From the IMG/VR virus record IMGVR_UViG_3300035698_013504, positions 136,904 through 200,903 of that record: DNA of 64,000 nt; one strand, 5' to 3'. Origin of the DNA: a virus. Lineage: Duplodnaviria > Caudoviricetes. Below the pieces are notes generated by a model. The model did no database searches. It was given only the letters and a program-made list of their open reading frames with translations, and was not told the DNA's origin. Of the stretch, positions 1-64,000 are shown piece after piece. The translations under genes were made by a program, and so were the position numbers. How positions within the stretch are numbered: the first letter of the stretch is position 1; every line of letters begins with the position of its first letter.

Positions 1-841
1 TTGTCACGCGTGATCGTAATCAAGGAGAGCAGCCATGCCCAGATCAATGTCTATCGAGAAGAACTGTGAACAGTGCGGTAAAAAGTTTTCCCCAAGCAAT
101 AGAGGTAAGCGCGGAAGGGAGCAGAAGTATTGCTCTTCATCGTGTGGACTTCGTGGCGCCAGACCGTCTAGAGAAGTGTGTTGCAAGTATTGTAAGACAA
201 CGTTTCTCCACCGAGGTAGAGGCCGACGGCTATTTTGCGATCGTTGTATGGTCGTGCGTCGGCGGGAGTACACGCTGGAGTACCGTATACGCCAGGGTAC
301 TATTGAAAAACCAGGCGTTGGGTCAGGAGGTAACCAGTGGGGTGAGAAGAATCACAGCTGGAAGCCGGTGGATCAGCGGAAAACCACGAAGTACAAAGGA
401 AACTATCGGACAAGATGTTTTCGTGTGTGGGATAAAACGTGTGTCGTCTGCGGATCAGAGGATCGCATACAAGCCCACCATATTGACGGAGACTCACAGA
501 ACTTTAAGACAGACAACCTTGTGCCCCTTTGCCATGAGCACCACTGGGTGGTGCATCACGACAGACGAGCTACAAAGGAAGAGCTACTCGACGCTCTATT
601 CAAGATCTGGCCAAAAGGCCGAATCAAAATCGCGGAAAAAACGGGGATCTCCCACGTGGACAACCCGAGGTGAAGGCCGCTGTAAAGGCGCCCAGCCGCA
701 ACGACTAGGTGGTGAGGCCGGTGTTAGTGTTCCGGCGTATAATCTACCCACGAGGCCGCGACCTGGAAACAGGAAGAGATAGTCTGGCCTTACAGGTAAC
801 TGTAAGAAGCACCGGATAAAGAGCCGGTGCGATAACAACAG
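1..841 (+). mobile_element. Group I intron (3' part) in DNA polymerase gene; 5' splice site lies upstream of the window
   Basis: P7 pair GACTA (703-707)/TAGTC (780-784) in CAACGACTA and AAGAGATAGTCTGG contexts; P9 hairpins cttacag-gtaa-ctgtaag and gcaccgg...ccggtgc; ends ...ATAACAACAG at 841. The polymerase frame resumes at 842 but is closed by TAA at 817-819. Confidence 0.88.
35..673 (+). CDS. Intron-encoded HNH homing endonuclease with Zn-finger N-terminus
   Basis: CEQC...YCSSSC Zn motifs; CVVCGS...AHHIDGDSQN...NLVPLCHEHH HNH motif; lies inside the intron. Confidence 0.88.
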   Translation: MPRSMSIEKNCEQCGKKFSPSNRGKRGREQKYCSSSCGLRGARPSREVCCKYCKTTFLHRGRGRRLFCDRCMVVRRREYTLEYRIRQGTIEKPGVGSGGNQWGEKNHSWKPVDQRKTTKYKGNYRTRCFRVWDKTCVVCGSEDRIQAHHIDGDSQNFKTDNLVPLCHEHHWVVHHDRRATKEELLDALFKIWPKGRIKIAEKTGISHVDNPR

Positions 842-1437
842 CGATTCCGTATTCAAGAGGCGCCAGAGCGGTTGCCCGAGAAATTCAACGAAGAGGCGTA
901 CCCTGTACGCCGGAGCAAGCTCAAGGTTTTATCGATGCATACAATCTGAAGTACATGTATGTGGCGGAGTTTATGAAGGATGTGAAGTCCGCCGTCACAG
1001 ATCCTGGTTATGTTGTGAGTCCATTCGGTCGTCGCCGTCGTTTCGGTGGCGCCGAGATTAACGACACCTCAATCATTGCAGCAATGCAGCGTGAAGCAGG
1101 CAACTTTCCCATCCAATCTACGGTAGCAGATATCCTAAATAGCGCGGCGTATGCGCTATGGCTCTACAGACACTTTCATCCGGACGCTCCGGAGTTTAAG
1201 ATAGTCCTAGCTATACATGACGCCCTTCTCGTCGAATGTGCCGCGAGAGATGCGCACCGTGTAGCAACGGCGCTGTCTATGTGTATGTGCAGCGTTAAGG
1301 TACCGCATTTTAATTTCTCGCTCGAAGTGGACGTAGACGTGTTCATGGAGTGGGGAATTCACCCAAGGAAGGAGGATCTCATAGCACGAGGAATGCCTGA
1401 AGAACATGCTTTGATGTATGCTGCAGAGGAAAAGTGA
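842..1437 (+). CDS. polA: Family A DNA polymerase, 3' exon
   Basis: IPYSRGA (end of motif B), SPFGRRRRF, AGNFPIQSTVADI, motif C VLAIHDALLVE. The open frame extends upstream of the ATG at 955 to the intron end. Confidence 0.9.
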
Positions 1438-1486
1438 CAATGACAATGGTCAACGTAAACGACAATGAGATCAAGGAGACGTACGT

Positions 1487-2926
1487 ATGAGTTACAAAGA
1501 TCAACGCGGTGGCGGAGACGGCCTGGACACGATCCCCGGGTTTTCCGTCAAGCAGAAGGGTCAGCCGCATGACACGTTCTCGCCGACCTTCAAGGATGGG
1601 CACGTCTTGACTTTCCGCCCGTTCCCCGAGGTTCTCAAGGACGGGACCGAAGCCGAGTGGCGTACCGGCCCTAACGAATTTGAGTTTGGCAACCAGATGT
1701 GCGCCGTGAAGATGGTTCGCTACTGGGGCGCCAACGACAAGTTCACGTTCATCTGTACCCTGCCGGACAGCGAAGGTGGGCAGGAAGCCGCAAGCCCGGC
1801 CGAGATGTTCTACCGTGCCATCAAGCGCGCGGTGGACCAGAAGGACCCGCTCTATCCGATGCACTGGTACGAGTGGTTCGCAGGCGGTCAGAATCAAGGC
1901 GAGGCCCTTTCGGCTCCCAAGATTCACCTGATGCTTCAGGGCGCGGTCCTTCAGGACGGCCCGAAGCAGTACGTTGACCCCTCGACGGGCCAGGCATCCC
2001 CTAAGATGCCCGCCATCCTCATGCTGCCCGTGTCTGCCCGCATGGAGATCGAGCGCAAGATGAACGAGGAAGTAAAGGGATATCAAGGTTCCTTCGAAGA
2101 CTACGCGAATAAGTTTTCGATGGGTGACGTTTTCAGCTGTGCCGGTGGCCACGCCATCAGCATATACAAAGCCCCACCGGCCCCGAACGTTAGGCCTCAC
2201 TATGAGGTGGTTCCCACCCCGACAGTGATGCCGATTCCGGTGAACTTGGTTGCCCAGCACTGGCGTCCGTGGGATGAGTTGCTTCATCACATGCCCGCCG
2301 CTGAGCAGGTTAGGCTCATCGAGAGAGCGTTCTCTCCCGAGGCCGTTGATTACGCGTTCTCGACGACCCCTCACGCTAAGCTTGTTAGCGACGGCGTGAA
2401 GGGCACGTGGGCAGCGTACAAGGCGACGAGGCAGCAATCGCAGCAGCCTCAAGGTGGAGGTTATGCGGCTCCCCAGCCGTACAGCCCGCCGATGTCTCCT
2501 CAGCAGGCGGCTCCCATGCAGCCCGTAGCTGCTCCTCAGGCGCCTCCTGCGACCTTTACCCCTCCCCAGGCACCCACGGCTCCCCCCGTGGCTCCTGCGG
2601 TCCCCCAGACGGCTTCCGGAGCGCCTGGTACGTTCGGTCAGCCGCTGCAAGCCCCAGCACTTGGAGCTATGCCGCCGGTTGATTGGGGTCAAGGTGCCCC
2701 CCAGGAGTCTACAGAGGCTCCAGCAGCTCCCGCAGCGCCCCCGGCGGCCCCGTCGGCGGCAGCTCAAGCTCAGGACTTTACAGCTAACCCCGTCGGTGAC
2801 CCGGCGCAGGGCGATGCGATGATGTCCGACGCAATGTCGGAGTTGGGTAAGGCTCAGGCTATGGCCGGTGCATCACCTCCGGAGGCAACCCCTCCCGAGG
2901 CACCGACGCAGCCGACGCCGTTTTAG
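1487..2926 (+). CDS. Probable single-stranded DNA-binding protein (gp32-like) with long Pro/Ala/Gln-rich tail
   Basis: Position between DNA polymerase and RecA-like genes; LTFRPFP motif; low-complexity acidic tail; strong codon bias. The family call is inference. Confidence 0.5.
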   Translation: MSYKDQRGGGDGLDTIPGFSVKQKGQPHDTFSPTFKDGHVLTFRPFPEVLKDGTEAEWRTGPNEFEFGNQMCAVKMVRYWGANDKFTFICTLPDSEGGQEAASPAEMFYRAIKRAVDQKDPLYPMHWYEWFAGGQNQGEALSAPKIHLMLQGAVLQDGPKQYVDPSTGQASPKMPAILMLPVSARMEIERKMNEEVKGYQGSFEDYANKFSMGDVFSCAGGHAISIYKAPPAPNVRPHYEVVPTPTVMPIPVNLVAQHWRPWDELLHHMPAAEQVRLIERAFSPEAVDYAFSTTPHAKLVSDGVKGTWAAYKATRQQSQQPQGGGYAAPQPYSPPMSPQQAAPMQPVAAPQAPPATFTPPQAPTAPPVAPAVPQTASGAPGTFGQPLQAPALGAMPPVDWGQGAPQESTEAPAAPAAPPAAPSAAAQAQDFTANPVGDPAQGDAMMSDAMSELGKAQAMAGASPPEATPPEAPTQPTPF

Positions 2927-2945
2927 TAGCACGTTACAGACGTAA

Positions 2946-2980
2946 GGGGGTCGGGCATTGTGCCCGACCCCCACCTCTTG
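2946..2980 (+). terminator. GC-rich hairpin after the SSB-like gene
   Basis: 12-bp perfect stem GGGGGTCGGGCA-TTG-TGCCCGACCCCC; weak U tract. Confidence 0.55.
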
Positions 2981-3006
2981 GGTTGTTCATTGAGGAGGTT
3001 GTATAG

Positions 3007-3348
3007 GTGGTAGGCCGCGATAGAAGACTGTACATCGAGCTTTTCCACGGCCGTGAAGCCGGTGACGAGCTGGAGGATTGGGGAGAACCCGGGCCGGTTT
3101 TTGGTCCATGTTGTTGGGTACACACAACGTACGCGAACCACATTCGTGGTGGCGATGATGACGGTGAGATTTTTGAGGTCTTCACCGAAGACGATATGAT
3201 CTACTACGACGGGATGTGGTACGGAGACTGGTCGATCTTCCCTGTCGGAACGTTTGAGCAGGAGAGTGACCTACGCCAACGATTGACCATATTTGACCCA
3301 GAGCTGGCTAAGATACCGGAGAAGACGCATGGCGAAGAAGAAGGTTAA
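3007..3348 (+). CDS. Hypothetical protein
   Basis: ORF in operon flow, overlaps start of next gene. Confidence 0.65.
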   Translation: MVGRDRRLYIELFHGREAGDELEDWGEPGPVFGPCCWVHTTYANHIRGGDDDGEIFEVFTEDDMIYYDGMWYGDWSIFPVGTFEQESDLRQRLTIFDPELAKIPEKTHGEEEG

Positions 3349-4567
3349 CAAGATTGCCCCCGCGGACTTTGTGACGTCGATGTGTCAAAACGCACAAGCC
3401 AAGGCGGGAGCCGAGAAGGTGTACGTTGCCAGCGAGCACGAGAAGCGCGAGTGGGGCCTGCCGATACCATGGCTTGCTCTCCAGTGGCTTCTCCACAGCA
3501 ATGTCTTCCTCCTCCAAAAGGTGTGGGGCGCTGCAGGTCTGCCTCACAGCTGTAAGTCCGCGTTTCTTTTCGAGCTCTTTCGTATTCACGCTATGTACGG
3601 CGGCGTTGGAGCCCTGATTGAGACAGAGGGCAAGTTCTCCCACGAGTTGTTCAAGGCGATCCTCTGGGATCTCGAGGACAACATTATGTACCAACGTGCT
3701 GAGACCGTTGACGAGGTACAGTGCGCGGCAACAAACGTTCTCAAGTTTATCAAGAACAGTTCAAAGACCAAAGAGCAGATCGTTATGCTCGGCATCGACA
3801 GCCTGACTGGCACGCTCGGCGAGGAGATGAAGAAGAAGATCGGAGAGGAAGGCCATGCCGACAGAGCTTTCCCCGAGACGGCGCTTAAGTATGCCCCCTA
3901 CTTCCAGTATCTCACGGGCGAGCTTGTTGGCTGGCCGATTACAGCTGCGTTCACCAACCACCGTAAGAAGGATGTGGATGGCGGCGCCGACAGGACACCC
4001 GGCGGGTCTTCGCAGAACTTCCACGCGTCGATCTACCTGTGGATGGACAAGCTTGGCCAGGACCGCCCTAAGGCCGACGGCACCGAGGGTCGTATGATTC
4101 GCTTCCGCACGAAGAAGAATTCGTTTGGACCCAACGACCGGCGTATCGCTTGCGAGTTCAAGTGGTGGTGGGACGTGGATCCCGAGACCGGCTTAAGGTA
4201 TCAACGTGCTATCTGGGATTGGGATGCGGCTACAGCACACATGCTTAGCCAGAAGCTGATTAAGACCGGCATGCCGACGAAGGTTGGCGACATCATCAAC
4301 GTGAAGGCCGACGGGTTGAAGTACAGCTGTAAGCTTCTTGGCTTGAAGGATGTTACGGCTCACGAAATGGGCGTTGCTATCCACAACGACCCCGAGCTTA
4401 TGCGGGAGCTTGGAGATGCCCTGGCCATACATCAGTATGAGTCGTATGGCGGTGTGCAGGCTATTCAGTCCGTGCTTGATGAGGAAGCAGCGAAGCGTGC
4501 AAACGCTGAGAATGTTGAAGGTGTAGTCGACTATGTGCCAGAGGAAGGTGAGAGTGTTGACGTTTAG
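3329..4567 (+). CDS. RecA/UvsX-like recombinase
   Basis: Walker A-like GLPHSCKS, IETEGK, Walker B MLGIDSL, FTNH, TPGGSSQNFHASIYL (cf. RecA TPGGRALKFYASVRL). Start ATG 3329. Confidence 0.85.
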   Translation: MAKKKVNKIAPADFVTSMCQNAQAKAGAEKVYVASEHEKREWGLPIPWLALQWLLHSNVFLLQKVWGAAGLPHSCKSAFLFELFRIHAMYGGVGALIETEGKFSHELFKAILWDLEDNIMYQRAETVDEVQCAATNVLKFIKNSSKTKEQIVMLGIDSLTGTLGEEMKKKIGEEGHADRAFPETALKYAPYFQYLTGELVGWPITAAFTNHRKKDVDGGADRTPGGSSQNFHASIYLWMDKLGQDRPKADGTEGRMIRFRTKKNSFGPNDRRIACEFKWWWDVDPETGLRYQRAIWDWDAATAHMLSQKLIKTGMPTKVGDIINVKADGLKYSCKLLGLKDVTAHEMGVAIHNDPELMRELGDALAIHQYESYGGVQAIQSVLDEEAAKRANAENVEGVVDYVPEEGESVDV

Positions 4568-4569
4568 TC

Positions 4570-5220
4570 TTGACACAGGATGTCCCTTCAGATAGCATGG
4601 TGGTTGGTAAAACACCATACAAGTCGGAGGTACTCCAGGTGGAAGTTCAAGTCTTAGCAAAGCACGACATCATCACAGATGGCGGGTTGTACATAGCGGA
4701 CACGGGCGCCACAGGTGTGGCGTTTGGTGACACGGCCCCTACCCAGGCACAGAATATCGGTAGGGTTGCGGTGCAGTGGGCCGGTAAGAGTCGTATCTAC
4801 TGGGTTGATGCAGAAGACCTCGTAGTACCCGACGGCCTAGACCCAGAGGATCTCGTGTCACAGCCTTCGAGTAAAGTATGTCTTAGTCTGCCTAAGTACC
4901 CGCCATCTTCGTTTCATTTTGGCACGAGCCTTCGGATGTTTCGTAAGGCGAGAGGCCTTGGCCAGAGTGCCCTGGCTGACAAGATGGGTGGTACTACGGG
5001 CCAGACAACCATTTCATTCTGGGAGAGGAAGGCGCATTGTCCGTCCGGCGAGTTCATCAAAGCAGTAGCTAACGCGCTGGATGTTCCGCCGTTCTTCTTC
5101 CTTGTGAGTAACAGTGACGCTGACGAGTCCGAACAGGAGCAGTTCATGGAAAATCTTTGTGAGAGTATTTCGGACGGCCTTGAGTGTCTACAACGCCTAA
5201 GGTCTCAAGTTTGTGGCTAA
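4570..5220 (+). CDS. XRE-family HTH domain protein
   Basis: LRMFRKARGLGQSALADKMGGTTGQTTISFWERKAHCPS...VANALDV Cro/C1-type HTH in the C-terminal half. Confidence 0.75.
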   Translation: MTQDVPSDSMVVGKTPYKSEVLQVEVQVLAKHDIITDGGLYIADTGATGVAFGDTAPTQAQNIGRVAVQWAGKSRIYWVDAEDLVVPDGLDPEDLVSQPSSKVCLSLPKYPPSSFHFGTSLRMFRKARGLGQSALADKMGGTTGQTTISFWERKAHCPSGEFIKAVANALDVPPFFFLVSNSDADESEQEQFMENLCESISDGLECLQRLRSQVCG

Positions 5221-5710
5221 CTTCTTTGAAGGGTTCGCCGATAAAGCAGCCCGCAGCGAGATTGACAGGCTAGACGTTTATGGCGTCAAGACCGTGCGCA
5301 GGATGCTTAAAGCCATGGGGGCAACTGATGCAGAACGTAAGGCCATCGAGTACAATTTAGGACCTGAGTACGCGATAGCTGACTTCTGTGAGCAGATGGC
5401 TTTCCCCGTTCTTCTCATACCTTGTAAGGTTGAGCCTTTTCCGTTCCACAGGCTTGCCACCGCGTTCATTAAGACACCCGTGTATGACAGTCTTAGTGAC
5501 GTTATCAGTTCCCTAGGCAGCGCTACGCGTGTCGGCATTGTCTTCTCCGCGTGGAGGAAACACTGGGTGGCACACACGTACTGGGAGGTTGTAGAAGTCC
5601 CCGGACACTCTCAGATGCGACGATGCGGTAAGACCGAGGGTATAGGTATGGTAGTTGAACTTGTTGACGGGTTCGCAAAAGCCGTCAGAACAGCGTGGAG
5701 TTACGAATGA
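5213..5710 (+). CDS. Hypothetical protein
   Basis: ORF coupled to its neighbours by overlaps. Confidence 0.7.
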   Translation: MANFFEGFADKAARSEIDRLDVYGVKTVRRMLKAMGATDAERKAIEYNLGPEYAIADFCEQMAFPVLLIPCKVEPFPFHRLATAFIKTPVYDSLSDVISSLGSATRVGIVFSAWRKHWVAHTYWEVVEVPGHSQMRRCGKTEGIGMVVELVDGFAKAVRTAWSYE

Positions 5711-6159
5711 GTAACTTACGACCAGAGAAACAATACTCTGAGCCGGACATTCGGGTCAAAGACCTGATAGAGTTCGGGAAGGAGCTAATCGATAAAGGCG
5801 TCTCGGAGAAGACGCGTACGAAGTTCGCCCGACTCGCCGTAAAGCCGCCCATGGTCCGTCTTGCGATAAATCAACGTTCCCTAATAACATGTCTTTCGGG
5901 TACCAACAATTATCGTGACGTACTGATGGCTGGGCTTACCGAAGAGGAGAGGCAAGCTCTCGTTGAGCTGGACCTTCGAGGCGTCTCGTTACGGAGTCGC
6001 GAGATCGCGCATGGGTTACTTAATGTCCATGAGCGGTGGATGGTAGCCAGACGGATCGGCCCTGTCTTTCAAAGGGCTAGGTCACGTCGGCACGCGTATG
6101 TAAATTTGCACCAGATGTTTGAACCGGAAGATTTTGATGGAGTAGATCATGAGCCCTAA
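5707..6159 (+). CDS. Hypothetical protein
   Basis: ATGA overlap with previous stop. Confidence 0.7.
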   Translation: MSNLRPEKQYSEPDIRVKDLIEFGKELIDKGVSEKTRTKFARLAVKPPMVRLAINQRSLITCLSGTNNYRDVLMAGLTEEERQALVELDLRGVSLRSREIAHGLLNVHERWMVARRIGPVFQRARSRRHAYVNLHQMFEPEDFDGVDHEP

Positions 6160-7402
6160 ATTCGTTACTGGAGGCATCATGCTGCGGGGTCGTAGGACTC
6201 CTGCGGAAATTCTTGAGGAGCTAGAACGTCAGAAGGCATCGGTGAAGGATTACGTGTTGAGTACCTCCGATGTTTCCTTTATGACACACCCCGTTACGGG
6301 CGACCTGACCTTTGTGCTAGACATTGATGACGGCGATTTCCCCGAGCGGCTTTGTATGCCTCTCAACTCAAGGACGCATGCGCAGATTGCTCAGTATGTC
6401 GGCCTACCTATGCGATCCGGGCTTTACAAGCGGTTCCGCACAGGCTCGTCGACGAATGAGCATCTCTATTATGAGACGTGGGCGATGCTTTACAACGAGG
6501 TTCTTCACAAAGAACCGTCGAGGCGGTTGTTTCGTACGGTAGAGGACAGCGGCGGTAACCGGTACCTTAGGGCATTCTTGTCCAACCGTTACATGATTAT
6601 CGACAACGCCGATGTCTTCTTTGCAGCGGCCGACGCGCTTGAGAATGTAGGCGCCGAGATCGTTCACGCGCGCCTTGACGACGATCACTTTCACATCTAC
6701 GCCGTCGCGCCTGGCATTTGTGCTCAGGTGTCCCCGGACAGAGTGTTCACGGATGCAGACGGTAAGCGCGTCCGGTGGTCAGGCGATAAGGCCGACGTGC
6801 TTAACGCAGCGATCAGCATCTCCAACTCCGAAACCGGAGAAGGCCAGTGTGAGATCCGACCTGCTATCTTCCGCAGTGTTTCACAGACGTACTCAGTGTG
6901 GGACAGTGTTCTGTCCAAGAGGCACGCAGGCGGCACCGATGCCGCAGACGCTGCGATGCTGACGGACGATACTCGTAGGAAGAAGAACGACGTGTTCTAC
7001 AGCGAGATCAAGGACTGGGTTGCTGGTACGTTTACACCGGAGACGCTCGAGAAGTACATCAAGATAGTTGAAGGCGCCGCGGTTGACGAGGTTGTTGACC
7101 CCATAGCCGCCGTTGAAGGTTTGCGTGTTACATACGATATCACTGACGACCGGAAGGACGCTATCCGCGACCGGTTCCTTCGTCAGGGTGACAGAAGTCG
7201 ATACGGGCTGGCTCAGGCTATTATGGATGAGTCTGCTGGTGACTTGGCGCCTTCGGAAGGCACCAACCTTGAGCGTATTAGTGCTAAGGTCCTGGAAATC
7301 ACCACGTCGGAAGAGCTTGCACACGTTGGACGTCGTGAGATCAAATCTCGTGAGAGTAAGGTACCGGCAACAGCAGTCGCTGTTGGCGATTTAGACATTT
7401 AA
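6149..7402 (+). CDS. DUF932-family protein
   Basis: RAFLSNRYMIIDN, ISISNSETGEG...IRPAIFR, KRHAG pattern typical of DUF932 phage/plasmid proteins. Confidence 0.7.
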   Translation: MSPKFVTGGIMLRGRRTPAEILEELERQKASVKDYVLSTSDVSFMTHPVTGDLTFVLDIDDGDFPERLCMPLNSRTHAQIAQYVGLPMRSGLYKRFRTGSSTNEHLYYETWAMLYNEVLHKEPSRRLFRTVEDSGGNRYLRAFLSNRYMIIDNADVFFAAADALENVGAEIVHARLDDDHFHIYAVAPGICAQVSPDRVFTDADGKRVRWSGDKADVLNAAISISNSETGEGQCEIRPAIFRSVSQTYSVWDSVLSKRHAGGTDAADAAMLTDDTRRKKNDVFYSEIKDWVAGTFTPETLEKYIKIVEGAAVDEVVDPIAAVEGLRVTYDITDDRKDAIRDRFLRQGDRSRYGLAQAIMDESAGDLAPSEGTNLERISAKVLEITTSEELAHVGRREIKSRESKVPATAVAVGDLDI

Positions 7403-7413
7403 GGAGAAGCAAG

Positions 7414-8103
7414 ATGGCGAAGGCGGCAACACCAGAGAAGACGGGCGCAGCACTCGTGAAGGCAGGCGAGGCGCGGTACGCATCAGTTGTGAAGGAGTTC
7501 CAAGGCCGGTTCACCAAGCTGTCCAAAGGCGTGCTTCAGATCTACTGGGACATCGGTATCCACCTGACCTCCCTGACGGACAAGCCCGGGTACTTCGGGT
7601 CTCATACGGTTGGCGACATCGGTAGAGACCTCAATCTCTCCGGCGAGACGCTTCGTGCGGCCATGCGGTTTAACCGCGCCTACACCAAGGTGCAGCTGGC
7701 TGGGCTTCAGTCCAGGCGTATCAGTTGGCACAACACAATCATCCTGTTGGCGGTTGACAACGTCGAGAAGCGTACAGAGATGGAGACGGACCTGGCCTCA
7801 GGTAAGTTGAAGTCTAAGGACCTGCCTGAGATGGTCAAGAAGATCACCACGGCGGAGCGAGAGGCCAACCCGGACAAGTCTCGTAGAGGTGGCAGCCCCC
7901 CAACTACCGTACTGCGTCAGGCGTCGAAGCTTTCGTCGTCGCTCGGGGACTTCCTTGGCGGCGAAGTGACACAAGCTCTCAAGGCTTTCGAGAAGATGGA
8001 CGCTGAGAAGAGTGAGAAGGCCGCGGAGTACCGTAAGGACCTGAAGCGAGGCCTGACGGTCTTGGCCAGGAAGGTATCTGGCGCCCTCTCGTACTTCGAT
8101 TAG
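7414..8103 (+). CDS. DUF1016 N-terminal (YhcG-like) domain protein
   Basis: YWDIG...LRAAMRFNRAY...ISWHN pattern; RBS AAGGAG. Confidence 0.5.
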   Translation: MAKAATPEKTGAALVKAGEARYASVVKEFQGRFTKLSKGVLQIYWDIGIHLTSLTDKPGYFGSHTVGDIGRDLNLSGETLRAAMRFNRAYTKVQLAGLQSRRISWHNTIILLAVDNVEKRTEMETDLASGKLKSKDLPEMVKKITTAEREANPDKSRRGGSPPTTVLRQASKLSSSLGDFLGGEVTQALKAFEKMDAEKSEKAAEYRKDLKRGLTVLARKVSGALSYFD

Positions 8104-8123
8104 TCGTTACCGGCACGTATCAT

Positions 8124-8163
8124 GAGGTCGGCGCTCTAATCGGCGTCGGCCTCTTTCGTTTTT
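8124..8163 (+). terminator. Intrinsic terminator
   Basis: GAGGTCGGCGC/GCGTCGGCCTC stem followed by TTTCGTTTTT. Confidence 0.8.
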
Positions 8164-8176
8164 ACACGGAGTTGTT

Positions 8177-8599
8177 ATGGCCACATGGGAAAAAGACGGA
8201 CAGACTCAGATTCATTGTTCTAACTGCGGCACCATCTCCCCGCTTGACGCATGTTTCTTGTACCGCGCAGGATTTGGAGGAATAACCGCGGGGAGCGTAA
8301 TGGATGTGGATAGGCTTGAATGTCCGTGCTGTCTGCAGATCATCGATGAAGACGCAAAGGTAACGATGGCCGATCACGATTACGTTTACGCTTCCATAAA
8401 ATCGGCCGGGGAGACGCTTATCAACCTAGCGCGCGCACATCACGGTCATGGTGTACGAAGGGTACTGCTTGCCCAAGACCCCGAGCAGCCTGGCAAGTGG
8501 TGTGTGACTATTGACAGTGAGCATACGCACGAGGTGTATCCTCTAGACATTCCGCCCCCGCCCGAGCACCCGGAGCTTGCGAGGCCAGATGGTAATTAA
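8177..8599 (+). CDS. Hypothetical Zn-ribbon protein
   Basis: CSNC and CPCC motifs; RBS GGAG. Confidence 0.65.
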   Translation: MATWEKDGQTQIHCSNCGTISPLDACFLYRAGFGGITAGSVMDVDRLECPCCLQIIDEDAKVTMADHDYVYASIKSAGETLINLARAHHGHGVRRVLLAQDPEQPGKWCVTIDSEHTHEVYPLDIPPPPEHPELARPDGN

Positions 8600-8969
8600 C
8601 GTTGACAAAGATGACGAGCTTGGCTCCTTCACGTACGAGGTGCCGATTGTCGCGTCACTACAATTCCGCACGCGGAGGGAACTCCAACCGGCGGACATCA
8701 ATATGGTTTTAGAAATAGTACGCAGAGAGCTCGACAAACGCACGATGCACCCGATGGAAATCATGTTGGCCCACGGTGTAGATCCAGCTCAGGCTGCTCA
8801 TCGTGTCAGAGCTCTATGTATGCCATCATGGTATGATTATCCAGGTGAGGACCCGCCGGGCGGTAACCTGGATGTGCAGGCGGCCGTAGTTAATCTTCGT
8901 CTCCAGGAGGAAGATAAGGATGTCTACTCAGGATCAGTGGTGGACGGACACGACATACCTCCAGTTTAG
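8589..8969 (+). CDS. Hypothetical protein
   Basis: ORF track 8577-8969; ATG at 8589. Confidence 0.6.
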   Translation: MVINVDKDDELGSFTYEVPIVASLQFRTRRELQPADINMVLEIVRRELDKRTMHPMEIMLAHGVDPAQAAHRVRALCMPSWYDYPGEDPPGGNLDVQAAVVNLRLQEEDKDVYSGSVVDGHDIPPV

Positions 8970-9315
8970 CGCACACGTTCGTGTGAGCTACGAAGGTGTT
9001 GGCAATGGCCGCCGATGTTTTTGGCTGAAGGATTGTGACGGACGCAGGGCACGGGTGCTCGATGTTTTACAAGTCGAGCATACGCTACCCATCGAGATCC
9101 TTGGCGGTTTACGCTTCCAGGGGTATGACCATAAGATTGACGAAGGGACAGGGCATCTGATGCTCCAGCCCTGTGAAGGTGGCGAGTGGGTAGACCACGG
9201 CCCGTGGGATCAGTATGAGAAGGATAACGACATCAGTAAGAAGACTACACCTATCAATTTGAGTCGTAAACTCTCTACCCGTAAAGCTATCGAGGAGGCG
9301 CCTCTAGATCTTTGA
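8920..9315 (+). CDS. Hypothetical protein
   Basis: ORF with RBS GGAGG upstream. Confidence 0.55.
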   Translation: MSTQDQWWTDTTYLQFSAHVRVSYEGVGNGRRCFWLKDCDGRRARVLDVLQVEHTLPIEILGGLRFQGYDHKIDEGTGHLMLQPCEGGEWVDHGPWDQYEKDNDISKKTTPINLSRKLSTRKAIEEAPLDL

Positions 9316-9327
9316 GGCAAAAGTCTG

Positions 9328-9361
9328 TTGACATTTAAGCGACAGAGCTGGTAAACTTGTC
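9328..9361 (+). promoter_or_regulatory. Sigma70-type promoter TTGACA-N15-TGn-TAAACT
   Basis: TTGACA 9328-9333, extended -10 TGG TAAACT 9349-9357; same architecture as the promoter at 25016. Confidence 0.7.
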
Positions 9362-9389
9362 ACAACATAACTTGGAAGTGGGCTATCGC

Positions 9390-10418
9390 ATGCATCAAAA
9401 TGAAATCCCGTTTACACCTAGAGTACCTCGCGCTGCGATACGTAAGTCGTACGCGAGTCCGGGGAGTAAGTTCATATCCGATCATGTTCCAAAGCACCCA
9501 GAGATACCTTGCCACAAGTATTCAATACTGCACCAGTCTTACGGTTGTCCGGCCCGATGCGCGTATTGTTACCTGGTAGGGATCCTACAGAAGAAGACGT
9601 TCCCCACGTACTACACCAACTTCGACCGCATGGTACAAGACGTAGAGACGTGGATGGCGCAGCACAAAAGTCCAGCAATTCTTAACGCAGGGGCGCTTTC
9701 AGATTCATTCAGTACATCAATGCAATGGCTAAAGCACATTGCCCCCCTCTTCGCCGAGCAGGATAAGCACACCCTTGTCCTCGTCACCAAAGGCTGGAAC
9801 GCGAAGTGTACCGATATGCCCTGGGAGCTCAGGTGGCTTACAGAGCGTTACACGTGGCAGCAGCGATCAAAGATCCTCGTTGTCTATTCCCTCAATGCCC
9901 CCGATGTCACGATGATGTACGAGTCCGGTACTCCGATGTTGAAGGACCGGCTTGAACAGTCTTTTGAGTTGTGGCGAAGCGGGTGGCGTATGCGATTCCG
10001 TATCGACCCGATGATACCCGTGCCCAGCTGGAAAGAGCAGTACCGTCTTCTGGCTTGGCAACTCGGTGAGCTTGCAGGTTCGAGATCAGCGCTTCAGGAC
10101 GACGGCGACCTGCATGGTGACCCAAAGTTTTGGAAGGCGTTTCCCTACCCTGAGCGTATTACACTCGGAGCTCTGCGCGGCACGAAGTCGCTGATCACAC
10201 TCTGTGATGAACGCAAGTGGCCGTACGAGCTTGATGAAGACTCGAAACTTGAGGATGGCAAGCTGAGGATCGCTGGCGCTGTTCGTGCCAGGATGTTTCA
10301 GCACATGCAGTTTCACCTCAGAAAGGCTTTACCGTCTATACCCGTTGCGCTATGCAAGGAGCCGGTAGAGCTGTGCAAGTCGTTCTCGAAACGACTAGAG
10401 TGTGTCTGCGTACCATAG
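9390..10418 (+). CDS. Spore photoproduct lyase (SplB)-like radical SAM protein
   Basis: GCPARCAYCYL CxxxCxxC; NAGALSDSF, LVTKG, FRIDPMIP, ITLGALR, ALCKE features of the SPL family. Confidence 0.7.
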   Translation: MHQNEIPFTPRVPRAAIRKSYASPGSKFISDHVPKHPEIPCHKYSILHQSYGCPARCAYCYLVGILQKKTFPTYYTNFDRMVQDVETWMAQHKSPAILNAGALSDSFSTSMQWLKHIAPLFAEQDKHTLVLVTKGWNAKCTDMPWELRWLTERYTWQQRSKILVVYSLNAPDVTMMYESGTPMLKDRLEQSFELWRSGWRMRFRIDPMIPVPSWKEQYRLLAWQLGELAGSRSALQDDGDLHGDPKFWKAFPYPERITLGALRGTKSLITLCDERKWPYELDEDSKLEDGKLRIAGAVRARMFQHMQFHLRKALPSIPVALCKEPVELCKSFSKRLECVCVP

Positions 10419-10424
10419 GGCTAT

Positions 10425-10766
10425 ATGTTACTACAAAGCGAGAGACGCGACAGGCTATGTTTGGGCGGGTGCAGTCAGATATTTGACAGCGTAGGTCGGG
10501 GTAATCGCGTCTGTAAGGCCTGCGCCCGCAGGCATGCACGTGAGCCCTCGCCGCCCAAGTCTCATAGTGTCTCTGGTAGTAGTAGGAGCCCCATGGCTAC
10601 TGACTCCCAGTCAGTATTCCTCGGGTCTGGCGCGTCTAAGGCGCCTAGTTCCGTTAATGGGAAGACCACGAAGTCTAAGGCGCCGCGAAAGTGTAAGCAA
10701 CCCCCTGTGAAACGCACACGTAAGGCCAGACCGCTGTTGCAAGATACCGGCGCGCTGGATTTTTGA
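10425..10766 (+). CDS. Hypothetical Zn-finger protein
   Basis: CLGGC...F.S.GRGNRVCKAC motif. Confidence 0.6.
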   Translation: MLLQSERRDRLCLGGCSQIFDSVGRGNRVCKACARRHAREPSPPKSHSVSGSSRSPMATDSQSVFLGSGASKAPSSVNGKTTKSKAPRKCKQPPVKRTRKARPLLQDTGALDF

Positions 10767-10778
10767 GGAGATGTTGTT

Positions 10779-11432
10779 GTGATTATAGCCTCTACGACTA
10801 AAGGAATCGTTTTCCGATTTGAGTGCGCCGACGAGGTAGACAGGCTTTGGCACGATCTGAAGCACCTGTACGACTGGTCATGCCAGAAGTCTAGGAACGC
10901 GCCGTCGGGGTATGAGCCGCCGCTGGTCTTCTGTATTCAGCATTCCGATATACCTGAGGATGTATCTGGAGATCTGCTGAGACTCGGCAAGTCAGTGCTC
11001 GTCTCAGAGTCTTCCGAGGGCGCGCGTCTTGTACTGGTGACGACCCCGTCGGGGTTTTCAGTCAGGTTTCGTAACGCGCAGGACTTGAAGACTGTGTGGA
11101 CCACTCTGGAGCGTATGGCTCGTGAGGGTAAACGCTCTGAGAAGCAGAAGTCCGAAGAGAGTCATGTCCTTGTTTACATCGTTCACGAGGACGGCCTTCC
11201 CCAGGAGGACCTAGACGATCTATTCGATGTCGGAAAAAGTCTTGCCCCATGGGAGTCTTCGGTTGTCAGATACGACCCCTCGGAGAGTAACACCATACCG
11301 GGCATACCGGTGCCAACACTAGGAGAGAGACAGAGTGCCCCGCAAATCGAAGGGTTCAAAGTTATCCAAGGCGGACAAAGCAAAGAGACTCAAGCTTATC
11401 AAAGCCCGCCACCAGATATTCCTGAAGCTTAA
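10779..11432 (+). CDS. Hypothetical protein with internal duplication
   Basis: Two similar segments (STTKGIVFRF... and TTPSGFSVRF...); RBS GAGGAG. Confidence 0.65.
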   Translation: MIIASTTKGIVFRFECADEVDRLWHDLKHLYDWSCQKSRNAPSGYEPPLVFCIQHSDIPEDVSGDLLRLGKSVLVSESSEGARLVLVTTPSGFSVRFRNAQDLKTVWTTLERMAREGKRSEKQKSEESHVLVYIVHEDGLPQEDLDDLFDVGKSLAPWESSVVRYDPSESNTIPGIPVPTLGERQSAPQIEGFKVIQGGQSKETQAYQSPPPDIPEA

Positions 11433-11581
11433 TCAAGAAGTAGAGCCGCCGCTGGACGACGTCGAGAAGCCCGAATGTGTCTACGTCGACGACGGACTAA
11501 GCGACGAGGACCTGATGGAGGACGCGCGTACTGTGTAATTGTTACAGCTGTGCCTGACGTTTCGGGCGCAGCTGTTGTTTA

Positions 11582-12346
11582 TTGTGGAGACTACAGATGC
11601 ATGAGACGGAACAAAGGTATGACGTGTACGCGTGTGAAATTGTGCACGTTAAGATTGAGGGTGTTGTAGCCCCGTCTATGGAGCGGGCTATCGAGCTGGC
11701 CTCTCGAAGGTATGACGCTCACCAGCTGTTTGGCTATGCCCCCACGGACGGCTATGTCAGATACACCAAGTGGGCTGAGGAGACCGATGGGTTTTTAGTC
11801 GATGCCGTGAACGATGACGGGTCCATACAGTCTCAGTGGTTCCATGGCGACGGGAAGACACGTGTAGCCGCGTGGATGCCCAGCACAAAGGCAGAGACCC
11901 AGGACCTCATCGAGGTTGCGAGCGGCGCGAAGATGACACCGGACTTCATTGGTGACACTACCCCAGTTACCCAGTGCGACCTTATCGGGCACTACAAGGC
12001 CATGTATGAGGAAGTGCTACAAAGGTACGACGAGGTGGCGCAAGTCTTTGATCTCTCGACCGAGCTGTGCCCCACGATTAACGCCGCCCCGTGGACGCCG
12101 GAGCAGCTCCGCGAGTTTGCCGACTTCAACAACTATGTTGACGGGTTCGTTGAGGTCGACCTCAATGACCTTATCAGTAACGATCTGGAGGAGGTGCTTG
12201 ACACCCTCTCAGTGAAGTTAACAGGCTCGTCTTTGCTTATGGACATTACCTATAAGGTCGTAGGCGGCTCATACGAACGAGGCACGGTATTCATGCGTGT
12301 CTCCGGTGACGCGACGGATATTTTGGAGGAGGCTTCAGGTGAGTGA
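11582..12346 (+). CDS. Hypothetical protein
   Basis: Long ORF in operon flow. Confidence 0.65.
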   Translation: MWRLQMHETEQRYDVYACEIVHVKIEGVVAPSMERAIELASRRYDAHQLFGYAPTDGYVRYTKWAEETDGFLVDAVNDDGSIQSQWFHGDGKTRVAAWMPSTKAETQDLIEVASGAKMTPDFIGDTTPVTQCDLIGHYKAMYEEVLQRYDEVAQVFDLSTELCPTINAAPWTPEQLREFADFNNYVDGFVEVDLNDLISNDLEEVLDTLSVKLTGSSLLMDITYKVVGGSYERGTVFMRVSGDATDILEEASGE

Positions 12347-12770
12347 CTACTATCAGATATGGGGTTCGTTGAGAGTGAACCCGTTTGAAGGTATGCACGC
12401 GTTTCTCGACGACATGATTGATGAAGATGGTCCGTGCGCCTCGATTTCGGAGGTGCTTACGGACCATACAGTTCTCGTTGACATCACATACTCAAGTTTC
12501 GGTAGTCCTGAGACGGCGGAAGAGTTTGACGCCAAAATTCTCACGTTGGGCTTACACGCCGCCGAGTCGTCCGTATTCGAGTTCAATTATGACGGCGAGG
12601 AGGGGCACATAACTGCAGGCCCTTCTAATACAGCTAATGCCGCGGCGTTTTCCACCTGGACACTGGGTCGCATTATGGCCCTCACCCCCGATTTGAGGGG
12701 TGAAGATAGAAGGAGAGCAGCAAATGCCTGTCTCGGACAAGAGGGTTCAGATTCCCAAGTCAGCGGTTGA
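12339..12770 (+). CDS. Hypothetical protein
   Basis: Probable GTG start behind GGAGG; ORF track 12297-12770. Confidence 0.55.
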   Translation: MSDYYQIWGSLRVNPFEGMHAFLDDMIDEDGPCASISEVLTDHTVLVDITYSSFGSPETAEEFDAKILTLGLHAAESSVFEFNYDGEEGHITAGPSNTANAAAFSTWTLGRIMALTPDLRGEDRRRAANACLGQEGSDSQVSG

Positions 12771-13002
12771 AGATGTCATTAAGGGTCTCCGCGTGGAGCT
12801 CGACCGTCGTACGAAGGAGAAAGGCGCCGGAGCGTTCCTATCAACGCACGAAGTACTTGGCGTCGTAAGTGAGGAGTTTCACGAGTTGGAACATGCGGTA
12901 CGGAGTAACCGGCTGAAGGATGTCCACAACGAGCTTGTCGACATTGCTGTCGCGTGTATCTTTGGCGTTGCGTGTATCCAGGAAGAAAGGATGGACTGGT
13001 AA
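12724..13002 (+). CDS. MazG-like nucleotide pyrophosphohydrolase
   Basis: EEFHELEHAV...NELVDIAVAC EExxE...ExxD motif. Confidence 0.75.
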   Translation: MPVSDKRVQIPKSAVEDVIKGLRVELDRRTKEKGAGAFLSTHEVLGVVSEEFHELEHAVRSNRLKDVHNELVDIAVACIFGVACIQEERMDW

Positions 13003-13967
13003 TGGGCGCTGACATGCTTGGAATTACCATTAGTTGGCCGCTCGGCAAAACCCGAGAGGTCACTAACAGGAACGTTGACTGGCTGTTTAGCGTAGCGGCG
13101 GACCGTATCCCAGAGCTTACTGAAGACGACCTAGAGTACTTCTTTGATCACTGTTGGCATACTGACACCCAAGAGGTTGAAGGTTTGCCGCGGGATGAGA
13201 TCGAGCGTGAGCTAAAGGATATCAGAGAGTCGCTGACTGTGTCGTTGCGGGAGGTTAAGTCTGCAGCGGATGGCCATCATCGTTACGCCTTCCTCGATGT
13301 TGTTGGTGACCGAGAGGTTCTCTTCGCAGGCGGGCTGTCATGGGGTGACGAGCCGAACGAGTTGTACACCCACATGAACAACGTTGTTACGGCCGGTCTT
13401 TTTGACCAAGACTCTCCCAAGAGCTACGAGGAACATCTCTCCGAGTCGTACGTTGAGTCGGACGGCAATTGCCCAATCTGTGGCGATAGTGATATAGTTG
13501 GTGACAGCCTTAACGTGGACACGCAGTGCGTTACGCAAGAAATCTTCTGCAGCAACTGCGAGTCGAGATGGTACGATTTCTACAAGTTGCAGGGTTTGTT
13601 CAACCTGCATATCTGTGAGGAGGACGGTGACGTGAGTGAGAATCTTTCAGAGATCCCGGATCGGGAGTTTAACCTGGAGCACGCTGAAGGCACGCTATTT
13701 GGTGTGCGCCTCAGGGGTAATGCTGACGGTAAGGACGCGGTCCGTGACGTAACTCGCGAGGACGCGATGGCGAGAGCTGTCGTAGCCAACAGCATCGCGA
13801 AACTTAGGCCGGAGTTGAAGGACAAGCTTCTCAACCAGGTTGGTATGATCATCGACGCGTGTAACAAGTCGCGCAAGCTTAACAACATGACGCCGTACCA
13901 GTCTTCGTTTGTCCAGGCGATCCTTGCGGAGCGCGAGGATGAACGTATTGATGCTAAGCGCAAATAG
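13002..13967 (+). CDS. Hypothetical multidomain protein with Zn ribbon
   Basis: TAATG coupling; CPIC...CSNC motif. Confidence 0.7.
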   Translation: MGADMLGITISWPLGKTREVTNRNVDWLFSVAADRIPELTEDDLEYFFDHCWHTDTQEVEGLPRDEIERELKDIRESLTVSLREVKSAADGHHRYAFLDVVGDREVLFAGGLSWGDEPNELYTHMNNVVTAGLFDQDSPKSYEEHLSESYVESDGNCPICGDSDIVGDSLNVDTQCVTQEIFCSNCESRWYDFYKLQGLFNLHICEEDGDVSENLSEIPDREFNLEHAEGTLFGVRLRGNADGKDAVRDVTREDAMARAVVANSIAKLRPELKDKLLNQVGMIIDACNKSRKLNNMTPYQSSFVQAILAEREDERIDAKRK

Positions 13968-13987
13968 CCCTGTTCGTAATTTACCCA

Positions 13988-14028
13988 AAGCCGCGCGGTC
14001 CCTATAAACGGGTCGCGCGGTTTTCTTT
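13988..14028 (+). terminator. Intrinsic terminator
   Basis: CCGCGCG/CGCGCGG stem followed by TTTTCTTT. Confidence 0.75.
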
Positions 14029-14040
14029 GGAGATATACGT

Positions 14041-14550
14041 ATGAGCGTTGCAAGACCTGACTGGCCGGACCACGACTTTTCCGTTGCGTCCATCAAGAGC
14101 TTTATGGGGATGGACACGCTTGGCTACAACTGTTCTCTCCGCTGGGGCAATAAGAAGGTTGCTGATGTTGTCAACGACGGTAGTGGTGGAGAAACCATAA
14201 TCAGCTGGGCGCGGAACGATAACGCTGTTGCGGCCCGAGAGGCGGCGGAAGAATTGGTTACCAGACTTCCAGACCTTCCTCCTTTCGGTGGCTTTAAGGG
14301 GTCGTTGCCGATCGATTCCGCTGAGTTCTTTGTTGACCTCATCTATGAGGATGCGGAGCAGGTGAAAGAGTACAGACGTATTACCAAGAGCGACAAGCGC
14401 GTAGCGTTCCGCCTCATTGGTGATACGGAGGGCGAGTACCGCCTATACAGTATCCCGTATACGAAGGAGTTTGCAGAAAAGCTTCGCGCTAAGCACGGCG
14501 ATGAGCTGGAGTGCATCCTTAACGAGAGTCCCCTATTGGAGGCAGCGTAA
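14041..14550 (+). CDS. Hypothetical phage protein
   Basis: RBS GGAG; clean ORF. Confidence 0.7.
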   Translation: MSVARPDWPDHDFSVASIKSFMGMDTLGYNCSLRWGNKKVADVVNDGSGGETIISWARNDNAVAAREAAEELVTRLPDLPPFGGFKGSLPIDSAEFFVDLIYEDAEQVKEYRRITKSDKRVAFRLIGDTEGEYRLYSIPYTKEFAEKLRAKHGDELECILNESPLLEAA

Positions 14551-14795
14551 TGCTTTGGGCTGTTGTAGAAATCACACGAGATGAACCCTCTGTAGTCCTG
14601 TTCGGTACGAAGGGTGAAGCGATTGATGAAGCCATTTTGCGCCTGGAGGAGGGCAACGTCACAATAACTGAAAGCATCATTGATGACTTTGAAGCTGAGG
14701 GCTCGTACTGCGAGTCGTGTTGGGCGGTGCATGTTGTGCCTGCTGACCCTTGTCCTCAGTTGCTTAAAGCGGGGCCAACATGTCATTCGGCGTGA
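14550..14795 (+). CDS. Hypothetical protein
   Basis: TAATG coupling. Confidence 0.6.
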   Translation: MLWAVVEITRDEPSVVLFGTKGEAIDEAILRLEEGNVTITESIIDDFEAEGSYCESCWAVHVVPADPCPQLLKAGPTCHSA

Positions 14796-15205
14796 TGAAG
14801 ACGGCAGCGCTGTATGCAAAGCGAATCAATTCTGCTTGTCGACTTTGTCGTCGTCGTAACGAGATAGATAGCCCCGTTATGGTTTCAGGTACAAATGTGC
14901 CGTTTCGGATTAAAGGCTCACAGGTAAAGGCCACGGTATTTGGAACCGAAACGCACTACTGTCTCCGCTGTTTTCGAGCGCTCGTTAGCGCCGCGATGAA
15001 GTCGAGTCCGGAGATACGGGAGGCGGTAACGTCGAACGCGTCGTTCTCCAAGCTCTTGCTTGGGTATGGTATGGACCACCTTTGTGTTGGGCAGTCCACC
15101 CTACTAGGTGGTCGTGATTGGGTGCTTGTGCCAAATGTGGTGTGCCCTGAAGATGACATGTTAAGACCCTTTTGGGATCAGGTTAGAGAGGAAGTACAAG
15201 TATGA
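14780..15205 (+). CDS. Hypothetical Cys-containing protein
   Basis: CRLC and CLRC motifs. Confidence 0.6.
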   Translation: MSFGVMKTAALYAKRINSACRLCRRRNEIDSPVMVSGTNVPFRIKGSQVKATVFGTETHYCLRCFRALVSAAMKSSPEIREAVTSNASFSKLLLGYGMDHLCVGQSTLLGGRDWVLVPNVVCPEDDMLRPFWDQVREEVQV

Positions 15206-15558
15206 TGCATATTACGGTTTTTGGTAAAGAAGATTGTTCGCTTTGTAAGGCGATCAAGGAGCTGTTCTCAAATCACATCGCTGGCGGGCGCCTTAACGCG
15301 ACGATTGATGTCTTTGAGTTTCCAACGTCGCTGGTAGGCACGTCGGTGGAGCAGCGAGGAGTTCTTGCGAACATCCGCGGGGATATGGCGTTTCATGATC
15401 TTTATGAGGCTCCGGCGGTACTCGTTCGTTCTGCCCCTGAAGGTACTGTGATTTGGCAAGCCGGGGAGATCAAGAGTATTAAGACGATCCCCACAGGCAA
15501 GATCATTCGGGCGTCAAGTGGCGACGAGGACAGCCTCAACGCCCTGGCCCAAGGTTAG
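15202..15558 (+). CDS. Glutaredoxin/thioredoxin-like protein
   Basis: ITVFGKEDCSLCK N-terminal CxxC; APAVLV (cis-Pro-like). Confidence 0.6.
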   Translation: MMHITVFGKEDCSLCKAIKELFSNHIAGGRLNATIDVFEFPTSLVGTSVEQRGVLANIRGDMAFHDLYEAPAVLVRSAPEGTVIWQAGEIKSIKTIPTGKIIRASSGDEDSLNALAQG

Positions 15559-15591
15559 CAACGCGTTGCTGAAATACCTCAAATAGTTGTC

Positions 15592-15620
15592 TTGCATTTC
15601 AGCGGCTGTGTGGGTATAAT
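15592..15620 (+). promoter_or_regulatory. Sigma70-type promoter
   Basis: TTGCAT-N17-TATAAT upstream of the gene at 15652. Confidence 0.65.
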
Positions 15621-15651
15621 GTTTACAACTGGTAGGTGGAGGCAATGACCG

Positions 15652-16584
15652 ATGGATAGTGTTCATGACTACAAGTTGGGTAAGATTGCCCACCTTCGTA
15701 GGCAGATTCACGAGAAGGTTCACTTCTTGAAGCAGTACCTGGGAGAGGAGCTAAGCGGCGCTACCTTCCAGGCGTATGTTGACGCAATGAGGGCCTGCCT
15801 CCGCCTACCGGTTGCAAGCAGGTCCGTATTAGCCGCGTCGTTATCTCAGTTCGCCGGAGAGGTTCTCACAAGTGACATGGCACGCCAGATAGAATACATG
15901 ATGGCAGGTGGCCGGGATATGTTAGAGCCATCGGCCCTGTCTATGAAAGACGAGGCGCTGGACTTTGACTCCTCGGAGTCTCTTACTGAGGTTACGCAGC
16001 GGCGGAAAGCCGGGCAGGTGATCTTACCGTTTCAAGGCGTGTTGAAGCCGCAGTGGTTTCCCGTCGAGATAACAGACGGTGTGTTGTCATCTGCAGGCCG
16101 TAAGAATACGGTCTTTGTTGAGTTCTCGTTCATCATCGCGGCTGGGCCCGGCTCCGGAGCAACGCTGAAGCAGAAGGTTCCTAAGGGCTTTGTGCATCAG
16201 TTTGCTGTAGCGCTGGGCTTACCGAAGTTCAAACGGTACCACCACCGCGAGCTTGTACGCATGTGGTTTACAGGTCTATGGGACCTAGTAGACGATAAGC
16301 CGACGTTGCAGAAGCACAGAGTAGAGCCGCACCACGTAACGCACAACCAGAAGACCTACCGAGCTCGTAGCCGCGCATGTATTCGGGAATGGAACGTTCT
16401 GTGTCACAACTGTCATGTAGGCTTCGAGGCGTGCCCCAACGGTACGCACTGGTTGACCCACACGGCAAAGGAGTGCAGGAATGGCCATCGTGGGTGGTTC
16501 CTGAAAGAAGGTACATCACCGCTATGTCTTCGTTGTCAGGAGGCAGCAGTTCGAAGGAGGAGACGAAGTGCCGCTACAGCTTAG
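15652..16584 (+). CDS. Hypothetical protein with Cys-rich C-terminus
   Basis: Long ORF with RBS GGAGG; CHNC, CPNG, CRNGH, CLRC. Confidence 0.7.
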   Translation: MDSVHDYKLGKIAHLRRQIHEKVHFLKQYLGEELSGATFQAYVDAMRACLRLPVASRSVLAASLSQFAGEVLTSDMARQIEYMMAGGRDMLEPSALSMKDEALDFDSSESLTEVTQRRKAGQVILPFQGVLKPQWFPVEITDGVLSSAGRKNTVFVEFSFIIAAGPGSGATLKQKVPKGFVHQFAVALGLPKFKRYHHRELVRMWFTGLWDLVDDKPTLQKHRVEPHHVTHNQKTYRARSRACIREWNVLCHNCHVGFEACPNGTHWLTHTAKECRNGHRGWFLKEGTSPLCLRCQEAAVRRRRRSAATA

Positions 16585-17092
16585 ACCAACGGACGGGTCT
16601 GATAACAGACTGTACTGTCCGGATCGTGACGTCGTCTATTTGTTCCCGGCGCTTGTTCGTCGGATGATGCATTCGTTTGATGACCAGGACTTGGAGGAGG
16701 TTTGGTGGCTCAACTATCCGCCGGGTCTAATAGAGGCCGCGAAGTCAATGGCCTTGTTCTGGGACCTCGCGCGTGACGGCAACGTACCCGCGGAAGACGT
16801 GCTGGACAGGTGCGGGTTTACGTCTTTGAGTCTTCAGATACGGCTTGCGGTCTCGCATAGGTTCTTCCAGCTGTTCTTGCAGTCGTACATCGTGTACCTG
16901 CGTGATATCACAACGCCCGGCGAGCCCCTTCCGGACAAGATTGTCAGTGACTACAACCATCTGCGGTTTGCAGAAACCTATAAGTCGTGGGGGCCGCTAA
17001 GAAGGTGGACCCACCGAGCAGTGCGTTGTGTACGTCGGTGGTTTGAGGCCACGAAGTACGACGCTCCGGGAGAAAAATGTCAATCAGAATAG
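16568..17092 (+). CDS. Hypothetical protein
   Basis: Coupled ORF. Confidence 0.65.
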   Translation: MPLQLRPTDGSDNRLYCPDRDVVYLFPALVRRMMHSFDDQDLEEVWWLNYPPGLIEAAKSMALFWDLARDGNVPAEDVLDRCGFTSLSLQIRLAVSHRFFQLFLQSYIVYLRDITTPGEPLPDKIVSDYNHLRFAETYKSWGPLRRWTHRAVRCVRRWFEATKYDAPGEKCQSE

Positions 17093-17790
17093 AACTTCAG
17101 AGGCTGACAGGCATGTTGCAGCAGATCGCCAACAGCTTTGGACTTGAAGACCTTCCCCGTAAGTACCTCGTGTTGGACTGCGAGACTTCGGGCGTCGATA
17201 AAAACAACGACAGTATCATTCAAGTAGGGTACTGCGCTGTTGATTATGGAAAACCTCAGCTGATGGGCTCGATTACCATAAACCGCCCGCCGGGTGTCGT
17301 ACGGGACTGGCCTATTATCACAAAGATCACGGGACTTACGCAGGCTGACCTTGACGTTGCTATGTCCCCTGAGGCCATATTCCCTAGATTCATGGATATG
17401 ATTAAGGATTGGCTGGACAAGGACCATTTGCTCGTTGGCCACAACTTCATACGGTTTGACCTGCCCTTCTTTAATCGGGCGTTCGCTTCGGTAGGTGACA
17501 CTAGACGGATACCGGCTGACCGGTGTCTTGATACGGGTATGATGGTGAAGGCGTCACGCCTGAACCTGTCTATGTTGCCCAAGGAGAGCTTCAGATCTTT
17601 TGCTACGCGGGTGGACAGTATCCGCCGTCGTGGCGTCTACTGGTCGCTTGACAGGTACTGCATTGATGCTTACGGCCTTGAGAAGCGCGGTGCGGATAGG
17701 ACTAAGGCTCATGATGCAGGCTATGACTGTTTCATGACTCACCTCTTGCTTGAGGCCATGCGAGAGCAGCATGAGGAGGCGCAGCAATGA
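17077..17790 (+). CDS. DEDDh 3'-5' exonuclease (DNA polymerase III epsilon-like)
   Basis: LVLDCETSG, GHNFIRFD, LDT, AHDAGYDC. Confidence 0.88.
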   Translation: MSIRIELQRLTGMLQQIANSFGLEDLPRKYLVLDCETSGVDKNNDSIIQVGYCAVDYGKPQLMGSITINRPPGVVRDWPIITKITGLTQADLDVAMSPEAIFPRFMDMIKDWLDKDHLLVGHNFIRFDLPFFNRAFASVGDTRRIPADRCLDTGMMVKASRLNLSMLPKESFRSFATRVDSIRRRGVYWSLDRYCIDAYGLEKRGADRTKAHDAGYDCFMTHLLLEAMREQHEEAQQ

Positions 17791-18128
17791 GGTACTGCAA
17801 GAAGCCCGTTGCGGTAGAAGCCGTAAGGTGGTTTAAGAATGGGGACCACCCCGACGACGGGAAGGAAACCTTCACAGATGATGATGGTACTCATCTTTAT
17901 GGGGGCAAGGTAGTTCGACGTTATCGCCATCCAGAGCATAGTGGGCTAAGCATGTGTGACCAGTGCGGGGTTAAGATGCATTACCACGGCTGGCTTGACA
18001 CACTTGAGGGTGGGCAGGTTGTCTGTCCGGGTGACTGGATTATCACGGTAGAGGGCGAAATGTGTCTCTGTAAACCGAGAGTCTTTGACGCGATGTACGA
18101 ACCTATGGAGGTAGATGACAATGGGTAG
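17787..18128 (+). CDS. Conserved phage protein (KPVAVEAVRW...PGDWII type)
   Basis: Typical small phage family pattern ending CKPRVFDAMYE. Confidence 0.65.
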   Translation: MRYCKKPVAVEAVRWFKNGDHPDDGKETFTDDDGTHLYGGKVVRRYRHPEHSGLSMCDQCGVKMHYHGWLDTLEGGQVVCPGDWIITVEGEMCLCKPRVFDAMYEPMEVDDNG

Positions 18129-18714
18129 GCTACTTGCCCTAGACCCAGGAACGAAGTGCGGGTATGCGATTGTCGACTTCAGTGCCGACAACATGCCTAA
18201 GAAGGCCGACCCGAACCTTTGTGGTGTATGGGACTTGGCCGCTAAGCGCCACGAGGGCGCCGGGATGCGTTTCGTACGCTTCAAGAAGTTGCTGTTAGAC
18301 ACAGCCCCGACGATTGTTCTTTATGAAGAGGTACAGAGCCACTTCAAGTCGTCAGGAGCCGCACAGATGTACGGAGGTATCAGGAGTATCCTCGTGGCTT
18401 ATTGCGAGGAGCATGAAGTACCGTACGCAGGTATCCCTGTGGGTACCATTAAGAAGCGCGCGACAGGTAAGGGTAACTGCGGCAAGGTTCCCATGATCTC
18501 AGCGGCCATTGACTTCTTTGGCGCGATACAGCTCAATCCTGACCGAGCTGGTAAGGGTGACGACGACATCGCTGATGCGTTGTGGATCGCCCAGATCGGC
18601 GTTGAAGACTACATTGAGGGAGCAGTAGATGGCGGCCAGGAAGAAGTTCGAGACCAGGATGGTAGTCCGGATATCGCCGAACCAGGTGGTGCTGAGGATT
18701 CTGGAGCGGTGTGA
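18121..18714 (+). CDS. RuvC-like Holliday junction resolvase
   Basis: LLALDPGT, YEEV, KKRATGKGN, DDIADALWI. Confidence 0.8.
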   Translation: MGRLLALDPGTKCGYAIVDFSADNMPKKADPNLCGVWDLAAKRHEGAGMRFVRFKKLLLDTAPTIVLYEEVQSHFKSSGAAQMYGGIRSILVAYCEEHEVPYAGIPVGTIKKRATGKGNCGKVPMISAAIDFFGAIQLNPDRAGKGDDDIADALWIAQIGVEDYIEGAVDGGQEEVRDQDGSPDIAEPGGAEDSGAV

Positions 18715-18967
18715 CTCGGTTGATGGTAAGGCCTGGTGGCGCCTAGAGGTGGACGACGGCATAACGCTGTCGACGCTGTACACGTGGATCGACAATAACT
18801 TATTGAACGACTGCGGCGAGGTTAAGTGCGAGAGCGCCCGACAAGTGCTGAGTCTTATTGGTAAGGCGGTAGTCGCCCCGGGTTGTAGCGTTGACATATC
18901 TTCCAACATCAAGTGGCCAGTGTGGCGACTTTACATCAAGCACCTTATAACAGGAGGCTACGAGTGA
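18629..18967 (+). CDS. Hypothetical protein
   Basis: RBS GGGAG; overlaps the RuvC tail by 86 nt. Confidence 0.55.
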   Translation: MAARKKFETRMVVRISPNQVVLRILERCDSVDGKAWWRLEVDDGITLSTLYTWIDNNLLNDCGEVKCESARQVLSLIGKAVVAPGCSVDISSNIKWPVWRLYIKHLITGGYE

Positions 18968-19953
18968 GAGACCATCAGATACTTGGTTCAGATGGACAGC
19001 CGATCACTGACCCTGAGGACATCAACGTCTTGATGATCGAGGCAAAGCGAGCGTTGCAGGACAACGAAACAGCGTTGTTGGTTCATGCAATGACTCAGGC
19101 GCATCAGATCTATCAGTTCGCTAGAGCTGAGCTGGAGACAAAGAACCTATCCCCCGACGTGTTACAGGTACTTGTTGAGTCTTCGACAGGTAAGGCAACG
19201 AAGGGATTCACGATTCAGCAGTTGGTCAGAAGTCTTAAGAAGAAGACGGTTCCGTTTCTTGAGCACAAGATGGCCAACTTCCGCAAGGAAGAGAACAAGA
19301 GGAAGGAGCAAGCGAAGAAGATAGAACGCGCGCTTCCTCCTGTAGGTTTCCGTATGCCGCTGAAGTCTATGCAGGACAAGGTGGAGAGGTTTACGCTGTC
19401 GAGTGCCTTCGTCGTAGCAGGCAAGGATCATACTGGACAGATGGGTCTGCTTCAGCATACAGCGAAGCATTTCAAGGATCAAGAATACCGTGTTGCGTAT
19501 CTTAGCGGCGCGGACTATACCCCTGACAAGGGCGGCGTACCGTGGGCTACAATGCTCATGCCTGCGTCTTGGTGGGCAGGGGCTGCGGCTAGTGCCCAGA
19601 CGTTCGCAGAGGCGCTGGCCCCTGTTGCAGAGCAGGACATGCAGTTCCTTTTCGTCGAGAACCTCTCTGTGGCCTGTGGCGTACAGGACTCCTTCGAGTC
19701 TATGCGTGACTGGACGCAGCGTGCGATGGCTTTGCTCGTGTCGTGGTGTAAGTCGAAGCGGGTGGCCCTCTTTATGGGGCTGGACGTTTCACAGTGTGTG
19801 GACCCGGACAACCTCGAGACTGATTTCCCGTTTCTTGCTGACATACCCTATGTCGTAGCGAGATCCGGGGGTGTCGAGGGTACTGATGGTGTGTTGATGC
19901 ACGTCATCGTTGAGAATGACACAGTTCCACTGGAGGATGATGATGGCGAGTAG
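18964..19953 (+). CDS. Hypothetical protein
   Basis: GTG start behind GGAGG within ORF 18913-19953. Confidence 0.7.
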   Translation: MRDHQILGSDGQPITDPEDINVLMIEAKRALQDNETALLVHAMTQAHQIYQFARAELETKNLSPDVLQVLVESSTGKATKGFTIQQLVRSLKKKTVPFLEHKMANFRKEENKRKEQAKKIERALPPVGFRMPLKSMQDKVERFTLSSAFVVAGKDHTGQMGLLQHTAKHFKDQEYRVAYLSGADYTPDKGGVPWATMLMPASWWAGAAASAQTFAEALAPVAEQDMQFLFVENLSVACGVQDSFESMRDWTQRAMALLVSWCKSKRVALFMGLDVSQCVDPDNLETDFPFLADIPYVVARSGGVEGTDGVLMHVIVENDTVPLEDDDGE

Positions 19954-20566
19954 TGAAGCTCCCCTATTTCTTGGCTTTGTTACTGAGGCCCTGCCGGATT
20001 GGGCGTCGTACATTCCCCCGATTGTCGCCCCGTCGAATTACAAAGACGAGGTTAAGATCATGGCGTACATTGATAAGCGGCAGGACGAGCTGCTGTCTTC
20101 GGCGCACGTAGGTTCGCTTACCGGGCGTGTGACTGGCTTCTCGGCGGTCAATATTGATGGTGAGGTTATAGCCGAAGGATGTACCGCGGTTGACTTCACG
20201 AACATATTTGGTTCTGGGGGCACCCGGGAGATTCAGTGTGAGCACGCGGAAGATAACTTCTTTGGGTCTTTTCAAGTCCATTACATTGCCCCTGCGCTCG
20301 TAGGCTTTGGGCTGAAGGACCGGCTGCGGCAACTATCTATCCAGTTAGCGGCTGACGGAATCCTGCCGCCCACGTGGATGTGGCAAGTACCGGTGTTCAA
20401 CTCGTTCGCTTATGGTATCGTCGACCCGCTTCGTATAGCCGATTGTGGCATAGACGAGCTTCCGGCCTTGCTGTACCGTCTTGGTGTTGACCAGGATCGG
20501 TTTGACTTTTCCACCCCTGTCGGTTACGCACAGGCGGCAAGGATTATCTATGGGAGGTTTGTGTAA
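19943..20566 (+). CDS. PolB-type 3'-5' exonuclease-like protein, probably degenerate
   Basis: APSNYKDEVKIMAYI...LTGRV and LVGFG resemble stand-alone PolB-like exonucleases, but the first DxE is replaced (FVTEAL). Confidence 0.45.
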   Translation: MASSEAPLFLGFVTEALPDWASYIPPIVAPSNYKDEVKIMAYIDKRQDELLSSAHVGSLTGRVTGFSAVNIDGEVIAEGCTAVDFTNIFGSGGTREIQCEHAEDNFFGSFQVHYIAPALVGFGLKDRLRQLSIQLAADGILPPTWMWQVPVFNSFAYGIVDPLRIADCGIDELPALLYRLGVDQDRFDFSTPVGYAQAARIIYGRFV

Positions 20567-20567
20567 C

Positions 20568-21194
20568 ATGACAGAGCCTGTACAGATGCGTCAGAAGGGC
20601 GAGCCTGACCCGGTGAAGTCCCCTGACAAGAGTATCAAAGGTGTTCGTACTCTCGCTGACCTTCGTAGCGAAGGTTACAGACCGTTCTCCATATCGTTGC
20701 TACACGCCTACGCTGGTGTGGACTTCGACATCGTTGCCCGGTTTGCCGAGGAGAGCAAGGAGACCGTAAGGTCTATGGCTATTAACTTTCCCTTCCCCCT
20801 CTTCAGTGTTGATAGCGAGTGGACTCGTCTATTGCATATCATCAACGAAGATGTGTGGGAGACGTTCAGGGCATTCATGATGGGTGTCGTGTTCGCCAAT
20901 ACTCCCGAGCAGGAGTATTGGAAGGCCACGCCCGCGCTGGGTACGCTTCAGGACCCGTTCGCGAGGATGACGAACCCGACGGAGGAGCCGGAACGTTGTT
21001 CGTTAGACGTGCTGCTCCCCATCGGCAACAAGCGGAGTCTTGGTATTATCCCCCACACCATTGAGGTTGAGGACGCCGAGGCGCCGGTCAGGATCGTACA
21101 AATACCTACATCGATCACCTTGCAGTGGGGTCCGCCGGATCCCCGGGTTGTCGAGGAGGCTAAGGCCGTGTTTAGCACAGGAGACTTACAGTGA
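20568..21194 (+). CDS. Hypothetical protein
   Basis: ATG just after the previous stop, within ORF 20481-21194. Confidence 0.65.
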   Translation: MTEPVQMRQKGEPDPVKSPDKSIKGVRTLADLRSEGYRPFSISLLHAYAGVDFDIVARFAEESKETVRSMAINFPFPLFSVDSEWTRLLHIINEDVWETFRAFMMGVVFANTPEQEYWKATPALGTLQDPFARMTNPTEEPERCSLDVLLPIGNKRSLGIIPHTIEVEDAEAPVRIVQIPTSITLQWGPPDPRVVEEAKAVFSTGDLQ

Positions 21195-21478
21195 ACCTCG
21201 TTATCGCAATGCCGGACAGCATCGACGCTGGAAACGCCGTAGTTGTAAACCCCGACCTTGAGGCCGACAGTCAGGCTCTCGGGTCGCACCATGAAATTCA
21301 CATGGAGCCCATCTTCTACTCGAAGACGGCGCTTGTGAACGGGCCGTCTATCAGGCTGGTGGACGACGACGGTAAGATCATCTTTGCCGGTGTCCTCCGT
21401 ATCTCTGGTAAGACTGGACAGATGTCTCTTGAGAGACGTATGAACCCGGTCAAGCCCGCGATCGTATCCGGCGAATGA
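21191..21478 (+). CDS. Hypothetical protein
   Basis: GTGA coupling. Confidence 0.6.
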   Translation: MNLVIAMPDSIDAGNAVVVNPDLEADSQALGSHHEIHMEPIFYSKTALVNGPSIRLVDDDGKIIFAGVLRISGKTGQMSLERRMNPVKPAIVSGE

Positions 21479-22119
21479 TCAAATACGCGCACGTGCGTGA
21501 GATCGACGAGGGGGTGGAGGTTGTCGGTATATCCGGCGAGCCACCCGATGAGACGTTCAGGGTGTTGTCTTCGTGGAAGACGGCAGACGAGGCCATATCT
21601 ATCCTAGAGCTTAATGGGTGGAGTCGTGTTTGGTCCTCAGGTAAGTCTACCGGCCTTGTAGGTCCGCGGCTGTGGTGTCCTCCGGTAATGGGCCCTTCAT
21701 TGGGTTCTTTGCCGGGGGTGCCCACTGCCTGCGTTCCCGTATCGTTCCTTGAAGCTTGTCCGTTCCCTGTTCACTCCGTGCATATTCCAGAGGTGAACCA
21801 TACGTATGATATCTTCCCGGAGATTGTTGAAGTTTTGGATCGCCGGTATGGTGCTATGTTTGGGTTCACTTACGGCGTGTCATCACTTATGGACATGTCA
21901 TCTTCACTTGGCTATGGCCCTGTGCTTAACGCTGTGAGTCAGCGTGTTGGTGTAGGTATTCGTGCGATTGGTATTTGGTTTCGGCCCGAGGATGCTCAAA
22001 CGGCCGCGTATAAGTACTTTGACAATTTGATCAGGAGAGACACAGATGGGAGTTTCTATGCGGAGGTTCGTGCGTACATTCACCGAAACGCGTTATCAGA
22101 CGCTGACCCCGGGGGGTGA
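21475..22119 (+). CDS. Hypothetical protein
   Basis: ATGA coupling. Confidence 0.65.
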   Translation: MIKYAHVREIDEGVEVVGISGEPPDETFRVLSSWKTADEAISILELNGWSRVWSSGKSTGLVGPRLWCPPVMGPSLGSLPGVPTACVPVSFLEACPFPVHSVHIPEVNHTYDIFPEIVEVLDRRYGAMFGFTYGVSSLMDMSSSLGYGPVLNAVSQRVGVGIRAIGIWFRPEDAQTAAYKYFDNLIRRDTDGSFYAEVRAYIHRNALSDADPGG

Positions 22120-22567
22120 CGAGCAGCAGTGGCGTACAGAGACGTCGACGGATTCGATTGACAACCAGGTCAACAAGTGGCTGTCTGAGGAGGATGCGAT
22201 CATCATCTCGATTCAGCCAGAGACAAACATATCCGTCAGGAACACAGGTCCCGGCGAGATCGGGCAGAGGACAGTCAGGCTCCGGTATGTCGTATTGTAC
22301 ATGCCTGCTGACAAGTACTTTGAGTCCGAGACTCATCTGCGTCAAGCCACGCTGGCTGGTGTTGTTCAGGGCTTGCCTGTTGCACCACAGCCGCTAGCAC
22401 CCATGACAGCCCCGGAGCGTACGGTAGTCGTATCGGACCCCGCGCCACCGCAGCAAGCCCCGAGGATGTTCCCCGGTATGCCCATCGAGGTTGTTCCCGT
22501 ACCCTCAACGCCTCAGGCCCCCCCACCGCCGCTATCTACGCAAGGCGCTATCGTAGCGGGCGGGTAG
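22046..22567 (+). CDS. Hypothetical protein with Pro-rich C-terminus
   Basis: ORF track. Confidence 0.6.
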   Translation: MGVSMRRFVRTFTETRYQTLTPGGDEQQWRTETSTDSIDNQVNKWLSEEDAIIISIQPETNISVRNTGPGEIGQRTVRLRYVVLYMPADKYFESETHLRQATLAGVVQGLPVAPQPLAPMTAPERTVVVSDPAPPQQAPRMFPGMPIEVVPVPSTPQAPPPPLSTQGAIVAGG

Positions 22568-22606
22568 ATGTTCAACACCGCAATCTTTGTTACATGAGAA
22601 GGAGTA

Positions 22607-22948
22607 ATGATGGCAGACAAAAAGTTCTGGATGGTGCTCGTAGGCGATGATGACCCGGTGTGTATCGGGATCAACTCCGAGGAAGAGCTTCAGAAAGCTA
22701 TACGTACTAGAGTGCTCGAGGCTGTAGAACCTCTGTGGGCATTTGTCTTTGACGGTGAGAAGTTAAAGATTCAGAATCCCCTGGCGTCCTGCACGGTTAC
22801 CGGCGCAGGCGTTAACATGGAGATCAAAGGTGTAGGGGCCGGTCAAGCTGACGACGATTTGTTCGTCCCGATGAGGTATGTACGAGATGTTGCCACTAGA
22901 GAAGCCCCCGACGATGTCCCCCCTCCTGAAGACTCTGACGGAGAATAA
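22607..22948 (+). CDS. Hypothetical protein
   Basis: RBS AAGGAG. Confidence 0.65.
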   Translation: MMADKKFWMVLVGDDDPVCIGINSEEELQKAIRTRVLEAVEPLWAFVFDGEKLKIQNPLASCTVTGAGVNMEIKGVGAGQADDDLFVPMRYVRDVATREAPDDVPPPEDSDGE

Positions 22949-23762
22949 GATACGCGAGATAGCCGGGAGGTACACGGGGAACCGCCCCTTCCAAGTTCGA
23001 AGCTCTAAGGCGCGCGTCGACCCAGATGACCCAGACCGCGTTATTATCGATGTCGAGTTCATGCCCGTACTAGATCACATCACTGTCGATTTCACTATAG
23101 ATGAGCCTACCATGACAACATTCGAGGGAGTACAACCCGGCGAGCAATGCTGGATATCTCTAACGGAAGGATTTGGGTGGTATACGGCGCAGGTTGGTCC
23201 TCGTGCCGAGTCCCTAGCGACAGCAACGACGATGCATTTGGGGGAGGAGCGTGTATTGACATTACGCGATCTCCGCTCACAGATGCCCGGACGAACCCCG
23301 GAGACGAAGCTGTGGTACGACATATATGACAGGAGACTCGCTGAGGGCAATCAGCGAGACCCTTTCTCAGGATCAGATACTTTCCAGTACGAGAACAGGA
23401 CCCTGAAGGTTTGGGTGAAGTGCGAGGATGAAACTGTTTATGTTTGCACGTGTCATGTATATGACATAGAGGGAAAGACTTTCGATGGCGCACAGCGGGT
23501 AGTTCTTATCGGCGGCCACCCGCTGGTTAGTAACTCGTCGTTGACTAATGGGATGTTTGACGATATGTCCGTTCCAGCGTGGGCTACTAACGCGTTGTCG
23601 GCGAACCAGAACTCGGTGTCGGATATGCAATCAACACCACGTAAGCGCAGCAACGTCTTTGCCGACTACTTTCGACAGGCGGCTAAGTCACGTCTGTACC
23701 AAACGGTATTCGGGCCACCTAAGCTGGAGCGACAAGACCAACGAGTTAAGACAACTGAATAG
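22878..23762 (+). CDS. Hypothetical protein
   Basis: Long ORF; start uncertain. Confidence 0.6.
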   Translation: MYEMLPLEKPPTMSPLLKTLTENKIREIAGRYTGNRPFQVRSSKARVDPDDPDRVIIDVEFMPVLDHITVDFTIDEPTMTTFEGVQPGEQCWISLTEGFGWYTAQVGPRAESLATATTMHLGEERVLTLRDLRSQMPGRTPETKLWYDIYDRRLAEGNQRDPFSGSDTFQYENRTLKVWVKCEDETVYVCTCHVYDIEGKTFDGAQRVVLIGGHPLVSNSSLTNGMFDDMSVPAWATNALSANQNSVSDMQSTPRKRSNVFADYFRQAAKSRLYQTVFGPPKLERQDQRVKTTE

Positions 23763-23823
23763 GAGTGCGGCTGGCCGTTACTATAGAGTGTAAAGGTCAG
23801 CTGTTAGCTCTGACCGTTTTCGC

Positions 23824-23860
23824 AGCCGCGGTGGTGGTCACCGTGGCTTCTCTTTTTGTT
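23824..23860 (+). terminator. Intrinsic terminator
   Basis: AGCCGCGGTG/CACCGTGGCT stem followed by TCTCTTTTTGTT. Confidence 0.75.
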
Positions 23861-23876
23861 GTCGGTCTCTTGGAGG

Positions 23877-24944
23877 ATGTTGCCTATGCAGGATGTACTG
23901 GATAAGGCCCGCGAGCTGTGCGCGGACGAGGCTCTCTTCGGCATTTACGAGCGAGATCCCGTGCCGGGCGCCAGCATCGTTCCGTGTCAGGACGTCGTTG
24001 TCGTTTGCCTCGAGAACTCGGTTGGGGTACCCAAGGTGCATTGCTACCCCTTCGTTAACTTGGGTGATCACGTGCTCGTCGGTGGACAAGCTGGCAAGAT
24101 CCCCACCGGCAAGTACAAGGGCTGTTTCTTCGAGAAGGGCCGAGAGCCTTCCGATACTGGCGGCGCCAAGCTTATGGCCGCTGGCGTAACAAAGCGACTC
24201 GCTATGGGCACGACCTCTGACTCGTTCAGAGAAAACTCCATGGCGGATAGTACGCTGTTCACGTGGGTGTACGACATGGTCGAGGAGCACCAAAACACTC
24301 CCAAGGTCCGCGAGTTCTCGGTTCCAGAGTGCTACATCTGCGCTGATGACACCAACGACCTGATCCCGGGTCGTAGCGTCAATCACCGCGTGCTGCGGGC
24401 CTCGCAGTTCGGCACCGTCGATGGAGTGCCCACCGCACCCGAGGCTGGACTCATTGAAAAGCATACAAAGGCAGGCGTCGTCCTTAATGGTACGCTGATC
24501 GAAGCTGATTCAAGCGTGCTTGAAGGTAGGGCCGAGCCCGTATTTGGCCAGACGTCTATCGCGCTGTACCCTCTGCCCAAGGTGGGCGAGCGGGTCAAGC
24601 AGGGTCAGGCGTTGTTCACGCCGTTCCCCACAGACCCCCAGATTCAGACGAGTGCCGAAGTTGACCAGATGCCGAACGCGAGAGTGTTACGGTGGTTGGT
24701 CATGCAGGACTCGTTGATCGGCTACGACGGCATGACGCTCGCGCCGTTATCGTGTATCAGCCCGGAAAGTTCTACCGGGGAGAAGTTCGTGGATGTCGAG
24801 TGTGCACGCCTGTCGCGTGTCAGCTTGTCTTTCAACCCTCGAACCGATCCGCTGTGGATGCGTGACGACGTTGGCGTTGAGATGAACTTCAGGTACCCCT
24901 GGCACCGTAAGTTCATCATTGCTGCAGACAGGGCGAAACGTTAA
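23877..24944 (+). CDS. Hypothetical protein with barrel-sandwich hybrid-like motif
   Basis: LRASQFGTVDGV and PKVGERVKQGQALF; start uncertain within ORF 23856-24944. Confidence 0.6.
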   Translation: MLPMQDVLDKARELCADEALFGIYERDPVPGASIVPCQDVVVVCLENSVGVPKVHCYPFVNLGDHVLVGGQAGKIPTGKYKGCFFEKGREPSDTGGAKLMAAGVTKRLAMGTTSDSFRENSMADSTLFTWVYDMVEEHQNTPKVREFSVPECYICADDTNDLIPGRSVNHRVLRASQFGTVDGVPTAPEAGLIEKHTKAGVVLNGTLIEADSSVLEGRAEPVFGQTSIALYPLPKVGERVKQGQALFTPFPTDPQIQTSAEVDQMPNARVLRWLVMQDSLIGYDGMTLAPLSCISPESSTGEKFVDVECARLSRVSLSFNPRTDPLWMRDDVGVEMNFRYPWHRKFIIAADRAKR

Positions 24945-25015
24945 GCGCAGTAACCCTGCGCCTCTATGAAAGCAGGTCAACATTTTTGTTGGCCTGTTTT
25001 TTAGCTCTTGAGTTG

Positions 25016-25049
25016 TTGACATATTAGCATGGTTGCTGCTAAACTTGTC
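25016..25049 (+). promoter_or_regulatory. Sigma70-type promoter TTGACA-N15-TGn-TAAACT
   Basis: TTGACA 25016-25021, TGC TAAACT 25037-25045 followed by TGTC, as at 9328. Confidence 0.7.
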
Positions 25050-25081
25050 GAGTAGGGATACGAGTTATAGGAGATACAGGT

Positions 25082-25705
25082 ATGCCGAGCGGAGGCCCGG
25101 AACACTATTTTGGCGAAGAGCGTGAGACGACGTACGGTAAGGGGATAGCTGGTGGAACCCGAATACCCTCAGCCGAGCCCGGCACTGGCGGCGGATCTTT
25201 AGGGTTTGACCCGCACGTGGCCCAGCCTTATACGGTGGTTGATCTTAGTGGCGACGCCCCAAAGGTCGTTGCTACAGTTGACCGCACTACACCAGAGCCC
25301 CAACCAGAGCCTCAACCAGAGGCCGAGGCCGAAGACGCCCAGGAGGGGGTGTCGAGACAGTCTACAGCGGATGACCACGCCACATCTGTTGCTCCGCCCC
25401 CTCCGCCCCCTTTACCGGCTGTTCCCGCGGCGCAACCAGAGCCTGCGGCCGCACCTAAACAGGCGGAGAAGGTGACGTTTCTTGACTTCGGGGAACTCAC
25501 GGTTCCGTACGACTCCGTCTTTATTGATGGCATGTGTCTGGTTTTGGTGTATGATAGGGGGAACGAGGTTACGTTTGATCCTCCGGTAAACGACGAACCC
25601 CTTAGTCTGCGTTACGCCGGTCGAAATTTTAAGGCGTATTCGAGTGGTGTCCGCTTTGTGGAGCCTGGGACCAGTAGAGTTTTTACGGTCCTGTTGATAG
25701 AATGA
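25082..25705 (+). CDS. Hypothetical protein (possibly virion assembly)
   Basis: RBS GGAG; Pro/Glu-rich linker; upstream of the portal-like gene. Confidence 0.7.
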   Translation: MPSGGPEHYFGEERETTYGKGIAGGTRIPSAEPGTGGGSLGFDPHVAQPYTVVDLSGDAPKVVATVDRTTPEPQPEPQPEAEAEDAQEGVSRQSTADDHATSVAPPPPPPLPAVPAAQPEPAAAPKQAEKVTFLDFGELTVPYDSVFIDGMCLVLVYDRGNEVTFDPPVNDEPLSLRYAGRNFKAYSSGVRFVEPGTSRVFTVLLIE

Positions 25706-25917
25706 GTATTGACAAAGATGGATCGACTCACGTCGGAGTAACTCCCTGCGAGGGTTGCGGTGAGCCCTCTACCGGCCGTGACGATAAAGGCCGGGCTCTT
25801 TGTGCCCGTTGTTTGACGCTTGAAAAATCCAGTGGCGTACTGGATGGACCCGCAGGTTCTTTGCGAACTGCGGGAGAAGACCTGGCCGTAAAACACACCG
25901 AGGGAAGTAATGGCTGA
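25702..25917 (+). CDS. Small Zn-finger protein
   Basis: CEGC...CARC; coupled on both sides. Confidence 0.6.
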   Translation: MSIDKDGSTHVGVTPCEGCGEPSTGRDDKGRALCARCLTLEKSSGVLDGPAGSLRTAGEDLAVKHTEGSNG

Positions 25918-27754
25918 TAATTTCCCGCTGTTTTCAAACCAGTCGGGGGGCGAAACAAACGCGATTGATCGCTACTCCGCTGAGTTCGGTAACCCCTTTT
26001 ACCACTACGCCACGAGCGCCATGCCCAACAAGCTCGATGACGTATTCAAGCTTGCCGAGCACATGTGGCTGACCGACGCTACCTTCAAACGCGGCATGCA
26101 ACGCGTTGTACGCTACTTCTTGACCTCTGTAGAGCTCAAGGATGTGGAAGCGGACGAGAAGGAGAAGTGGGACGAGTTCCTCTATGAAACCCTTGACATA
26201 ACCTCGCAGGCTGCGCTCGTGGGCGATGACTTTGTGGGGTATGGCAACAGCTTTACCTCGATCTATGTACCCTTCCGCCGCTACCTTGTCTGCCCCAAGT
26301 GTTACGTTCACCGGCCAATTGAGCGCGTGGACTACAAGTTCACCAACTTCAAGTTCATGGCGACGTGCCCGGCGTGTCAGTACAAGGGCGCGCTGAAGCG
26401 TATTGATCGTAGGACGGCTGAACAGGACAAGCTCAAGGTAATCAGATGGCCGGTGCAAGAGATGCGCCTACTGCACAACCCGATCAGCCAAGCGACCTGT
26501 TACGAGTGGCAGGTAAGCGCCACGATGAAGAAGAACATCGAGGCTGGCACAAATCACTACATCAATACGACACCTTGGGAGATCATTGATACGGTCAGGC
26601 GGAAGAAGACTCTGTTCCGCTTCAACCCGAAGATCATCTATCATATGAAAGAGGACTCCCTTGCTGGCGTACCTCTTTACGGCTGGGGCCTACCGCCTAT
26701 CCTGTCGAGCTTTAAGCAGGCATGGGTGCGCCAGATCCTCCGAAGGTACAACGAAGCCATTGCGATGGACTATATCGTTCCCTTCCGCCTGCTGACACCC
26801 GGCAAAGGATCACCAGCCGCCGACCCCCTTATTCACCAGGACCTTGGTAATTTCGTCAATAACATCATGGGGCAGATCAAGCAGCACCGCAAGGATCCCA
26901 CCTCGTGGCACGTTGTTCCTCACCCGGTTGACTACATGGCGATCGGCGGAGAAGCCAAGGACTTGGCCCCGACAGAACTCATCCAGTTTGAGGACGACGA
27001 GCTCCTCAACGGTCTTGGTATCCCCGCAGAGCTTTACCGCGGTACGATCCAGGTGCAAGCGGCCCCTACAGCCCTGCGCCTGTTTGAACGTACATGGACC
27101 TACTACGTCAGCGCGCAGAACGCATGGTTGCGCTGGTTGATCGATAGTTGTGCAGACCTTCTTAGCTGGGAACGTGTTGGCGGCAGATGGCAGCCGGTCA
27201 CCCTTGCCGAGGACATGGAGAAGAAGCAGGTGCAGCTCCAGCTCGCCGCAGGTATGCAGATTTCACGCGGTACGGCCTATGCCCCGTTTGGCATCGACTA
27301 CCGCGAGGAGATCCGCCGGATGTTCCAGGAAGAGCGCTTCTACCAAGACGAACAGAAGCGGTTCGAAGAGGAACAGGGCCAGCGACAGGAGATGGAGCAG
27401 CAGATGTCCACAGGAGGCCAACAGGGCGGCATGGGCGGCGGTATGATGCCACCTGGCGGCGGTATGATGCCGGGTATGCCTGCTGGCGCACCGGGATCGA
27501 TGGGCGCACCCATGGGTGGAGGGGGAGGCGCAGTCACACCGGAAGCGCTTTCAGCCCAGGCAGAAGAGCTCGCATACCAAATGCTCGCCATGCCGTATGA
27601 GTCTCGGCGGTCTCAGCTCTCCGATATCAAGGGGAGCAATCGTGAGCTACACGCCCTCACGATGGCTAAAATGCAGGAGATACGAGATCAGGCCGCAAGT
27701 GAGGGCAAGCAAGAGAAGTTACAGCAGCTTCAAGGTCAAGGCGCGGTTATGTAA
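25910..27754 (+). CDS. Probable portal protein with inserted Zn ribbon and Gly/Met-rich tail
   Basis: 614 aa; LVGDDFVGYGNSF, IYHMKE, YGWGLPPI, LLNGLGIP, LRLFE pattern resembling large-phage portals; CPKC...CPAC insert. Confidence 0.65.
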   Translation: MADNFPLFSNQSGGETNAIDRYSAEFGNPFYHYATSAMPNKLDDVFKLAEHMWLTDATFKRGMQRVVRYFLTSVELKDVEADEKEKWDEFLYETLDITSQAALVGDDFVGYGNSFTSIYVPFRRYLVCPKCYVHRPIERVDYKFTNFKFMATCPACQYKGALKRIDRRTAEQDKLKVIRWPVQEMRLLHNPISQATCYEWQVSATMKKNIEAGTNHYINTTPWEIIDTVRRKKTLFRFNPKIIYHMKEDSLAGVPLYGWGLPPILSSFKQAWVRQILRRYNEAIAMDYIVPFRLLTPGKGSPAADPLIHQDLGNFVNNIMGQIKQHRKDPTSWHVVPHPVDYMAIGGEAKDLAPTELIQFEDDELLNGLGIPAELYRGTIQVQAAPTALRLFERTWTYYVSAQNAWLRWLIDSCADLLSWERVGGRWQPVTLAEDMEKKQVQLQLAAGMQISRGTAYAPFGIDYREEIRRMFQEERFYQDEQKRFEEEQGQRQEMEQQMSTGGQQGGMGGGMMPPGGGMMPGMPAGAPGSMGAPMGGGGGAVTPEALSAQAEELAYQMLAMPYESRRSQLSDIKGSNRELHALTMAKMQEIRDQAASEGKQEKLQQLQGQGAVM

Positions 27755-27788
27755 GGCACTCGGTACGATGCGTACTGATAGGAAAGTT

Positions 27789-28871
27789 ATGGCACAAGAC
27801 CTCCAAGAATGTCGGCAGGACATATCTGAACTCCGCGAGATATCTACACGGGTAGCCTCTGAGATGCGCCTGCGTAAAGAAGCTGAAGAGAGGTTTCGCG
27901 CCCTCTTTGAGCAGGGCGTGCACGCGATGGCTCTTATCAGCGTACCCGAGCTGAGGTTTGTCGAAGTGAACAGCACGGTGTCGACGCTGCTGGGGTACAC
28001 GAAGGACGAGCTACTGGGGCTGACCCTTTTCGACATTGAGGGTAATGAGACACCAGACGAGATCAAGGAGCACGCTAACTCTGTTGTCCGCATGGGCGGC
28101 CGTATTCGCGACTTCCAGACAAAGCATATACGCTCTGACGGCGACATTCGCGACGTACATGTTCGCGTGCGGTGTACCGAGTTAGGCGGGGTAGCGTACC
28201 TCCAGGCAAGCTGGAAGGATATCACGGACATCAAGCGATCGTTGGGCAGACAGGAATTGGCGCTTGAGGTTCTAAAGGTGCTCAACAACTCACCTCCAAC
28301 CAATGGTGCCATCCCAAAGCTCACGTTGCTTGTTAAGGACTTCATGAGCTTTGAGGCTGTGGGGGTCAGGCTGGTTAGTGGGGACGATTATCCATATTAT
28401 GCACACATCGGCTTCCCGCCAAAGTTCATTACGAAGGAGGACAGCTTATGCGCGATAGATTCTGACGGTAAGGTAGTTCGCGCGGAGGATGGCAGCGTCA
28501 TGTTAGAATGCGTTTGTGGCGCTGTTATATCCGGCGATACGAAACAGCACTGCTGTGAATACTTCACAGTTACGGGTAGCTTTTTCACGAACAGCACGAC
28601 CGATCTTATTGAGAGCGGCGGCATACCTACATTGACGTGCGCGCGTAATACGTGTCACGAACACGGGTATGAGTCTGTTGCCGTTATCCCGCTTCGTCAT
28701 GCTGGTGGTATCATAGGCGCGTTGCATATCGCGGATACACGCAGAGACCTGTTTAACCTCGAACTCATATTGTTCCTTGAGTCCGTGGCGAACTCAGTGG
28801 GGATTGCTTTCGCGAGAGATCAGTACATCTTGCGACTCCAAGCACAGTTAGACGCAATAAAGGGTGCGTAG
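27789..28871 (+). CDS. Coiled coil-PAS-GAF protein without output domain
   Basis: EERFRALFEQ...VEVN...LLGYTKDELLGLTLFDI (PAS); GYESVAVIPLR...IIGALHIAD (GAF); stop follows directly. Confidence 0.85.
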   Translation: MAQDLQECRQDISELREISTRVASEMRLRKEAEERFRALFEQGVHAMALISVPELRFVEVNSTVSTLLGYTKDELLGLTLFDIEGNETPDEIKEHANSVVRMGGRIRDFQTKHIRSDGDIRDVHVRVRCTELGGVAYLQASWKDITDIKRSLGRQELALEVLKVLNNSPPTNGAIPKLTLLVKDFMSFEAVGVRLVSGDDYPYYAHIGFPPKFITKEDSLCAIDSDGKVVRAEDGSVMLECVCGAVISGDTKQHCCEYFTVTGSFFTNSTTDLIESGGIPTLTCARNTCHEHGYESVAVIPLRHAGGIIGALHIADTRRDLFNLELILFLESVANSVGIAFARDQYILRLQAQLDAIKGA

Positions 28872-28873
28872 TT

Positions 28874-29257
28874 ATGGCGCGAAGTACCGCAGCGGGCTCG
28901 GCCGACAATCTTCTAGAAACTTGGTTTAAGCGGGTTCTCGATCGCGTGGAGAAGCTGAGTGAGAAGTTCGGGGACCTCCGAACGGAGATCGCCGTGTTGA
29001 AGACTAAGATGGGTATCATGTGCGCGTGTATCGCACTGGTTATCAGTGTGATCTTTTCTGGTGTTACTCGCTACGTCGTAGTATCCTCTAACGATGCCCG
29101 GCTCACCGCGCAGCGTGTAGAGATAGGTAGGCTTCGCAAGTTGATCAATGCCGCGCCCTCACCGCACGCGGTCACACCGGCGGATGTCCGCCTTGAGATA
29201 GAGAAGCTGAAAGAGATGATTATAGAGATGAGCAAGAAGAAGGCTGCAACTCCGTAG
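28874..29257 (+). CDS. Single-pass membrane protein with coiled coils (holin/spanin-like?)
   Basis: Hydrophobic stretch MGIMCACIALVISVIFSGV flanked by heptad segments. Confidence 0.6.
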   Translation: MARSTAAGSADNLLETWFKRVLDRVEKLSEKFGDLRTEIAVLKTKMGIMCACIALVISVIFSGVTRYVVVSSNDARLTAQRVEIGRLRKLINAAPSPHAVTPADVRLEIEKLKEMIIEMSKKKAATP

Positions 29258-29292
29258 CGGTGCGGACACCACGTACTTAGGAGGTCGACGGC

Positions 29293-30207
29293 ATGGCTCA
29301 CAACGGTAACCGCTGGGTATGCGCCCAGATCATGACGACGTCGGTTTGTCCCGCCTCTTGCTTCTACTGCGCCTATCCCGACGGCTGGCACAAGGAGCAC
29401 CCCGGCCGTATGACAGAGGAGACGTTCGAGAAAGTCCTTGAGGGCCTACAACAGGTCGGAGACTTCTCGGGCGGTAAAGTCTGTCTCTACCTGATGAACG
29501 AGCCCCTCGCTGACCCCGACATCTGCTGCCGTATCGAGCGGGTCCAGGCGGTATTCCCTAAGACCCTCATCGAGATCAACACGAACGCTATGCTTCTCAA
29601 TGAGGAGCGGGGCCAGCAGTTTGCTGAGGTGATGAGTAAGCAGCGCCACCAGATCCACATCCACCTGTCGGGCTACGACGAAGAGACCAGCCAGCGTGCG
29701 ATGGGTCTCCCCTTCCAAGTACGGTACGACAACGTCGACCGCTTCCTAGGCCTTGTAGGTGAGTACAAACTCCACGTAGAGATCGAGGGCTTCTATCGTG
29801 CTGAGCCGAACAGTGGCCCTATTCTTTTTGACTACCACCCGTGGCGGGCGAAGATGAAAGAACTCAGCCGAGGCCGGGCCAAGAGTTATGACCTCTACAG
29901 GTTCCACGACCGGGCGGGCACGATCAAGAGACATGGCAATGTGGACTTTGGTCTGCGTCGTGACTGTGACTGCGACAAAAATGGGCCATGTAGACGCGTA
30001 CACGAATGGATACACACTGATTGGGAGGGCAGGTTGAGGATTTGTTGTAACGATTATCACCGGGAAATTACACTACCTCTCGTCAAAGACTTGCCGAATC
30101 TCAAAACATACCTGGAGGGCCACGAGTGGCAATTCGTACAAGGGTTATCACAGGGGACAGACGCGCCACTAGACTTCATATGTATGCGATGTCGGGGCAA
30201 TAGGTGA
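29293..30207 (+). CDS. Radical SAM/SPASM protein
   Basis: CPASCFYC; YLMNEPL; INTNA; C-terminal C...GRLRICCND...CMRC. Confidence 0.85.
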   Translation: MAHNGNRWVCAQIMTTSVCPASCFYCAYPDGWHKEHPGRMTEETFEKVLEGLQQVGDFSGGKVCLYLMNEPLADPDICCRIERVQAVFPKTLIEINTNAMLLNEERGQQFAEVMSKQRHQIHIHLSGYDEETSQRAMGLPFQVRYDNVDRFLGLVGEYKLHVEIEGFYRAEPNSGPILFDYHPWRAKMKELSRGRAKSYDLYRFHDRAGTIKRHGNVDFGLRRDCDCDKNGPCRRVHEWIHTDWEGRLRICCNDYHREITLPLVKDLPNLKTYLEGHEWQFVQGLSQGTDAPLDFICMRCRGNR

Positions 30208-30208
30208 A

Positions 30209-30958
30209 ATGAAAGCAAATGAACTAACCGGTCGCCGCTTTGGGGAGCTAACCGTTAAAAAACGGCTGGGCCCTCTACGTAAAGATACAGGCGATCGGCA
30301 TGTTTATTGGGGATGTAGTTGTTCGTGTGGTAACACCGCGGCTGTAGCAAGTACACAGCTTACAAGCGGTAAGACTAAGAGCTGCGGCTGTTTGCGGGGC
30401 AGGAGTCCCAGCTCTGTTGCAGCATTCGCGCGAGCCACGAAGGATTTGACCGGGAAGGTCTTCGGTCGTCTTACAGTCATTAGACAAGCCCCGACGCGAT
30501 GTAAGGGTAAGTCACGCTGGATCTGTAAGTGCTCGTGCGGTGAAGATAGGGACATACTTGGTCACAGCTTGGTAAGCGGCCACACAAAGAGTTGTGGGTG
30601 CTTGAGTGTGGAATTAAGGCGTGAGCGTAAAGGATCAAAGCACGGGTCTTGGAAGGGTGGCCGCAGCTTACAGCATGGTTACGTAATGATTCACCAGCCG
30701 GAACACCCTAACGCGAAAATCTCAGGGTATGTGCGCGAACACGCCCTTGTGATGTCGGAACATCTTGGTCGCCCTCTGCTATCCAACGAGAAGGTTCACC
30801 ACAAGAACGGCATCAGAGATGATAATCGACTTTGCAATCTCGAGCTTTGGACAGTATCGCACCCAACAGGCCAGCGAGTGGAGGACATTACAGCGTTCGC
30901 TATCAGACACCTGAAGCAATATGTGCCGAAGGCGTTAGCAACGCGCTACAGAAAATAG
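30209..30958 (+). CDS. Free-standing HNH homing endonuclease
   Basis: Two LTG(R/K)xFG(E/R)LTV...C.C.CG...L.SG.TKSCGC repeats; EKVHHKNGIRDDNRLCNLELW. Confidence 0.9.
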   Translation: MKANELTGRRFGELTVKKRLGPLRKDTGDRHVYWGCSCSCGNTAAVASTQLTSGKTKSCGCLRGRSPSSVAAFARATKDLTGKVFGRLTVIRQAPTRCKGKSRWICKCSCGEDRDILGHSLVSGHTKSCGCLSVELRRERKGSKHGSWKGGRSLQHGYVMIHQPEHPNAKISGYVREHALVMSEHLGRPLLSNEKVHHKNGIRDDNRLCNLELWTVSHPTGQRVEDITAFAIRHLKQYVPKALATRYRK

Positions 30959-30968
30959 GAGAATACCG

Positions 30969-31340
30969 ATGGCGGGTTACCCAACAGAACTTGAAAGACA
31001 GATTCAGCTACTTTGTGGCGGCAAGGCTCCGGCAGGTGAAGTCACGTCGCAGGACATCAAGATTCCCAAGATGACCGAGCGTATCCTGCACATGGCGCAG
31101 GAAGAGGCACAGTTGCACGGCATGCGGGAGCCGGGGTCTCTGCACGCCCTCAAAGAGAGTATACGACAGACACTGAATCAGCCACTCCGCAGCGTTTCTA
31201 ACGATATTGACGAAGGTAAGCCGATGAACGCTGTGCGGATTGCCGTAGGCGAAGACTTGCTCGGCAAGCTGGCCCTCTACATGTACGCGACGATCAACTT
31301 CGCAGCACAAGAGCCGCCGAACGACTGCGGGGTGTGTTAA
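30969..31340 (+). CDS. Hypothetical protein
   Basis: RBS GGAG. Confidence 0.65.
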   Translation: MAGYPTELERQIQLLCGGKAPAGEVTSQDIKIPKMTERILHMAQEEAQLHGMREPGSLHALKESIRQTLNQPLRSVSNDIDEGKPMNAVRIAVGEDLLGKLALYMYATINFAAQEPPNDCGVC

Positions 31341-31341
31341 A

Positions 31342-32271
31342 ATGCTACGAGGACCTTGCGGCGTCATGTTTCACCACTTCACCGGGGCAGGTCATACTCA
31401 TGGGCAGGGAGCTATTAGCTCTCGTACCTTCTCTGCATTCCTTGATAATATGGGCGATCGTATCATCGGTGCCACTAAATGGCACGACCTAGCTCTTAAA
31501 GGCGACCTGAACGATCAGGTGTGTCTTACGTTCGATGATGGGCTACAGTCACAGTACGCCATAGCCCGGTACGCCATGGTGGAGCGAAAGCTCACGGCTT
31601 TCTTCTTTATCTACACCGCCCCCATGTCTGGCCGCCCGGAGCGTATGGAGATCTACCGGAAATTTAGGTCGACGCACTTCTATCAGATTCAAGACTTCTA
31701 CGATCAGTTCATCACGCGTGTGGCGAAGATCTTCCCGGATATGATGACACGTGAGAGTATGTTAGGGGCGCGTTACTACCTACGCGATTACACTTTCTAC
31801 TCTGACGCTGATCGTGTCTTCCGTTATATCAGGGATATTCTCCTTGGTGCCGACAAGTATGTAGAGCTCATGGATACGTGGATTGTCTCTCAGGTAGGGG
31901 ATATCGACGCTTACATGCACCACCTTTGGATGGGCGCTGACGAGATCAAGACGTTGTCTAACGAGGGGCATGTGATCGGTATGCACGCGCACACGCACCC
32001 TACGACGTTCAGTGACTTCCAGCAACACTCCGAGTACTACGCGAACAGGGAGATCCTGCGCTCGGTGACGGGCGTGACTCCTACGGTCGTGTCCTACCCT
32101 TCAGACCTTTTCAATTACCGCACGCGGGTTACGATGCAGGAGCTGGGGGTTACCCTCGGTTTCCGCGCAAAGCCGCAGCATAGTGGCACTGATCTGTTTC
32201 AGATGCCTAGAGAGGATTGCGCCACAGTATGCACATTACAGTCTTCACCAGCAACCAACCTCGGCACCTAG
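31342..32271 (+). CDS. Polysaccharide deacetylase (CE4-like)
   Basis: MFHHF, CLTFDDG, IGMHAHTH, SYPS. Confidence 0.85.
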   Translation: MLRGPCGVMFHHFTGAGHTHGQGAISSRTFSAFLDNMGDRIIGATKWHDLALKGDLNDQVCLTFDDGLQSQYAIARYAMVERKLTAFFFIYTAPMSGRPERMEIYRKFRSTHFYQIQDFYDQFITRVAKIFPDMMTRESMLGARYYLRDYTFYSDADRVFRYIRDILLGADKYVELMDTWIVSQVGDIDAYMHHLWMGADEIKTLSNEGHVIGMHAHTHPTTFSDFQQHSEYYANREILRSVTGVTPTVVSYPSDLFNYRTRVTMQELGVTLGFRAKPQHSGTDLFQMPREDCATVCTLQSSPATNLGT

Positions 32272-33056
32272 CACTGCTCTACTGCCTGCGAGAACACTGC
32301 GACAGTATGACGGTAGTGATGGAGTGTAACACTATCTTTCCAGGACGTACTAAGGACTTCTTTCGCAAGTCGGATGCTATGCGGGCGTACTTTCAGCGCG
32401 TGATGATAGCGGAGAAGAGGGTATTCGGTCACTACCCTAAGGTGACACCGGACGACACGGATATTATCCCGCTGCGTATGGGCGATCTTACGCAGATACC
32501 TCTTTCGATTTTAGCTCCTATCCTCAGAGGTTCCGACCACTTTGTTGTGTTTGGGTCGTCGTACATCCGAGGGCCCCTATTCAACTTTTTGCCGGACCGT
32601 ACGATCAACATTCACATGGGTATTTCGCCGTATTACCGTGGGAGCTCATGTAATTTCTGGGCTATGTACGATAAGAACCCTCAGTTTGTAGGCGCCACAA
32701 TTCATTACCTTAGTGAGAAGCTAGACGGCGGCAATATCCTTCTCCATGCTATACCGCTGGCGCAACCTGTCGACCCCTTCACGTATGGCATGCTTTCCGT
32801 TAGAGCCGCCATTGAGGGGCTTGTCACTGAGGTCATAGCTCCGGGTATACGGCTTGACGAAGGCGTACCACAAGACAGCCTGCCGGATACGATTCGGTAC
32901 AGCGTTAATAAGGACTTCACCGACGCGGTTGCCGACGAGTATCTTGAGCGTGCGGTGTCGCAGGAGGAGATGTTCGAGGCGGTGTGTCACCTACCGGATA
33001 GGTTTGCTGATGTACCGCCGTACGTTGCAACAGAATGGGAAGAAGGCAAAGATTGA
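32229..33056 (+). CDS. Sugar N-formyltransferase (formyl_trans_N family)
   Basis: INIHMGISPYYRGSSCNFWA, GATIHYLSEKLDGGNIL. Confidence 0.8.
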   Translation: MHITVFTSNQPRHLALLYCLREHCDSMTVVMECNTIFPGRTKDFFRKSDAMRAYFQRVMIAEKRVFGHYPKVTPDDTDIIPLRMGDLTQIPLSILAPILRGSDHFVVFGSSYIRGPLFNFLPDRTINIHMGISPYYRGSSCNFWAMYDKNPQFVGATIHYLSEKLDGGNILLHAIPLAQPVDPFTYGMLSVRAAIEGLVTEVIAPGIRLDEGVPQDSLPDTIRYSVNKDFTDAVADEYLERAVSQEEMFEAVCHLPDRFADVPPYVATEWEEGKD

Positions 33057-33814
33057 TTACCGCGGTTATCCCAATCAGACAGACGGAGGAGCATAGTCGG
33101 TCATGGGACCGGCTGGAGATAGGTATCAGCTCCCTCAAGAGGTTCGTACCCTCTGTGACGAGTATCTTCGTTGTTGACAGTAACTCTGATGAGCCGTGGG
33201 CTACCGAGCTTGTGGACATCTGTGAGCGTCTTGACGTTCACCTGTGGCGTATTGACGACCTAGATCATTGGAACAAGTGCAAGACGATGAATGCGGCGAT
33301 GTATCAAGCTGTGACGCCGTACGTCATGCAGTTCGACGTGGACATGGTCATTACGACAGACGAGGTGGAGAAGGCGATTCAGGCGCAGCTTGAACCCAAT
33401 ATCTTCCTCACCTTCCTCATCCATAACTTATGCCACCAGTTGACGTGTGACAGGGTTATCGAAGAGGATGCCGATAAGCTCCACGAGTGGATGAAGTCAC
33501 ACAGCCTACTACGAGCTGGTGGCCGATCTACCGGCGGTATCCAGATCTTTGACCGTACTTGGTTCCTTAAGGTACGTGGTTACGACGAGGAGTACGCCTT
33601 GTGGGGCCGTGAGGACGATGATATGGTGAAGAGGGCTAAGTTGGACGGCCTGACCCATCTGCACGACCGTACGCTCGTGTTTCACATCGGCCACAAGAAC
33701 CCCATCAAGACGAAGGATCAGATGAAGGCCAACGAGATCAGGTACAAGACGACAGAGACAGTCGTACGTAACGACGAAGAGTGGGGATCTGTCCCCATCC
33801 GTAAACTAGTATAG
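33035..33814 (+). CDS. Glycosyltransferase (GT2/GT7-like)
   Basis: VVDSNS, MQFDVDM, GYDEEYALWGREDDD. Confidence 0.8.
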   Translation: MGRRQRLITAVIPIRQTEEHSRSWDRLEIGISSLKRFVPSVTSIFVVDSNSDEPWATELVDICERLDVHLWRIDDLDHWNKCKTMNAAMYQAVTPYVMQFDVDMVITTDEVEKAIQAQLEPNIFLTFLIHNLCHQLTCDRVIEEDADKLHEWMKSHSLLRAGGRSTGGIQIFDRTWFLKVRGYDEEYALWGREDDDMVKRAKLDGLTHLHDRTLVFHIGHKNPIKTKDQMKANEIRYKTTETVVRNDEEWGSVPIRKLV

Positions 33815-33839
33815 ACACCTTACGATAAGGAGAAGGACA

Positions 33840-34856
33840 GTGTTGAACCCCCCGATCAACCACAACGAGCGCGTTGTGCACCAGGGTGGCATGTATGACG
33901 TTTGGAAATCAAGACGGAAGCCCGGGTACGACGAGTACCGTGCCGCGTGGGAGAACAACCCGGCCCAGCAGATCGTGGGTAAGTTCCCAATCCACCTCGA
34001 CTGCGAGGTGACGAGCCGGTGTAACCTCGCGTGCCCGTTCTGTATGCGGACGAGTATGTTCCGCGAGGGGCATACCGCTAACTTCTGGCTTGGCGACATG
34101 AAGCCGGAGGTCTACTACAAGTGTATTGGTGAGGGAGAGACGAAGGGTCTCAAGTCCGTCAAGTATAACTTCCTCGGCGAGTCCCTTCTCATCGGGTCTG
34201 AGCGTCTCTATGACTACATCCACTACGCTACTGCGCTGGATGGTATCCAGGAGACCCTACTCAACACCAACGCCTGCCTGCTTGACCACGACATGACGAC
34301 GGCGCTGTTGGAGTCTCGTCTGGACAAGCTGATCATCTCGATGGACTCCCCCGACCCCGAGACGTATGAGAGTCTACGAGTTGGCGCCTCGTTCGATAAC
34401 GTGGTGGGTAACGTCCGTCACTTCATCGAGCAGCGTAACCGCGGTAAGTTCTTCGGTACGCTCGTACGTCTGCAGATGACGGTGGTCCCCGAGAACAAGG
34501 ACCATGTCGCAGACTTCGTCGAGATGTGGAAGCCGTATGCCGACGAGGTTACAGCGAACGTCGCTTGTGCCGTCATCGAGAACGAGACGAAGGAACAGTT
34601 TATCAACGACCCCAACCGGCTGATGTCTTGCCCGGCGCCGTGGCAGCGCTTGATCGTGTTGGCTGACGGCCGAGTTGTACCGTGCTGTGGTGACCATCAC
34701 CACGTTTACATCCTCGGTGACGCGCTGGCCGACAACTTGTCGGATATCTGGGTCGGACGTAAGATGAAAGAGTTGCGCAAGGCGATCTCAACAGGTAGTA
34801 TCGACGAGATGGCTGTCTGTAAGATCTGTAGTGGTAGGAGAATGCGACCAGTATGA
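33840..34856 (+). CDS. Radical SAM/SPASM protein
   Basis: CNLACPFC; CPAPWQRLIVLADGRVVPCCGD...CKIC. Confidence 0.88.
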   Translation: MLNPPINHNERVVHQGGMYDVWKSRRKPGYDEYRAAWENNPAQQIVGKFPIHLDCEVTSRCNLACPFCMRTSMFREGHTANFWLGDMKPEVYYKCIGEGETKGLKSVKYNFLGESLLIGSERLYDYIHYATALDGIQETLLNTNACLLDHDMTTALLESRLDKLIISMDSPDPETYESLRVGASFDNVVGNVRHFIEQRNRGKFFGTLVRLQMTVVPENKDHVADFVEMWKPYADEVTANVACAVIENETKEQFINDPNRLMSCPAPWQRLIVLADGRVVPCCGDHHHVYILGDALADNLSDIWVGRKMKELRKAISTGSIDEMAVCKICSGRRMRPV

Positions 34857-36295
34857 TTAAGACCTTGGCTGTAATCCCAGCGCGGGGAGGCTCCCAGAGA
34901 GTCCCCCGCAAGAACCTACGGATGCTTGGAGGTGTACCTCTAATCATGCACACGATTGAGTGTGCGAAGAGTGTGGACGGCATCGAGGATATCGTTGTGT
35001 CCACGTCCGACCCTGAGATCGCCAGTGTCGCTAAGGCGGCCGGTGTGCTCGCGGTTACACGTCCCGTAGAGCTTAGGGGCCCTGACGTATGGGCCTTTGC
35101 TGTCACAAAGGATGCAGTCAGTCAGACTGAGACGTTGACGGGTAAGACGTACACGCAGGTTGTGCATCTTCAGCCCACTTCCCCGTTCCGTAAGCCGGAG
35201 CTGATCAAAGCGGCACTTAGCTTGGCCGACGAGTTCAGTCCAAACATGGTGACGTCAGTGGCTCCGGTCCCGAAGTATCACCATCCCGCCATGTTGCTCT
35301 CAGATACGCAGAAGGGTGCGGTCCCGTGGATGAAAAGGTGGAAGCCAATCCCGGACGGTATTGAAGAACGGGTCAAGTGGTACGGCAACTATCCGGGGTT
35401 CTATCCTACGGGTAGTGTAGCTGTCTTGCAGCTTCCGTGGCTCATGACTTGTGATATAGGTCAGTTGACGAACATCTCGTGGCCAATAGGTACGAAGGCA
35501 CGCTTTGTCGTTGAGGAAGACGAGATCGCTAATCTCGACATTGACACGGAGTTGGACTTCAGGTTCGCCGAGTTCATTAATGGCCTCGAGAGTGAGAGGG
35601 AGACGTCACACGTCGACCTGCACCCCTACGAGGGCCACCTCGACTACCTGACGGGTAAGCGTGTGGCTGTTGTGGGTAACTCGTCAGCTATGATTGACAC
35701 CGACTACGGTGAGCGTATTGACGGTTACGATGAGGTTGTACGCATGAACATCGCCGCGACCCGGGGATACGAGAAGGACGTTGGTACCAAGATGTCTATC
35801 TGGGTTACCTGCTTGCCTCGGCGTGAGGCGTGGAAGGCGAACCAGCTCCGAGCGAAGGGTATCCACAGTGTGTGGCTCAGCAACGTAGGCCCATCTAGGC
35901 AGCGCAACGTGCGGCTGCGTCAGTATAAGACGTTCCCGGTCTATTGGTATGATTACGACAAGACTCAGAAGATGCGGGATGAGTTCGGGCAGATTCTTAC
36001 GAGCGGCGGTGTCGTTCTACATGCGATCCTTACCCACAGTGCCCCGAGCGAGGTATTCTTGACAGGGTTCACCTTCTTGCGTGAGTTTCATCAGAAGGGT
36101 ACTCCTATAGCATATGCCGCCCGCCCAGAGCTTCGCTACGGTGACGGCCGGGGTGAGCATAAGAATATGGCCCGAGAATTGGAGATGGTGCGCGACATGA
36201 TCCGGAATGCCACAGGCACGAAGTTCATTGTTGCAGCGCATACGAACGAGGTACTAAACCTCGAAGGCGAGGATCATGTGGAGGTTCTGAAATGA
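34853..36295 (+). CDS. CMP-nonulosonate synthetase (NeuA-like) fused to GT29 sialyltransferase-like domain
   Basis: N-term IPARGGSQRVPRKN, LQPTSPFR, DIDTELD; C-term VAVVGNSS...IDGYDEVVRMN...YEKDVGTK = sialylmotif L. Confidence 0.85.
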   Translation: MIKTLAVIPARGGSQRVPRKNLRMLGGVPLIMHTIECAKSVDGIEDIVVSTSDPEIASVAKAAGVLAVTRPVELRGPDVWAFAVTKDAVSQTETLTGKTYTQVVHLQPTSPFRKPELIKAALSLADEFSPNMVTSVAPVPKYHHPAMLLSDTQKGAVPWMKRWKPIPDGIEERVKWYGNYPGFYPTGSVAVLQLPWLMTCDIGQLTNISWPIGTKARFVVEEDEIANLDIDTELDFRFAEFINGLESERETSHVDLHPYEGHLDYLTGKRVAVVGNSSAMIDTDYGERIDGYDEVVRMNIAATRGYEKDVGTKMSIWVTCLPRREAWKANQLRAKGIHSVWLSNVGPSRQRNVRLRQYKTFPVYWYDYDKTQKMRDEFGQILTSGGVVLHAILTHSAPSEVFLTGFTFLREFHQKGTPIAYAARPELRYGDGRGEHKNMARELEMVRDMIRNATGTKFIVAAHTNEVLNLEGEDHVEVLK

Positions 36296-37338
36296 ACCAC
36301 AAGGAATTCTTAGGCGTATCGACAGAGGCGCGCCCGTTTATCGTAGCTGAGGCCGGGCACAACCATGAGGGCGACATTGATGTTGCCCGCGAGATGATCT
36401 ACAAGGCAAAAGAGGGCGGAGCTGACGCCATCAAGTTTCAGACAATCATACCGGGTCGACTTGTCTCACCCAGCTTCCCGATAACCGCCGCGTACGCAGC
36501 TGAAATGGCAAGGGCTTCCGCATTCTCCCTTCCGTTTGACAACTTCATTGCCTTAAAGGAAGAGGCAGAGAAGGTCGGCATCCTCTTCTTCTCGACGCCT
36601 TTTGATGTGCCGAGTGCAAAGATGTTGGTTAGTCTTGGCATCCCGGCTTTCAAGATAGGTTCGGGGCAGATCGACCTTTGGCCCATGGTAGATATCGTCG
36701 CGAGGGCGTGTAGGCCGGTGATCCTTTCTACTGGCGCGTCAACAATTGCGGATGTACGTACGGCCATTGGACGTATTCGTGCTGGGTGGGGACGTATGAA
36801 TTGGCAAGGGCAGCTCGTGTTGCTTAACTGCACCTCGATGTATCCCACACCGTCCGAGCACGTCCATCTTAGACGTATCCAGGAGCTACATAGGGTTACG
36901 CGCCTTGTCGGCTTCTCGGACCACACCGAGGGTATACAGGCCTCTGTACTGGCTGCAGTGATGTTTGACACCTTCATGATTGAAAAGCATTTTACGTTGG
37001 ACAAGAACTTCTCCGACTTCTGCGACCATAAGATCTCCGCGACGGCCGAGGACCTTAAAGATATGATCCGGCTGATCATGGAAGGTAAGGCGATGATTGG
37101 GTCGGAGACCCGCCCGGTACTTGACGACGAGAACCAAAGCCTTATCCGCCACTCCGCGTGTGCGGCCAGGGCGCTGCCCGAGGGGCATACCTTGAACCGG
37201 GATGACATTGTGTGGCTTCGGCCTCAGCATGGCGTTAAGCCCGGTGAAGAGCGGCAGATCTTCGGTAAGAACCTTAAGGTAGCTAAGGAAGACGGGGAAA
37301 CCATCAAACTGGATGACGTATGTAGTTCAGTCGAATAA
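36292..37338 (+). CDS. neuB: Nonulosonic acid synthase (NeuB/LegI/PseI family)
   Basis: IVAEAGHNHEG, ADAIKFQT, STPFD, ILSTG, CTSMYP, GFSDHTEG, IEKHFTLDK, C-terminal SAF domain. Confidence 0.92.
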   Translation: MNHKEFLGVSTEARPFIVAEAGHNHEGDIDVAREMIYKAKEGGADAIKFQTIIPGRLVSPSFPITAAYAAEMARASAFSLPFDNFIALKEEAEKVGILFFSTPFDVPSAKMLVSLGIPAFKIGSGQIDLWPMVDIVARACRPVILSTGASTIADVRTAIGRIRAGWGRMNWQGQLVLLNCTSMYPTPSEHVHLRRIQELHRVTRLVGFSDHTEGIQASVLAAVMFDTFMIEKHFTLDKNFSDFCDHKISATAEDLKDMIRLIMEGKAMIGSETRPVLDDENQSLIRHSACAARALPEGHTLNRDDIVWLRPQHGVKPGEERQIFGKNLKVAKEDGETIKLDDVCSSVE

Positions 37339-37352
37339 AGGAGACCGATGCA

Positions 37353-38972
37353 ATGCTGGAACCTTATGTACCCACCAAGAGAGATGTGCTCGATGTTAAC
37401 AGAGCATGCCAGGCCCGCTGCGATTTTTGTTACTACTTCCATAGCGGCGGCTCTGGGTCTTTCGGACATGACCCGAATTGGGTTATGCCTCTTCAAGGCG
37501 CTATCAACAAGTTGAACCGTATGAAAGAGATCGGGTGCGAGTTTGCCGACTTTACAGGCGGTGAGCCCACTCTCTATAAGGCGATGCCAGCGCTGCTTGA
37601 GCATTGCGCGGCCATCGATCTGACACCTTGTATTATCACCAACGGGTTAGCATCCCATGACAAGTTTGGGTCGTACCTGGAAGCCAACCCGAACACGCGG
37701 TTCCTCTTGTCGCTTCACGGCGCGTCTGGAGTAACCCACGACGCGGCGATGGGCGTTGACGGCGCTTTTGCGACCATGCTTTCACTTATGAGGTTCCTAC
37801 TGGACCGTGGTGTGTTCTTTCGTACCAACACGGTGATCACACGCAGGAACTACAAAGAGCTTGAGGATATTGCGAGTATTGCTCGTTGCGCCGGGGCTCG
37901 AATGTCCAACTTCATCTTCTTTCAGCCCTTTCACGGTTGGGATAAGAATCAAAACGACGACGTGCAAGTAGCCCCCGACCTTGTGGGGCCGTACCTTAGC
38001 CGAGCTGTGCATGAGCAGCGCGCCCACAACTACTGGGTACAGATACGGTACTTCCCCTACTGTTGCATCGATGAGGACTGCTGGCAGAACATATGCGGTC
38101 AGACTCAGGTTAGGCTGGACCCCTATGAATGGCTGTATAATCCCCCTTCGATTGATATGGAGTTCTCTCTTCGTAAGTGTCGCGAGAAGGCCCGTGACCG
38201 TTACGGTAAGGGTAATGATGTCTGTGACGCTTGTCAGATACGCGCTGTCTGTGGCGGCAACTACGAGACACGTACGAACATGTATGGTACGGCCGGGTTA
38301 CGGGCTGTGACGGACAGATATACGGAGAACGTCTTTGAGTTCCGCGATGATCTCAAGACGGACATCATCATTCCCTCCTACAAGGCGGCGGCTCTGCCGG
38401 GCATCATAGATGAGGTGGTGCGCACGGCCGTACAGCCCTATCGTATTATCATCCAAGGAGATGAGACACACGCGACCATTAACCGGCAGAGGGGCCTTGA
38501 TGCTTCAGACGCCGATTGTGTTATCATGGTAGATGACGACATCCGAGATCTACCGGAAGGGTGGAACCGAGCCTTTGTTGAAATCCTTCGAGCAAACCCA
38601 CAAGTCTGTGCCGTGTCCGCACGGCTGCTTGATCGTGATGGTCGGGCCGCCCCTAATTCAGCCGACAATTTCGATCTGTCCGAATCTCTCGTACGCGTGC
38701 CTCTCATACCTACTGCCCTCTGTGCCTTTAGACGACCTAGCAAGGCTCGCTTTGATCCACGGTATCGTGGAAGCGGGTTCGAAGACTCCGACTTCTTCTT
38801 GCAGCTAGCGGGTGAGTATAACCCCTGTAACGAGATCGCGATTACAAACGATATCCGAGTTATGCACCTACATGAGAAGAAGGAGCAAAGCCGATTTCAT
38901 GACCACAATAAATCTCTCTTTGAAGCCAAGTGGGGTCCCATTCGTAAAATCATGCGAGGACAAGATGCCTAA
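37353..38972 (+). CDS. Radical SAM/SPASM fused to GT2 glycosyltransferase
   Basis: CQARCDFC, TGGEPTL, CDACQIRAVCGG; then DIIIPSY, IMVDDD, GFEDSD. Confidence 0.85.
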   Translation: MLEPYVPTKRDVLDVNRACQARCDFCYYFHSGGSGSFGHDPNWVMPLQGAINKLNRMKEIGCEFADFTGGEPTLYKAMPALLEHCAAIDLTPCIITNGLASHDKFGSYLEANPNTRFLLSLHGASGVTHDAAMGVDGAFATMLSLMRFLLDRGVFFRTNTVITRRNYKELEDIASIARCAGARMSNFIFFQPFHGWDKNQNDDVQVAPDLVGPYLSRAVHEQRAHNYWVQIRYFPYCCIDEDCWQNICGQTQVRLDPYEWLYNPPSIDMEFSLRKCREKARDRYGKGNDVCDACQIRAVCGGNYETRTNMYGTAGLRAVTDRYTENVFEFRDDLKTDIIIPSYKAAALPGIIDEVVRTAVQPYRIIIQGDETHATINRQRGLDASDADCVIMVDDDIRDLPEGWNRAFVEILRANPQVCAVSARLLDRDGRAAPNSADNFDLSESLVRVPLIPTALCAFRRPSKARFDPRYRGSGFEDSDFFLQLAGEYNPCNEIAITNDIRVMHLHEKKEQSRFHDHNKSLFEAKWGPIRKIMRGQDA

Positions 38973-39333
38973 GTACCTCTACCGCAAGATACCGTTTCAT
39001 GCATACCAGGTAGACGTAGACACGGATGTTACGAGTTCCCTCGGTGACGACGTCGCTCACCGGGGGGACTGGATTCTCCAGTACAGGGCTACAGGTTTCA
39101 TGCTTGTCTTGAACGACGAGGAGTTTCAGGCTCACGTGACCCCCAACCCTAAGTCAGTTGATGATAAGGGGTCCGAGTCCGTACGAGCCGCCATTACAGA
39201 GGAGTTCAAGAGGGGCGTTGCCGAGCTACGGACTTTTATGGATCCAGTACGCGCCGCAATAACCACGTCACAGGTACCAACCAATGAGAAACATACGGTC
39301 GCAGATATTCCGCGGTCAGCGGTGGCGGGTTGA
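38965..39333 (+). CDS. Hypothetical protein
   Basis: ATG 38965 within ORF 38812-39333. Confidence 0.6.
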   Translation: MPKYLYRKIPFHAYQVDVDTDVTSSLGDDVAHRGDWILQYRATGFMLVLNDEEFQAHVTPNPKSVDDKGSESVRAAITEEFKRGVAELRTFMDPVRAAITTSQVPTNEKHTVADIPRSAVAG

Positions 39334-39562
39334 GCACGTAAAGAAGCTTAAAGGTGCTGACGGCGACATAGACGACCCGTCGACAACAGGTAAGGTCTTG
39401 CGCCTGAAAGAGGGCCTGCCACCCGTTAGGGAACTGGAGTGCGCGATTCACGAGGGTCTCCACGGGTGCTTCTGGGACCTCGACGAGGCGGCTATCACAC
39501 AGTCCGCTACGGACCTGGCCAGGTGGCTATGGCGACTTGGCTACAGGAAGATACATCAGTAA
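39284..39562 (+). CDS. Small HExxH-motif protein
   Basis: AIHEGLHGCFWDLDE; start uncertain. Confidence 0.55.
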   Translation: MRNIRSQIFRGQRWRVEHVKKLKGADGDIDDPSTTGKVLRLKEGLPPVRELECAIHEGLHGCFWDLDEAAITQSATDLARWLWRLGYRKIHQ

Positions 39563-39585
39563 CGTGCTACAGAAAGGACAACACG

Positions 39586-40416
39586 ATGTCTCACCAGCTT
39601 GAAGAAACAGTTGACTATGAGGACCTCAACCGTGTTGCCATGGTTGTCACGTGTAAGGGTAGACTCACCCACCTGAAGGAAACGATCGAGTCCAAGATGG
39701 ATGTAATGGGCGTCGACCACGTCGTTATCGTGGATTACGATGACCCGAGTGACTCTTTCGGCTGGGCCTGCGAGTTGGATGATCCCCGTATCACGGCGAT
39801 TAAGGTGGAGGACCGCGAGTTCTACCACCATGGTAAGGCTCGCAACATTGGGCTTCGAGTAGCCATTGAACGTCTGAAGGCGAACGCCATACTGCTTACT
39901 GATGCAGATGTACGGTTCCACCCGGCCTTTGTGGATCACTGTACGCGCGTGCTGGTCGGCCACCCCCACGAGATATGCGTGATCGGTAACTGCAAGAACA
40001 AGTTCAGCGGTGGCGCAGGCACCGTATTCTCCTCCGCGCGCCTTGTAGCTGAGGTCCACGGTAATCAGGAGCTGCTTCAAGAGGCTTGGGGCGCCGACGA
40101 CACAGATCTGAAACGTCGTATGGAGCATCACGCTCACGAGACACGCGGTTACCCCCATCCCTGCCCTGAGTTCAACGGCGAGCTTCTGGACGTGATTGGA
40201 CATGGCTCAGGTGATCGTACACGTCACTACGTGGTCAAAGCCATGGGTGAAGGCGAACGCCGTAACACCAAGATTGCCCTTGATTGGCAAAAGGAGCACG
40301 GCTGGATAGCTAACCCCGACGGGTGGGGCCAAGCGATCGGACACATCCTTCTGCCGGGTCATGATGTGCAGAGATACGACAGCCGCTCGTCCACATTCCT
40401 GACTGAATACGCATAG
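39586..40416 (+). CDS. Glycosyltransferase (GT7/galactosyltransferase-like)
   Basis: VTCKGRLTHLKE, IVDYDD, KARNIG, LTDADV, WGADDTD. Confidence 0.8.
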   Translation: MSHQLEETVDYEDLNRVAMVVTCKGRLTHLKETIESKMDVMGVDHVVIVDYDDPSDSFGWACELDDPRITAIKVEDREFYHHGKARNIGLRVAIERLKANAILLTDADVRFHPAFVDHCTRVLVGHPHEICVIGNCKNKFSGGAGTVFSSARLVAEVHGNQELLQEAWGADDTDLKRRMEHHAHETRGYPHPCPEFNGELLDVIGHGSGDRTRHYVVKAMGEGERRNTKIALDWQKEHGWIANPDGWGQAIGHILLPGHDVQRYDSRSSTFLTEYA

Positions 40417-40491
40417 GGCAAAGCGTTACTATAAGGTGACACCCCGCCTCCTAATATTTTGCGTTGGTTTCTTTTGTGGAGAGGATTCACC

Positions 40492-40743
40492 ATGGGCATG
40501 TTCGACAGCTTGTATGTATGTTGTCCCGCTTGCGGGGCGCAGAACGAGTTCCAGTCTAAGGCTGGAGCTTGCACGCTTCATAACTACAGCGTGTCCGACG
40601 TCCCCCCGTCGATAGCCGGGGACCTCAACGGCGACTATCAGGCCTGCGAAGGTCCGGGCTGCGACAAGATTATCACCCTTCGGGTTCAGACCATGCTTAG
40701 CGTTATGGTCTCCGACAGTCCGCCCGACGATGACGAAGACTAG
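40492..40743 (+). CDS. Small Zn-ribbon protein
   Basis: MGMFD...CPACG...FQSK. Confidence 0.6.
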   Translation: MGMFDSLYVCCPACGAQNEFQSKAGACTLHNYSVSDVPPSIAGDLNGDYQACEGPGCDKIITLRVQTMLSVMVSDSPPDDDED

Positions 40744-40753
40744 TAGATCCCCC

Positions 40754-40824
40754 GGGCGTCGAGGACATGCCCCACATCATGCGGATGACCTCCGCGTGTT
40801 GGTTCTCGGCGCCCACCTTCTTTT
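40754..40824 (+). terminator. Probable terminator ending the glycan cluster
   Basis: GGGCGTCGAGGA/TTCTCGGCGCCC stem followed by ACCTTCTTTT. Confidence 0.55.
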
Positions 40825-40847
40825 ATCGGGCAACGGGCAATAGTATG

Positions 40848-40876
40848 TTGACAATCAGCAACCACCATGCTAAGAT
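40848..40876 (+). promoter_or_regulatory. Sigma70-type promoter of the RNA island
   Basis: TTGACA-N17-TAAGAT with extended TG. Confidence 0.75.
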
Positions 40877-40948
40877 CTGAACTACATGGCGCAAGGCCAT
40901 TGATGGTTCTTTGACAACTTGGAACTACGAGTACACAGTTTCGGCGCG

Positions 40949-40992
40949 CTTCAGACTGGAGGTACTTCCTATTAAGAAATATCCCTCCCGTC
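40949..40992 (+). ncRNA. CUUCAG-N8-UACUUC stem module, copy 1 (short, Y-RNA-like)
   Basis: cttcag actggagg tacttc ...aaat atccctcccgtc; N8 pairs with the downstream segment. Confidence 0.55.
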
Positions 40993-41056
40993 GACTATTG
41001 CCGCCGAATTTCTTACTTGAGCCGCAGGCTAGGCTCACCACTACCGACTACTTCAC

Positions 41057-41428
41057 GGGGGTGAAAGGTATCGACAGGACGACTGAAGTATAGACGGCGT
41101 GCCGGAGTTGACCGAATGGCTCCGTTATCAAATCGGTTACACTTAAATTAAGTGACGAAGTTCCCATGCTCGCCGCTGCATAGCGGCCTCGGCCCAAGCG
41201 AGATTGCCTTGGTAGCTTGACGCTGAGACCATACAAAGGTTGACTGCTGGCAAGACAGCGGACATCTCCGGAAAGACGGGGTGCGGGATGGTCATACCCG
41301 CATACAACTCTGACCAAGGCTGCCTGGATGAGCCTGGTGACGTTTGGCCGAATCGCCTGGCTACGCACGTAGATGTTTATATCGAGGACGTAACTGGACC
41401 GGATTTTCAATGATCCGCACCTCCACCA
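41057..41428 (+). ncRNA. ssrA: tmRNA
   Basis: 5' GGGGGTGAAAGGTATCGAC; 3' CACCTCCACCA; 7-bp acceptor stem with G3-U; tag ORF 41154-41183 DEVPMLAAA*; 372 nt. Confidence 0.93.
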
Positions 41429-41459
41429 CTTTAACACTCAGCACAAAGGAGACCGGCTA

Positions 41460-42074
41460 GTGCCCAGAGACACGTTGTTCTACTACATCAGAAAAGCTGT
41501 GCTCATTCCGCGCGGCGTGCCGGAAGACGTTGCCGACAGGATGCGCAAGTACAAAGGCCGACCCAAGGGCGTGTTGGCCGCAACCACTGACGATCAGGGG
41601 AACCTGACCTTCGGCTTTTCGTTCTGCCACACGTCGCCCATATACCGCTCCCGGGACGCGGACCAGAGCGACCCGGATTTGGCCGCCGAGCTGGACTGTA
41701 TGCGCGGCGACTCGTTCAACAAAGTCATCGGGCGCAATATCGCCCTCGCGCGCGCAGAAAAGTACCGCGATGCCGGGCTGCAGTACATCGATAATCACTG
41801 GCACCTTGTCCGCGGAGAAAAGAAACTCGCCGTTCCGGAGGCGGTGCTAAAGGCGCTTCCGCGTTTCATCGCCCGCTCCCAGCGTTTCTTCTCTGATAAG
41901 AAGACGGACACCCGGTGGGTTAGCGGCCTACGTGTCGAAATCGACGCGGCCGTCGCCGCGACGGAGGCCTATCACGCAGCAAACACGAAGGCGCCGGAAG
42001 AAGATTCGGACGGAGGCACCGCAGACATCGGGAAAGTTGTTAGTGACGCCGCGGCTGTGGCCAAACGCGAGTAA
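41460..42074 (+). CDS. Hypothetical phage protein
   Basis: RBS AAGGAG; GFSFCH...DSFNKVIGRNIALARA. Confidence 0.7.
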   Translation: MPRDTLFYYIRKAVLIPRGVPEDVADRMRKYKGRPKGVLAATTDDQGNLTFGFSFCHTSPIYRSRDADQSDPDLAAELDCMRGDSFNKVIGRNIALARAEKYRDAGLQYIDNHWHLVRGEKKLAVPEAVLKALPRFIARSQRFFSDKKTDTRWVSGLRVEIDAAVAATEAYHAANTKAPEEDSDGGTADIGKVVSDAAAVAKRE

Positions 42075-42095
42075 TACACAACACTTCAGGGTGTA

Positions 42096-42215
42096 CTTCA
42101 GGTAAGGGATACTTCAATCAACTCTGCAGGTTACCGGTTCGAGTCCGGTTGCGTACCTTCGGGGCGCATAGCTCAATCGGTAGAGCGGCAGATCCAAAAG
42201 ACCCTCACCGCTTTT
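42096..42215 (+). ncRNA. YrlA-like RNA with circularly permuted tRNA domain (module copy 2)
   Basis: Order: module 5' strand, anticodon-stem 3' strand TCTGC, variable loop, T arm ACCGG-TTCGAGT-CCGGT, acceptor stem closed by cUUCGg, D arm GCTC...GAGC, GCAGA, module 3' strand. Confidence 0.85.
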
Positions 42216-42240
42216 CGTCACCCTTTTCATTACAAGTTAG

Positions 42241-42384
42241 CATGGCGGCGGTGTGGAAGGACACACCCCATGACAGATGGACGCTGCGGAATAACAGACG
42301 GCAGGCAGCACGTGCCCTAATAAGGTACGGGCGGTCACGGCCGAATACGTGGCACTAGTCGGTTTCGAGTCCGGCACGCCGTGT
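42241..42384 (+). ncRNA. tRNA-like RNA with expanded central domain
   Basis: 7-bp acceptor CATGGCG/CGCCGTG, 6-bp D-like stem, T-like arm with 8-nt loop; four hairpins in place of the anticodon/variable arms. Confidence 0.7.
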
Positions 42385-42427
42385 GTTTTGTCTCTACTGA
42401 TCTTTACGCTTGTTGCCTTAACTTGAC

Positions 42428-42568
42428 GGGGAGTTACTGGATCAGTGTCCGGACACAATTCGGTTTTGAGCCTACGTACGTGGGTGATGCCGTGGAATGC
42501 TTACGCTGTACAGAAGACACTGAGCTCAAAGCGATGCATTTCGGCCAGTCGATACGCTCTCCCCACCA
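42428..42568 (+). ncRNA. CCA-ended structured RNA with acceptor-like stem
   Basis: GGGGAG pairs with CTCCCC followed by A-CCA; nested stems ACTGG/CCAGT and CAGTGTC/GACACTG. Confidence 0.65.
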
Positions 42569-42587
42569 TTTTAGATAGGAGACCCAG

Positions 42588-42893
42588 ATGTCCGAAGTTC
42601 CAGGAAACATTCCCGCACCGGAGGAGCCCGCCTCGCAGGTCTTGGCGCAACGTCGTGCCATAGATGAAGTCCAGGAGGAGGTCCACGTGGATCTATGCGA
42701 GTTACGCAGGCGTCTCGGCCAGGTGCTGCGTGACGAAGGTAAGGAGCTGGTTCCTGACGCTGCGACCGCTGTCGCTGATGCGGTTAAGGAGGAGCAGCTT
42801 GTGCCTCTTGCTAACCACCTACGAGACATGAAGCATAAGTCGGAATCGTTCCGCAATTCCATCCGTAACCTACTCGAGCGCCTTGAGCTGTAA
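42588..42893 (+). CDS. Hypothetical coiled-coil protein
   Basis: RBS AGGAG. Confidence 0.7.
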   Translation: MSEVPGNIPAPEEPASQVLAQRRAIDEVQEEVHVDLCELRRRLGQVLRDEGKELVPDAATAVADAVKEEQLVPLANHLRDMKHKSESFRNSIRNLLERLEL

Positions 42894-42919
42894 CCACAGC
42901 CAGGCATAGGAGAAAGAAG

Positions 42920-43345
42920 ATGGGCTCTACACCAAGCAATAAAGACGGCGGATGTTCTCTCTTACATGACCTTTGGAGAAGGTCTGTAGGTATGGAACCC
43001 AGACCGTCTACGGTGTTGATGCCCGATCTTGCATCTCTGAGGCAGACCGAGTGGTCTGATACGTTCGAGCAGTACATGCGCAACAGACTCGTCTTCGGGG
43101 CCGTCAGGTACGGCCTGGTTGGCGACAAGGGCAAACCCCGGTACGACCGGATCAAGTCGATACGCCAGAGACTTGACGCGTACGAAGAAACGGGGAATGA
43201 TGAACATCTGGTAGACGTCGCGAATATGGCCCAGCTCGAGTTTATCGAGGGGATTCATCCCAACAAGCATTTCGCGTCTATCGATGACGGTGTTCACACA
43301 CCAGTTTGCTCAGGTACTCTTCAGGCACGGGTTACTTCCCTTTAG
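42920..43345 (+). CDS. Conserved phage protein, possible nucleotide pyrophosphohydrolase-like
   Basis: MRNRLVFGAVRYG...EHLVDVAN; the last codons overlap the 5' end of an RNA module. Confidence 0.6.
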   Translation: MGSTPSNKDGGCSLLHDLWRRSVGMEPRPSTVLMPDLASLRQTEWSDTFEQYMRNRLVFGAVRYGLVGDKGKPRYDRIKSIRQRLDAYEETGNDEHLVDVANMAQLEFIEGIHPNKHFASIDDGVHTPVCSGTLQARVTSL

Positions 43346-43438
43346 GAGGGCGAGGTCATGGGTTCGAATCCCATTACCCGACTAATACTCGGGTATAGCT
43401 CAGAGGCAGAGCGCGCTTGTAAACCTGTACCGCTTTTT
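43319..43438 (+). ncRNA. YrlA-like RNA with circularly permuted tRNA domain (module copy 3)
   Basis: GGGCG/CGCTT anticodon stem, AGGTC variable loop, T arm ATGGG-TTCGAAT-CCCAT, perfect 7-bp acceptor TACCCGA/TCGGGTA closed by a loop, D arm GCTC...GAGC. Confidence 0.88.
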
Positions 43439-43480
43439 GGTGCCGAGCATTTTCTTTTGAAGCGGCGGCGGACGTCAGTC

Positions 43481-43579
43481 CAGCGTATGGTGTAACGGTT
43501 AACATTCTGTCGAAACAGTTACTCTCTGACGAGATTGGCTAAAGTAGGCGGGCTACGGGTTCGAATCCCGTTGCGTAGC
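43481..43579 (+). ncRNA. tRNA-like RNA lacking a canonical anticodon arm
   Basis: Acceptor CAGCGTA/TGCGTAG, D arm GTGT-AACGGTTA-ACAT, T arm ACGGG-TTCGAAT-CCCGT; 49 nt with short hairpins between D and T arms. Confidence 0.7.
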
Positions 43580-43609
43580 TGCTTCACATTTGATGGGACG
43601 ATGGTATAC

Positions 43610-43652
43610 CTTCAGCGGTGGGTTACTTCAATTGCTGAAAAAACCCCACTGC
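43610..43652 (+). ncRNA. CUUCAG-N8-UACUUC stem module, copy 4 (short)
   Basis: cttcag cggtgggt tacttc aattgctg aaaaaa ccccactgc. Confidence 0.6.
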
Positions 43653-43710
43653 ATCTATTGGACCTAGTCCCTCCTTATTGTTCTGCCCTGGAGGTTATAC
43701 CACCTCCCTC

Positions 43711-44052
43711 TGTCCTTTAGCGGGGATGGACGTCTAACGTCGCTGGCCAAGCGGCTGTAGACGCTAATCAAATAGGTCTCGCCACCCGGGCGAGTAGGGA
43801 TGTAGCTACCGAAAGCGCGCACCTTGATCTTTGGATATAGGGTGCAATCGATTAGTAGGTGTACGCCATCTTTCTATCATAGGTTCTTAACATGCTGCGG
43901 TACCACAGCTATGCCTGGATCACCGGTACGGACTTCGGTCCGGGGCAGTTCATCTTATTACGTTTGCCGCTGGGGTTCCCTCGTTAAAGTGGCCCGCTGC
44001 GGCGCCGCCCCCTCGGCGCCGTTTCGAAGGGCCTCAGCGGCTCTACAGGACA
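43711..44052 (+). ncRNA. Unknown ~340-nt multidomain structured RNA
   Basis: Closing stem TGTCCTTTAG/CTACAGGACA; nested GATGG/CCATC, CTAATC/GATTAG, CGTCTA/TAGACG, GCACCTT/AGGGTGC, CGGAC-TTCG-GTCCG, CCGCTGGGG/CCTCAGCGG. Confidence 0.65.
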
Positions 44053-44073
44053 TGAATGATGAGGTGTACTAGA

Positions 44074-44125
44074 CTTCAGGTAGGGGCTACTTCTATCCTA
44101 CAAGAAAAATACCCCAACTGACTTT
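44074..44125 (+). ncRNA. CUUCAG-N8-UACUUC stem module, copy 5, in the TROVE leader
   Basis: cttcag gtaggggc tacttc ...aaaaat accccaactg acttttg; ends ~75 nt before the TROVE start. Confidence 0.6.
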
Positions 44126-44195
44126 TGTCAGTCACCTCTCCCATTGTTGGCAGCCCTCTACGGAGCTGCTCTTGAAAGAACAGGGGGAACACACG

Positions 44196-46022
44196 ATGGC
44201 ACGATCGTTCCGCCGTATCTTGCGCGACGGCGCGCGAAAGAACGCGTTACCTTCCAACCGCCCCGATGCCACGGTTAACCGAGCTGGCGGCGTCTCCTTC
44301 GAGATCGCCGACCCGGCTACCAAGCTCATCACCATGACTGGTGGGGCGTTCTTTGGTGAGCCGAGGTTCTATTCAGGTTCCGACTGTGTACCCGTCCGGT
44401 CGTTCGGCGGGGCGTTCGCACCCTTGCAGGCACGTCTGGAGATCGCCAGGGACAAGTCTGTATCGTTCGCACGCTGCGAGGAGCTCGATGACACGGCACA
44501 GGAGATCATCGCAACGATCTTGGCTGTGCTCGATGGCGACACCCCAGAAGATGCGTTGGTTATCGCGGCGTGGCTGCGTAACGACGCAAACATCAGGCTC
44601 ACCCCCCAGGTGATCCTCACGCTTGCCGCCAATCACGAGAATGGCAAACCCTTCGTGCGCAAGTATGCGCCGAAGATCATGCTACGTCCGGATGAGGCGA
44701 AGACGAACCTCCTGTTGCACCGGTTCTTCTTTGGCTCGCGTAACCTGCCGAATAGCCTCAACAAAGCCATCGGTGACGGAGTCGCTCGCTTTGGCGAGTG
44801 GGGACTCATCAAGTATGATACGCCCTCCTTCCCCCGCTGGAAGGATGTGCTTCGTTGGATCAAGCGCCGCAACGGGTGGCCCCTCTCAAGAGGGCTGGCC
44901 CGCTACTTCACCCATGGTGAGGTGGATCGTGACGCTACTCCGATCGCCTATGCTCGCAGCCTCTTGGCTCAGAAGACTACCTTCGACACCGAGACTCGCG
45001 AGTTGATCACGGCCAGCCGTGCGACCTGGGAAGTCGTGATGTCTCAGTTCGGCCCACAGGACAAGACACGGGCCTGGGAGTACCTGGTTTTCGAGAACCT
45101 GTTGGGCTATATGGCCACGATGCGCAACCTGCGTAACATGGCTCAGGCCAACGTCAGCTCCCTGTGCGTCGACGCCGTTTGCAGAAAGCTTGTCAACCCC
45201 GAGGAAGTGGCAACAAGTAGGCAACTGCCTTATCGCTTCCTTGCCGCAAACAATGCCCTCTGGGGTAGCCCCGATCGGTTTGGTGGCAACAGCCGCGATA
45301 ACCGCATGGTGTCCCAGTGGCGCGTTAACCCGGTTGTTGGCGGGGGAGGCCTCTCCGGCTTCCGCGGGCTGAGTAAGTTCACAGATGCTCTCGATGAAGC
45401 CGCGGACATGTCCGTGAAGAACGTGCCTGTGTTGCCGGGCCAGACGGCCGTCCTTGTGGACGAGTCCAGCTCTATGCGTCAGCCGATCTCGGAGAAGTCG
45501 CAGATGCTAGTCTGTGACGCGTCGAATATGCTGGCGGGTATTATCGGGCGTGTCTCGGCCGATACGATCCTGTTGCCGTTCGGTGGTACCGTCGAGCATG
45601 TCCCCTGTCGTCATAGGGATACGGTGATCAGCATCGCAGAGAGGTGCGCGGCGGCCAATGTCGGCCACTCGACGAATACGTACCTCGGTATCCAGTACCT
45701 GATCGACAACGACATCGCGCCCGACCGGATTGTCATTCTGTCGGATGCACAAGCGTGGAACAGCTACAGCCGATCGTCGGGCTCGTTGCCTGACACGGTA
45801 CAGCAATACCGCCGCGGTTCGGCGATTGCAAAGGACACATGGATTCACAGTGTTCACGTCAACGGTTACGGCGACGACCCTATCCCCCCCGGTCCCCGTG
45901 TTAACCTCGTTTCTGGGTGGACGGACAAGATCGTGGACTCCATGCTTCACTGCGAAGGTGGCGTTGAGGGAGAAGAAGCGCTGGCGACCATCGACTACAT
46001 CAGAGCCAGGTGGTGTAATTAG
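44196..46022 (+). CDS. Ro60/TROVE-domain RNA-binding protein with vWA domain
   Basis: NRAGGVSF, FFGEPRFY, RNDANIRLTP, KYD, TWE, YMATMRNLRNM, LPYRF, vWA VDESSSM and LSDAQ. Confidence 0.92.
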   Translation: MARSFRRILRDGARKNALPSNRPDATVNRAGGVSFEIADPATKLITMTGGAFFGEPRFYSGSDCVPVRSFGGAFAPLQARLEIARDKSVSFARCEELDDTAQEIIATILAVLDGDTPEDALVIAAWLRNDANIRLTPQVILTLAANHENGKPFVRKYAPKIMLRPDEAKTNLLLHRFFFGSRNLPNSLNKAIGDGVARFGEWGLIKYDTPSFPRWKDVLRWIKRRNGWPLSRGLARYFTHGEVDRDATPIAYARSLLAQKTTFDTETRELITASRATWEVVMSQFGPQDKTRAWEYLVFENLLGYMATMRNLRNMAQANVSSLCVDAVCRKLVNPEEVATSRQLPYRFLAANNALWGSPDRFGGNSRDNRMVSQWRVNPVVGGGGLSGFRGLSKFTDALDEAADMSVKNVPVLPGQTAVLVDESSSMRQPISEKSQMLVCDASNMLAGIIGRVSADTILLPFGGTVEHVPCRHRDTVISIAERCAAANVGHSTNTYLGIQYLIDNDIAPDRIVILSDAQAWNSYSRSSGSLPDTVQQYRRGSAIAKDTWIHSVHVNGYGDDPIPPGPRVNLVSGWTDKIVDSMLHCEGGVEGEEALATIDYIRARWCN

Positions 46023-46052
46023 ATGTAGCACCACCACAAACAAATACGCAAG

Positions 46053-46089
46053 GAGCTGGTCACACGTTGTGACCAGCTCTTGTTCTTTA
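46053..46089 (+). terminator. Intrinsic terminator after TROVE
   Basis: 12-bp GAGCTGGTCACA/TGTGACCAGCTC stem followed by TTGTTCTTT. Confidence 0.8.
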
Positions 46090-46110
46090 GTCTCGCCTCA
46101 GGAGGGTACG

Positions 46111-47025
46111 ATGACCATCGTGACTCATGGTGGTACGGCCCACGCCGATGAGGTCATGTCGATTGCGCTGCTCGTATTGCGTGATGAGCATGTCCGCGCG
46201 GCGTACCGAAGACAGGCCCTCGATATCAAACGTGTCGCAAACTTCATGGATGACACGATTGCCCCGGGCGACTGGGTGTTGGATGTCGGGCTGATACATG
46301 ATCCCGAACGTTTGCGATTTGACCATCACCAGCAAAGGCCGCCCGTTGATAGCACGTTCAGTTTGCTCGCTAAGCATTTCGGGCTACATGAGACGCTGTC
46401 AACATGCACCTCGTGGTACAACCAGATCGTGTGCGTAGACGTACACGGCCCTATAAAGTACATGGAGAGCCTTGGGTTCTCAGACCCTACGATGGATACA
46501 TTCACCAGTGTGTTCAGCACCAGCATCCTTCAATGGTTTGTCACTCAGTTTGAGCGCCTGCCCATTGTTGGTATTGACTTGGCCGTACCTTGGCTAACCG
46601 AGCGTATCTCTGAGGCCCAGTCGATACGACTACGAGTTGATGAGCTGCTGGACACGGCGTCGGTATTTGGTAACGTAGTTGTCTTCCCGGATGCCGCGAC
46701 ACCTTTCGGCACAGGTTTGGCTATTCGCGAGCTTGTCTCGAGAAGTGATGTCTTTCTTGACATCGCCGTATCTATTCTCCCTGACAGTCGTGACAAAGGC
46801 ATGTGGTCGCTTATGCGGCTAGACGACGACGCAAGGGTAGACATGTTACGCATCGAAGAATTACCCTTTGTGGAGTTCGTACACGCCAACGGCTTTCTTG
46901 CCAAGGTGCGGTGCTCACTTCCTGAGGCTATTCAGCTTGCACAACAAACCATAAGGGAGGACGATGAGGATGTCTGGGAACGAAAGCACGACCGATGGCT
47001 TCAAGGAAAGCCTGGAAGATCTTAA
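46111..47025 (+). CDS. MYG1-family (UPF0160) nuclease/hydrolase
   Basis: VTHGGTAHADE, VLDVG...DP...FDHHQ, FVHANGF. Confidence 0.8.
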   Translation: MTIVTHGGTAHADEVMSIALLVLRDEHVRAAYRRQALDIKRVANFMDDTIAPGDWVLDVGLIHDPERLRFDHHQQRPPVDSTFSLLAKHFGLHETLSTCTSWYNQIVCVDVHGPIKYMESLGFSDPTMDTFTSVFSTSILQWFVTQFERLPIVGIDLAVPWLTERISEAQSIRLRVDELLDTASVFGNVVVFPDAATPFGTGLAIRELVSRSDVFLDIAVSILPDSRDKGMWSLMRLDDDARVDMLRIEELPFVEFVHANGFLAKVRCSLPEAIQLAQQTIREDDEDVWERKHDRWLQGKPGRS

Positions 47026-47413
47026 CGCCCACGTGGTGGATCTCGACGAACAGCTGCGTGCGGCCGAGAGTAAGGTGAGTAGCCTAGAGCACGAGTTGGC
47101 GGATACGAAGTTGGCCCACATCGCCGCGGCCGACAAGGCGACGGCGCTTGAGGTCATAATCGTCATGAAGAACGAGCAGCTTGAAAGGGACCACGAACGT
47201 CTCTGCGGGCTCATCGCATGGCTTGGCTATTATCACGCCAAGCTCAAAGGCCTCCAGTCGGCGCTGAGTGCTGTTACCGTCTTGTCATGCGATATCGACA
47301 TGAACTTCGAGGACTTCCGTAAGAAGCCCCCGATGGTAGGAACGCCCATCGCACTGTCTGATCAGACGGAACGCATTTCGGGTACGGCTGCTGAAGCGGA
47401 ACCGGTAAGGTGA
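46970..47413 (+). CDS. Coiled-coil hypothetical protein
   Basis: Heptad-rich ORF. Confidence 0.6.
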   Translation: MSGNESTTDGFKESLEDLNAHVVDLDEQLRAAESKVSSLEHELADTKLAHIAAADKATALEVIIVMKNEQLERDHERLCGLIAWLGYYHAKLKGLQSALSAVTVLSCDIDMNFEDFRKKPPMVGTPIALSDQTERISGTAAEAEPVR

Positions 47414-47823
47414 GTACCCAACGCCCCTGCACTATGTGTGCGCGCTGCTGCGGTGCTTCGCCTTGCTACATACCCGCGAGGTACGAGCAGTTCCTGCGCC
47501 ACACTTGTTGTGATATAGGCGTGCGCTTCTCGCGCAAGTGGGAGCTTTGTGTCACTAATTGGCCTATTGAAAGCCTGGCGGTGTCTGACCCGAATCGGGC
47601 GCCTCCGACAGACACGGCCCTACGAAGTTTCACGTACCGCCCGCGCGTAAGACGTGGCCGGTGTGCCTTCCTAACCGACGCCAATGAGTGTCGGTTTTTC
47701 TACCATCTTGAGGGACCCAAGAAGGGAGAACCTCGAGACCTCACGCTTGCCCGGCGCTTGATAAACGCCGAGAAGGGCTGCATGTTTAGGCCTCCGGTTG
47801 TTCGTCGTCACACGCGCAACTAA
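47410..47823 (+). CDS. YkgJ-like Cys-cluster protein
   Basis: CTMCARCC...CAFL...C. Confidence 0.6.
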   Translation: MSTQRPCTMCARCCGASPCYIPARYEQFLRHTCCDIGVRFSRKWELCVTNWPIESLAVSDPNRAPPTDTALRSFTYRPRVRRGRCAFLTDANECRFFYHLEGPKKGEPRDLTLARRLINAEKGCMFRPPVVRRHTRN

Positions 47824-47835
47824 GGATAGGAGAGC

Positions 47836-48360
47836 GTGAACGACCACTACATGGTCAAATGGGAAGGTGAAGGAGGGGATACGCACTACGGAACGGTTGA
47901 CGCATATAGTGAAGATGCGCAAGAGTTACGAGAGCGTAAGGTCCTTCTTATCGACGACGCGGTCTTGCATCTGCAGTACGAGGTGCCCGAGGCTAGCGTC
48001 ACAGACATTCCGTTTTCGTGGTCACAGCCCGACGAGTATACTTCATATGTCACCTCCGCGTTTAACGCAGCGGTAGCACGTGCAGCATCGTTGGGTAAAG
48101 GACTGAAACCGGGTAAGCTACTCCGCACACAAGTGGGGGACGGCTATGCTTGGTACATTGTTACGAAGGTAACACGAACGCAGGCAAACATCGAATGGCG
48201 AGGATTCTGCCCAGATCATTGGTATGATCAGGTCCTCGGGGCTGGCGGGTCTTTTGATAGAAGTATTATCGCTAGGCTTGTACAGCAACGTGAGTACGTA
48301 TATAAACATCAACCCCAAACCGAAGCATTTGCCACAAAGGAACAACAAGATGAAGGTTAA
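47836..48360 (+). CDS. Hypothetical protein upstream of Ubl
   Basis: RBS AGGAG; stop overlaps the Ubl start. Confidence 0.7.
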   Translation: MNDHYMVKWEGEGGDTHYGTVDAYSEDAQELRERKVLLIDDAVLHLQYEVPEASVTDIPFSWSQPDEYTSYVTSAFNAAVARAASLGKGLKPGKLLRTQVGDGYAWYIVTKVTRTQANIEWRGFCPDHWYDQVLGAGGSFDRSIIARLVQQREYVYKHQPQTEAFATKEQQDEG

Positions 48361-48637
48361 GATCTTCCCCCTCGCCGCTACGCCCCTGGAAGTTGAGCTC
48401 CCCGACACCATCGAGAACATCTCGGTAAAGCACATCTTCAGCCAGACCGGCACCGGCCGCGTCTTCAACGAGGACGATAACACCATCATGGGCGTTATCC
48501 AGGCTCGCCACGGTTCCTTCGAGAACTACGGCTCCGTTCACGTGAACGGCAACGTCGCCACCCTCGCCACGTCCCTCCGCAACGGCGACAACATCATGAT
48601 CGTCCCGCGCGTCCAGGGCGGCCGTCTGGTCGGCTAA
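48350..48637 (+). CDS. Ubiquitin-like (ThiS/MoaD beta-grasp) protein, 95 aa, GG followed by RLVG
   Basis: MKVKIFP...VHVNG...SLRNGDNIMIVPRVQGG-RLVG; RBS AAGG; strongly biased codon usage. Confidence 0.85.
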   Translation: MKVKIFPLAATPLEVELPDTIENISVKHIFSQTGTGRVFNEDDNTIMGVIQARHGSFENYGSVHVNGNVATLATSLRNGDNIMIVPRVQGGRLVG

Positions 48638-48667
48638 GGCGGCAGTCAATCCGGCAGTTAGACGATG

Positions 48668-48718
48668 GACCGTCACCCACCCACCGCTGCACGAGTGGGT
48701 GGCGGTCTTCGTTGGTTC
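48668..48718 (+). terminator. Attenuating hairpin between Ubl and E2
   Basis: 13-bp GACCGTCACCCAC/GTGGGTGGCGGTC stem followed by TTCGTTGGTT. Confidence 0.6.
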
Positions 48719-48733
48719 GTAATGGAGATTCTC

Positions 48734-50518
48734 ATGGAAGTAAGGTTAGAAGCTAGCGGACTCGCTATGTCCCCGGAATCACTTACCCAGCCGCTCTCCT
48801 TTCTATCGCACCAGGTAGGTAAGCCGGTGCGAGTCGTCGATTGGAATGACAGCATCATCAACGCGGACCTGGTAGACCGAAGTGAGCTTCTGGTCTGCTT
48901 CGTGCCGCCAGAGCGCAGTCGCCAGATGCGCGACCACCTCTACTACGGCACCACAGGTCACCGCGCGCTGGAACCAGCGACCTCATCGCGTCGGTCCGAT
49001 CGGATACGAACCAGCAGCACGTTCTGTAACGCGCTGCTATTGGATACCGGTCAGGTCGTCGAGCAAACGATGTTGTCCGACGTTGTTCAATGCGCGATCC
49101 CGGTCCTGGCCGACTTCTTCGACCACGAGGTCCAAACCGCGCAGACCCCCGAGTTTCTCAGGTCAATTACCCGGGGCATACAGCGATTCTTCCAGACCAA
49201 CACCAGAGACGAGCAGGTCATTTTGGCGCAGGCGCAGGAGAAGTACGAGAACCTGCGTGCCGAGATGTATGAAACAAACCGGACGATCATCCGGGCACGC
49301 GCGATTGTCAACTCGATGCAATTCAGTGAGGAAAGTCTGGTTGACGGCAGGTCGCGTATTGCGGCCAACAGGCTGGCCTCGTTGGTTGACACTGGTGTGT
49401 ACAAACGCATCAGGATCACCGAAGATAACGTCGAAGCCGAGACCGGCCATATCGATATCCTCTGGCAGAACTACGCCATTCCGATGGGCACGTACAAAGT
49501 GTACATCAGTTTGTCTACCGGCCGTCTCACCGTCAGAGCGGTTACGTTGTCGCATAACTCGCCTAACGGGTATACCCATCCGCACCTTAGTAGCGGAGAT
49601 GTCTGTTGGGGTAATCTCAGCGTTGAGGCGAGTAGGGCTCAGACTCGTGGTAACTGGGGTGATGCTTTGATGTATGCCCACGCACTTCTCCAGTCTTACT
49701 ACCCGGACAACCCGTATATCGTCATCGGTCGTTTCAGCTCAGCCGAGGGGGTTCTCCCCAGCGAATTGATGCACGGCCCCGGCGACGAGGATCGGTGCGA
49801 AGGGTGCGATGATCGTAACTCGCCCTACTGTATCTTCAGCTGTGACCACAACGAGGACGGTGAAAGGTTCACGAGTGATGACTGCTGCGATTACGGCAAC
49901 ATCACGTGCTACACGACGTGTGACCACAACGCTGACCACTGCTGCATATCGCCGTGCGACAACTGCGACTACAGCAGCCCGACCGTAGCCGACTGCATGC
50001 GTTGTCAGAATAACCCGCATTTCATGCACAACAACCCGTGTAGGGCCTGTACCGAAGAGTACGTAGACGCCTGCCGCGCCTGCGAGTTCCAATCCCGGGT
50101 CGACGAAGCCGTTAGACGCGGTGTCGAAGACGCCAGACCAACAGAGGAACGTCCAGATGATCCGACAGATTCCGACGGGCCCAGTGACTCCGGCGACTCC
50201 GGCGAAGAAGCTGACCCCGCCAGTGACACCGGCGTCGAAAGCGAAGGAGCCGGAGGAGGAGGAGGACCTGTCCCAAATCGAGGGAACAGTGATCCGGTCC
50301 CTGTCTCAGCCGAAGCCTCCAACGATTCAGACGTCGGCGAAGCAGTCCGCAACCCCGGTGACGAAGCCAGACCCAGTCGTCGTCGGCAAGGTAGTGACGC
50401 CGCCAGCATCAGCGCAGACGTCAACACCGGCAACTCTACCGAAACCGTTTACACCGGCAGCCCCAGCAGCGTCGGCTACCCCAGCGACAGCCCCGTCGGG
50501 AGCGAAGTCGACCGTTAA
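48734..50518 (+). CDS. Prokaryotic E2-like (UBC-fold) protein with coiled coil and Cys-rich region
   Basis: YTHPHLSSGDVCWGN (HP...G.xC; Cys codon 49604-49606); ATG 48734 behind GGAG; about 20-Cys region downstream. Confidence 0.75.
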   Translation: MEVRLEASGLAMSPESLTQPLSFLSHQVGKPVRVVDWNDSIINADLVDRSELLVCFVPPERSRQMRDHLYYGTTGHRALEPATSSRRSDRIRTSSTFCNALLLDTGQVVEQTMLSDVVQCAIPVLADFFDHEVQTAQTPEFLRSITRGIQRFFQTNTRDEQVILAQAQEKYENLRAEMYETNRTIIRARAIVNSMQFSEESLVDGRSRIAANRLASLVDTGVYKRIRITEDNVEAETGHIDILWQNYAIPMGTYKVYISLSTGRLTVRAVTLSHNSPNGYTHPHLSSGDVCWGNLSVEASRAQTRGNWGDALMYAHALLQSYYPDNPYIVIGRFSSAEGVLPSELMHGPGDEDRCEGCDDRNSPYCIFSCDHNEDGERFTSDDCCDYGNITCYTTCDHNADHCCISPCDNCDYSSPTVADCMRCQNNPHFMHNNPCRACTEEYVDACRACEFQSRVDEAVRRGVEDARPTEERPDDPTDSDGPSDSGDSGEEADPASDTGVESEGAGGGGGPVPNRGNSDPVPVSAEASNDSDVGEAVRNPGDEARPSRRRQGSDAASISADVNTGNSTETVYTGSPSSVGYPSDSPVGSEVDR

Positions 50519-52241
50519 GCCCGTAGGGACAACGGTCGTGAAGACCGTCGCCGTGCCGAAGCAGCCACGTAACGCTTTCGGCGCCTACGACAGCACTGTC
50601 TATGACGTTGACGACAAGGTTGATCCCCCTGTCAACATCACCATCACTCAAACCGCGTACCAGAAGATCCGGGCATTCACCAATGCCGGGAACAGCCTCG
50701 AGATCAGTACCTTAGGTCTCGTCGATGTGATAACCCACGGACAGACCGAGCCCACCGAGTTACAGGTGAGCGACGTGTTCTTGGTTGAACAAAAGGGTAG
50801 TATGGGTGACACCACGATGGATTCGGAGGCTATCGCCAAGCTCATGATGGAGCTTATTGAAGAAGGCGTTGACACCTCCCGTATCCGCTGTTGGCACCAC
50901 ACCCATGGTACCGGCGGTGTTTTCTGGTCTGGAACAGACCACGACACTGCTTCGCGTATCTGCGCCGAGTGGGTCATCTGCCTGGTCACAAACGTGGCCG
51001 GTGACATGATTGCCCGTCTCGATCTCAATACACCCTTCCCCCTAACGGTCGATGAAGTCCCAGTCCGAGTGATATTGGACGGCGAGGACGACGTATGGGC
51101 CATTTGTAAGGAGGAAGTCGCAAAGAAGGTCACGAGTAGTTTCAGCGGAGTTGTCCGAGGTAACAATAAGTGGAACGGCAACTACGGTAACAGCTACGGA
51201 GGTAGATACGGAGCAGCAGGCGGCGACGACGACGACTTTTCAGGCTGGGGAATGTGTGGTCACCGATCAATCGGTGCGACCGGCAATTCCGCAGCAGGAC
51301 AGGACGCGTCGGGAGACCACGTTTACGCCGATCGCTTTGGCGATCCGGATGCGAAGTATGACGAGGTGGTCCACGAGTTAGGGGTCAAACCTGCGGATCA
51401 GGTTAGTACCCTACCTACGGGCATCGAAATCTACTGTCCGGCCTGTTCGGAGCTGCACAGAGTCATTGACGTGTGCCGAGAGGGCGTTGGAGGCGCCACT
51501 ATCTCCAGCGTCTTCGAAGCCATGGCAAAGCTCATGGCGGAGAAAACGTACATCTGGTGCCCCAACTGTAGGGGTACTGGCGGTATTGCCACCTCATGCG
51601 TTACCTGCATGGGTTACGGGTATCTCACGGAGCACGAGGTCGAAACTTTCCAGTTACTGCAAAGTGATAACCCCGAAGATCCCACTCCGATGGTCGTTGT
51701 TGAAGCTGACGACGATGACGATACGGCTAAGGCTCTTGCACTCTTTGATGCTCAAGCCGATATCGACGCGGAAGCGGAGATCGGCGAGCGTCTACGGATT
51801 ACCTCCGGCGAGTATGAAGAGATGGCCCTTCCGATGTGCCCGTTCGATCAGCTCCCGATGTTGCCGTACAGCCTACCCGTCTACTGTGCCCAATGTGATA
51901 ACACTCACACGGTTATGGACCCGTGCTTTGAGCCAACAGGGGTTAACGGTGACCGCGTAAGCAGTATCAAGAACACCATGGCTGCCCACATGTCGGTTCA
52001 CAAGTTCTTGTGGTGCCCCAGCTGTGTTGGTACCGGCGGAGATAACATGAGTTGCACTGACTGTCAGGGCCTCGGTTATCTCACGCATGAGAAGTACGCA
52101 GACGTCGAAGCTGACGCTGAAGGCCTGAAGGCTCTCCTCGCCACGCGACATGCCGCGGAGAACCCCAACGAAGAAACCAGTGTTCTGATTGTCAGTGTAT
52201 TGGAGGACGAGACCGATGGAACCAGCTGTACAAACACCTGA
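50157..52241 (+). CDS. JAB/MPN+ metallopeptidase with Pro-rich N-terminus and tandem Zn-finger repeats
   Basis: LEISTLG...WHHTHG...FWSGTD (E...HxH...SxxD); two CxxC...CxxCxGxG...CxxCxGxG repeats; ATG 50157 behind GAGGA. Confidence 0.85.
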   Translation: MIRQIPTGPVTPATPAKKLTPPVTPASKAKEPEEEEDLSQIEGTVIRSLSQPKPPTIQTSAKQSATPVTKPDPVVVGKVVTPPASAQTSTPATLPKPFTPAAPAASATPATAPSGAKSTVKPVGTTVVKTVAVPKQPRNAFGAYDSTVYDVDDKVDPPVNITITQTAYQKIRAFTNAGNSLEISTLGLVDVITHGQTEPTELQVSDVFLVEQKGSMGDTTMDSEAIAKLMMELIEEGVDTSRIRCWHHTHGTGGVFWSGTDHDTASRICAEWVICLVTNVAGDMIARLDLNTPFPLTVDEVPVRVILDGEDDVWAICKEEVAKKVTSSFSGVVRGNNKWNGNYGNSYGGRYGAAGGDDDDFSGWGMCGHRSIGATGNSAAGQDASGDHVYADRFGDPDAKYDEVVHELGVKPADQVSTLPTGIEIYCPACSELHRVIDVCREGVGGATISSVFEAMAKLMAEKTYIWCPNCRGTGGIATSCVTCMGYGYLTEHEVETFQLLQSDNPEDPTPMVVVEADDDDDTAKALALFDAQADIDAEAEIGERLRITSGEYEEMALPMCPFDQLPMLPYSLPVYCAQCDNTHTVMDPCFEPTGVNGDRVSSIKNTMAAHMSVHKFLWCPSCVGTGGDNMSCTDCQGLGYLTHEKYADVEADAEGLKALLATRHAAENPNEETSVLIVSVLEDETDGTSCTNT

Positions 52242-52962
52242 AGCCGTTGAAGAAGAAGTTGTCGAGACGGCGGAGGAAGAGGTTGTGGCTGATGACTTCG
52301 AGGCTCCCCCTTCGTACTTACGTCAGTTGGACATTTGCCCGCCCGATAAGCTTCAGTTCCCGATCACAGTGATCGGGGCTGGCGCCATCGGTTCTGCCGT
52401 CGTTCTCGCCATATCGAAGATGGGATGCCAAAACATCACCGTCTTCGACCATGACACTCTGGAGGCACACAACGTGCCCAACCAGATCTGTCTCTCGGCG
52501 GCAGTCGGAGAAGGTAAGGTCGAGGCCCTTGATGCCTTGATTAGGAATTTGTGCGGCTACGGACTCCAAGCCAAAAAGCCCTTCAAGTACACAGGGCAGA
52601 CGGTTGAGGGAGTACTCGTACTTGCCGTTGACGACATGGATACACGCATCAACATCTGGAAGTGGATCCAGGAGAATAGCCGTCGTCAGCCGGACCTCAT
52701 CATCGATGCTCGTATGGGCGCCGAGGTGGGTCGCATTCACTCAGCCTACATGAACGATACGTTGGGAGTCGAGGCATTTGATGCGAACCTTTACCCGAGC
52801 AGCGAAGCTCTTGAGCTTCCGTGTTCGGCACGTTCGATCATCTTCTGTCCGATCGTGTTGGGAGGCCTGGTCGCCGCGCTTATCAAAAAGCACGCGATGG
52901 ACCAGGACATTCCGCACAACCTGGCGCTCGACATGGAGAACCTGGGTATCGTGCGTTTCTAG
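52216..52962 (+). CDS. ThiF/E1-like adenylating enzyme
   Basis: IGAGAIGS, FDHDTLEAHNVPNQ, LAVDDM, IDARMG, candidate catalytic Cys in ELPCSAR (52822-52824). Confidence 0.92.
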   Translation: MEPAVQTPEAVEEEVVETAEEEVVADDFEAPPSYLRQLDICPPDKLQFPITVIGAGAIGSAVVLAISKMGCQNITVFDHDTLEAHNVPNQICLSAAVGEGKVEALDALIRNLCGYGLQAKKPFKYTGQTVEGVLVLAVDDMDTRINIWKWIQENSRRQPDLIIDARMGAEVGRIHSAYMNDTLGVEAFDANLYPSSEALELPCSARSIIFCPIVLGGLVAALIKKHAMDQDIPHNLALDMENLGIVRF

Positions 52963-53005
52963 CACGTTAACGCCGTTCAACATATAGACATACGCAAGTG
53001 TGTAT

Positions 53006-53080
53006 GGGGCATAGACGGGAGAGCGAGGCCCGGTAAGGGTCTTTCTCTTCCGTCTTGCCCCCTCTGTTCCCTTTACTTTA
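53006..53080 (+). terminator. Long hairpin ending the Ubl operon
   Basis: GGGGCATAGACGGGAGAG/CTCTTCCGTCTTGCCCC followed by a pyrimidine tract. Confidence 0.65.
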
Positions 53081-53100
53081 GTAGTGAGGAGCCTAATACT

Positions 53101-53559
53101 GTGCTACGCGGAGACGAGTTGGAGAATGTTCTATCTCCGGAAGAACTTAGACGCATGTTTACACAGCCACCGGAATCAATGAACCTTAACCAGCTAATCG
53201 AATCCCTCGAAGCCCTCCGCGTTGAGTTGAAGGCTGGGGGCACGCCTGTTTCGCTCTCCCTCATCGATCGGCTGGTACTGGACGACGGCGCTGTTGTGAC
53301 CCAGGGAGACATCAACGGGCACAAGATCGCCATGGTCGCGGCATGGGCATGCCCCGAAGATGGTAAGGAGGCTATCCTGCTGCGTATAGACCCCGAGGAA
53401 GCAAAGGACGACTTCGTCCATGTAGGAAATACCAACGACGTCGGCGGGAGGCTTGGGCCTCCCAAGATTCTGCGACTGGTTGCCATTTCCGAGTCCTGCG
53501 TCACGATGACCCTCAAGGAATACGAGGATCAGCCTGACGCACAAGATGGAGAGGGGTAA
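53101..53559 (+). CDS. Hypothetical protein
   Basis: RBS GAGGAG; GTG start. Confidence 0.6.
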   Translation: MLRGDELENVLSPEELRRMFTQPPESMNLNQLIESLEALRVELKAGGTPVSLSLIDRLVLDDGAVVTQGDINGHKIAMVAAWACPEDGKEAILLRIDPEEAKDDFVHVGNTNDVGGRLGPPKILRLVAISESCVTMTLKEYEDQPDAQDGEG

Positions 53560-53676
53560 ACACTACCCCGTGCACACACTATGTCCAGCGGACGAGCCGC
53601 GACCCCCAACGAGGACATGGACGCCATCTACGGCGAAGATGCCCCCTAACCTTAATACACAAAGGCGGTACCCTCA

Positions 53677-54426
53677 ATGCCTCTTAACAACGTTTCGAGC
53701 TTCTGCGCCAATCCCGAGAACTTTGCCAATATCCCCACAGCCCCGGCCCGTCAGCCGCATGACGGCCGCCTTATCGTTCATGTCGGGTTCCATTCGAGCG
53801 ACAAAGACTTCTTCTGTGCATCCTACTCCCCTGACACTGGTATCTTCACGTGTTGGGAGCAGTACGGCCGGGAGGGCCGAGAGCGTACTGTCGCGGCGGA
53901 CTACATCGCGCGTGACTCGGAAAACTACAAGTTGGACTTCACCGGCCCCACACCCATTCAGAAGTTGGCGTCGACCGCTATGAATGGCACTGACCTGCGC
54001 ATGGATATCACAGCAACGTGCCCGGGGTGTAGCGAGTCTGAAGGGCGGGTCCACCAGATCGGCTGCGAGATGGAGATTTGTCCCTTCTGTGGTGGCAAGC
54101 TCTTCGGCTGTGCCTGTCGATTCAGGCTCTTGAGCCTTGTCGACCCGAGTACGTACGACGCGACGACGGGGTTTCTGCCCCCTGAGGTCTTCGCGGACGG
54201 GCTTAACGACGAGATGCAGGCCCGCTGGAATCAGATACTCGCCGATAGAGGCCGATGCGTCTTTATCAAGTATCCGCCTCTCTGTTCGTACTGCGGCACA
54301 CCCAGGAACCTGATGTCCCCCCTTCCCGTAGAATGGGGTGCGTTCGTCGCACTGGATTATCAGGGTAAGCCTATGTGCCACCAGTGTTTCGCGCGTATCA
54401 AGCATCTCACACTTCGCGCCAGATAA
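53677..54426 (+). CDS. Cys-rich hypothetical protein, paralog 1
   Basis: CPGC...H..GC..E.CPFCGGKLFGC.C; paralog of the next gene. Confidence 0.75.
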   Translation: MPLNNVSSFCANPENFANIPTAPARQPHDGRLIVHVGFHSSDKDFFCASYSPDTGIFTCWEQYGREGRERTVAADYIARDSENYKLDFTGPTPIQKLASTAMNGTDLRMDITATCPGCSESEGRVHQIGCEMEICPFCGGKLFGCACRFRLLSLVDPSTYDATTGFLPPEVFADGLNDEMQARWNQILADRGRCVFIKYPPLCSYCGTPRNLMSPLPVEWGAFVALDYQGKPMCHQCFARIKHLTLRAR

Positions 54427-54450
54427 CCCGTTACGCATAGGAGGCATCGC

Positions 54451-55221
54451 ATGCCTAGGCCCGACCTTTCCAACTTCTGTCTTGGGGCGCGCGATTTAGA
54501 TCGCATTCCGATCGTACCGATCATACAGTCGCATGACCCCCGCCCCATGGTCTATATCGGTTTCAACTACGAAGGCGTGGATTTCTTCTGCTTCTCTTAC
54601 AACCCCGAGACAGGAGTCTTCGAGTGTTACGTAGATAATGATAGCAGCGGGTGGTACAGCTCTGTCTCCGTCCACTACATATCGCGGGACCCCGATCACT
54701 ACGTGTTGGACATCATGACCCCCATAGGGCTTCAGAGGGTCGCCCACCACGCCATGACGCCTATGGACCTCCGTATGGACACTAAGGCCACATGTTTTGC
54801 CTGTGGGGCCATAGAGGGACAGCGGCACTCTGAGACCTGTATCTTGGAGCTATGCCCCCTCTGTGGTAAGACTCTCTCCGGTTGTTTCTGCAATTACGAG
54901 TTTCTTGGTCTTCTCAACCGGGATCTCTTCGACACGTCCACGAACTTCTTGCCACTAGAGATCTACCACAATGGGCTTAGCCAGTCTCAGGAGAGAGCGT
55001 GGTGCGATCATCTTGAGGACGTAGGGCGAATTCCCTTTATCAAGTATCCGTGCCTGTGTGGCTACTGTGGGACGCCACACAACCTCATTTACGACCACGA
55101 TGACTGGGAGGATGTCCTCCCGGACAGCAAACAGAACGAACCACTGTGTCGTATGTGCTTCGAACGTATCAAGCGCCTCATCAGAGGAGCCCCACCGCCG
55201 CACGCTACCCCTGCTAACTAA
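54451..55221 (+). CDS. Cys-rich hypothetical protein, paralog 2
   Basis: Collinear similarity with 53677-54426; RBS AGGAGG. Confidence 0.75.
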   Translation: MPRPDLSNFCLGARDLDRIPIVPIIQSHDPRPMVYIGFNYEGVDFFCFSYNPETGVFECYVDNDSSGWYSSVSVHYISRDPDHYVLDIMTPIGLQRVAHHAMTPMDLRMDTKATCFACGAIEGQRHSETCILELCPLCGKTLSGCFCNYEFLGLLNRDLFDTSTNFLPLEIYHNGLSQSQERAWCDHLEDVGRIPFIKYPCLCGYCGTPHNLIYDHDDWEDVLPDSKQNEPLCRMCFERIKRLIRGAPPPHATPAN

Positions 55222-55780
55222 AGGGGGGTTTCGGCGTTACCATCTAATGAATTGGGTGATCGGAAACACACAACCACCCACGGTTGAGGTGACCCATATC
55301 ACCTGCAAATAAGGATTGCCTGGATAACCCAGTCTGGGCAGCCACGATAGCGGATAAACCCCTCACACCCTACGAGGAGGCCGCTTATTTTACCTCTTGT
55401 ATACCGCTGGAGCATGATAGCTGGATCGGACAAACGTCTGTAGCGCAAAGAATCAGGCCTAAATGGCCATAGATATTGAGGTTAGGTGTGGCCAGGTAAA
55501 CCCTACGGTGTTTGCCCCCGCGCTCTCATATCTTGTACTCTGCCCGCGAGTTTGTCCGATCTGGCGACTTGCACCTTATTGGGTGCGAGTGTGTTATGTA
55601 GTTGTACGAGTGGTGTGTTTAGGTAGAGTTTAGGCGGTTAGGGCATGGCGTGATGTAGCATTTGCGTTGGCGACTCCAAACTTTTCATGTTGCACGAGTT
55701 GCAGGTTGTCGGCTATCATATGGTTGTGGTCGCTAATACTCATAGAGGACTATGTCGACCACATAGCTAAAGAAAAAGGA
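55221..55780. other. ~560-nt noncoding region with many hairpins and strong strand asymmetry
   Basis: 16-bp long-range stem GCTGGATCGGACAAAC/GTTTGTCCGATCTGGC; CA-rich left part, GT-rich right part. Confidence 0.5.
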
Positions 55781-55793
55781 AGAAGTGTATACC

Positions 55794-56174
55794 ATGGCGA
55801 GAGAATTTACAGAACTCCCCAGTTCTAGCGAGGTACCGGACGATCTTGTGTCGGTGCCCGTTCCTGGCGGACAGTCTGTGCTTGTTGGGGCAGAGACACT
55901 TCGAGACAGGCATGTCGCAGTGAGTGACGCCGTCTCGGAAAATCCGCCGGAGAATTGGATTACGCACCTTATTACCGGCGCCCTGACCAACGCTTACGTG
56001 GGCTACCTCGTTCACAAGGGCCACGCGCTGTCGGACGCCATCGAGGCGTCAGAAGACCCCGTCTTGCGGTACCAGCTCTTGCATCAATCGATGGAGGATA
56101 AGGACAAGGCGCTTAACATGGCGCTGACCCTCTTCTCCCAGATCCGTGGCGACAAACCCAGGGAGGCAACGTAG
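55794..56174 (+). CDS. Hypothetical protein
   Basis: ATG behind AAGGAAG within ORF 55785-56174. Confidence 0.65.
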   Translation: MAREFTELPSSSEVPDDLVSVPVPGGQSVLVGAETLRDRHVAVSDAVSENPPENWITHLITGALTNAYVGYLVHKGHALSDAIEASEDPVLRYQLLHQSMEDKDKALNMALTLFSQIRGDKPREAT

Positions 56175-56177
56175 ACC

Positions 56178-57353
56178 GTGGCTGACATTATTAACGCATT
56201 CTTCGAAGTACTGTCCGGCTTCATGGTATTGCTACACTGTCGACGTGTATGGATCGACAAGGGCACCAAGGGTGTCAGCATACCCGCGACGTTCTTCTTT
56301 GCCCTATGGGGCTTCTGGAACCTGTACTACTACCCGTCACTCGGCCAGTGGTGGTCGTTGTGGGGTGGCGTTTCGATTGTGTCCGCCAACTGCCTGTGGA
56401 TCTACTTGATGATGAAGTACAGGTATCGCAGTAGGCCGGTGTCGTGTTCAACACCCACCGTCGACGACGTTAGCGATGTGTGTATAGACATCCCGGGTGC
56501 GCGAGCGATAGTCGAGCACTACGAAGAGACGCAGGACCAGCGAGCAGCCGAAGCGGTGAGCCTTGCGAATCAGAAGCGGGCGACGCCAGAAGGTCAGAAG
56601 TTCCCGGCCGGTAGTCGTGTAAGGATTGTGGACACGCTTCCCTCGCTCATGGACTACTACGACGGCGCCGGGTGTCTCGCTACGGTAAGGAGATCGGCTG
56701 CCCAGGCCTACAGTGGCGGCGACCCGACCGACTACGCCTTATACGTTGATGGTATAGGCGAGGTGCCTCAGTATTACCCCGAGTATGTACTGACTCTTAT
56801 TGAGGACGAGTCATCCAGCTTGGCAAACCAGCGGCGATCGACCCCAGAAGGGCAGAAGTTCCCCCGTGGTAGCCAAGTAAGGATTTCGGAAGACCCCGAA
56901 GAGCTTTTTGGCCGCCGTAGGTGTAAGGGGCTCTCGGCTACCGTGGTGCACTCGCATGCCCAGGCCTATAGCGGCACACAAGCGGGCTCTTATGCCCTTT
57001 ATATCGACGGCATAGGAGAAGTGAACTGGTATCCTGAGGGGATGTTGACCCTCGTCGGCGGGGAGGAACCCGCGCCAGTTAAGCCACTACGAGTTCAGAA
57101 GTTTCCGAAGGGTACGCGCGTAAGGATTGCGGATGCGCCCGCGGGATTGAATAAGTATCAGGCGAAACGCTACGTAGGAGCAGGATGTCTTGCCACCGTG
57201 CTGCATACCTACGCTCAACTCCATGGTGGCACGGAGGTAGGCTCGTACGTCTTGGACGTTGATGAGCTAGGGACCGTGTCCTGGATCCCTGAGAGTAGGT
57301 TAACGCGGTATCCATTAGGAGAGGATGAGAGGACCAAACATGAGTGCGAATAG
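56178..57353 (+). CDS. PQ-loop/SemiSWEET-like membrane domain fused to three tandem SH3-like repeats
   Basis: Three hydrophobic helices with KGTKGVS; three QKFPxG(S/T)xVRI...ATV...AQ.Y.G...Y.L.VDG.GEV.(W/Y).PE repeats. Confidence 0.65.
   Translation: MADIINAFFEVLSGFMVLLHCRRVWIDKGTKGVSIPATFFFALWGFWNLYYYPSLGQWWSLWGGVSIVSANCLWIYLMMKYRYRSRPVSCSTPTVDDVSDVCIDIPGARAIVEHYEETQDQRAAEAVSLANQKRATPEGQKFPAGSRVRIVDTLPSLMDYYDGAGCLATVRRSAAQAYSGGDPTDYALYVDGIGEVPQYYPEYVLTLIEDESSSLANQRRSTPEGQKFPRGSQVRISEDPEELFGRRRCKGLSATVVHSHAQAYSGTQAGSYALYIDGIGEVNWYPEGMLTLVGGEEPAPVKPLRVQKFPKGTRVRIADAPAGLNKYQAKRYVGAGCLATVLHTYAQLHGGTEVGSYVLDVDELGTVSWIPESRLTRYPLGEDERTKHECE
56595..57320 (+). repeat. Three diverged ~250-nt coding repeats
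   Basis: CAGAAGTT(C/T)CC...GTAAGGATT units start at about 56595, 56853 and 57096. Confidence 0.8.
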
Positions 57354-58356
57354 CAAGATCGAGTGGACGGACCACACGTTTAACCCTTGGTGGGGGTGTC
57401 ACAAGAAGCCCGGGCGGCCCGGGTGTGACCACTGCTATGCGGAGCCGTTCGCAAAGCGTGTTGGACATAAGGTGTGGGGGCCCGCCGCGCCGCGCAGGTT
57501 CTTTGGTGACAAGCACTGGGCTGAACCGCTGAAGTGGAACCGTAAGGCTGAGAAGGCAGGCAAACGGGCGCGGGTGTTCTCGGGGTCGATGTGTGACGTG
57601 TTCGAGGACCGCGACATCCTCATACCGTTCCGGTCGCGCCTGTTTGAGTTGGTTGAGGCCACGCCATTCCTTGATTGGATGTTGCTCACCAAACGCGCAG
57701 AGAACATGGCCCTAATGTCTCAGGTATTGTGGCGCGAGGGTTGGCCCGCTAACGCATGGGCGCTGTGTACTGTTGAGAATCAAGCTGCGGCTGACGAACA
57801 GATACCCCACCTCCTGCGAGTTCCTGCCCCTGTACGTCTCCTCTCCGTTGAGCCGATGCTTGGGCCGGTGGACATTTACGATGCGCTCAGCGGCTATCCA
57901 CAGTTGGTGTCACAGCGGCAATACGTGAGCGCGGACATGGCAACCGACGCTGGCGACCCATCCCTTGATGGCGCAAGGCTCTCTGATGAAGAGTGGGAGC
58001 AAACAAGCCCGGCCCTTGACGGCGTCATCTGCGGCGGCGAGAGCGGCCACGGCGCCCGCCCCATGCACCCTGACTGGCCCGGCGACCTCCGCGACCAGTG
58101 CGCCGCCGCCGGTGTACCGTTCTTCTTTCAGCGGTGGGGGGAATGGTGTCCCCGGTCTGATGGATATGCGCAGGATGAGAACAAGCCCATGGTTCGGCTT
58201 GAAATCGACGGATCTGACGGCCAGACGGTCGTCACCGATGTGCTAAAGTCTAACCAGGTGTGGATGGGCCGCGTTGGCAAGAAAGCCACCGGCCGCCTCC
58301 TCGACGGATGCGAACACAACGACCTGCCGGGTGCGGCCAGCAGAGGCCAGCAATGA
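57340..58356 (+). CDS. DUF5131 / phage Gp37-Gp68 family protein
   Basis: SKIEWTDHTFNPWWGC...GCDHCYAE, LLTKR, LSVEPMLG, ICGGESG...ARPMHP. Confidence 0.92.
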   Translation: MSANSKIEWTDHTFNPWWGCHKKPGRPGCDHCYAEPFAKRVGHKVWGPAAPRRFFGDKHWAEPLKWNRKAEKAGKRARVFSGSMCDVFEDRDILIPFRSRLFELVEATPFLDWMLLTKRAENMALMSQVLWREGWPANAWALCTVENQAAADEQIPHLLRVPAPVRLLSVEPMLGPVDIYDALSGYPQLVSQRQYVSADMATDAGDPSLDGARLSDEEWEQTSPALDGVICGGESGHGARPMHPDWPGDLRDQCAAAGVPFFFQRWGEWCPRSDGYAQDENKPMVRLEIDGSDGQTVVTDVLKSNQVWMGRVGKKATGRLLDGCEHNDLPGAASRGQQ

Positions 58357-58400
58357 GCATAACCCGCGAAACTCTGATGAAAATGAAAAGGAATAACACA

Positions 58401-58700
58401 ATGCGCGCGAACACAAGAACCATCCTCATCGGTATGTTGCTGGTAGCAGTTGCGTGCGCTCTGTCTGGGTGTGCGCGCCCGTACCCGTTGGAGAAGCCCA
58501 TATATGAGTACCCTGCAGGCTTCTGGAGTGGCCTGTGGCACGGGATGACTATCGTCTTCTCGTTTTGTGGCTCCCTGTTCGACAACAACATCGCCATGTA
58601 CTCAAGCCACAACGCTGGTGCATGGTACGACTTTGGCTTCCTCATCGGCCTGGCCGCATACTCGGCGCCTGTGTGCCGTAGTAGGAAAGGTAAGCGATGA
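58401..58700 (+). CDS. Small lipoprotein-like membrane protein
   Basis: LSGC lipobox; AGFWSGLWHG...WYDFGF. Confidence 0.65.
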   Translation: MRANTRTILIGMLLVAVACALSGCARPYPLEKPIYEYPAGFWSGLWHGMTIVFSFCGSLFDNNIAMYSSHNAGAWYDFGFLIGLAAYSAPVCRSRKGKR

Positions 58701-59257
58701 CCCGCAAAGAGATCATGGCGCTTGAATATGGTCCGGAGACTAATGCGCTGGTGGCAGAGGCGCTCAGTATTGCTCCCACACGAAGGTGGGCTGCTTCGTC
58801 GGCCGGATATCTGATTCACCGCCCGTATTCAACCAACATCGGCACGGCCTACGACGCCGAGGGAAATGTGCCAGAGCTACTGTGTGAGGACTACGCCGAC
58901 TGGCTTGTGACTGTGTGCAACGACGAGGGTTCAGACGGCAAGTTGTTCCCCATCATGCATGCGACCCCGCTACAGCGCTGTAAGGCTATCCTGTTGACAT
59001 TTCAGATGGAATGCAGCGACGACAAACCAGAATGCTGCGAAGCCCATACACGCGGGCATGTGCACCACTATGAAGGTATGCCAGAGTGCGAGGCGTGTGC
59101 GCATATTCTGTATCCGGCTCTATCGGATCTCGGACATGGCTGTACTCACCCAGACTTTAAGCATACGGGAATTTCCGGAGCTACGTCCTGTAATGTAGCG
59201 AGGAGCCGCGAAGGTTATTGTGGTCCTTCTGCCCGGCGTTTTTGCCAGCACCCGTAA
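58697..59257 (+). CDS. Phage ABA-sandwich-like protein, paralog 1
   Basis: EIMALEYGPETNALVAEAL...YSTNIGTAY...ATPLQRCKAILL. Confidence 0.6.
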   Translation: MTRKEIMALEYGPETNALVAEALSIAPTRRWAASSAGYLIHRPYSTNIGTAYDAEGNVPELLCEDYADWLVTVCNDEGSDGKLFPIMHATPLQRCKAILLTFQMECSDDKPECCEAHTRGHVHHYEGMPECEACAHILYPALSDLGHGCTHPDFKHTGISGATSCNVARSREGYCGPSARRFCQHP

Positions 59258-59303
59258 CGGGCGACGAGTAACACAGGACTAACAGACCAAGGAAGGATAA
59301 GCG

Positions 59304-59621
59304 ATGAAGCGCGAAGAGATCATGGCGCTTGAGGCCGGGCCAGAGACGGATGCGCTGGTGGCAAAAGCGCTTGGGGTCGCTCCCGTACGCAGATGGGCCG
59401 GATCATCGGACGATTATCAGATGTATCCGCTCTATTCTACACGCATCAGTGCTGCCTACGAGGCCCAAGAGGCGCTGTCGCCGCCGCACCAGAGGGAGTT
59501 CGGAAACATCCTCGGCAACATATCGCGCGGCGGCCTTGGCCTTACTGTTTACTGGCGCATGGCAAGCGCGACCCCGCTTCGGCGGTGTAAGGCTATCCTG
59601 TTGACACTAAGTATGGATTAG
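59304..59621 (+). CDS. Phage ABA-sandwich-like protein, paralog 2
   Basis: Near-identical N- and C-terminal segments to the previous gene. Confidence 0.65.
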   Translation: MKREEIMALEAGPETDALVAKALGVAPVRRWAGSSDDYQMYPLYSTRISAAYEAQEALSPPHQREFGNILGNISRGGLGLTVYWRMASATPLRRCKAILLTLSMD

Positions 59622-59631
59622 GAGGCAAACG

Positions 59632-60609
59632 ATGGAAATCCTTGAACGTCTCCCCGTCCCCACAGGTGACATCCTCATCGTTGAGGGAGCCAAAGGGAAG
59701 TTGGAGATGCTGTCTCTTGCCGACTACGGTAAGGACGTCAATGTGAAGTGTGACGCAATGGGCCTCACGAGGGCACCAGCACGCGTTGAGCACACTGACA
59801 TGATGCCGTTGTCGGAGAAGTGGGTGTTGACCATATCGACGCAGTACGGGTGCTCTATGGGGTGCGTGTTCTGTGATGTGCCCGATGTAGGGCCAGGTGT
59901 GAACGCAACGCTACGCGACCTTCAGCAGCAGGTGATCACAGGGTTACATCTTCACCCCGAGGTTACCGGGACTGATCGGCTGAACATACACTTTGCGCGT
60001 ATGGGCGAGCCCACATGGAACCCGAATGTGCTTGACTGCGCCAAGTGGTTGAAGGAACACGTCGACCCGGAGTACAACGTACACCCGGTGGTGTCTACGA
60101 TGATGCCAAGGCGTAACCAGTGGTTGAAGACATTCATCCACGGTTGGATGCGTCTGAAGAACCGGGTCTACGGTGGAAACGCCGGGCTACAGCTCAGCAT
60201 CAACTCAACGAATGAGTGGGAGCGCGACAGAATGTTCGGCGGTCACGCTCTGTCCTTGTGCGAGATATCGGAAGTACTTCAGGGCGTTGTGCCTGTAGGC
60301 CGTAAGATCACGCTCAACTTCGCCCTGGCCGGGTACACCATCGATAGTAGCGTGTTACTACGCCACTTCTCGCCGGAAGACTACATCATCAAGCTGACAC
60401 CCATGCACAAGACGCGCATGTGTGCTCGGCATGACATCGAGACTTCGGGTGACTATGCTACCTACGAGCCGTACGAGGCGGTAGAAACACACCTGAAGGA
60501 CGCAGGGTACGATGTGCTTGTGTTCATCGCATCCAAGGCCGAAGACGAGAGCCGTATCACCTGTGGCAACGCGATACTCAGCGGAAGCCACCCTTCAGCT
60601 AGGCGCTAA
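59632..60609 (+). CDS. RlmN/Cfr-like radical SAM enzyme
   Basis: ISTQYGCSMGCVFC, FARMGEP, VSTM, LQLSINS, C-terminal TCG. Confidence 0.8.
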   Translation: MEILERLPVPTGDILIVEGAKGKLEMLSLADYGKDVNVKCDAMGLTRAPARVEHTDMMPLSEKWVLTISTQYGCSMGCVFCDVPDVGPGVNATLRDLQQQVITGLHLHPEVTGTDRLNIHFARMGEPTWNPNVLDCAKWLKEHVDPEYNVHPVVSTMMPRRNQWLKTFIHGWMRLKNRVYGGNAGLQLSINSTNEWERDRMFGGHALSLCEISEVLQGVVPVGRKITLNFALAGYTIDSSVLLRHFSPEDYIIKLTPMHKTRMCARHDIETSGDYATYEPYEAVETHLKDAGYDVLVFIASKAEDESRITCGNAILSGSHPSARR

Positions 60610-60618
60610 GGAGTAGAC

Positions 60619-60774
60619 ATGATTTGGCCTACGATTGCTATCATCGTCGTTCTCGCGATTCTGGGAGTCATATGGAGTTGCTGTCATGCCTCCTCCAACG
60701 CCGATGACGCGATGGGTAGAGCCATGAGAGAGACGGATAAAGCCATGCGAGAGATGGAGGATGAGGCACAGTGA
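60619..60774 (+). CDS. Small membrane protein (51 aa)
   Basis: RBS AAGGAG; MIWPTIAIIVVLAILGVIW...; below the ORF-track cutoff. Confidence 0.55.
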   Translation: MIWPTIAIIVVLAILGVIWSCCHASSNADDAMGRAMRETDKAMREMEDEAQ

Positions 60775-61016
60775 GTACGATAACAAAGACCGACATCGCC
60801 GCCTGGGCGCGACTCCGTAAGTGGGCCGACCCTGATTTGGGGCGTTCCGTCTCAATCTCGTTCCCATGGCGTAAGCCGGGCGGTACACTCATACCCTACA
60901 TCGTGTATCTAGGGACAAAGTCAGAGCCTAGAGGCGGTATGGGCAGGGGACAGACCCTTGCTGCCGCTACACGTAGGGCGTTCAATGCACTCAACGATTC
61001 ACGAGGAGGCTACTAG
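60771..61016 (+). CDS. Hypothetical protein
   Basis: GTGA coupling. Confidence 0.55.
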   Translation: MSTITKTDIAAWARLRKWADPDLGRSVSISFPWRKPGGTLIPYIVYLGTKSEPRGGMGRGQTLAAATRRAFNALNDSRGGY

Positions 61017-61017
61017 C

Positions 61018-61677
61018 ATGCCTAAGTTCCGAGAAGGCGGCCCCATATGGCAAGCCATTGCCGCAGATGCGGCAGAGACCAAGCTGGACGCATTGGCCCG
61101 CCGAAGGTATATGGACCTGACGCCGGAGGACGTTCCCCCGCTGAATCAGGTCGTTGACGAGTTCATGGCCGCGAACCCCGAGGCCTTGGAGATGCTGGAG
61201 AAGGCTGGCGTCACTGACGAGATCGTGGATAACGTGCGTGCGGCCGAGGGCGGGGAGTCCCTCGCGGATAGACTTTCCCCCGAGGCACGCGAAGAGCTCG
61301 TCAAGGTTGGCACCGAGATGATTAAGGAATCAGATCTGACTGAAGATGATATCGTCAGGAGGATCCTTACCTCAGCTCGTAAGTGCCATATGGTTGGAAT
61401 CGCCGGTCTTACCGACGAAGAGATCCAGGTCGGAATGCGAGGCGTACTCGTCTCTGCGCTCATGGCGGCCGGGCACAGCGTCGAAGAAGTTGCCGGGATG
61501 GTTGTCAAAGGCGCTATTGGTGAGAGGGCGGAGAGTCTCGCCAATGACCCGAACGAGCGCGAGGATGCCCTGAGACGCATCGCTGGCTGGTACGAGCGGC
61601 AATGGAAGGCTGGGGGCCACAGATACGAAGAACTTTGTGGAGGAGACGACGATGGGCTGGTATCCGATACTGAATAG
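61018..61677 (+). CDS. Hypothetical acidic protein
   Basis: ATG behind GAGGAGG within ORF 60958-61677. Confidence 0.65.
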   Translation: MPKFREGGPIWQAIAADAAETKLDALARRRYMDLTPEDVPPLNQVVDEFMAANPEALEMLEKAGVTDEIVDNVRAAEGGESLADRLSPEAREELVKVGTEMIKESDLTEDDIVRRILTSARKCHMVGIAGLTDEEIQVGMRGVLVSALMAAGHSVEEVAGMVVKGAIGERAESLANDPNEREDALRRIAGWYERQWKAGGHRYEELCGGDDDGLVSDTE

Positions 61678-62032
61678 CGTCGTACTGATCGTGTTGTGCC
61701 TGATCGTGCTCGGTACGTACATCAGGCATGTTGCAAGCAATCGTGAGCAGTACAACCGCGCGGAGAACAAACTGGATAGCATAGGCGCCGGTGTTGTCCT
61801 CATGCGGAAGGACCTGGAGCGAGTACTCGGCGGCCTCGGAGCTGAGCGCAGTGAGCGTCAGCTTGCCGCCCTTGCTTCCGCAGTTGGCAACGAGCCGGAG
61901 AAGGTTATGGCTCAGTTGGACCGGATCGAGGCCAACGTGGTCCTCATCGGTAAAGACTTTGGCATCCACAAGCGCGGGCTTGTGCCCGTCGATGGGCTAG
62001 ACCCAGAACCCGGCGGAGATGAAGAAGCATGA
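61652..62032 (+). CDS. Membrane-anchored coiled-coil protein
   Basis: N-terminal TM helix; ATG 61652 behind GGAGGAG. Confidence 0.65.
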   Translation: MGWYPILNSVVLIVLCLIVLGTYIRHVASNREQYNRAENKLDSIGAGVVLMRKDLERVLGGLGAERSERQLAALASAVGNEPEKVMAQLDRIEANVVLIGKDFGIHKRGLVPVDGLDPEPGGDEEA

Positions 62033-62237
62033 CCCTAACTCAATTCATCACCAGTACCTCCAAAGGTGGATGAGGCATGAGGTATTACGAGTCACCTACA
62101 CAGTGTGCTTTGCGTATAGGACGACGCCGAGAGGTTGAAAGAGCCCTTAACCGGGCGGACATTGCTAGGGCGCGGGTAGCGCCTACACCGCCGCCATCAG
62201 GGCGGAAGACATCAAAAACCAGTGGAGACAAGACATA

Positions 62238-62702
62238 ATGGGACTATCCCAACTGCTAGGACTTACCGCGCTCGTCTTTCTCGCCGCTACGTGGCGTGTC
62301 CTGACTGAGCGATCGTCTGCGAGACGCCGGGCCGAGGACATGGCGCATAACGAGGTCATGCTGGATAAAGCCGAGAGGGTTCTCGGTAACTCCAGGTCGA
62401 TCACCAGCGGTATCACATCGCTGTGTTCTGCCGTCACGGAGCTATCCGATCATTCGTTGAAGCAAAGTAGCGTGTTTGAGTTCAACGCGTTCCTCCAGGA
62501 GACCGACTGGGGTTTGATGAGAGAACAAGTGGACTTACTTCGTCGCGCTATGGACGCGGTCGACCCGGCCGATGCTCACCTCATTGAAGGTGTGATCGCG
62601 TTTCTTGGTCAATTTCAGGACTTCTCCGTCGTGACGTGTGGCGTACCGAAGAACGAGGTACATGGCCCTGAAGACACAGAAACCCCCAACATTGAACCAT
62701 AA
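62238..62702 (+). CDS. Membrane-anchored protein, FL..DW family paralog
   Basis: N-terminal TM; FLQETDWGLMREQVDLL. Confidence 0.7.
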   Translation: MGLSQLLGLTALVFLAATWRVLTERSSARRRAEDMAHNEVMLDKAERVLGNSRSITSGITSLCSAVTELSDHSLKQSSVFEFNAFLQETDWGLMREQVDLLRRAMDAVDPADAHLIEGVIAFLGQFQDFSVVTCGVPKNEVHGPEDTETPNIEP

Positions 62703-62713
62703 GGAGAGGTACC

Positions 62714-63208
62714 ATGAGGTACTTGGCATGCTGTTTGACCCTGCTCGTTAGCCTGAATGTTCTCGCTGGCGATGCGGAGTATGAGATTCGTAAGCTCAAG
62801 GCCCAGAATGCTTTGTTGCAGAAGCAGGTCACGCGGCTGAAAGTGGCGCTCGCCGAAGCCAAAGGGAGTACGAGTAAGCCCCCGACGACGGCGTCTACCC
62901 TATGGGGCTTGTACCCTTACAAGGTCGGTAACGTCGGCATGTTCTATTGCTGTAAGTACATCACGGACATCAGTATGACGAAGAGTATCGCCACTATCTA
63001 CCGCGTTAGGTCGTTGCGCGGTAGGGGGAGAAAAGACAGGCAAGCCACAGAGAACGTTATTCTCATTGACGACAAGGCTTGGTACCCCGCAGGTAGTACG
63101 CTGGTCGCCAGAAAGCTGTACAACCCTAAAGCGGCGTTCAAGGTCACAGGCGTCGAGACGTATAAGGGAAAGAAGTACTTTGTGATCAGGCCGTTCATCA
63201 AGAAATAG
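62714..63208 (+). CDS. Secreted/exported hypothetical protein
   Basis: Signal-peptide-like N-terminus followed by a coiled coil; RBS AAGGAG. Confidence 0.7.
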   Translation: MRYLACCLTLLVSLNVLAGDAEYEIRKLKAQNALLQKQVTRLKVALAEAKGSTSKPPTTASTLWGLYPYKVGNVGMFYCCKYITDISMTKSIATIYRVRSLRGRGRKDRQATENVILIDDKAWYPAGSTLVARKLYNPKAAFKVTGVETYKGKKYFVIRPFIKK

Positions 63209-63224
63209 CCCAAGGAGAGGCCTG

Positions 63225-63683
63225 ATGGAACCGTATCAGATCGCGCTGGTCATCGGCGCAGGCGTGTGCTTTGCGGGCCAACTGGTGCTTGCCATTCGGT
63301 TGCTCCTGGACGTCCAGCAGCACAGGACGGCGATGCAGGAGTTGCTCACAACCACCCGCCACACTAAGACGTACGCGATGAGGCAGCAGTTCAATTTCAG
63401 CGGCCTCCTTTGTCGCCTCGCTGCAGGCGATACGGCCGTGTCGTTCAGTAAGTTCCTTCATCAAGATGTGGACTGGCCTATGTTGGCCAAGACGCAGAAG
63501 GAACTTATGGTCATGGCGAAGACAGCCAGTGACGGCGATGTGTCCTCCATCGTGTGTGCGGTGTGCTTCATTGATCAGTTCCGCAGTAACGCTGTCCGAG
63601 AGTGGAAAGTACCAGATGGCGTAGTCGGCACGCCCCCTGACCTTAAAGAAGCAGCCGAGCCTGAAGGAGACGAGACATCATGA
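63225..63683 (+). CDS. Membrane-anchored protein, FL..DW family paralog
   Basis: N-terminal TM; FLHQDVDWPMLAKTQKEL. Confidence 0.7.
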   Translation: MEPYQIALVIGAGVCFAGQLVLAIRLLLDVQQHRTAMQELLTTTRHTKTYAMRQQFNFSGLLCRLAAGDTAVSFSKFLHQDVDWPMLAKTQKELMVMAKTASDGDVSSIVCAVCFIDQFRSNAVREWKVPDGVVGTPPDLKEAAEPEGDETS

Positions 63684-64000
63684 CACCGGGAGAAATTGCC
63701 GACGTTGTGTTTACCGTCTCTGTTTTCGGGCTTGTCGTTTTCGCCAGCTGGATCACCATAAAGGGCCTCATGAGCAACACGCGGTCAACGCGCGATCTTG
63801 CGGACCTGCTACTCGCAGTGCGGGCGATGCGAGCGTCACCGTCGCCGTCCAATCGGGAGAGGCAGCTGACTGCATTCCTCGATCACATTGATTGGGGCTA
63901 TCTGCACGTGCAGATGGACGAGCTTACGGCCGCGGCGAATATGGCGCCCGACCCTGGAGGGCAGGTTCTCCGCGATCTTGTGTGTCTTCTTCATGGCCTA
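63680..64000 (+). CDS. Membrane-anchored protein, FL..DW family paralog (runs off the window)
   Basis: ATGA coupling; MTPGEIADVVFTVSVFGLVVFASW...FLDHIDWGYLHVQMDEL. Confidence 0.65.
   Translation, partial: MTPGEIADVVFTVSVFGLVVFASWITIKGLMSNTRSTRDLADLLLAVRAMRASPSPSNRERQLTAFLDHIDWGYLHVQMDELTAAANMAPDPGGQVLRDLVCLLHGL

Follow-up and report, generated by a model that had tools for sequence, protein, structure and literature searches.

The gene block at positions 29293-40416 (plus strand) of the window, the whole stretch of 64,000 nucleotides that was analysed, is read here, with roughly even confidence, as a 'late-half' nonulosonate (NulO) cassette whose target is cytoplasmic, most probably Ser-O-linked glycans on proteins. 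An earlier note on this DNA had described nonulosonate synthesis from a NeuB synthase, a NeuA-GT29 fusion, a CE4 deacetylase next to an N-formyltransferase, three radical SAM enzymes, one of them a GT2 fusion, and two further glycosyltransferases. All of these genes were recovered, with one glycosyltransferase less clear than the other. The enzyme set fits nonulosonate synthesis, CMP-activation and transfer, for the late half of the pathway and not for a full one.

Genomic context

The source is a complete 200.9-kb jumbo phage genome bearing terminal repeats, and its host looks bacterial, with Shine-Dalgarno sites present. The cluster forms a single co-directional block of closely packed genes, all on the plus strand, as are all window genes described below. 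It is flanked by a 614-aa gene (25910..27754), previously called portal-like, which is the portal and has no part in the sugar chemistry. By tblastn its matches include the protein annotated as portal in Salmonella phage Arash (26% identity, E 1e-60) and sequences of Vibrio phages D181/D148/D69 (31% identity), and Atlas feature and structure matches fall in Portal_Mu/Phage_portal clusters; no Pfam or PHROG match was found for this gene. Sigma-70-like sites lie at 25016-25045 (10/12) and 40848-40876, the number of such sites being equal to the shuffled expectation, and a terminator-like hairpin (40778-40798) lies 3' of the small reading frame at 40459-40743.

That the block is host DNA misjoined to a phage, such as the misassembled host LPS locus named in the earlier note, or a recently captured non-functional island, is scarcely credible. 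Such a reading could draw on the lack of close viral relatives of the cluster proteins and on the HNH endonuclease gene that breaks the operon. Against it, the genome is complete with terminal repeats, the genes are tightly overlapping on one strand, and GC content is 52-57% across the block and both flanks. Furthermore, 100%-identical contig pieces from four salt-lake runs (2017-2019) tile the block and flanks at an even 2-4x depth, and all cluster reading frames are open with intact catalytic motifs. The recurrence of a complete 200.9-kb phage in salt-lake metagenomes indicates that the cluster is not a misassembled host locus.

Predicted synthesis, activation and tailoring of the sugar

The NeuB-family synthase (36292..37338; 348 aa, including a C-terminal SAF-like domain) matches PF03102 at 5e-59, can be aligned with PDB 1xuu over residues 12-342, and keeps 37 of 37 invariant columns in a 36-sequence alignment. 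Its NCBIfam scores (TIGR03569, 255 bits; TIGR03586, 199 bits) both lie under the equivalog cut-offs and so do not assign the sugar to a type. The phylogeny that the earlier note had proposed as a check places the phage NeuB in a bacterial clade, within a ten-member set (SH-aLRT 95) in which no member has an epimerase neighbour and six have a DegT neighbour; this placement is unsure because the phage branch is long (1.77). Three bacterial clusters from this clade (L012, L017, L018) have CE4 and formyltransferase genes adjoining NeuB. The window was already described as devoid of a NeuC-type epimerase, and the absence extends to the whole 200.9-kb genome, where Epimerase_2, DegT and Polysacc_synt_2 (2-epimerase, aminotransferase and dehydratase) are all missing. 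The hexosamine precursor must thus come from the host.

Activation and transfer are combined in one gene (34853..36295), which comprises a CMP-nonulosonate synthetase (residues ~1-242; PF02348, CTP_transf_3, 8e-21) and a GT29-type sialyltransferase domain (~250-480; PF00777, 6.5e-14). PDB matches are NeuA 1eyr for the first half (2.5e-19, residues 4-242) and ST3Gal-I for the second (3e-7), in which the sialylmotif L/S/VS columns are conserved across a 53-sequence alignment. An AF2 model of the fusion (pLDDT 81.6) gave 43 Foldseek matches at E<=0.001, all 43 of them sialyltransferases, and no transmembrane segment was found in the protein. Overlaps of 4 nt couple the genes for rSAM2, the fusion and NeuB. 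A viral contig (L185) carries the unfused order NeuA-GT29-GT29-NeuB-NeuC.

The CE4 carbohydrate de-N-acetylase (31342..32271; 309 aa; PF01522, 7e-14) has a long insert between its TFDD and H-x-H-x-H motifs and weak PDB matches to peptidoglycan/polysaccharide deacetylases. It adjoins a sugar N-formyltransferase of ~275 aa (32229..33056, with a start at 32217 or 32229), which matches PF00551 (Formyl_trans_N) at 31.5 bits against a cut-off of 26.1. Among solved structures its best match is PseJ (6ci2/6ci4, E 3.5e-8), of a pseudaminic-acid-type pathway of Anoxybacillus kamchatkensis, with which the catalytic I-N-x-H and L-D-x-G segments align. These matches, together with the recurrence of the pair beside bacterial NeuB genes, bear out the N-formyl tailoring suggested before, and the sugar made by the cluster is probably N-formylated, as judged from sequence. 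Unlike PseJ, the phage enzyme comes paired with a CE4 deacetylase, and the similarity between the two is confined to ~110 residues. The pairing suggests the swap of an existing N-acetyl group, and not acylation of a free 4-amino group.

The first radical SAM enzyme (rSAM1, 29293..30207; 304 aa; PF04055, 2e-12) bears CxxxCxxC at residues 19-26, and its C-terminal part has Cys clusters in an auxiliary-cluster-like region. It weakly matches the rSAM/SPASM gene of a bacterial NeuB cluster, L013 (27% over 103 aa, E 9e-10). The second (rSAM2, 33840..34856; 338 aa; PF04055, PF13186) has a twitch/SPASM auxiliary-cluster domain and is BtrN-like, with BtrN as its top PDB sequence match (5e-10). BtrN (4m7t) is also the top Foldseek match (E 1.8e-13, TM 0.76 by target) of its AF2 model (pLDDT 79.5, pTM 0.83), and homologues of rSAM2 adjoin NeuB in bacterial L013 and in viral L128, L139 and L141. 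The third (rSAM3-GT2, 37353..38972; 539 aa) joins a BlsE-like radical SAM domain (PF04055, 8e-14; top PDB match BlsE 7vob, 2e-9) to a GT2 domain (6e-4). Full-length bacterial homologues share 35-38% identity, many with extra TPRs. The resemblance of two of the enzymes to the sugar-acting BtrN and BlsE, and the recurrence of rSAM2 homologues beside NeuB, agree with the radical-SAM tailoring proposed previously.

Glycosyltransferases and candidate acceptors

Of the two further glycosyltransferases, GT2a (33035..33814; 259 aa) is a clear GT-A enzyme with a beta4GalT-like C-terminal segment (PF02709, 6e-12; PF10111, 1.4e-8) and weak PDB matches to beta-1,4-galactosyltransferase 1/7. It also matches the GT2/7C domain of P0235 (26% identity, E 9e-7), a GT29+GT2+methyltransferase fusion on a phage-like contig (L011). 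GT2c (39439..40416, with a start at 39439, 39529 or 39583) is a possible GT-A enzyme with a D-x-D-like TDAD motif; its matches to GT2 (E 5e-3) and Glyco_transf_7C (E 6e-3) both lie under the cut-off, and no PDB match was found.

Hydrophobic 19-mers of KD >= 1.6 are absent from all 13 cluster proteins, and no flippase, polymerase or initiating phosphoglycosyltransferase was found in the block. A cytoplasmic target is proposed because all cluster proteins are soluble. Two of four bacterial rSAM-GT2 contexts (L002, L005) lie beside flagellin/FlgK/FliS genes; the other two are non-flagellar, which counts against the preferred reading. In addition, a second glycosyltransferase block occurs at genome positions 104714-111800 (Capsule_synth/GT64-like, GT2, methyltransferase, GT9 and GT2-like genes), within a Baseplate_J/BppU tail module and with poly-Ser proteins on both sides. 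Ser runs are confined to 62.4-112.3 kb of the genome. Taken together, the lack of membrane segments and export genes, the flagellar-island relatives and the poly-Ser glycosyltransferase block lean towards a cytoplasmic protein target, for which the phage's own poly-serine tail/fibre proteins are perhaps the best candidate acceptors. Most poly-Ser proteins, however, carry no PHROG or Pfam structural label, and the cassette lies ~54 kb away from the tail module. No poly-S/T runs were found at other viral GT29/NeuB loci within the stretches examined, so the link is seen in this genome alone.

From these gene identities we infer an order of steps and their substrates. The host would provide an N-acetylated hexosamine precursor, from which CE4 would strip the N-acetyl group and to which the PseJ-like formyltransferase would add N-formyl. 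NeuB would then join the sugar with PEP to give a nine-carbon acid, and the BtrN-like rSAM2, perhaps with rSAM1, may modify the sugar. The synthetase/GT29 fusion would activate it with CTP and transfer it directly to an acceptor glycan, itself putatively assembled by soluble GT-A enzymes, namely GT2a, the GT2 part of rSAM3-GT2 and possibly GT2c. Ser-O-linked attachment would follow the manner of flagellin glycosylation.

Alternative explanations

During infection, the cassette could instead alter a host structure (flagellin, pilin, S-layer, LPS or capsule), so that superinfection is blocked by receptor masking or the cell surface is changed. This is unlikely, though it is the alternative to be taken most seriously. 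The rSAM-GT2 relatives beside flagellar genes suggest that the native acceptor of the family may be flagellin, and the dependence on host precursors implies a host with a related sugar of its own. Glycosyltransferase clusters of jumbo phages have been interpreted as a means of modifying surface polysaccharides and so preventing superinfection (PMC7824862), and prophage enzymes tailor Acinetobacter capsule nonulosonates (PMC12053666; Kenyon 2019, cited in 10.1101/2022.03.25.485807). However, with no export genes or membrane segment in the block, a route to LPS or capsule would depend on the host for every export step. The phage rSAM-GT2 also lacks the TPR repeats of many bacterial relatives, and the phage has abundant candidate acceptors of its own, with a second glycosyltransferase block in its tail module.

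It is a good deal less probable that the functions are split, with at least one radical SAM/SPASM enzyme acting as a peptide or protein maturase, one that might cross-link or oxidise residues in a small Cys-containing product such as the 123-aa frame, or in a virion protein, while only NeuB, NeuA-GT29, CE4, the formyltransferase and the GT-A enzymes make the glycan. The structural matches of rSAM2 that follow BtrN are the peptide maturases SuiB, CteB, anSME and SkfB, the NCBIfam matches are mixed peptide maturases, a further radical SAM gene lies within the virion module, and the 123-aa frame near rSAM1 terminates in CGVC. Nevertheless, BtrN tops the rSAM2 matches in both sequence and structure and BlsE those of rSAM3, which is covalently joined to a glycosyltransferase across a conserved family. 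rSAM2 overlaps the NeuA-GT29 gene and its homologues adjoin NeuB in at least four further loci, and neither a RiPP recognition element nor an obvious multi-Cys precursor was found. Hypermodification of DNA, whereby the glycosyltransferases would put the sugar on modified phage bases to evade restriction, is highly improbable. Viral glycosyltransferases do hypermodify DNA with diverse glycans (10.1101/2023.12.21.572611), and the cluster enzymes are soluble. Yet the genome has no ThyA-type pyrimidine hydroxymethylase, and the GT29 enzymes and flagellar-island relatives suggest that the acceptor is a glycan or a protein. A search for Tet/JBP matched nothing in the genome, although its control likewise matched nowhere, so that the result carries no weight. 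We know of no case of a nonulosonate on DNA.

Comparison with known systems

The protein-directed cassette favoured here resembles bacterial flagellin O-glycosylation (Maf, FlmG; Pse/Leg in Campylobacter, Caulobacter and Brevundimonas), in which soluble, cytoplasmic glycosyltransferases use Pse/Leg donors and Ser/Thr acceptors, and Maf has a GT29/GT42-like GT-A domain (10.1101/2022.03.25.485807). Soluble enzymes, a CMP-activated nine-carbon acid donor, a sialyltransferase-like GT-A transferase and an rSAM-GT2 family that occurs beside flagellar genes are common ground; for the phage, Ser acceptors are candidates. In contrast, the cassette has neither MAF_flag10 nor the TPR/GT-B FlmG domain, its transferase is a true Pfam GT29 joined to a CMP synthetase, enzymes for the upstream sugar steps are lacking, and the carrier is a lytic-type jumbo phage genome. 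The GT29 domain shares with animal sialyltransferases (ST6GalNAc2, ST3Gal-I, ST8SiaIII, ST6Gal1) an above-cut-off Pfam match, sialylmotifs L and S, the VS histidine and the predicted fold. It differs in its fused synthetase, its lack of a membrane anchor, its length of ~230 residues, a TM-score of only ~0.46, and its nearest relatives, which are uncultured, partly phage-like sequences.

Haloarchaeal virus HRPV-1, also from a hypersaline habitat, has 5-N-formyl-legionaminic acid on its VP4 protein, as does the S-layer of Halorubrum sp. PV6 (Kandiba 2012; PMC6137143), whose cluster has a predicted formyltransferase adjoining the leg genes (PMC6137143). In VP4 the N-formylated nonulosonate is at the glycan terminus on a virion protein, as may be the case for the phage. 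HRPV-1 encodes no pathway gene and its glycan is N-linked by archaeal host machinery, whereas the present phage, apparently bacterial-hosted, carries the late pathway. Prophages of Acinetobacter baumannii likewise alter a host-made nonulosonate, through EpaA/EpaB (PMC12053666) and 4-O-acetyltransferases (Kenyon 2019), but with only a gene or two for tailoring, directed at the capsule, while the present phage itself encodes synthase, activating enzyme, transferase and several glycosyltransferases. Glycosylation is also established for the virions of mycobacteriophages (Freeman et al. 2023, Cell Host Microbe; cited in PMC12582341), where phage-encoded glycosyltransferases and a methyltransferase lie in or near the virion module, with structural proteins as proposed acceptors. 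The present phage differs in having its own genes for a nonulosonate synthase, for activation, for N-formyl tailoring and for radical SAM enzymes, and its candidate acceptors are extended poly-Ser stretches of tail proteins. The mycobacteriophage glycans are reportedly neutral and hexose-based, with host NDP-sugars used.

No phage nonulosonate cassette was found in the literature searched. New in this analysis are the whole-genome lack of upstream enzymes, the NeuB clade with recurrent CE4 and formyltransferase genes, the full-length bacterial relatives of rSAM-GT2 (two of four beside flagellar genes), the lack of any cluster membrane segment, and the second glycosyltransferase block among poly-serine tail-module proteins.

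Accessory reading frames

Four genes of the block were missing from the earlier account. The 123-aa frame (30969..31340) has a good Shine-Dalgarno sequence and no Pfam or NCBIfam match. A frame of ~121 aa (38968..39333; longest frame from 38812) starts at an internal ATG overlapping the previous gene's stop codon, and has no Pfam or PHROG match. The co-directional block is closed by a small Cys-rich, zinc-ribbon-like frame (40459..40743) with only a sub-threshold match to DUF7577. The HNH endonuclease (30209..30958; PF13392, HNH_3, 3.5e-7), with repeated Zn-finger-like N-terminal modules bearing C-x-C-x-CG motifs, has probably invaded the operon as a mobile element.

Gene content and integrity of the cassette

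The block at 29293-40416 of the window very probably encodes enzymes that make, activate and transfer a nonulosonate, a sialic-acid-like sugar. The + strand carries every long open reading frame (ORF) of this block, as it does in most of the window, and Pfam, NCBIfam and PDB sequence searches recovered all the gene classes named in an earlier note made from the sequence alone. The radical SAM enzyme rSAM1 (29293-30207) is followed by an HNH endonuclease (30209-30958) that the earlier note lacked, a predicted carbohydrate de-N-acetylase of family CE4 (31342-32271; PF01522), a PseJ-like N-formyltransferase (about 32229-33056; PF00551) and a GT2/Glyco_transf_7C glycosyltransferase (GT2a; 33035-33814). 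Further along are rSAM2, with a SPASM/twitch domain (33840-34856), a fusion of a CTP_transf_3 synthetase and a GT29 sialyltransferase domain (NeuA-GT29; 34853-36295), the synthase NeuB (36292-37338; PF03102), a radical SAM and GT2 fusion (rSAM3-GT2; 37353-38972) and a possible glycosyltransferase (GT2c; 39439-40416). Three small ORFs were also added. Two separate glycosyltransferases had been proposed, of which GT2a stands, and GT2c is reduced to a sub-threshold GT2 match. The genes of the block abut or overlap, and the overlaps of rSAM2 with NeuA-GT29 and of NeuA-GT29 with NeuB (4 nt each) argue for co-translation of these three genes.

The virus record (200,903 bp) has direct terminal repeats and is rated complete, with the window forming its final 64 kb. 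GC content is 52-57% across the block and its flanks. The region at 24-43 kb is tiled at an even 2-4x depth by 100%-identical short contigs from four salt-lake metagenome runs (2017-2019), and neither joints nor variant letters were found in these contigs. A misassembled host locus is thus ruled out, as far as the data allow, by even tiling, uniform composition and the complete genome. The 614-aa gene adjoining the block (25910-27754) is the portal gene. In Salmonella phage Arash, whose portal is a distant relative, the portal gene is followed by genes for RNA polymerase rather than by sugar genes, so the block is absent at that site. Counts of promoter and terminator sites equalled the shuffled expectation. 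Between portal and block (27789-29257) lie a PAS-GAF protein that lacks an output domain and a 127-aa protein whose single transmembrane segment is strong (KD 2.48).

NeuB and the extent of the pathway

NeuB is a full-length protein with a TIM-barrel NeuB domain (PF03102, 5e-59) and a C-terminal SAF-like domain; TIGR03569 was matched over positions 1-329 of 329, and PDB 1xuu was aligned over residues 12-342. All 37 invariant columns of a 36-sequence alignment, comprising metal and substrate residues, are retained. The protein falls below the NCBIfam equivalog cut-offs for both NeuB_NnaB (255 bits against 399.65) and PseI (199 bits against 340.25), and even its closest relatives share no more than 43% identity.

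The absence of a NeuC-type epimerase, previously noted for the window, extends to the complete genome, in which the profiles PF02350 (Epimerase_2), PF01041 (DegT) and PF02719 (Polysacc_synt_2) had no match. The same profiles were positive in 11-14 of 14 control genomes. Since the epimerase, aminotransferase and dehydratase are missing while the controls are positive, the phage encodes only the late half of the pathway.

The NeuB phylogeny that the earlier note had suggested was built from 83 sequences labelled by gene neighbourhood, and placed the phage protein within a set of ten with an SH-aLRT value of 95. This placement is provisional because of the long branch of the phage NeuB. No member of the set has an epimerase neighbour within 10 kb (0/10) and six of the ten have DegT; the neighbours in common are SDR, GFO/IDH, CTP_transf_3, AsnB-like and GNAT genes. 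In three loci of the set (L012, L017 and L018), CE4 and formyltransferase genes flank NeuB, as in the phage. A NeuB clade without an epimerase neighbour may represent an undescribed type of nonulosonate pathway. Bacterial loci with clade neighbourhoods lacking a NeuC/LegG-type epimerase are L012-L019 and L035, and L013 adds two radical SAM/SPASM genes, a B12-radical SAM gene and several methyltransferases. The NeuB relatives gave no host signal, the nearest ones being scattered over many phyla.

A fused activating enzyme and sialyltransferase

The NeuA domain of the fusion is full length (PF02348, 8e-21) and aligns with PDB 1eyr over residues 4-242 (E 2.5e-19). The GT29 domain scores 52.4 bits against a Pfam cut-off of 23. 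Residues of about 250-480 of the fusion contain sialylmotif L (G-K-R-V-A-V-V-G-N-S ... I-D ... D-x-V-x-R-x-N), motif S and the VS histidine. These motif columns are conserved in an alignment of 53 sequences, the relatives having been collected by an exhaustive HMMER search, and H222 of the domain is present in at least 90%. The AlphaFold (AF2) model of GT29 reached a pLDDT of 81.6 and a pTM of 0.81. All 43 Foldseek matches at E<=0.001 were sialyltransferases, with modest TM-scores of about 0.46; GT29 enzymes ranked first, followed by a Pasteurella multocida sialyltransferase and GT42 CstII/CstI. Animal GT29 enzymes have a type II membrane anchor and act in the secretory pathway, whereas the phage GT29 has neither, being placed behind a cytoplasmic synthetase with no membrane anchor or hydrophobic segment.

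A word-indexed search found the same NeuA-GT29 fusion in no other protein. The nearest GT29 relatives are GT29-only or multidomain proteins, two of them in phage-like contigs (L009 and L011). The L009 protein (8001-11033 of a 39-kb stromatolite metagenome contig) is a stand-alone GT29-family member of 379 aa, encoded two genes ahead of the gene for a terminase-like large subunit. In L185, an IMG/VR viral genome of 67.5 kb, positions 1448-8755 hold, in this order, genes for a methyltransferase, NeuA, GT29 and a fusion of sulfotransferase with GT29, then one unnamed ORF and finally neuB, neuC and a gene of the DHDPS family. Thus, the NeuA-GT29-NeuB association recurs in viruses, there unfused. 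The DHDPS-family gene of L185 is sialate-lyase-like, and helicase genes come next.

A predicted N-formyl sugar

The CE4 match (PF01522, 7e-14) is restricted to residues 194-271, and TFDD and H-x-H-x-H motifs were read by eye, separated by an unusually long insert. The formyltransferase scores 31.5 bits with PF00551 (cut-off 26.1). PseJ is its best solved relative, and HMMER alignment to PseJ and GART showed that the I-N-x-H and L-D-x-G catalytic segments are kept. Together, these two enzymes would exchange N-acetyl for N-formyl on a host-made precursor. The need to accept such an altered substrate would account for a phage-encoded synthase and activating enzyme. We consider an N-formylated sugar rather probable. 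A hypersaline precedent is 5-N-formyl-legionaminic acid on the virus HRPV-1, where the entire sugar is made by the host (PMC6137143), whereas here both the synthase and the enzyme for activation are phage-encoded.

Radical SAM enzymes

The best relative of rSAM2, both by sequence and by structure, is the twitch-domain carbohydrate dehydrogenase BtrN; peptide maturases rank behind it. Full-length homologues of rSAM2 adjoin NeuB in bacterial locus L013 and in three viral contigs (L128, L139 and L141). The radical SAM domain of rSAM3 is nearest to the sugar-nucleoside decarboxylase BlsE. A separate peptide-maturase role for some of the radical SAM enzymes is rather unlikely and would concern mainly rSAM1.

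Uncultured bacteria have proteins of the whole rSAM-GT2 architecture, 35-38% identical and frequently extended by TPR repeats; the phage protein lacks the TPRs found in many relatives. Two of the four contexts examined place the gene beside flagellar genes, namely FlgN-FlgK-flagellin-FliW-CsrA in L002 and FliS in L005, of which the continuation (L004) encodes an aminotransferase, a formyltransferase and a giant glycosyltransferase/methyltransferase protein. The context of L007 contains TPR-GT2 proteins, and that of L006 was uninformative. This uncharacterised bacterial family is a candidate for a new class of flagellin-glycosylation enzymes, and nothing in the literature searched ties radical SAM enzymes to flagellin glycosylation. 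Bacterial fusions of radical SAM and GT2, with or without TPRs, lie at L002:10001-11656, L004:606-2660, L005:2148-4202 and L007:10001-12052. A fifth Radical_SAM match, weak and sub-threshold at 19 bits, sits at genome positions 196736-196927 (window about 59833-60024), within a frame of 332 aa close to the genome's right end.

The acceptor of the sugar

Across the 13 block proteins, no 19-residue window reaches a hydrophobicity of KD 1.6, and no flippase, polymerase or initiating transferase is encoded in the block. Soluble proteins and missing export genes fit the flagellin paradigm of cytoplasmic transfer to Ser/Thr, in which the transferases are soluble and cytoplasmic and Maf has a GT29/GT42-like GT-A domain (10.1101/2022.03.25.485807). 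The Maf and FlmG flagellin systems share with the phage soluble cytoplasmic enzymes and a CMP-nonulosonate donor, represented here by the genes for NeuB and the CMP synthetase. However, those systems have MAF_flag10 or a TPR and GT-B FlmG architecture, and no cluster protein gave a Pfam match to either at E<=0.01.

Modification of the host instead, on flagellin, pili or surface polysaccharide, has precedents in the prophage tailoring of Acinetobacter nonulosonates (PMC12053666) and in jumbo-phage glycosyltransferase clusters read as anti-superinfection devices (PMC7824862); we judge it fairly unlikely here. Glycosylation of DNA is highly improbable, as no ThyA-type hydroxymethylase was found. 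The Tet_JBP profile had no match in the genome, which carries no weight because it matched no control either. A virion protein as acceptor, which we rate at close to an even chance, is suggested by the tail region of the same genome. Ten + strand ORFs at genome positions 62419-112340 (L103, L104 and L105, other parts of the genome) contain Ser runs of at least five, which occur nowhere else in the genome. Three of them have 63-77 Ser within runs, with a typical tract of S8-[NWDY]-S6-8. The region also encodes Baseplate_J, BppU_N and a protein that has a lectin-like domain and bears the PHROG label 'virion structural protein'; PHROGs label only one of seven poly-Ser proteins.

Within this tail/fibre module, about 25-32 kb ahead of the window start, lies a second glycosylation block (genome 104714-111800; L103:8715-15801). 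Its products are a 724-aa protein of Capsule_synth (KpsS/C-like) and GT64-like type, a 300-aa GT2, a 517-aa Methyltransf_24 protein, a 335-aa GT9 and a 481-aa GT2-like protein that carries Zn-ribbons. No PDB sequence match was obtained for the Capsule_synth-like protein or for GT2c of the first block. Directly behind the second block stands a protein of 174 aa that begins and ends in poly-Ser, and poly-Ser proteins of the Baseplate_J/BppU module lie on both sides of its five glycosyltransferase and methyltransferase genes. Mycobacteriophage virions are described as glycosylated in work cited by PMC12582341 (reference 80), and the second block resembles that type of system in having glycosyltransferase genes in a virion module, beside Ser/Thr-rich structural proteins. 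Given the second block and the poly-Ser module, the leading candidates for the acceptor are tail/fibre proteins of the phage itself. The link between cassette and poly-Ser proteins is circumstantial, and comparison gives it no support, since poly-Ser/Thr runs were absent from the stretches examined of six other GT29 or NeuB viral loci (L008, L009, L011, L185, L128 and L139), and those in L123, L142 and L176 are isolated and confined to short frames.

Taken as a whole, a tentative and somewhat unlikely picture is that of mucin-like tail fibres, in which long poly-Ser linkers would receive O-glycans in the cytoplasm, with a new N-formylated, radical SAM-tailored nonulosonate as the cap. Capping would be performed by one activate-and-transfer polypeptide through a eukaryote-type GT29, and rSAM-GT2 would represent an unrecognised protein-glycosylating class common to bacterial flagellar glycosylation islands.

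Occurrence and significance

The cassette is akin to known kinds of system, bacterial nonulosonate protein glycosylation and phage virion glycosylation. Its particular features are a pathway limited to the late half, the fusion of NeuA with GT29, the pairing of CE4 with a formyltransferase, a set of three radical SAM enzymes and, amid poly-Ser tail proteins, another glycosyltransferase block. No phage nonulosonate cassette of such a kind was reported in the literature searched. Should this reading of the cassette be right, a virus of bacteria can complete and attach a sialic-acid-like sugar with its own enzymes, probably on its own particle, with effects on host recognition, stability in brine and contacts with other cells. 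In addition, the natural fusion of a CMP-sugar synthetase and a soluble GT29 would offer a ready-made 'activate-and-transfer' enzyme for glycoengineering. Orphan radical SAM families gain testable functions, both the BtrN-like enzyme that travels with NeuB and the partly flagellar rSAM-GT2 family. For the NeuB clade without the usual 2-epimerase, the presence of CE4 and formyltransferase points to a way of making N-formyl nonulosonates.

A NeuB homologue occurs in only three of 50,697 deposited phage records; one record is a contig of the bacterium Moritella viscosa, and identity in the other two does not exceed 27%. In contrast, IMG/VR holds at least 381 NeuB-like stretches, so the trait is under-described rather than unique. 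Single-protein scans of IMG/VR gave no close relatives of NeuB, rSAM-GT2, NeuA-GT29 or the portal, and megablast of the block against deposited phages gave no match. Several contigs of two metagenome runs match only a 32-nt piece of the HNH gene (30794-30826) and continue into unrelated sequence on both sides, this piece being probably a conserved HNH core common to other elements. Homologues of the HNH protein (38-40% identity) are present in three NeuB-bearing viral loci (L155, L161 and L162).

What the first reader, a model, noticed from the sequence alone, without database searches (positions are those of the whole stretch)
40848..47025. RNA island: Ro60/TROVE with a large set of Y-like RNAs, tRNA mimics, tmRNA and a MYG1 nuclease
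Seen: downstream of one sigma70-type promoter lie about ten structured RNA elements but no canonical decoding tRNA, ending in a Ro60 gene followed by a MYG1-family gene. Established: bacterial Ro60 binds Y RNAs, and in Deinococcus Y RNA tethers Ro60 to PNPase; Ro60-YrlA pairs are reported in some phages. Inference: this is a much larger phage RNA-surveillance or decoy system, possibly recruiting MYG1 (a reported 3'-5' RNA exonuclease family) instead of PNPase, or protecting translation from host anticodon nucleases. Caveat: a strong terminator (46053-46089) separates TROVE from MYG1.
Basis: partly seen in the sequence, partly recalled or inferred. Interest (0 to 1): 0.88.

Follow-up and report, generated by a model that had tools for sequence, protein, structure and literature searches.

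The report
Phage Ro60 with five Y RNAs
A 200-kb salt-lake phage carries, in front of its Ro60 RNA-binding ring protein, a ribosome-rescue tmRNA and five small RNAs that share a newly defined conserved "handle". This is an enlarged, lineage-specific version of the known phage Ro60/Y-RNA system, and the proposed link to the neighbouring MYG1 nuclease gene does not hold up.

Summary
Between a sigma70-like promoter (40848-40876) and a strong terminator (46051-46081) lie:
- a bona fide tmRNA (Rfam 76.7 bits, tag ending LAAA);
- five copies of one structured RNA module, found nowhere else in the 200.9-kb genome;
- a non-canonical tRNA-like RNA;
- about 0.8 kb of orphan non-coding sequence;
- a Ro60 gene (TROVE plus vWA with an intact MIDAS motif).

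A MYG1-family (DHH-fold) gene follows the terminator. The phage has no canonical tRNA.

Only seven RNA elements are well supported, not ten.

The five modules share a handle: stem, CUUCAG loop, 8-bp stem, UACUUC. It covaries strongly: 19 copies from 11 phage contigs, 94% paired, 11 of 12 pairs with double-sided changes. Ten of those contigs hold a Ro60 homologue, and there the copies lie upstream of it on the same strand. Two window copies carry a YrlA-type tRNA-like head. These are therefore Y RNAs of a new sequence class.

A tmRNA lies within 7 kb of Ro60 in 6 of 10 relatives. MYG1 co-occurs with this Ro60 family in 0 of 11 relatives, so the nuclease link is not supported.

The scan had already found phage Ro60/Y-RNA/tmRNA modules with other handles on other DNA. 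Verdict: a new variant of a known kind, of moderate interest.

The parts
40848..40876 (+). sigma70-type promoter-like site (TTGACA, 17 nt, TAAGAT, extended TG)
   Evidence: Consensus scan, 10 of 12 matches. Not significant on its own. It follows a terminator-like hairpin at 40778-40798.
40940..41008 (+). Y-A: short Y-RNA module (handle only)
   Evidence: CM R1, 61.7 bits. Fold z-score -3.5. Motif hit.
41057..41428 (+). tmRNA with an encoded ACCA end. The inferred tag ends DEVPMLAAA followed by a stop.
   Evidence: Rfam RF00023, 76.7 bits, gathering score 47. Tag reading frame.
41460..42074 (+). CDS of 204 aa, unknown function (viral hypothetical protein)
   Evidence: RBS and GTG start. Coding score 0.26 bits/codon, like Ro60. 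No Pfam or PHROG hit. Weak viral clusters in the Atlas.
42089..42223 (+). YrlA-1: Y handle carrying a permuted tRNA-like head (T arm, stem-loop, D arm)
   Evidence: CM R1, 39.4 bits. Rfam YrlA 34.8 bits, full-length alignment, below the gathering score of 69. Fold z-score -3.0.
42240..42385 (+). X1a: non-coding, five-hairpin cloverleaf-like fold with a T-arm-like and an anticodon-loop-like hairpin (speculative tRNA-like RNA)
   Evidence: Fold z-score -2.3. Negative coding score. No Rfam hit. No relatives.
42428..42568 (+). X1b: non-coding stretch closed by GGGGAG/CUCCCC followed by ACCA (speculative acceptor-like end)
   Evidence: Sequence reading and fold, z-score -0.5, not significant. No Rfam hit.
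42588..42893 (+). CDS of 101 aa, unknown function
   Evidence: RBS. Coding score 0.19 bits/codon. No family hit.
42920..43345 (+). CDS of 141 aa, MazG/dNTP-pyrophosphohydrolase-like viral family. Its last 33 nt overlap the 5' strand of YrlA-2.
   Evidence: Coding score 0.11. Atlas feature score 0.95 to viral clusters, structure TM 0.46-0.60.
43313..43444 (+). YrlA-2: Y handle carrying a permuted tRNA-like head
   Evidence: CM R1, 38.1 bits. Rfam YrlA 29 bits, head only.
43481..43579 (+). tRNA-like RNA: acceptor, D and T arms present, anticodon arm replaced by about 50 nt. An extending stem spans 43458-43590.
   Evidence: Rfam tRNA 24.2 bits, gathering score 29. ARAGORN finds it only with an intron option. 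Its T arm is a paralogue of that in YrlA-1 (D3).
43603..43664 (+). Y-D: short Y-RNA module
   Evidence: CM R1, 57.5 bits. Fold z-score -2.2.
43660..44066 (+). X2: about 400 nt of orphan, highly structured non-coding RNA candidate
   Evidence: Fold z-score -2.8, 0 of 100 shuffles as stable. Negative coding score. No Rfam hit. No relatives.
44064..44135 (+). Y-E: short Y-RNA module directly upstream of Ro60
   Evidence: CM R1, 66.8 bits.
44196..46022 (+). Ro60 (TROVE plus vWA), 608 aa
   Evidence: Pfam TROVE 73.4 bits, vWA_Ro60 25.9 bits. PHROG 850 RNA-binding protein. PDB 9KOP/9L5Y phage phiLo Ro60, E 3.7e-7. MIDAS D422-x-S-x-S, T493 and D517 invariant in 18 homologues.
46051..46091 (+). intrinsic terminator (14-bp stem, T-rich tail)
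46111..47025 (+). MYG1/UPF0160-family DHH phosphoesterase, 304 aa. A neighbour, probably not part of the Ro60 system.
   Evidence: Pfam PF03690, 45.7 bits. PDB MYG1 exonuclease, E 3e-6. 850 relatives. DHH motif invariant. AF2 pLDDT 88 and DHH/DHHA1 fold matches. No synteny with Ro60.

Best explanation
This is a phage-borne Ro60/Y-RNA ribonucleoprotein cassette joined to a tmRNA gene.

Inferred transcription: one unit runs from the promoter-like site at 40848 to the terminator at 46051.

Its products:
1. A tmRNA. It must use host SmpB and adds a tag ending LAAA to stalled chains.
2. Five Y RNAs built on one conserved handle: a 5-bp outer stem, an internal loop of CUUCAG opposite YRNNUWUYG, an 8-bp stem, then UACUUC...GAAA.
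3. At least one further tRNA-like RNA.
4. The Ro60 ring protein.

Inferred by analogy with Xenopus, Deinococcus, Salmonella and phage phiLo Ro60: the handle is the Ro60 docking site. The variable head is absent in three copies and is a permuted tRNA-like module in two. The head decides which host factor the particle meets, most likely a 3'-5' exonuclease such as PNPase, as shown for Deinococcus and phiLo. The phage would thereby redirect RNA surveillance or decay during infection.

The three small proteins encoded between the RNAs, and MYG1 behind the terminator, are neighbours, not demonstrated components.
For: Shown:
- tmRNA above the Rfam gathering score, with a degron-type tag.
- Ro60 with TROVE, vWA and intact MIDAS.
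- The motif CTTCAG-N5-GG-N-TACTTC occurs 5 times against 0.44 expected, all on the + strand.
- CM R1 finds exactly these five hits in the whole 200.9-kb genome.
- On a MAFFT alignment of 9 copies, 92.5% of cells pair, against 28-48% when partners are slid. 10 of 12 pairs change on both sides.
- With 19 copies from 11 contigs, 94.3% pair and 11 of 12 pairs covary.
- Hits outside the training set lie just upstream of Ro60 homologues (41-49% identity) on the same strand, in L006, L008, L010, L011, L048 and L128.
- Two window copies form the basal stem of YrlA-like tRNA heads, which is where Ro60 binds in known YrlA.
- A tmRNA lies within 7 kb of Ro60 in L004, L005, L006, L009, L010 and L048.

From the literature:
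- YrlA RNAs lie next to Ro60 in more than 250 bacteria and phages (PMC4201824).
- phiLo Ro60 binds two upstream Yrl RNAs and forms a complex with host PNPase (PMC12135203).
Against: - No RNA data exist, so transcription, RNA ends and Ro60 binding are all inferred (DNA runs only).
- Both YrlA hits are far below the Rfam gathering score (34.8 and 29 against 69).
- The handle sequence differs from every described Ro60-binding helix.
- The single-operon reading rests on one consensus promoter, of a kind that chance supplies at this density.
- The PNPase partner is pure analogy.
Confidence: 0.8

Rival explanations
1. One reading: the Ro60/Y-RNA particles recruit the phage's own MYG1-family 3'-5' exonuclease in place of host PNPase.
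For: MYG1 is the next gene after Ro60, on the same strand. It is a real DHH-family phosphoesterase with intact metal-binding motifs. Terminators leak, so some co-expression is possible.
Against: - A 14-bp terminator separates the two genes.
- MYG1 is absent within 7 kb of Ro60 in 7 relatives and absent from the whole contigs of 4 further TROVE-bearing relatives.
- The MYG1 homologue loci L130 and L132 contain no TROVE. One lies beside CRISPR-Cas genes.
- In L130, MYG1 instead travels with a homologue of the downstream ORF 47836-48360.
- Structural neighbours include nanoRNases and cyclic or linear dinucleotide phosphodiesterases, so a role in nucleotide-signal or nanoRNA degradation is at least as likely.
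Confidence: 0.07
2. Decoy model: the tRNA-like heads and the extra tRNA-like RNAs, displayed on or stabilised by Ro60, soak up host tRNA-directed defence nucleases or tRNA-binding enzymes. This would protect translation during infection.
For: The phage has no decoding tRNA. It nevertheless keeps three to four tRNA-shaped RNAs that lack a usable anticodon arm. Relatives carry Y RNAs whose heads copy a tmRNA hairpin motif. This suggests heads are chosen as mimics of translation RNAs.
Against: No defence or anti-defence gene is specifically linked. YrlA heads lack the anticodon loop that anticodon nucleases cut. Three of the five Y RNAs have no head at all. There are no experimental data.
Confidence: 0.1
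3. The repeated module is not a Ro60 ligand. It would be RNA punctuation, such as a processing, stabilising or termination signal for a polycistronic RNA precursor, or the binding site of another protein.
For: Each module ends in a U-rich strand after a stem, which looks terminator-like. The modules flank other RNAs (tmRNA, the tRNA-like RNA, X2). CUUCAG and UACUUC are invariant, as a protein or RNase site would be.
Against: - The U-rich strand is enclosed by a covarying outer stem, 5 of 5 pairs with double-sided changes, so it is an internal loop and not a terminator tail.
- In L004 and L005, three modules stand in tandem with nothing between them.
- The only gene shared by all module-bearing loci is Ro60.
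- Two copies are the basal stems of YrlA-type RNAs.
Confidence: 0.08

Closest known systems
Bacterial and phage Ro60 (Rsr) with YrlA/YrlB Y RNAs (Rfam RF02553; Chen et al. 2014, PMC4201824)
   Same: Ro60 gene with Y RNAs encoded next to it on the same strand. Three-helix basal stem. Two RNAs with a permuted tRNA-like head (T arm, stem-loop, D arm) that aligns to the YrlA model.
   Different: - Scores are far below the family threshold (34.8 and 29 against 69).
- The handle sequence (CUUCAG / UACUUC / U-rich 3' loop) is a different, lineage-specific one.
- There are five copies, three of them headless.
- No rtcBA repair genes are present.
Thermus phage phiLo Ro60 with Yrl1/Yrl2 and host PNPase (PMC12135203; PDB 9KOP, 9L5Y)
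   Same: A phage Ro60 with several Y-like RNAs directly upstream. The only solved structures that this Ro60 matches by sequence. Offers a tested precedent for hijacking host PNPase.
   Different: - Only the vWA part aligns (residues 399-596, E 3.7e-7).
- This protein is about 100 aa longer.
- phiLo Yrls are defined by a CGAA bulge, not by this handle.
- No tmRNA linkage is reported there.
tRNA/tmRNA/Ro60 islands of large actinophages (mycobacteriophage cluster C, Streptomyces cluster BE, Arthrobacter phage Atuin)
   Same: Ro60 embedded among translation-related RNA genes, including a tmRNA. In Atuin, Ro60 sits inside a 26-tRNA array, with weak R1 hits on both sides of the gene.
   Different: This phage has no decoding tRNA at all. 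Ro60 identity to Atuin is only 29%. The Y repertoire is larger and has its own handle.
MYG1 / UPF0160 3'-5' RNA exonuclease (PMC6582341) and DHH/DHHA1 nanoRNases and phosphodiesterases (NrnA, PggH, GdpP)
   Same: The neighbour gene has the H-x-G-x-x-H-x-D-E, DVG and DHH motifs and a DHH/DHHA1 two-domain fold.
   Different: It belongs to a short (270-300 aa) prokaryotic and phage subfamily. Only the first 66 of 318 Pfam positions align. The substrate is unknown. There is no conserved link to Ro60.

Membership tests
Ro60 / TROVE (Rsr) | TROVE (HEAT-repeat) domain above the Pfam threshold | tested here: met
   PF05731, 73.4 bits against a cut-off of 23. Genome scan 52.7 bits.
Ro60 / TROVE (Rsr) | C-terminal vWA domain with a MIDAS motif | tested here: met
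   PF25045, 25.9 bits, just under the cut-off of 27.7. D422-x-S424-x-S426, T493 and D517 are invariant across 18 homologues. Aligns to the phiLo Ro60 vWA domain.
Ro60 / TROVE (Rsr) | Binds Y RNA on the ring surface | not testable with these tools
   Only co-location and covariation of the candidate RNAs are available.
YrlA (Rfam RF02553) | Score at or above the gathering threshold of 69 bits | tested here: not met
   34.8 bits (42102-42211) and 29.0 bits (43350-43417).
YrlA (Rfam RF02553) | Permuted tRNA-like head (T arm, then stem-loop, then D arm) on a 5'/3' basal stem, encoded beside Ro60 | tested here: met
   The alignment to the model shows all three head elements for both copies and the basal stem for copy 1. 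Both lie 0.8-2.1 kb upstream of Ro60.
Y RNA (generic) | Conserved basal helix with internal loops formed by the RNA's two ends, maintained by covariation | tested here: met
   12 pairs, 94.3% paired, 11 with double-sided changes. Slid controls give 33-46%. An independent MAFFT alignment gives 92.5%.
tmRNA (Rfam RF00023) | Gathering score, tRNA-like domain with ACCA end, and a tag reading frame ending in a degron and a stop | tested here: met
   76.7 bits against 47, full-length model match. The frame ends DEVPMLAAA then stop, and relatives end ALAA, LAAA, MAA or HAA. ARAGORN misses this copy.
tmRNA (Rfam RF00023) | SmpB partner | tested here: not met
   No SmpB (PF01668) in the phage genome. 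Host SmpB would be required, as is usual for phage tmRNAs.
tRNA (Rfam RF00005) | Cloverleaf with an anticodon arm, at or above 29 bits, or an ARAGORN call | tested here: not met
   Best is 24.2 bits at 43481-43579, with the anticodon arm replaced by about 50 nt. ARAGORN default finds none in the 200.9 kb.
MYG1 / UPF0160 (PF03690) | Pfam threshold, DHH-type metal-binding motifs and a DHH/DHHA1 fold | tested here: met
   45.7 bits against 22.1, N-terminal 66 positions only. H6, D13, D58, G60 and D71-H72-H73 are invariant in 50 relatives, all PF03690. Foldseek probability 1.0 to PggH, NrnA, GdpP and RecJ.
MYG1 / UPF0160 (PF03690) | 3'-5' RNA exonuclease activity | not testable with these tools
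   Activity is known only for the eukaryotic protein (PMC6582341).

The most novel reading that the evidence does not exclude
The CUUCAG/UACUUC handle is a modular Ro60 docking scaffold. A lineage of jumbo phages uses it to display interchangeable mimics of translation RNAs. In this phage the head is a tRNA-like module. In relatives L009, L039, L048 and L128 it is a row of hairpins copied from the tmRNA pseudoknot region. The mimics would capture or divert host factors (PNPase, tRNA- or tmRNA-binding enzymes, defence nucleases). The orphan 400-nt RNA (X2) and the acceptor-ended RNA (X1b) would be further, undescribed members of this toolkit.
Probability: 0.15. Interest if true: 0.8.

Novelty: new variant of a known kind. 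Interest (0 to 1): 0.5.

Why it matters
What Y RNAs do in bacteria and phages is still largely open. Only a few Ro60/Y-RNA pairs have been studied.

This locus gives a cleanly defined Y-RNA handle, supported by covariation. It occurs with no head, with a tRNA-like head and (in relatives) with a tmRNA-like head, all beside one Ro60 family. That makes "what does the head recruit?" directly testable with one protein and a small set of natural RNAs.

It also shows that tmRNA and Ro60/Y-RNA genes travel together in an environmental jumbo-phage lineage. And it removes a tempting but unsupported nuclease partner (MYG1) from the picture.

Tried and rejected
- Close DNA relatives. Megablast of the locus against 50,697 phage records gave no match. 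A pattern-based search of IMG/VR with Ro60 peptides found none. Relatives came from the protein search and from a motif scan of IMG/VR. In that scan most of the 118 hits were chance; L039, L048 and L128 carry the family's Ro60, and L125's parent contig carries a TROVE gene.
- Strain-level variation. Contigs from four salt-lake runs were laid on the locus to look for compensatory changes in X1 and X2. The contigs were identical to the window, so they gave no information. No RNA run holds the phage.
- X1, X2 and the tRNA-like RNA. There was no nhmmer similarity in relatives. Permissive Rfam thresholds gave no family for X1 or X2, including tmRNA, RNase P, GOLLD, ROOL and HEARO. Low-threshold ARAGORN calls were judged spurious.
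- The GTTCTTTG leader motif seen before RNA genes in relatives is not enriched in the window: 3 found, 0.86 expected, 7 of 100 shuffles reach 3.
- Ubl/E1 link. Earlier notes of this scan tie Ro60-like proteins to Ubl/E1 cassettes, and a Ubl-E2-JAB-E1 operon lies 2.3 kb downstream here. ThiF is absent near Ro60 in 7 relatives (gene tables; tblastn) and absent from 4 whole contigs. I did not adopt this link.
- No RtcB, CCA-adding enzyme or SmpB is encoded by the phage.
- I did not run a Ro60-MYG1 complex prediction, because I do not claim that they bind.

Full report
**Source.** The window is bases 136904-200903 of a 200,903-bp IMG/VR phage genome with direct terminal repeats. The same sequence occurs in contigs from several salt-lake metagenomes. 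All of these are DNA runs and identical to the window, so they give neither expression nor variation data.

**What is in the flagged stretch**
- tmRNA: Rfam finds one family above its gathering score in the whole genome, a tmRNA at 41057-41428 (76.7 bits against 47). It has the GGGGG...CCACCA ends. Its reading frame ends DEVPMLAAA followed by a stop. The tmRNAs of relatives end ALAA, LAAA, MAA or HAA, so it looks functional. The phage has no SmpB.
- No tRNA: ARAGORN finds no tRNA or tmRNA in the window or the genome at default settings.
- Ro60: the gene (44196-46022) has TROVE at 73.4 bits and a vWA domain. Its MIDAS residues are invariant in 18 homologues, and it matches the solved phage phiLo Ro60.
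- Terminator: a 14-bp hairpin with a T tail follows at 46051-46081.
- MYG1: a MYG1/UPF0160 gene follows at 46111-47025.
- Promoter: the site at 40848-40876 is the best sigma70-type match in the region. The region as a whole has no more such matches than shuffled sequence.

**Corrections to the observation.** The stretch is not purely RNA.
- ORFs 41460-42074, 42588-42893 and 42920-43345 have ribosome-binding sites. Their codon scores (0.26, 0.19 and 0.11 bits per codon) are in the range of Ro60 (0.24) and MYG1 (0.16).
- The ORFs inside 42149-42663 and 43535-44072 score negative in every frame.
- The 141-aa protein belongs to a viral MazG/dNTP-pyrophosphohydrolase-like family.
- About 2.1 kb remains non-coding: 40744-41459, 42075-42587 and 43346-44195.

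**The repeated module**
- Occurrence: the motif CTTCAG-N5-GG-N-TACTTC occurs five times against 0.44 expected. All copies are on the + strand, at 40949, 42096, 43319, 43610 and 44074. It occurs nowhere else in the genome.
- Shape: each copy folds the same way. There is a 5-bp outer stem, an internal loop (CUUCAG opposite a U-rich nine-mer), an 8-bp stem, then UACUUC...GAAA, then a variable tip.
- Heads: three copies (Y-A, Y-D, Y-E) have only a short loop at the tip. The other two carry a T arm, a stem-loop and a D arm in the permuted order typical of YrlA. These are the two Rfam YrlA hits below the gathering score (34.8 and 29 bits against 69).

**Relatives**
- Ro60 family: this Ro60 has about 60 homologues at 40-49% identity in metagenomes. 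The best match among isolated phages is Arthrobacter phage Atuin at 29%.
- Loci fetched: I fetched seven metagenomic loci. Four IMG/VR contigs bearing the module were recovered through the motif.
- L004 and L005: three tandem headless modules stand directly upstream of Ro60.
- Covariation, independent alignment: a MAFFT alignment of nine short copies gives 92.5% paired cells. Slid controls give 28-48%. 10 of 12 pairs change on both sides.
- Covariance model R1: it was built from that alignment. It finds hits outside the training set upstream of Ro60 in L006, L008, L010, L011, L048 and L128. It also finds both long window copies.
- Specificity: R1 finds exactly five hits in the full 200.9 kb.
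- Covariation, full set: across 19 copies, 94.3% of cells pair and 11 of 12 pairs covary. CUUC and UACUUC are invariant. This alignment is fitted to the model, so it leans towards the structure. The MAFFT result is the independent one.
- Shared gene: the only protein shared by all these loci is Ro60.

**Interpretation.** These features are what defines Y RNAs:
- position upstream of Ro60 on the same strand;
- restriction to that neighbourhood;
- a covarying basal stem with invariant loops;
- use of the same stem as the base of YrlA-type heads.

Phage Ro60 with adjacent Y RNAs is known (PMC4201824). For phage phiLo, Ro60 was shown to bind two upstream Yrl RNAs and to assemble with host PNPase (PMC12135203). 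I therefore read the five modules as Y RNAs of a new sequence class, and the handle as the Ro60 docking site. Binding and the identity of the recruited factor are inferred, not shown.

**tmRNA linkage.** A tmRNA lies within 7 kb of Ro60 in L004, L005, L006, L009, L010 and L048. The pairing therefore recurs in 6 of 10 relatives. In L006, L039, L048 and L128, a tRNA(CAU) follows a short Y RNA.

**Long Y RNAs in relatives.** L009, L039, L048 and L128 also have a long Y RNA. In L039, L048 and L128 its head holds three tandem 4-bp hairpins with GRAAGA loops. The same hairpin occurs in the family's tmRNAs, including the window's at 41267. This suggests that heads are borrowed from translation RNAs.

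**Other RNAs in the window**
- 43481-43579 has acceptor, D and T arms, but its anticodon arm is replaced by about 50 nt (Rfam tRNA 24.2 bits against 29).
- X1a (42240-42385) folds into a five-hairpin cloverleaf-like shape (z-score -2.3).
- X1b (42428-42568) is closed by a 6-bp stem followed by ACCA, but its fold is not significant (z-score -0.5).
- X2 (43660-44066) folds well (z-score -2.8).
- X1a, X1b and X2 have no relative and no family match. They remain unexplained.

**MYG1**
- Identity: the protein is a real member of a large short-MYG1 family. It has 850 relatives, all 50 aligned ones match PF03690, and the DHH motif is invariant. The model is confident (pLDDT 88) and has a DHH/DHHA1 fold.
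- No link to Ro60: it is separated from Ro60 by the terminator. It is absent within 7 kb of Ro60 in seven relatives and absent from the whole contigs of four more. Its own homologues lie in loci without TROVE, one of them next to CRISPR-Cas genes.

**Comparison with earlier notes of this scan.** Other first-stage readers noted the same five-copy module and the 340-nt structured RNA on this stretch. On other DNA, the scan has already described phage Ro60/Y-RNA/tmRNA modules with different handles. It has also described Ro60-like genes joined to Ubl/E1 cassettes. A Ubl-E2-JAB-E1 operon lies 2.3 kb downstream here. ThiF is absent near Ro60 in the relatives I examined, so I treat that as adjacency only.

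**Verdict.** The core interpretation, an expanded phage Ro60/Y-RNA system with tRNA mimics and a tmRNA, is supported. The MYG1 extension is not. This is a new variant of a known kind of system. Its main value is a well-defined new Y-RNA handle with interchangeable heads.

Noticed in passing
L039:101-320, L048:2583-2780, L128:380-578, L009:4111-4337: Relatives carry a long Y RNA. In L039, L048 and L128 its head holds three tandem 4-bp hairpins with GRAAGA loops, spaced 21 nt apart. The same hairpin occurs in the family's tmRNAs, including window 41267. L009's long copy aligns with these, but the regex found no such hairpin in it. This could be a tmRNA-pseudoknot mimic on a Ro60 handle.
   Followed up: partly
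window 48350-52962: A Ubl-E2-JAB-E1 (ThiF) operon lies 2.3 kb downstream of Ro60. Earlier notes of this scan link Ro60-like proteins to such cassettes in other genomes, but ThiF is absent near Ro60 in this family's relatives.
   Followed up: partly
window 29293-40416: A cluster for nonulosonic (sialic-acid-like) sugar synthesis and transfer lies directly upstream. It includes NeuB, a cytidylyltransferase fused to a GT29-like domain, radical SAM enzymes and glycosyltransferases. Relatives L008 and L009 also have a radical SAM enzyme and glycosyltransferases upstream of Ro60.
   Followed up: no
L006:6294-6367, L039:421-499, L048:2867-2943, L128:676-752: In four relatives, a tRNA with anticodon CAU and an encoded CCA end follows the short Y RNA and precedes Ro60. 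The window has only a tRNA-like RNA without a normal anticodon arm at a comparable place.
   Followed up: partly
L010:9594-10421: In one relative, an Apyc1-type (anti-Pycsar) metallo-beta-lactamase-fold gene lies just downstream of Ro60. That is roughly where this phage has its MYG1/DHH phosphoesterase, which hints that the slot holds nucleotide-degrading accessory genes.
   Followed up: no
L132:135-2382: A MYG1-family homologue (41% identity over the N-terminal motifs) lies next to a Cas_NE0113 gene and Cas1/Cas2 genes on a metagenomic contig.
   Followed up: no
L004:4021-6122, L005:3986-6078, L008:11880-14862, L011:11222-14484: PAS-histidine kinase and response-regulator gene pairs lie within a few kb of Ro60 in four related phage contigs. 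This is unusual cargo for phages.
   Followed up: no
window 43313-43345: The last 33 nt of the 141-aa MazG-like CDS overlap the 5' strand (outer stem, CUUCAG, 8-bp stem, UACUUC) of YrlA-2. The structural match of the protein family ends about 10 residues before the stop.
   Followed up: no
L125 (IMG/VR contig of 253 kb), 551-1970: Copies of the handle are interspersed in a 20-tRNA array of a 253-kb phage contig that also encodes a TROVE protein elsewhere. The same Y class therefore also occurs inside classical tRNA islands.
   Followed up: partly

What the first reader, a model, noticed from the sequence alone, without database searches (positions are those of the whole stretch)
40949..44125. 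Five copies of a CUUCAG-N8-UACUUC stem module: candidate new Ro60-binding element
Seen: CTTCAG-(8 nt)-TACTTC occurs with exact spacing at 40949, 42096, 43319, 43610 and 44074. In each copy the variable 8-mer pairs with a downstream segment after an A-run, so the stem sequence covaries while the flanks are invariant. Two copies enclose a tRNA domain and three enclose only a 10-15 nt loop. A partial tandem copy (cttcag-ggtg-tacttc) sits at 42084. Inference: a modular protein-binding platform (probably Ro60) with swappable cargo; the copy in the TROVE leader could autoregulate Ro60.
Basis: partly seen in the sequence, partly recalled or inferred. Interest (0 to 1): 0.82.

Follow-up and report, generated by a model that had tools for sequence, protein, structure and literature searches.

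The report
Five phage Y-RNA-like genes beside Ro60
A 200-kb uncultured salt-lake phage carries five small RNA genes of the Y-RNA type next to its Ro60 gene; all share a conserved stem-and-loop platform whose invariant letters differ from the canonical Ro60-binding motif, so this is a new sequence variant of a known RNA class, not a new kind of element.

Summary
CTTCAG-N8-TACTTC occurs five times, all on the + strand, and nowhere else in the 200,903-bp phage genome (0.01 expected by chance).

Each copy is a complete small RNA with this layout:
- P1
- an internal loop (5' R-CUUCA against 3' G-AYUUWUY-G)
- an 8-bp stem, P2
- UAC
- a cargo

The cargo is a short hairpin in three copies. In two it is a YrlA-type permuted tRNA-like domain.

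Both stems covary strongly in relatives. About 94% of cells are paired, against 36-49% in slid controls.

Loci retrieved only through the neighbouring Ro60/TROVE protein carry the module upstream on the same strand in 14 of 14 viral loci and 36 of 46 metagenome loci. CUUC and UACUUC are near-invariant there.

The RNAs lack the canonical GNCGAA/CGAA Ro motif and score below Rfam's YrlA cut-off.

My reading is a divergent phage subfamily of Y RNAs (YrlA/YrlB type) with its own candidate Ro60-recognition signature. Ro60 binding is inferred, not shown. Autoregulation of Ro60 by the last copy has no support. Other notes of this scan flagged the same stretch.

The parts
40848..40876 (+). Sigma-70-like promoter (TTGACA, 17-nt spacer, TAAGAT, with a TG extension). 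It is a candidate start of the transcript that carries RNA 1 and the tmRNA.
   Evidence: 10 of 12 consensus matches. This is a consensus match only; the number of such sites in the region is not above the shuffled expectation.
40940..41008 (+). Y-like RNA 1, short form. Layout: P1 UUCGGCG/CGCCGAA, loop CG-CUUCA, P2, UAC, small UUC/GAA hairpin, 3' loop G-ACUAUU-GC.
   Evidence: Motif. MFE -24.1 kcal/mol, z -3.5. Model R1 scores 73.3 bits, though this copy is one of the seed sequences.
41057..41428 (+). tmRNA gene, 49 nt downstream of RNA 1.
   Evidence: Rfam RF00023, 76.7 bits against a gathering score of 47, full length. ARAGORN does not call it.
42088..42224 (+). Y-like RNA 2, the same platform carrying a YrlA-type permuted tRNA-like domain: T arm 42133-42149, closed acceptor-like hairpin 42150-42168, D arm 42171-42186.
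   Evidence: Rfam YrlA 34.8 bits, below the gathering score of 69. The de novo consensus structure with relatives recovers P1, P2, T arm, acceptor hairpin and D arm. MFE -47, z -2.6.
43308..43448 (+). Y-like RNA 3, the same platform with a tRNA-like domain: T arm 43358-43374, acceptor-like hairpin 43375-43395, D arm 43398-43412. Its 5' end overlaps the last 38 nt of ORF 42920-43345.
   Evidence: Rfam YrlA 29.0 bits, below the gathering score. Alignment and covariation. MFE -51.4, z -2.2. Sub-part coordinates.
43595..43671 (+). Y-like RNA 4, short form. P1 is interrupted by an internal loop and P2 has one bulged C.
   Evidence: Motif. MFE -27.2, z -3.5. R1 scores 58.7 bits, seed sequence.
44061..44138 (+). 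Y-like RNA 5, short form. It ends 58 nt upstream of the Ro60 start codon.
   Evidence: Motif. MFE -24.6, z -3.0. R1 scores 64.5 bits, seed sequence.
44196..46022 (+). Ro60 (TROVE) gene, 608 aa, the presumed protein partner of the five RNAs.
   Evidence: Pfam TROVE 73.4 bits, E 2.7e-20. A profile of the clade finds only Ro60 chains in the PDB. The AlphaFold model (pLDDT 69, pTM 0.66) has all 13 top fold matches in Ro60 structures, target TM 0.57-0.66.
46114..47025 (+). MYG1-like (UPF0160) putative exonuclease gene directly downstream of Ro60. This is context only.
   Evidence: Pfam MYG1_exonuc 45.4 bits. Start inferred from the MTIVTHGG... N-terminus. No homologue within 4 kb of Ro60 in 14 related loci.

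Best explanation
The five copies are paralogous genes for small non-coding RNAs of the Y-RNA class, YrlA-like when they carry a tRNA-like domain and YrlB-like when they carry only a hairpin. They are encoded upstream of, and on the same strand as, a divergent phage Ro60.

Each RNA closes its 5' and 3' ends into a long stem. That stem is made of P1, an asymmetric internal loop (5' R-CUUCA opposite 3' G-AYUUWUY-G), an 8-bp G-rich stem P2, and a second loop beginning with UAC. This invariant platform most likely is the docking site for the phage Ro60. It takes the place of the canonical GNCGAA/CGAA-containing stem. The variable apical part is the effector module that brings another partner to Ro60.

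Shown: the RNA structure, the conservation of the loop letters, the linkage to Ro60 genes, and the Ro60 fold of the neighbouring protein.

Inferred: transcription and processing from a polycistronic RNA island, Ro60 binding, and the tethering function.
For: - Occurrence: five exact copies, + strand only, nowhere else in the genome.
- Folding: all five fold into P1/P2 by minimum free energy, z -2.2 to -3.5.
- Covariation of the short forms: 15 sequences, 94.3% of cells paired, 14 of 14 pairs with compensatory changes, slid controls 40-46%.
- Covariation of 39 distinct sequences from metagenome loci found through Ro60: 94.1% paired against 36-49% slid.
- tRNA-like forms, on a MAFFT alignment not fitted to any model: 94.6% paired, 25 of 34 pairs compensatory.
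- RNA rather than DNA: many G-U pairs and one-strand orientation point to RNA.
- Loop letters in the 39 sequences: CUUC 38-39 of 39 and UACUUC 39 of 39. The last G of CUUCAG covaries with its partner (G-C or A-U). The 3' loop keeps U, U and GG in 38-39 of 39.
- Linkage: all 14 viral loci retrieved through the Ro60 protein alone carry the motif upstream on the same strand. So do 36 of 46 metagenome loci with at least 400 nt of upstream sequence.
- YrlA likeness: copies 2 and 3 match Rfam YrlA at 34.8 and 29 bits through the T arm, closed acceptor and D arm in the YrlA order. YrlA-model matches upstream of the Ro gene of Caulobacter phage CcrColossus, a phage reported to encode Y-like RNAs, score no better (42, 31 and 30 bits).
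- Shared layout with the Rfam YrlA consensus: 6-7 bp P1, a 5-6 nt loop containing GCU, a 7-8 bp GGG-rich P2 followed by UA, and a U-rich 8-9 nt 3' loop.
- The neighbouring protein is a Ro60 by Pfam, PDB profile and fold.
Against: - There is no binding or expression evidence of any kind.
- The canonical GNCGAAN0-1G / CGAA motif is absent from the 5' strand of all five RNAs. Each base of that motif contributes to binding in the Thermus phage phiLo system (PMC12135203).
- The Rfam YrlA matches are far below the gathering score. That model also gives matches at E <= 1 in 13 of 14 control genomes, so those matches alone prove little.
- In a related 253-kb phage record, seven of eight copies lie 38-56 kb from Ro60, some inside a tRNA array. 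Adjacency to Ro60 is therefore not obligatory.
- Alignments A5 and A7 were fitted to my model, which favours the structure. A6 was not.
Confidence: 0.72

Rival explanations
1. The platform is real RNA, but its invariant loops are bound by a protein other than Ro60, such as a phage or host tRNA/tmRNA-handling factor. The link to Ro60 would reflect only common residence in a phage 'RNA island' with tmRNA and tRNA genes.
For: In relatives the modules sit between a tmRNA and a tRNA-Met gene, and in three records inside tRNA arrays. In one 253-kb record seven of eight copies lie 38-56 kb from Ro60. The canonical CGAA Ro motif is missing.
Against: Every record known to hold the module and long enough to judge also encodes this Ro60 clade. 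The pattern scan of 185,579 prokaryote species genomes found one true copy, again beside this Ro60. No other protein gene is conserved next to the modules. The overall layout is that of Y RNAs.
Confidence: 0.12
2. The P1/loop/P2 cassette is mainly a processing and stability signal. It would let a nuclease such as RNase III or RNase E cut small RNAs out of a long transcript and protect their ends. The conserved letters would be the nuclease's recognition site rather than a Ro60 site.
For: Only one strong promoter-like site precedes the whole 3.3-kb RNA region. The RNAs are interleaved with other non-coding RNAs and small ORFs, which suggests polycistronic transcription. Mycobacterial YrlA and YrlB are processed from a single precursor (PMC4201824).
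Against: Processing signals of host nucleases would not be expected to track one Ro60 clade or to be absent from other phages' tRNA arrays. Twenty conserved positions spread over two loops and a stem is more than known RNase III or RNase E determinants need (my own knowledge). This rival is compatible with, rather than exclusive of, Ro60 binding.
Confidence: 0.08
3. Copy 5 is a cis-acting leader through which Ro60 represses or stabilises its own mRNA.
For: Copy 5 ends 58 nt before the Ro60 start codon. In a few relatives the last module ends 65-80 nt before it (L169, L170, L194). Co-transcription with Ro60 is therefore likely.
Against: The module is a closed structure that does not overlap the GGGGGA ribosome-binding site or the start codon. 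In 10 of 11 viral relatives scanned with ARAGORN a tRNA-Met gene lies upstream of Ro60, in most of them 90-200 nt before it and after the last module. Four identical platforms lie up to 3 kb away. Nothing distinguishes copy 5 from them.
Confidence: 0.05
4. The repeats act at the DNA level, as operators, promoters or recombination sites.
For: They are a dispersed repeated motif with fixed spacing in intergenic DNA.
Against: Compensatory changes keep the pairing while the sequence changes. G-U pairs are frequent, for example 11 of 39 at one P2 position, and would be A-C mismatches on the other strand. All copies have the same orientation as Ro60 in every locus.
Confidence: 0.02

Closest known systems
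YrlA / YrlB bacterial and phage Y RNAs (Rfam RF02553; Chen et al. 2014, PMC4201824)
   Same: - Encoded close to, and on the same strand as, a Ro60 orthologue, with several per locus.
- The 5' and 3' ends form a long stem with an asymmetric internal loop and a G-rich second helix followed by UA.
- The design is modular.
- Two copies carry the YrlA-specific permuted tRNA-like domain (T arm, acceptor stem closed by a loop, UA linker, D arm with GG).
- Three copies are simple hairpins, like YrlB.
   Different: - There is no GNCGAAN0-1G / CGAA motif.
- Instead CUUC(A)G, G-N-G, UACUUC and a 3' UU-U-GG loop are near-invariant.
- Scores are 29-35 bits against a gathering score of 69, and the platform part is not matched by the Rfam model.
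- The short forms match no Rfam family at all.
- There are five copies here and eight in one relative.
- A third cargo type occurs in relatives: 130-260 nt with several hairpins carrying GGAAGAC-like loops.
Yrl1 / Yrl2 of Thermus phage phiLo with phage Ro60 (PMC12135203; PDB 9KOP, 9L5Y)
   Same: Phage-encoded Ro60 with two or more Y-like RNAs directly upstream and a stem-bulge-stem layout. phiLo Ro60 is the best PDB match of the protein here by sequence profile and by fold.
   Different: The phiLo RNAs were found through, and depend on, the CGAA motif, which is absent here. The protein is only about 19% identical over the aligned model and carries roughly 100 extra N-terminal residues of low model confidence.
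Y-like RNAs beside the Ro genes of Arthrobacter phage Atuin and Caulobacter phage CcrColossus
   Same: Multiple copies flank Ro, and YrlA matches are below the Rfam cut-off (31.7 bits in Atuin; 42.3, 30.5 and 29.9 bits in CcrColossus). In Atuin all three RNAs carry UACUUC right after P2, and the two short ones also show the UUC/GAA mini-helix. UACUUC or UUCUUC also occurs in CcrColossus.
   Different: Their first internal loop reads GCGCU (Atuin), or follows a GGCGUAG-type, CGAA-like motif (CcrColossus), instead of CUUCA. Their Ro proteins are at most 29% identical to the one here.
Metazoan and Deinococcus Y RNAs (Rfam RF00019 class)
   Same: A Ro60-binding stem formed by the RNA ends, with conservation concentrated on the 5' strand and a variable effector loop (10.1101/312249).
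   Different: There is no GGUCCGA/bulged-C helix and no detectable sequence similarity. No Rfam match appeared even at E <= 10.

Membership tests
YrlA (Rfam RF02553; Chen et al. 2014) | Encoded near a Ro60 orthologue (within about 2 kb) on the same strand | tested here: met
   RNA 5 ends 58 nt, and RNA 1 begins 3.3 kb, upstream of the Ro60 gene, all on the + strand. The same holds in 14 of 14 viral and 36 of 46 metagenome loci found through Ro60.
YrlA (Rfam RF02553; Chen et al. 2014) | The 5' and 3' ends pair into a long stem that carries the Ro60-binding module | tested here: met
   P1 and P2 are supported by MFE folds and covariation.
YrlA (Rfam RF02553; Chen et al. 2014) | GNCGAAN0-1G (CGAA) motif near the 5' end | tested here: not met
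   There is no G.CGAA or CGAA in the 5' strand of any of the five RNAs. The only hits are in the 3' P1 strand of RNA 1 and the T loop of RNA 3.
YrlA (Rfam RF02553; Chen et al. 2014) | tRNA-like effector domain: T arm, closed acceptor stem, UA linker, D arm | tested here: met
   Met for RNAs 2 and 3 only. RNAs 1, 4 and 5 have a short hairpin instead, as YrlB does.
YrlA (Rfam RF02553; Chen et al. 2014) | Score at or above the Rfam gathering threshold (69 bits) | tested here: not met
   34.8 and 29.0 bits. YrlA-model matches beside the Ro gene of CcrColossus, a phage reported to encode Y-like RNAs, also fall below it.
Y RNA (functional class) | Stable association with Ro60 protein | not testable with these tools
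   There is no RNA-protein modelling tool and no RNA data. This needs gel shift or immunoprecipitation.
Ro60 / TROVE protein (partner gene 44196-46022) | TROVE domain, HEAT-repeat ring plus C-terminal vWA domain | tested here: met
   Pfam TROVE scores 73.4 bits against a cut-off of 23. The Ro60 vWA domain scores 25.9, just under its cut-off of 27.7. The PDB profile finds only Ro60 chains. In the fold search the 13 best matches are all Ro60, and the vWA domains rank next.

The most novel reading that the evidence does not exclude
This Ro60 clade of uncultured large phages has switched its RNA recognition code from the CGAA stem to the CUUCA / UACUUC double-loop platform. That would give the phage a private set of Ro60 particles that host Ro60 and host Y RNAs cannot cross-load. 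The platform would then be used as a general adaptor to present up to eight different effector modules (tRNA mimics, hairpins, multi-hairpin arrays) during infection. In this phage, which has no tRNA genes, it might replace or decoy tRNA-directed host functions.
Probability: 0.3. Interest if true: 0.62.

Novelty: new variant of a known kind. Interest (0 to 1): 0.47.

Why it matters
Y RNAs are the obligatory partners of Ro60 from bacteria to humans. How Ro60 recognises them outside animals rests on one short motif, CGAA. Here is a well-populated natural family that keeps the Y-RNA architecture and the Ro60 linkage but has replaced that motif with another, equally invariant signature. It has at least 39 distinct sequences and 1-8 copies per phage.

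The family gives a ready-made comparative system for studying co-evolution of Ro60 with its RNA. It offers a covariance model that finds Y RNAs which Rfam misses. It also shows that phages multiply and re-equip one docking platform with different cargos.

A cultured relative of the RNA design, Arthrobacter phage Atuin, makes part of this testable at the bench. The finding does not change the current picture of what Ro60 particles are.

Tried and rejected
- blastn of 40800-46100 against 50,697 phage records gave no match.
- The search for related loci with the single Ro60 protein gave nothing. It worked only with an alignment of the clade.
- Sequencing runs: the stretch is held by salt-lake metagenome DNA runs and no RNA holder is listed. 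Expression, ends and processing therefore could not be examined, and read laying was not used.
- Model R1, built from short forms, does not span long cargos. Copies 2 and 3 score only about 12 bits with it, so the tRNA-like forms were analysed separately.
- I considered the MYG1-like nuclease downstream of Ro60 as the dedicated effector, by analogy with PNPase. I dropped this because it and the other neighbours have no homologues in 14 related loci and no other conserved domain lies downstream of Ro60 there.
- The GGCACG that precedes CUUCAG in relatives looked like a sigma-54 -24 box. I rejected this because no TTGC follows at the right distance, and the letters are the covarying end of P1.
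- Host assignment failed. The only true hit in prokaryote genomes is a 3.2-kb contig binned into a Gemmatimonadota MAG, which is too short to trust. The presence of a tmRNA argues for a bacterial host (my own knowledge).
- A literature search for the motif letters together with Ro60 found nothing relevant. The 2020 review PMC10870794 is not held.
- I did not examine the Ro60 residues that contact RNA. The N-terminal half, where phiLo Ro60's RNA-binding residues lie, does not align by sequence and is modelled with low confidence at its start.


Full report
**Setting.** The window is the last 64 kb of a 200,903-bp virus record with direct terminal repeats, rated complete. DNA runs that hold the stretch are salt-lake metagenomes. 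No cultured phage has similar DNA. Genes around the finding all read on the + strand. Upstream lies a nonulosonic-acid/glycosyl-transferase cluster. Then comes a 3.3-kb stretch poor in convincing ORFs, then a TROVE/Ro60 gene at 44196-46022 and a MYG1-like gene.

**Observation.** The pattern CTTCAG-N8-TACTTC matches exactly five times, at the coordinates given, all on the + strand. Chance expectation is 0.01. There are no further matches in the whole genome on either strand.

Relatives and a constrained parse show that the sequence just upstream of CUUCAG pairs with sequence that follows a conserved U-rich stretch downstream. Each copy is therefore a closed RNA:
- an outer stem, P1;
- an internal loop, 5' R-CUUCA opposite 3' G-AYUUWUY-G;
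- an inner stem, P2, formed by the G of CUUCAG plus seven of the 'eight' variable bases;
- UAC opposite an A-rich strand;
- in the short forms, a three-pair UUC/GAA helix closing a small loop.

The five RNAs span 40940-41008, 42088-42224, 43308-43448, 43595-43671 and 44061-44138. All fold this way by minimum free energy, with z-scores of -2.2 to -3.5.

Copies 2 and 3 enclose about 85 nt containing a T arm, an acceptor-like stem closed by a loop, a UA linker and a D arm with GG. The 'partial tandem copy' at 42084 is the P1 strand of copy 2 preceded by one stray CTTCAG.

**Relatives found through the motif.** A scan of IMG/VR for the motif gave many chance hits plus a set of loci with two or three copies each. 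A tblastn search with the window's Ro60 showed a 42-46% identical Ro60 within 0.2-2 kb of the motif in seven of them.

**Relatives found without the motif.** To remove the circularity of finding relatives by the motif, I aligned eight Ro60 proteins (A3) and retrieved loci through the protein alone.
- All 14 viral loci carry the motif, with at most two mismatches, upstream on the same strand.
- Of 46 metagenome loci with at least 400 nt of upstream sequence, 36 carry it. Most of these matches have zero or one mismatch, where about 0.007 matches per 3 kb are expected by chance (my arithmetic).

The usual gene order in relatives is tmRNA, a module with long cargo, a short module, tRNA-Met, Ro60. 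Several loci have three short modules in tandem directly before Ro60. One 253-kb record has eight copies: one beside Ro60 and seven 38-56 kb away, partly inside a tRNA array. A scan of one genome from each of 185,579 prokaryote species found a single true copy, on a 3.2-kb contig that also encodes this Ro60.

**Structure.** I built a covariance model from eight short forms (R1).
- Fifteen strong matches are 94.3% paired, all 14 pairs show compensatory changes, and slid controls give 40-46%.
- Thirty-nine distinct matches from the Ro60-anchored metagenome loci are 94.1% paired, against 36-49% slid.
- These two alignments are fitted to the model. An independent MAFFT/RNAalifold analysis of eight tRNA-like forms recovers P1, P2, the T arm, the acceptor hairpin and the D arm de novo. 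It is 94.6% paired, and 25 of 34 pairs show compensatory changes.

Frequent G-U pairs and the constant orientation exclude a DNA-level element.

Among the 39 sequences, CUUC is present in 38-39 and UACUUC in all 39. The A of CUUCAG is present in 34. The G is present in 33 and covaries with its partner (C in 30, U in 9). The 3' loop keeps two U and the GG in 38-39. These counts lean slightly towards the model because the model was used for detection.

**Relation to known Y RNAs.** Bacterial and phage Y RNAs (YrlA, YrlB) have four defining properties. They lie within about 2 kb of Ro60. They are modular. They form a long stem from their ends. They carry a GNCGAAN0-1G motif on the 5' strand that is thought to contact Ro60. 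At least one RNA per species has a tRNA-like domain, and 22 phages were already listed (PMC4201824; 10.1101/312249). In Thermus phage phiLo, two such RNAs upstream of the phage Ro60 bind it, and each base of CGAA matters (PMC12135203).

Here, Rfam's YrlA model matches copies 2 and 3 at 34.8 and 29.0 bits, below the gathering score of 69. The matches run through the tRNA-like domain in the YrlA order, and the platform helix is flagged as unmatched. The short copies match nothing in Rfam even at E <= 10. Sub-threshold YrlA matches are weak evidence by themselves, because the model also gives matches in 13 of 14 control genomes. However, the matches this model gives beside the Ro gene of CcrColossus, a phage reported to encode Y-like RNAs (PMC12135203, citing Chen et al. 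2014), score no better: 42, 31 and 30 bits.

The CGAA motif is absent from the 5' strands of all five RNAs. The layout is nevertheless the same as the Rfam YrlA consensus: P1 of 6-7 pairs, a 5-6 nt loop containing GCU, a 7-8 pair GGG-rich P2 followed by UA, and an 8-9 nt U-rich loop on the 3' side.

Arthrobacter phage Atuin's Ro is 29% identical. It has three Y-like RNAs around its Ro gene that carry UACUUC after P2, with the UUC/GAA helix in the two short ones, but GCGCU in the first loop. UACUUC or UUCUUC also occurs in CcrColossus. So UACUUC is shared more widely among phage Y-like RNAs, while CUUCA in place of the CGAA region marks the clade studied here. This pattern looks like divergence within one family rather than independent invention. 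That is my inference.

**The protein.** The neighbouring gene product has a Pfam TROVE domain (73.4 bits). A profile of the clade finds only Ro60 chains in the PDB, with phiLo Ro60 the best. An AlphaFold model (pLDDT 69, pTM 0.66) has all 13 top fold matches in Ro60 structures from phage, human, frog and Deinococcus. Cultured phages have at most 29% identical homologues.

**Mechanism.** The best-supported reading has five parts:
1. The region is transcribed from the strong promoter-like site at 40848-40876, and possibly from others.
2. The small RNAs are cut out of that transcript.
3. The P1/loop/P2/UAC platform docks the phage Ro60.
4. The apical module brings a second partner.
5. That module is a tRNA mimic in two RNAs, a small hairpin in three, and a multi-hairpin array in relatives.

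Only the RNA structure, the conservation and the genomic linkage are shown. Transcription, processing, binding and function are inferred. Confidence is about 0.72.

**Rivals.**
- Another protein binds the platform (0.12). This is favoured by copies far from Ro60 and by the missing CGAA. It is disfavoured by the strict co-occurrence with this Ro60 clade and by the lack of any other conserved neighbour.
- The cassette is mainly a processing or stability signal (0.08). This is not exclusive of Ro60 binding.
- Copy 5 autoregulates Ro60 (0.05). The module does not touch the ribosome-binding site, and a tRNA-Met gene usually intervenes in relatives.
- The repeats act at the DNA level (0.02).

**Novelty and weight.** Phage Ro60 genes with several Y-like RNAs are known, so the kind is known. 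Several things are new:
- the invariant CUUCA/UACUUC signature replacing CGAA;
- a family definition with strong covariation that Rfam does not capture;
- the degree of multiplication, five copies here and eight in a relative;
- the range of cargos on one platform.

I rate it a new variant of a known kind, of moderate interest. Other notes of this scan had already flagged the same stretch as an expanded Y-RNA repertoire. My analysis reached the same reading before I read those notes.

Noticed in passing
window 42240-42384: A tRNA-shaped RNA without the platform. It has an 8-bp closing (acceptor-like) stem next to a T arm (GUCGG-UUUCGAGU-CCGGC), with several hairpins in between. MFE -61.4, z -2.6. 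There is no Rfam or ARAGORN hit.
   Followed up: partly
window 43458-43586: A second T-arm-bearing RNA (ACGGG-UUCGAAU-CCCGU), closed by a 9-bp stem between GAAGCGGCG and GCUGCUUC, z -2.2. It occupies the region where relatives carry a normal tRNA-Met gene, but it is not a tRNA by ARAGORN or Rfam.
   Followed up: partly
window 43672-44060: A 389-nt stretch without a convincing ORF between RNAs 4 and 5. It folds much better than shuffles (MFE -153 kcal/mol, z -3.0) and matches no Rfam family. It may be a large structured RNA.
   Followed up: partly
window 41019-41056: Between RNA 1 and the tmRNA lies a mini-helix, GAGCC-loop-GGCUC, followed by ACCA (41019-41040). A sixth UACUUC lies at 41049, two bases before the tmRNA 5' end.
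   Followed up: no
whole genome (G000): ARAGORN finds no tRNA gene in the entire 200-kb phage and does not call the tmRNA that Rfam scores at 76.7 bits. Related phages carry tRNA-Met before Ro60 and arrays of 14-31 tRNAs.
   Followed up: partly
L124:3481-3680, L125:2926-3120, L127:3501-3716: In relatives the first module encloses a 130-260 nt cargo made of three to five hairpins whose loops read GGAAGAC, CAAAGAC or GAAAGAC. This looks like an array of sites for an unknown binder.
   Followed up: no
G002 (record of L066/L128), positions 68029-125582: A 253-kb phage record holds eight copies of the platform: one 0.5 kb before Ro60, four about 38 kb away and three about 56 kb away inside a tRNA array.
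   Followed up: partly
L166 (Arthrobacter phage Atuin) 2246-2313, 4547-4619, about 4862-4985: A cultured phage has three unannotated Y-like RNAs flanking its Ro gene among tRNA genes. They carry UACUUC after P2, and the two short ones have a UUC/GAA mini-helix. This is a possible laboratory model.
   Followed up: partly
window 46114-47025: A MYG1-like (UPF0160) putative exonuclease gene lies directly after Ro60. It is not conserved beside Ro60 in relatives.
   Followed up: partly
L086:9784-9860: A type-P5 twister ribozyme match just over the Rfam cut-off (38.0 against 37.6 bits) in a related phage contig.
   Followed up: no
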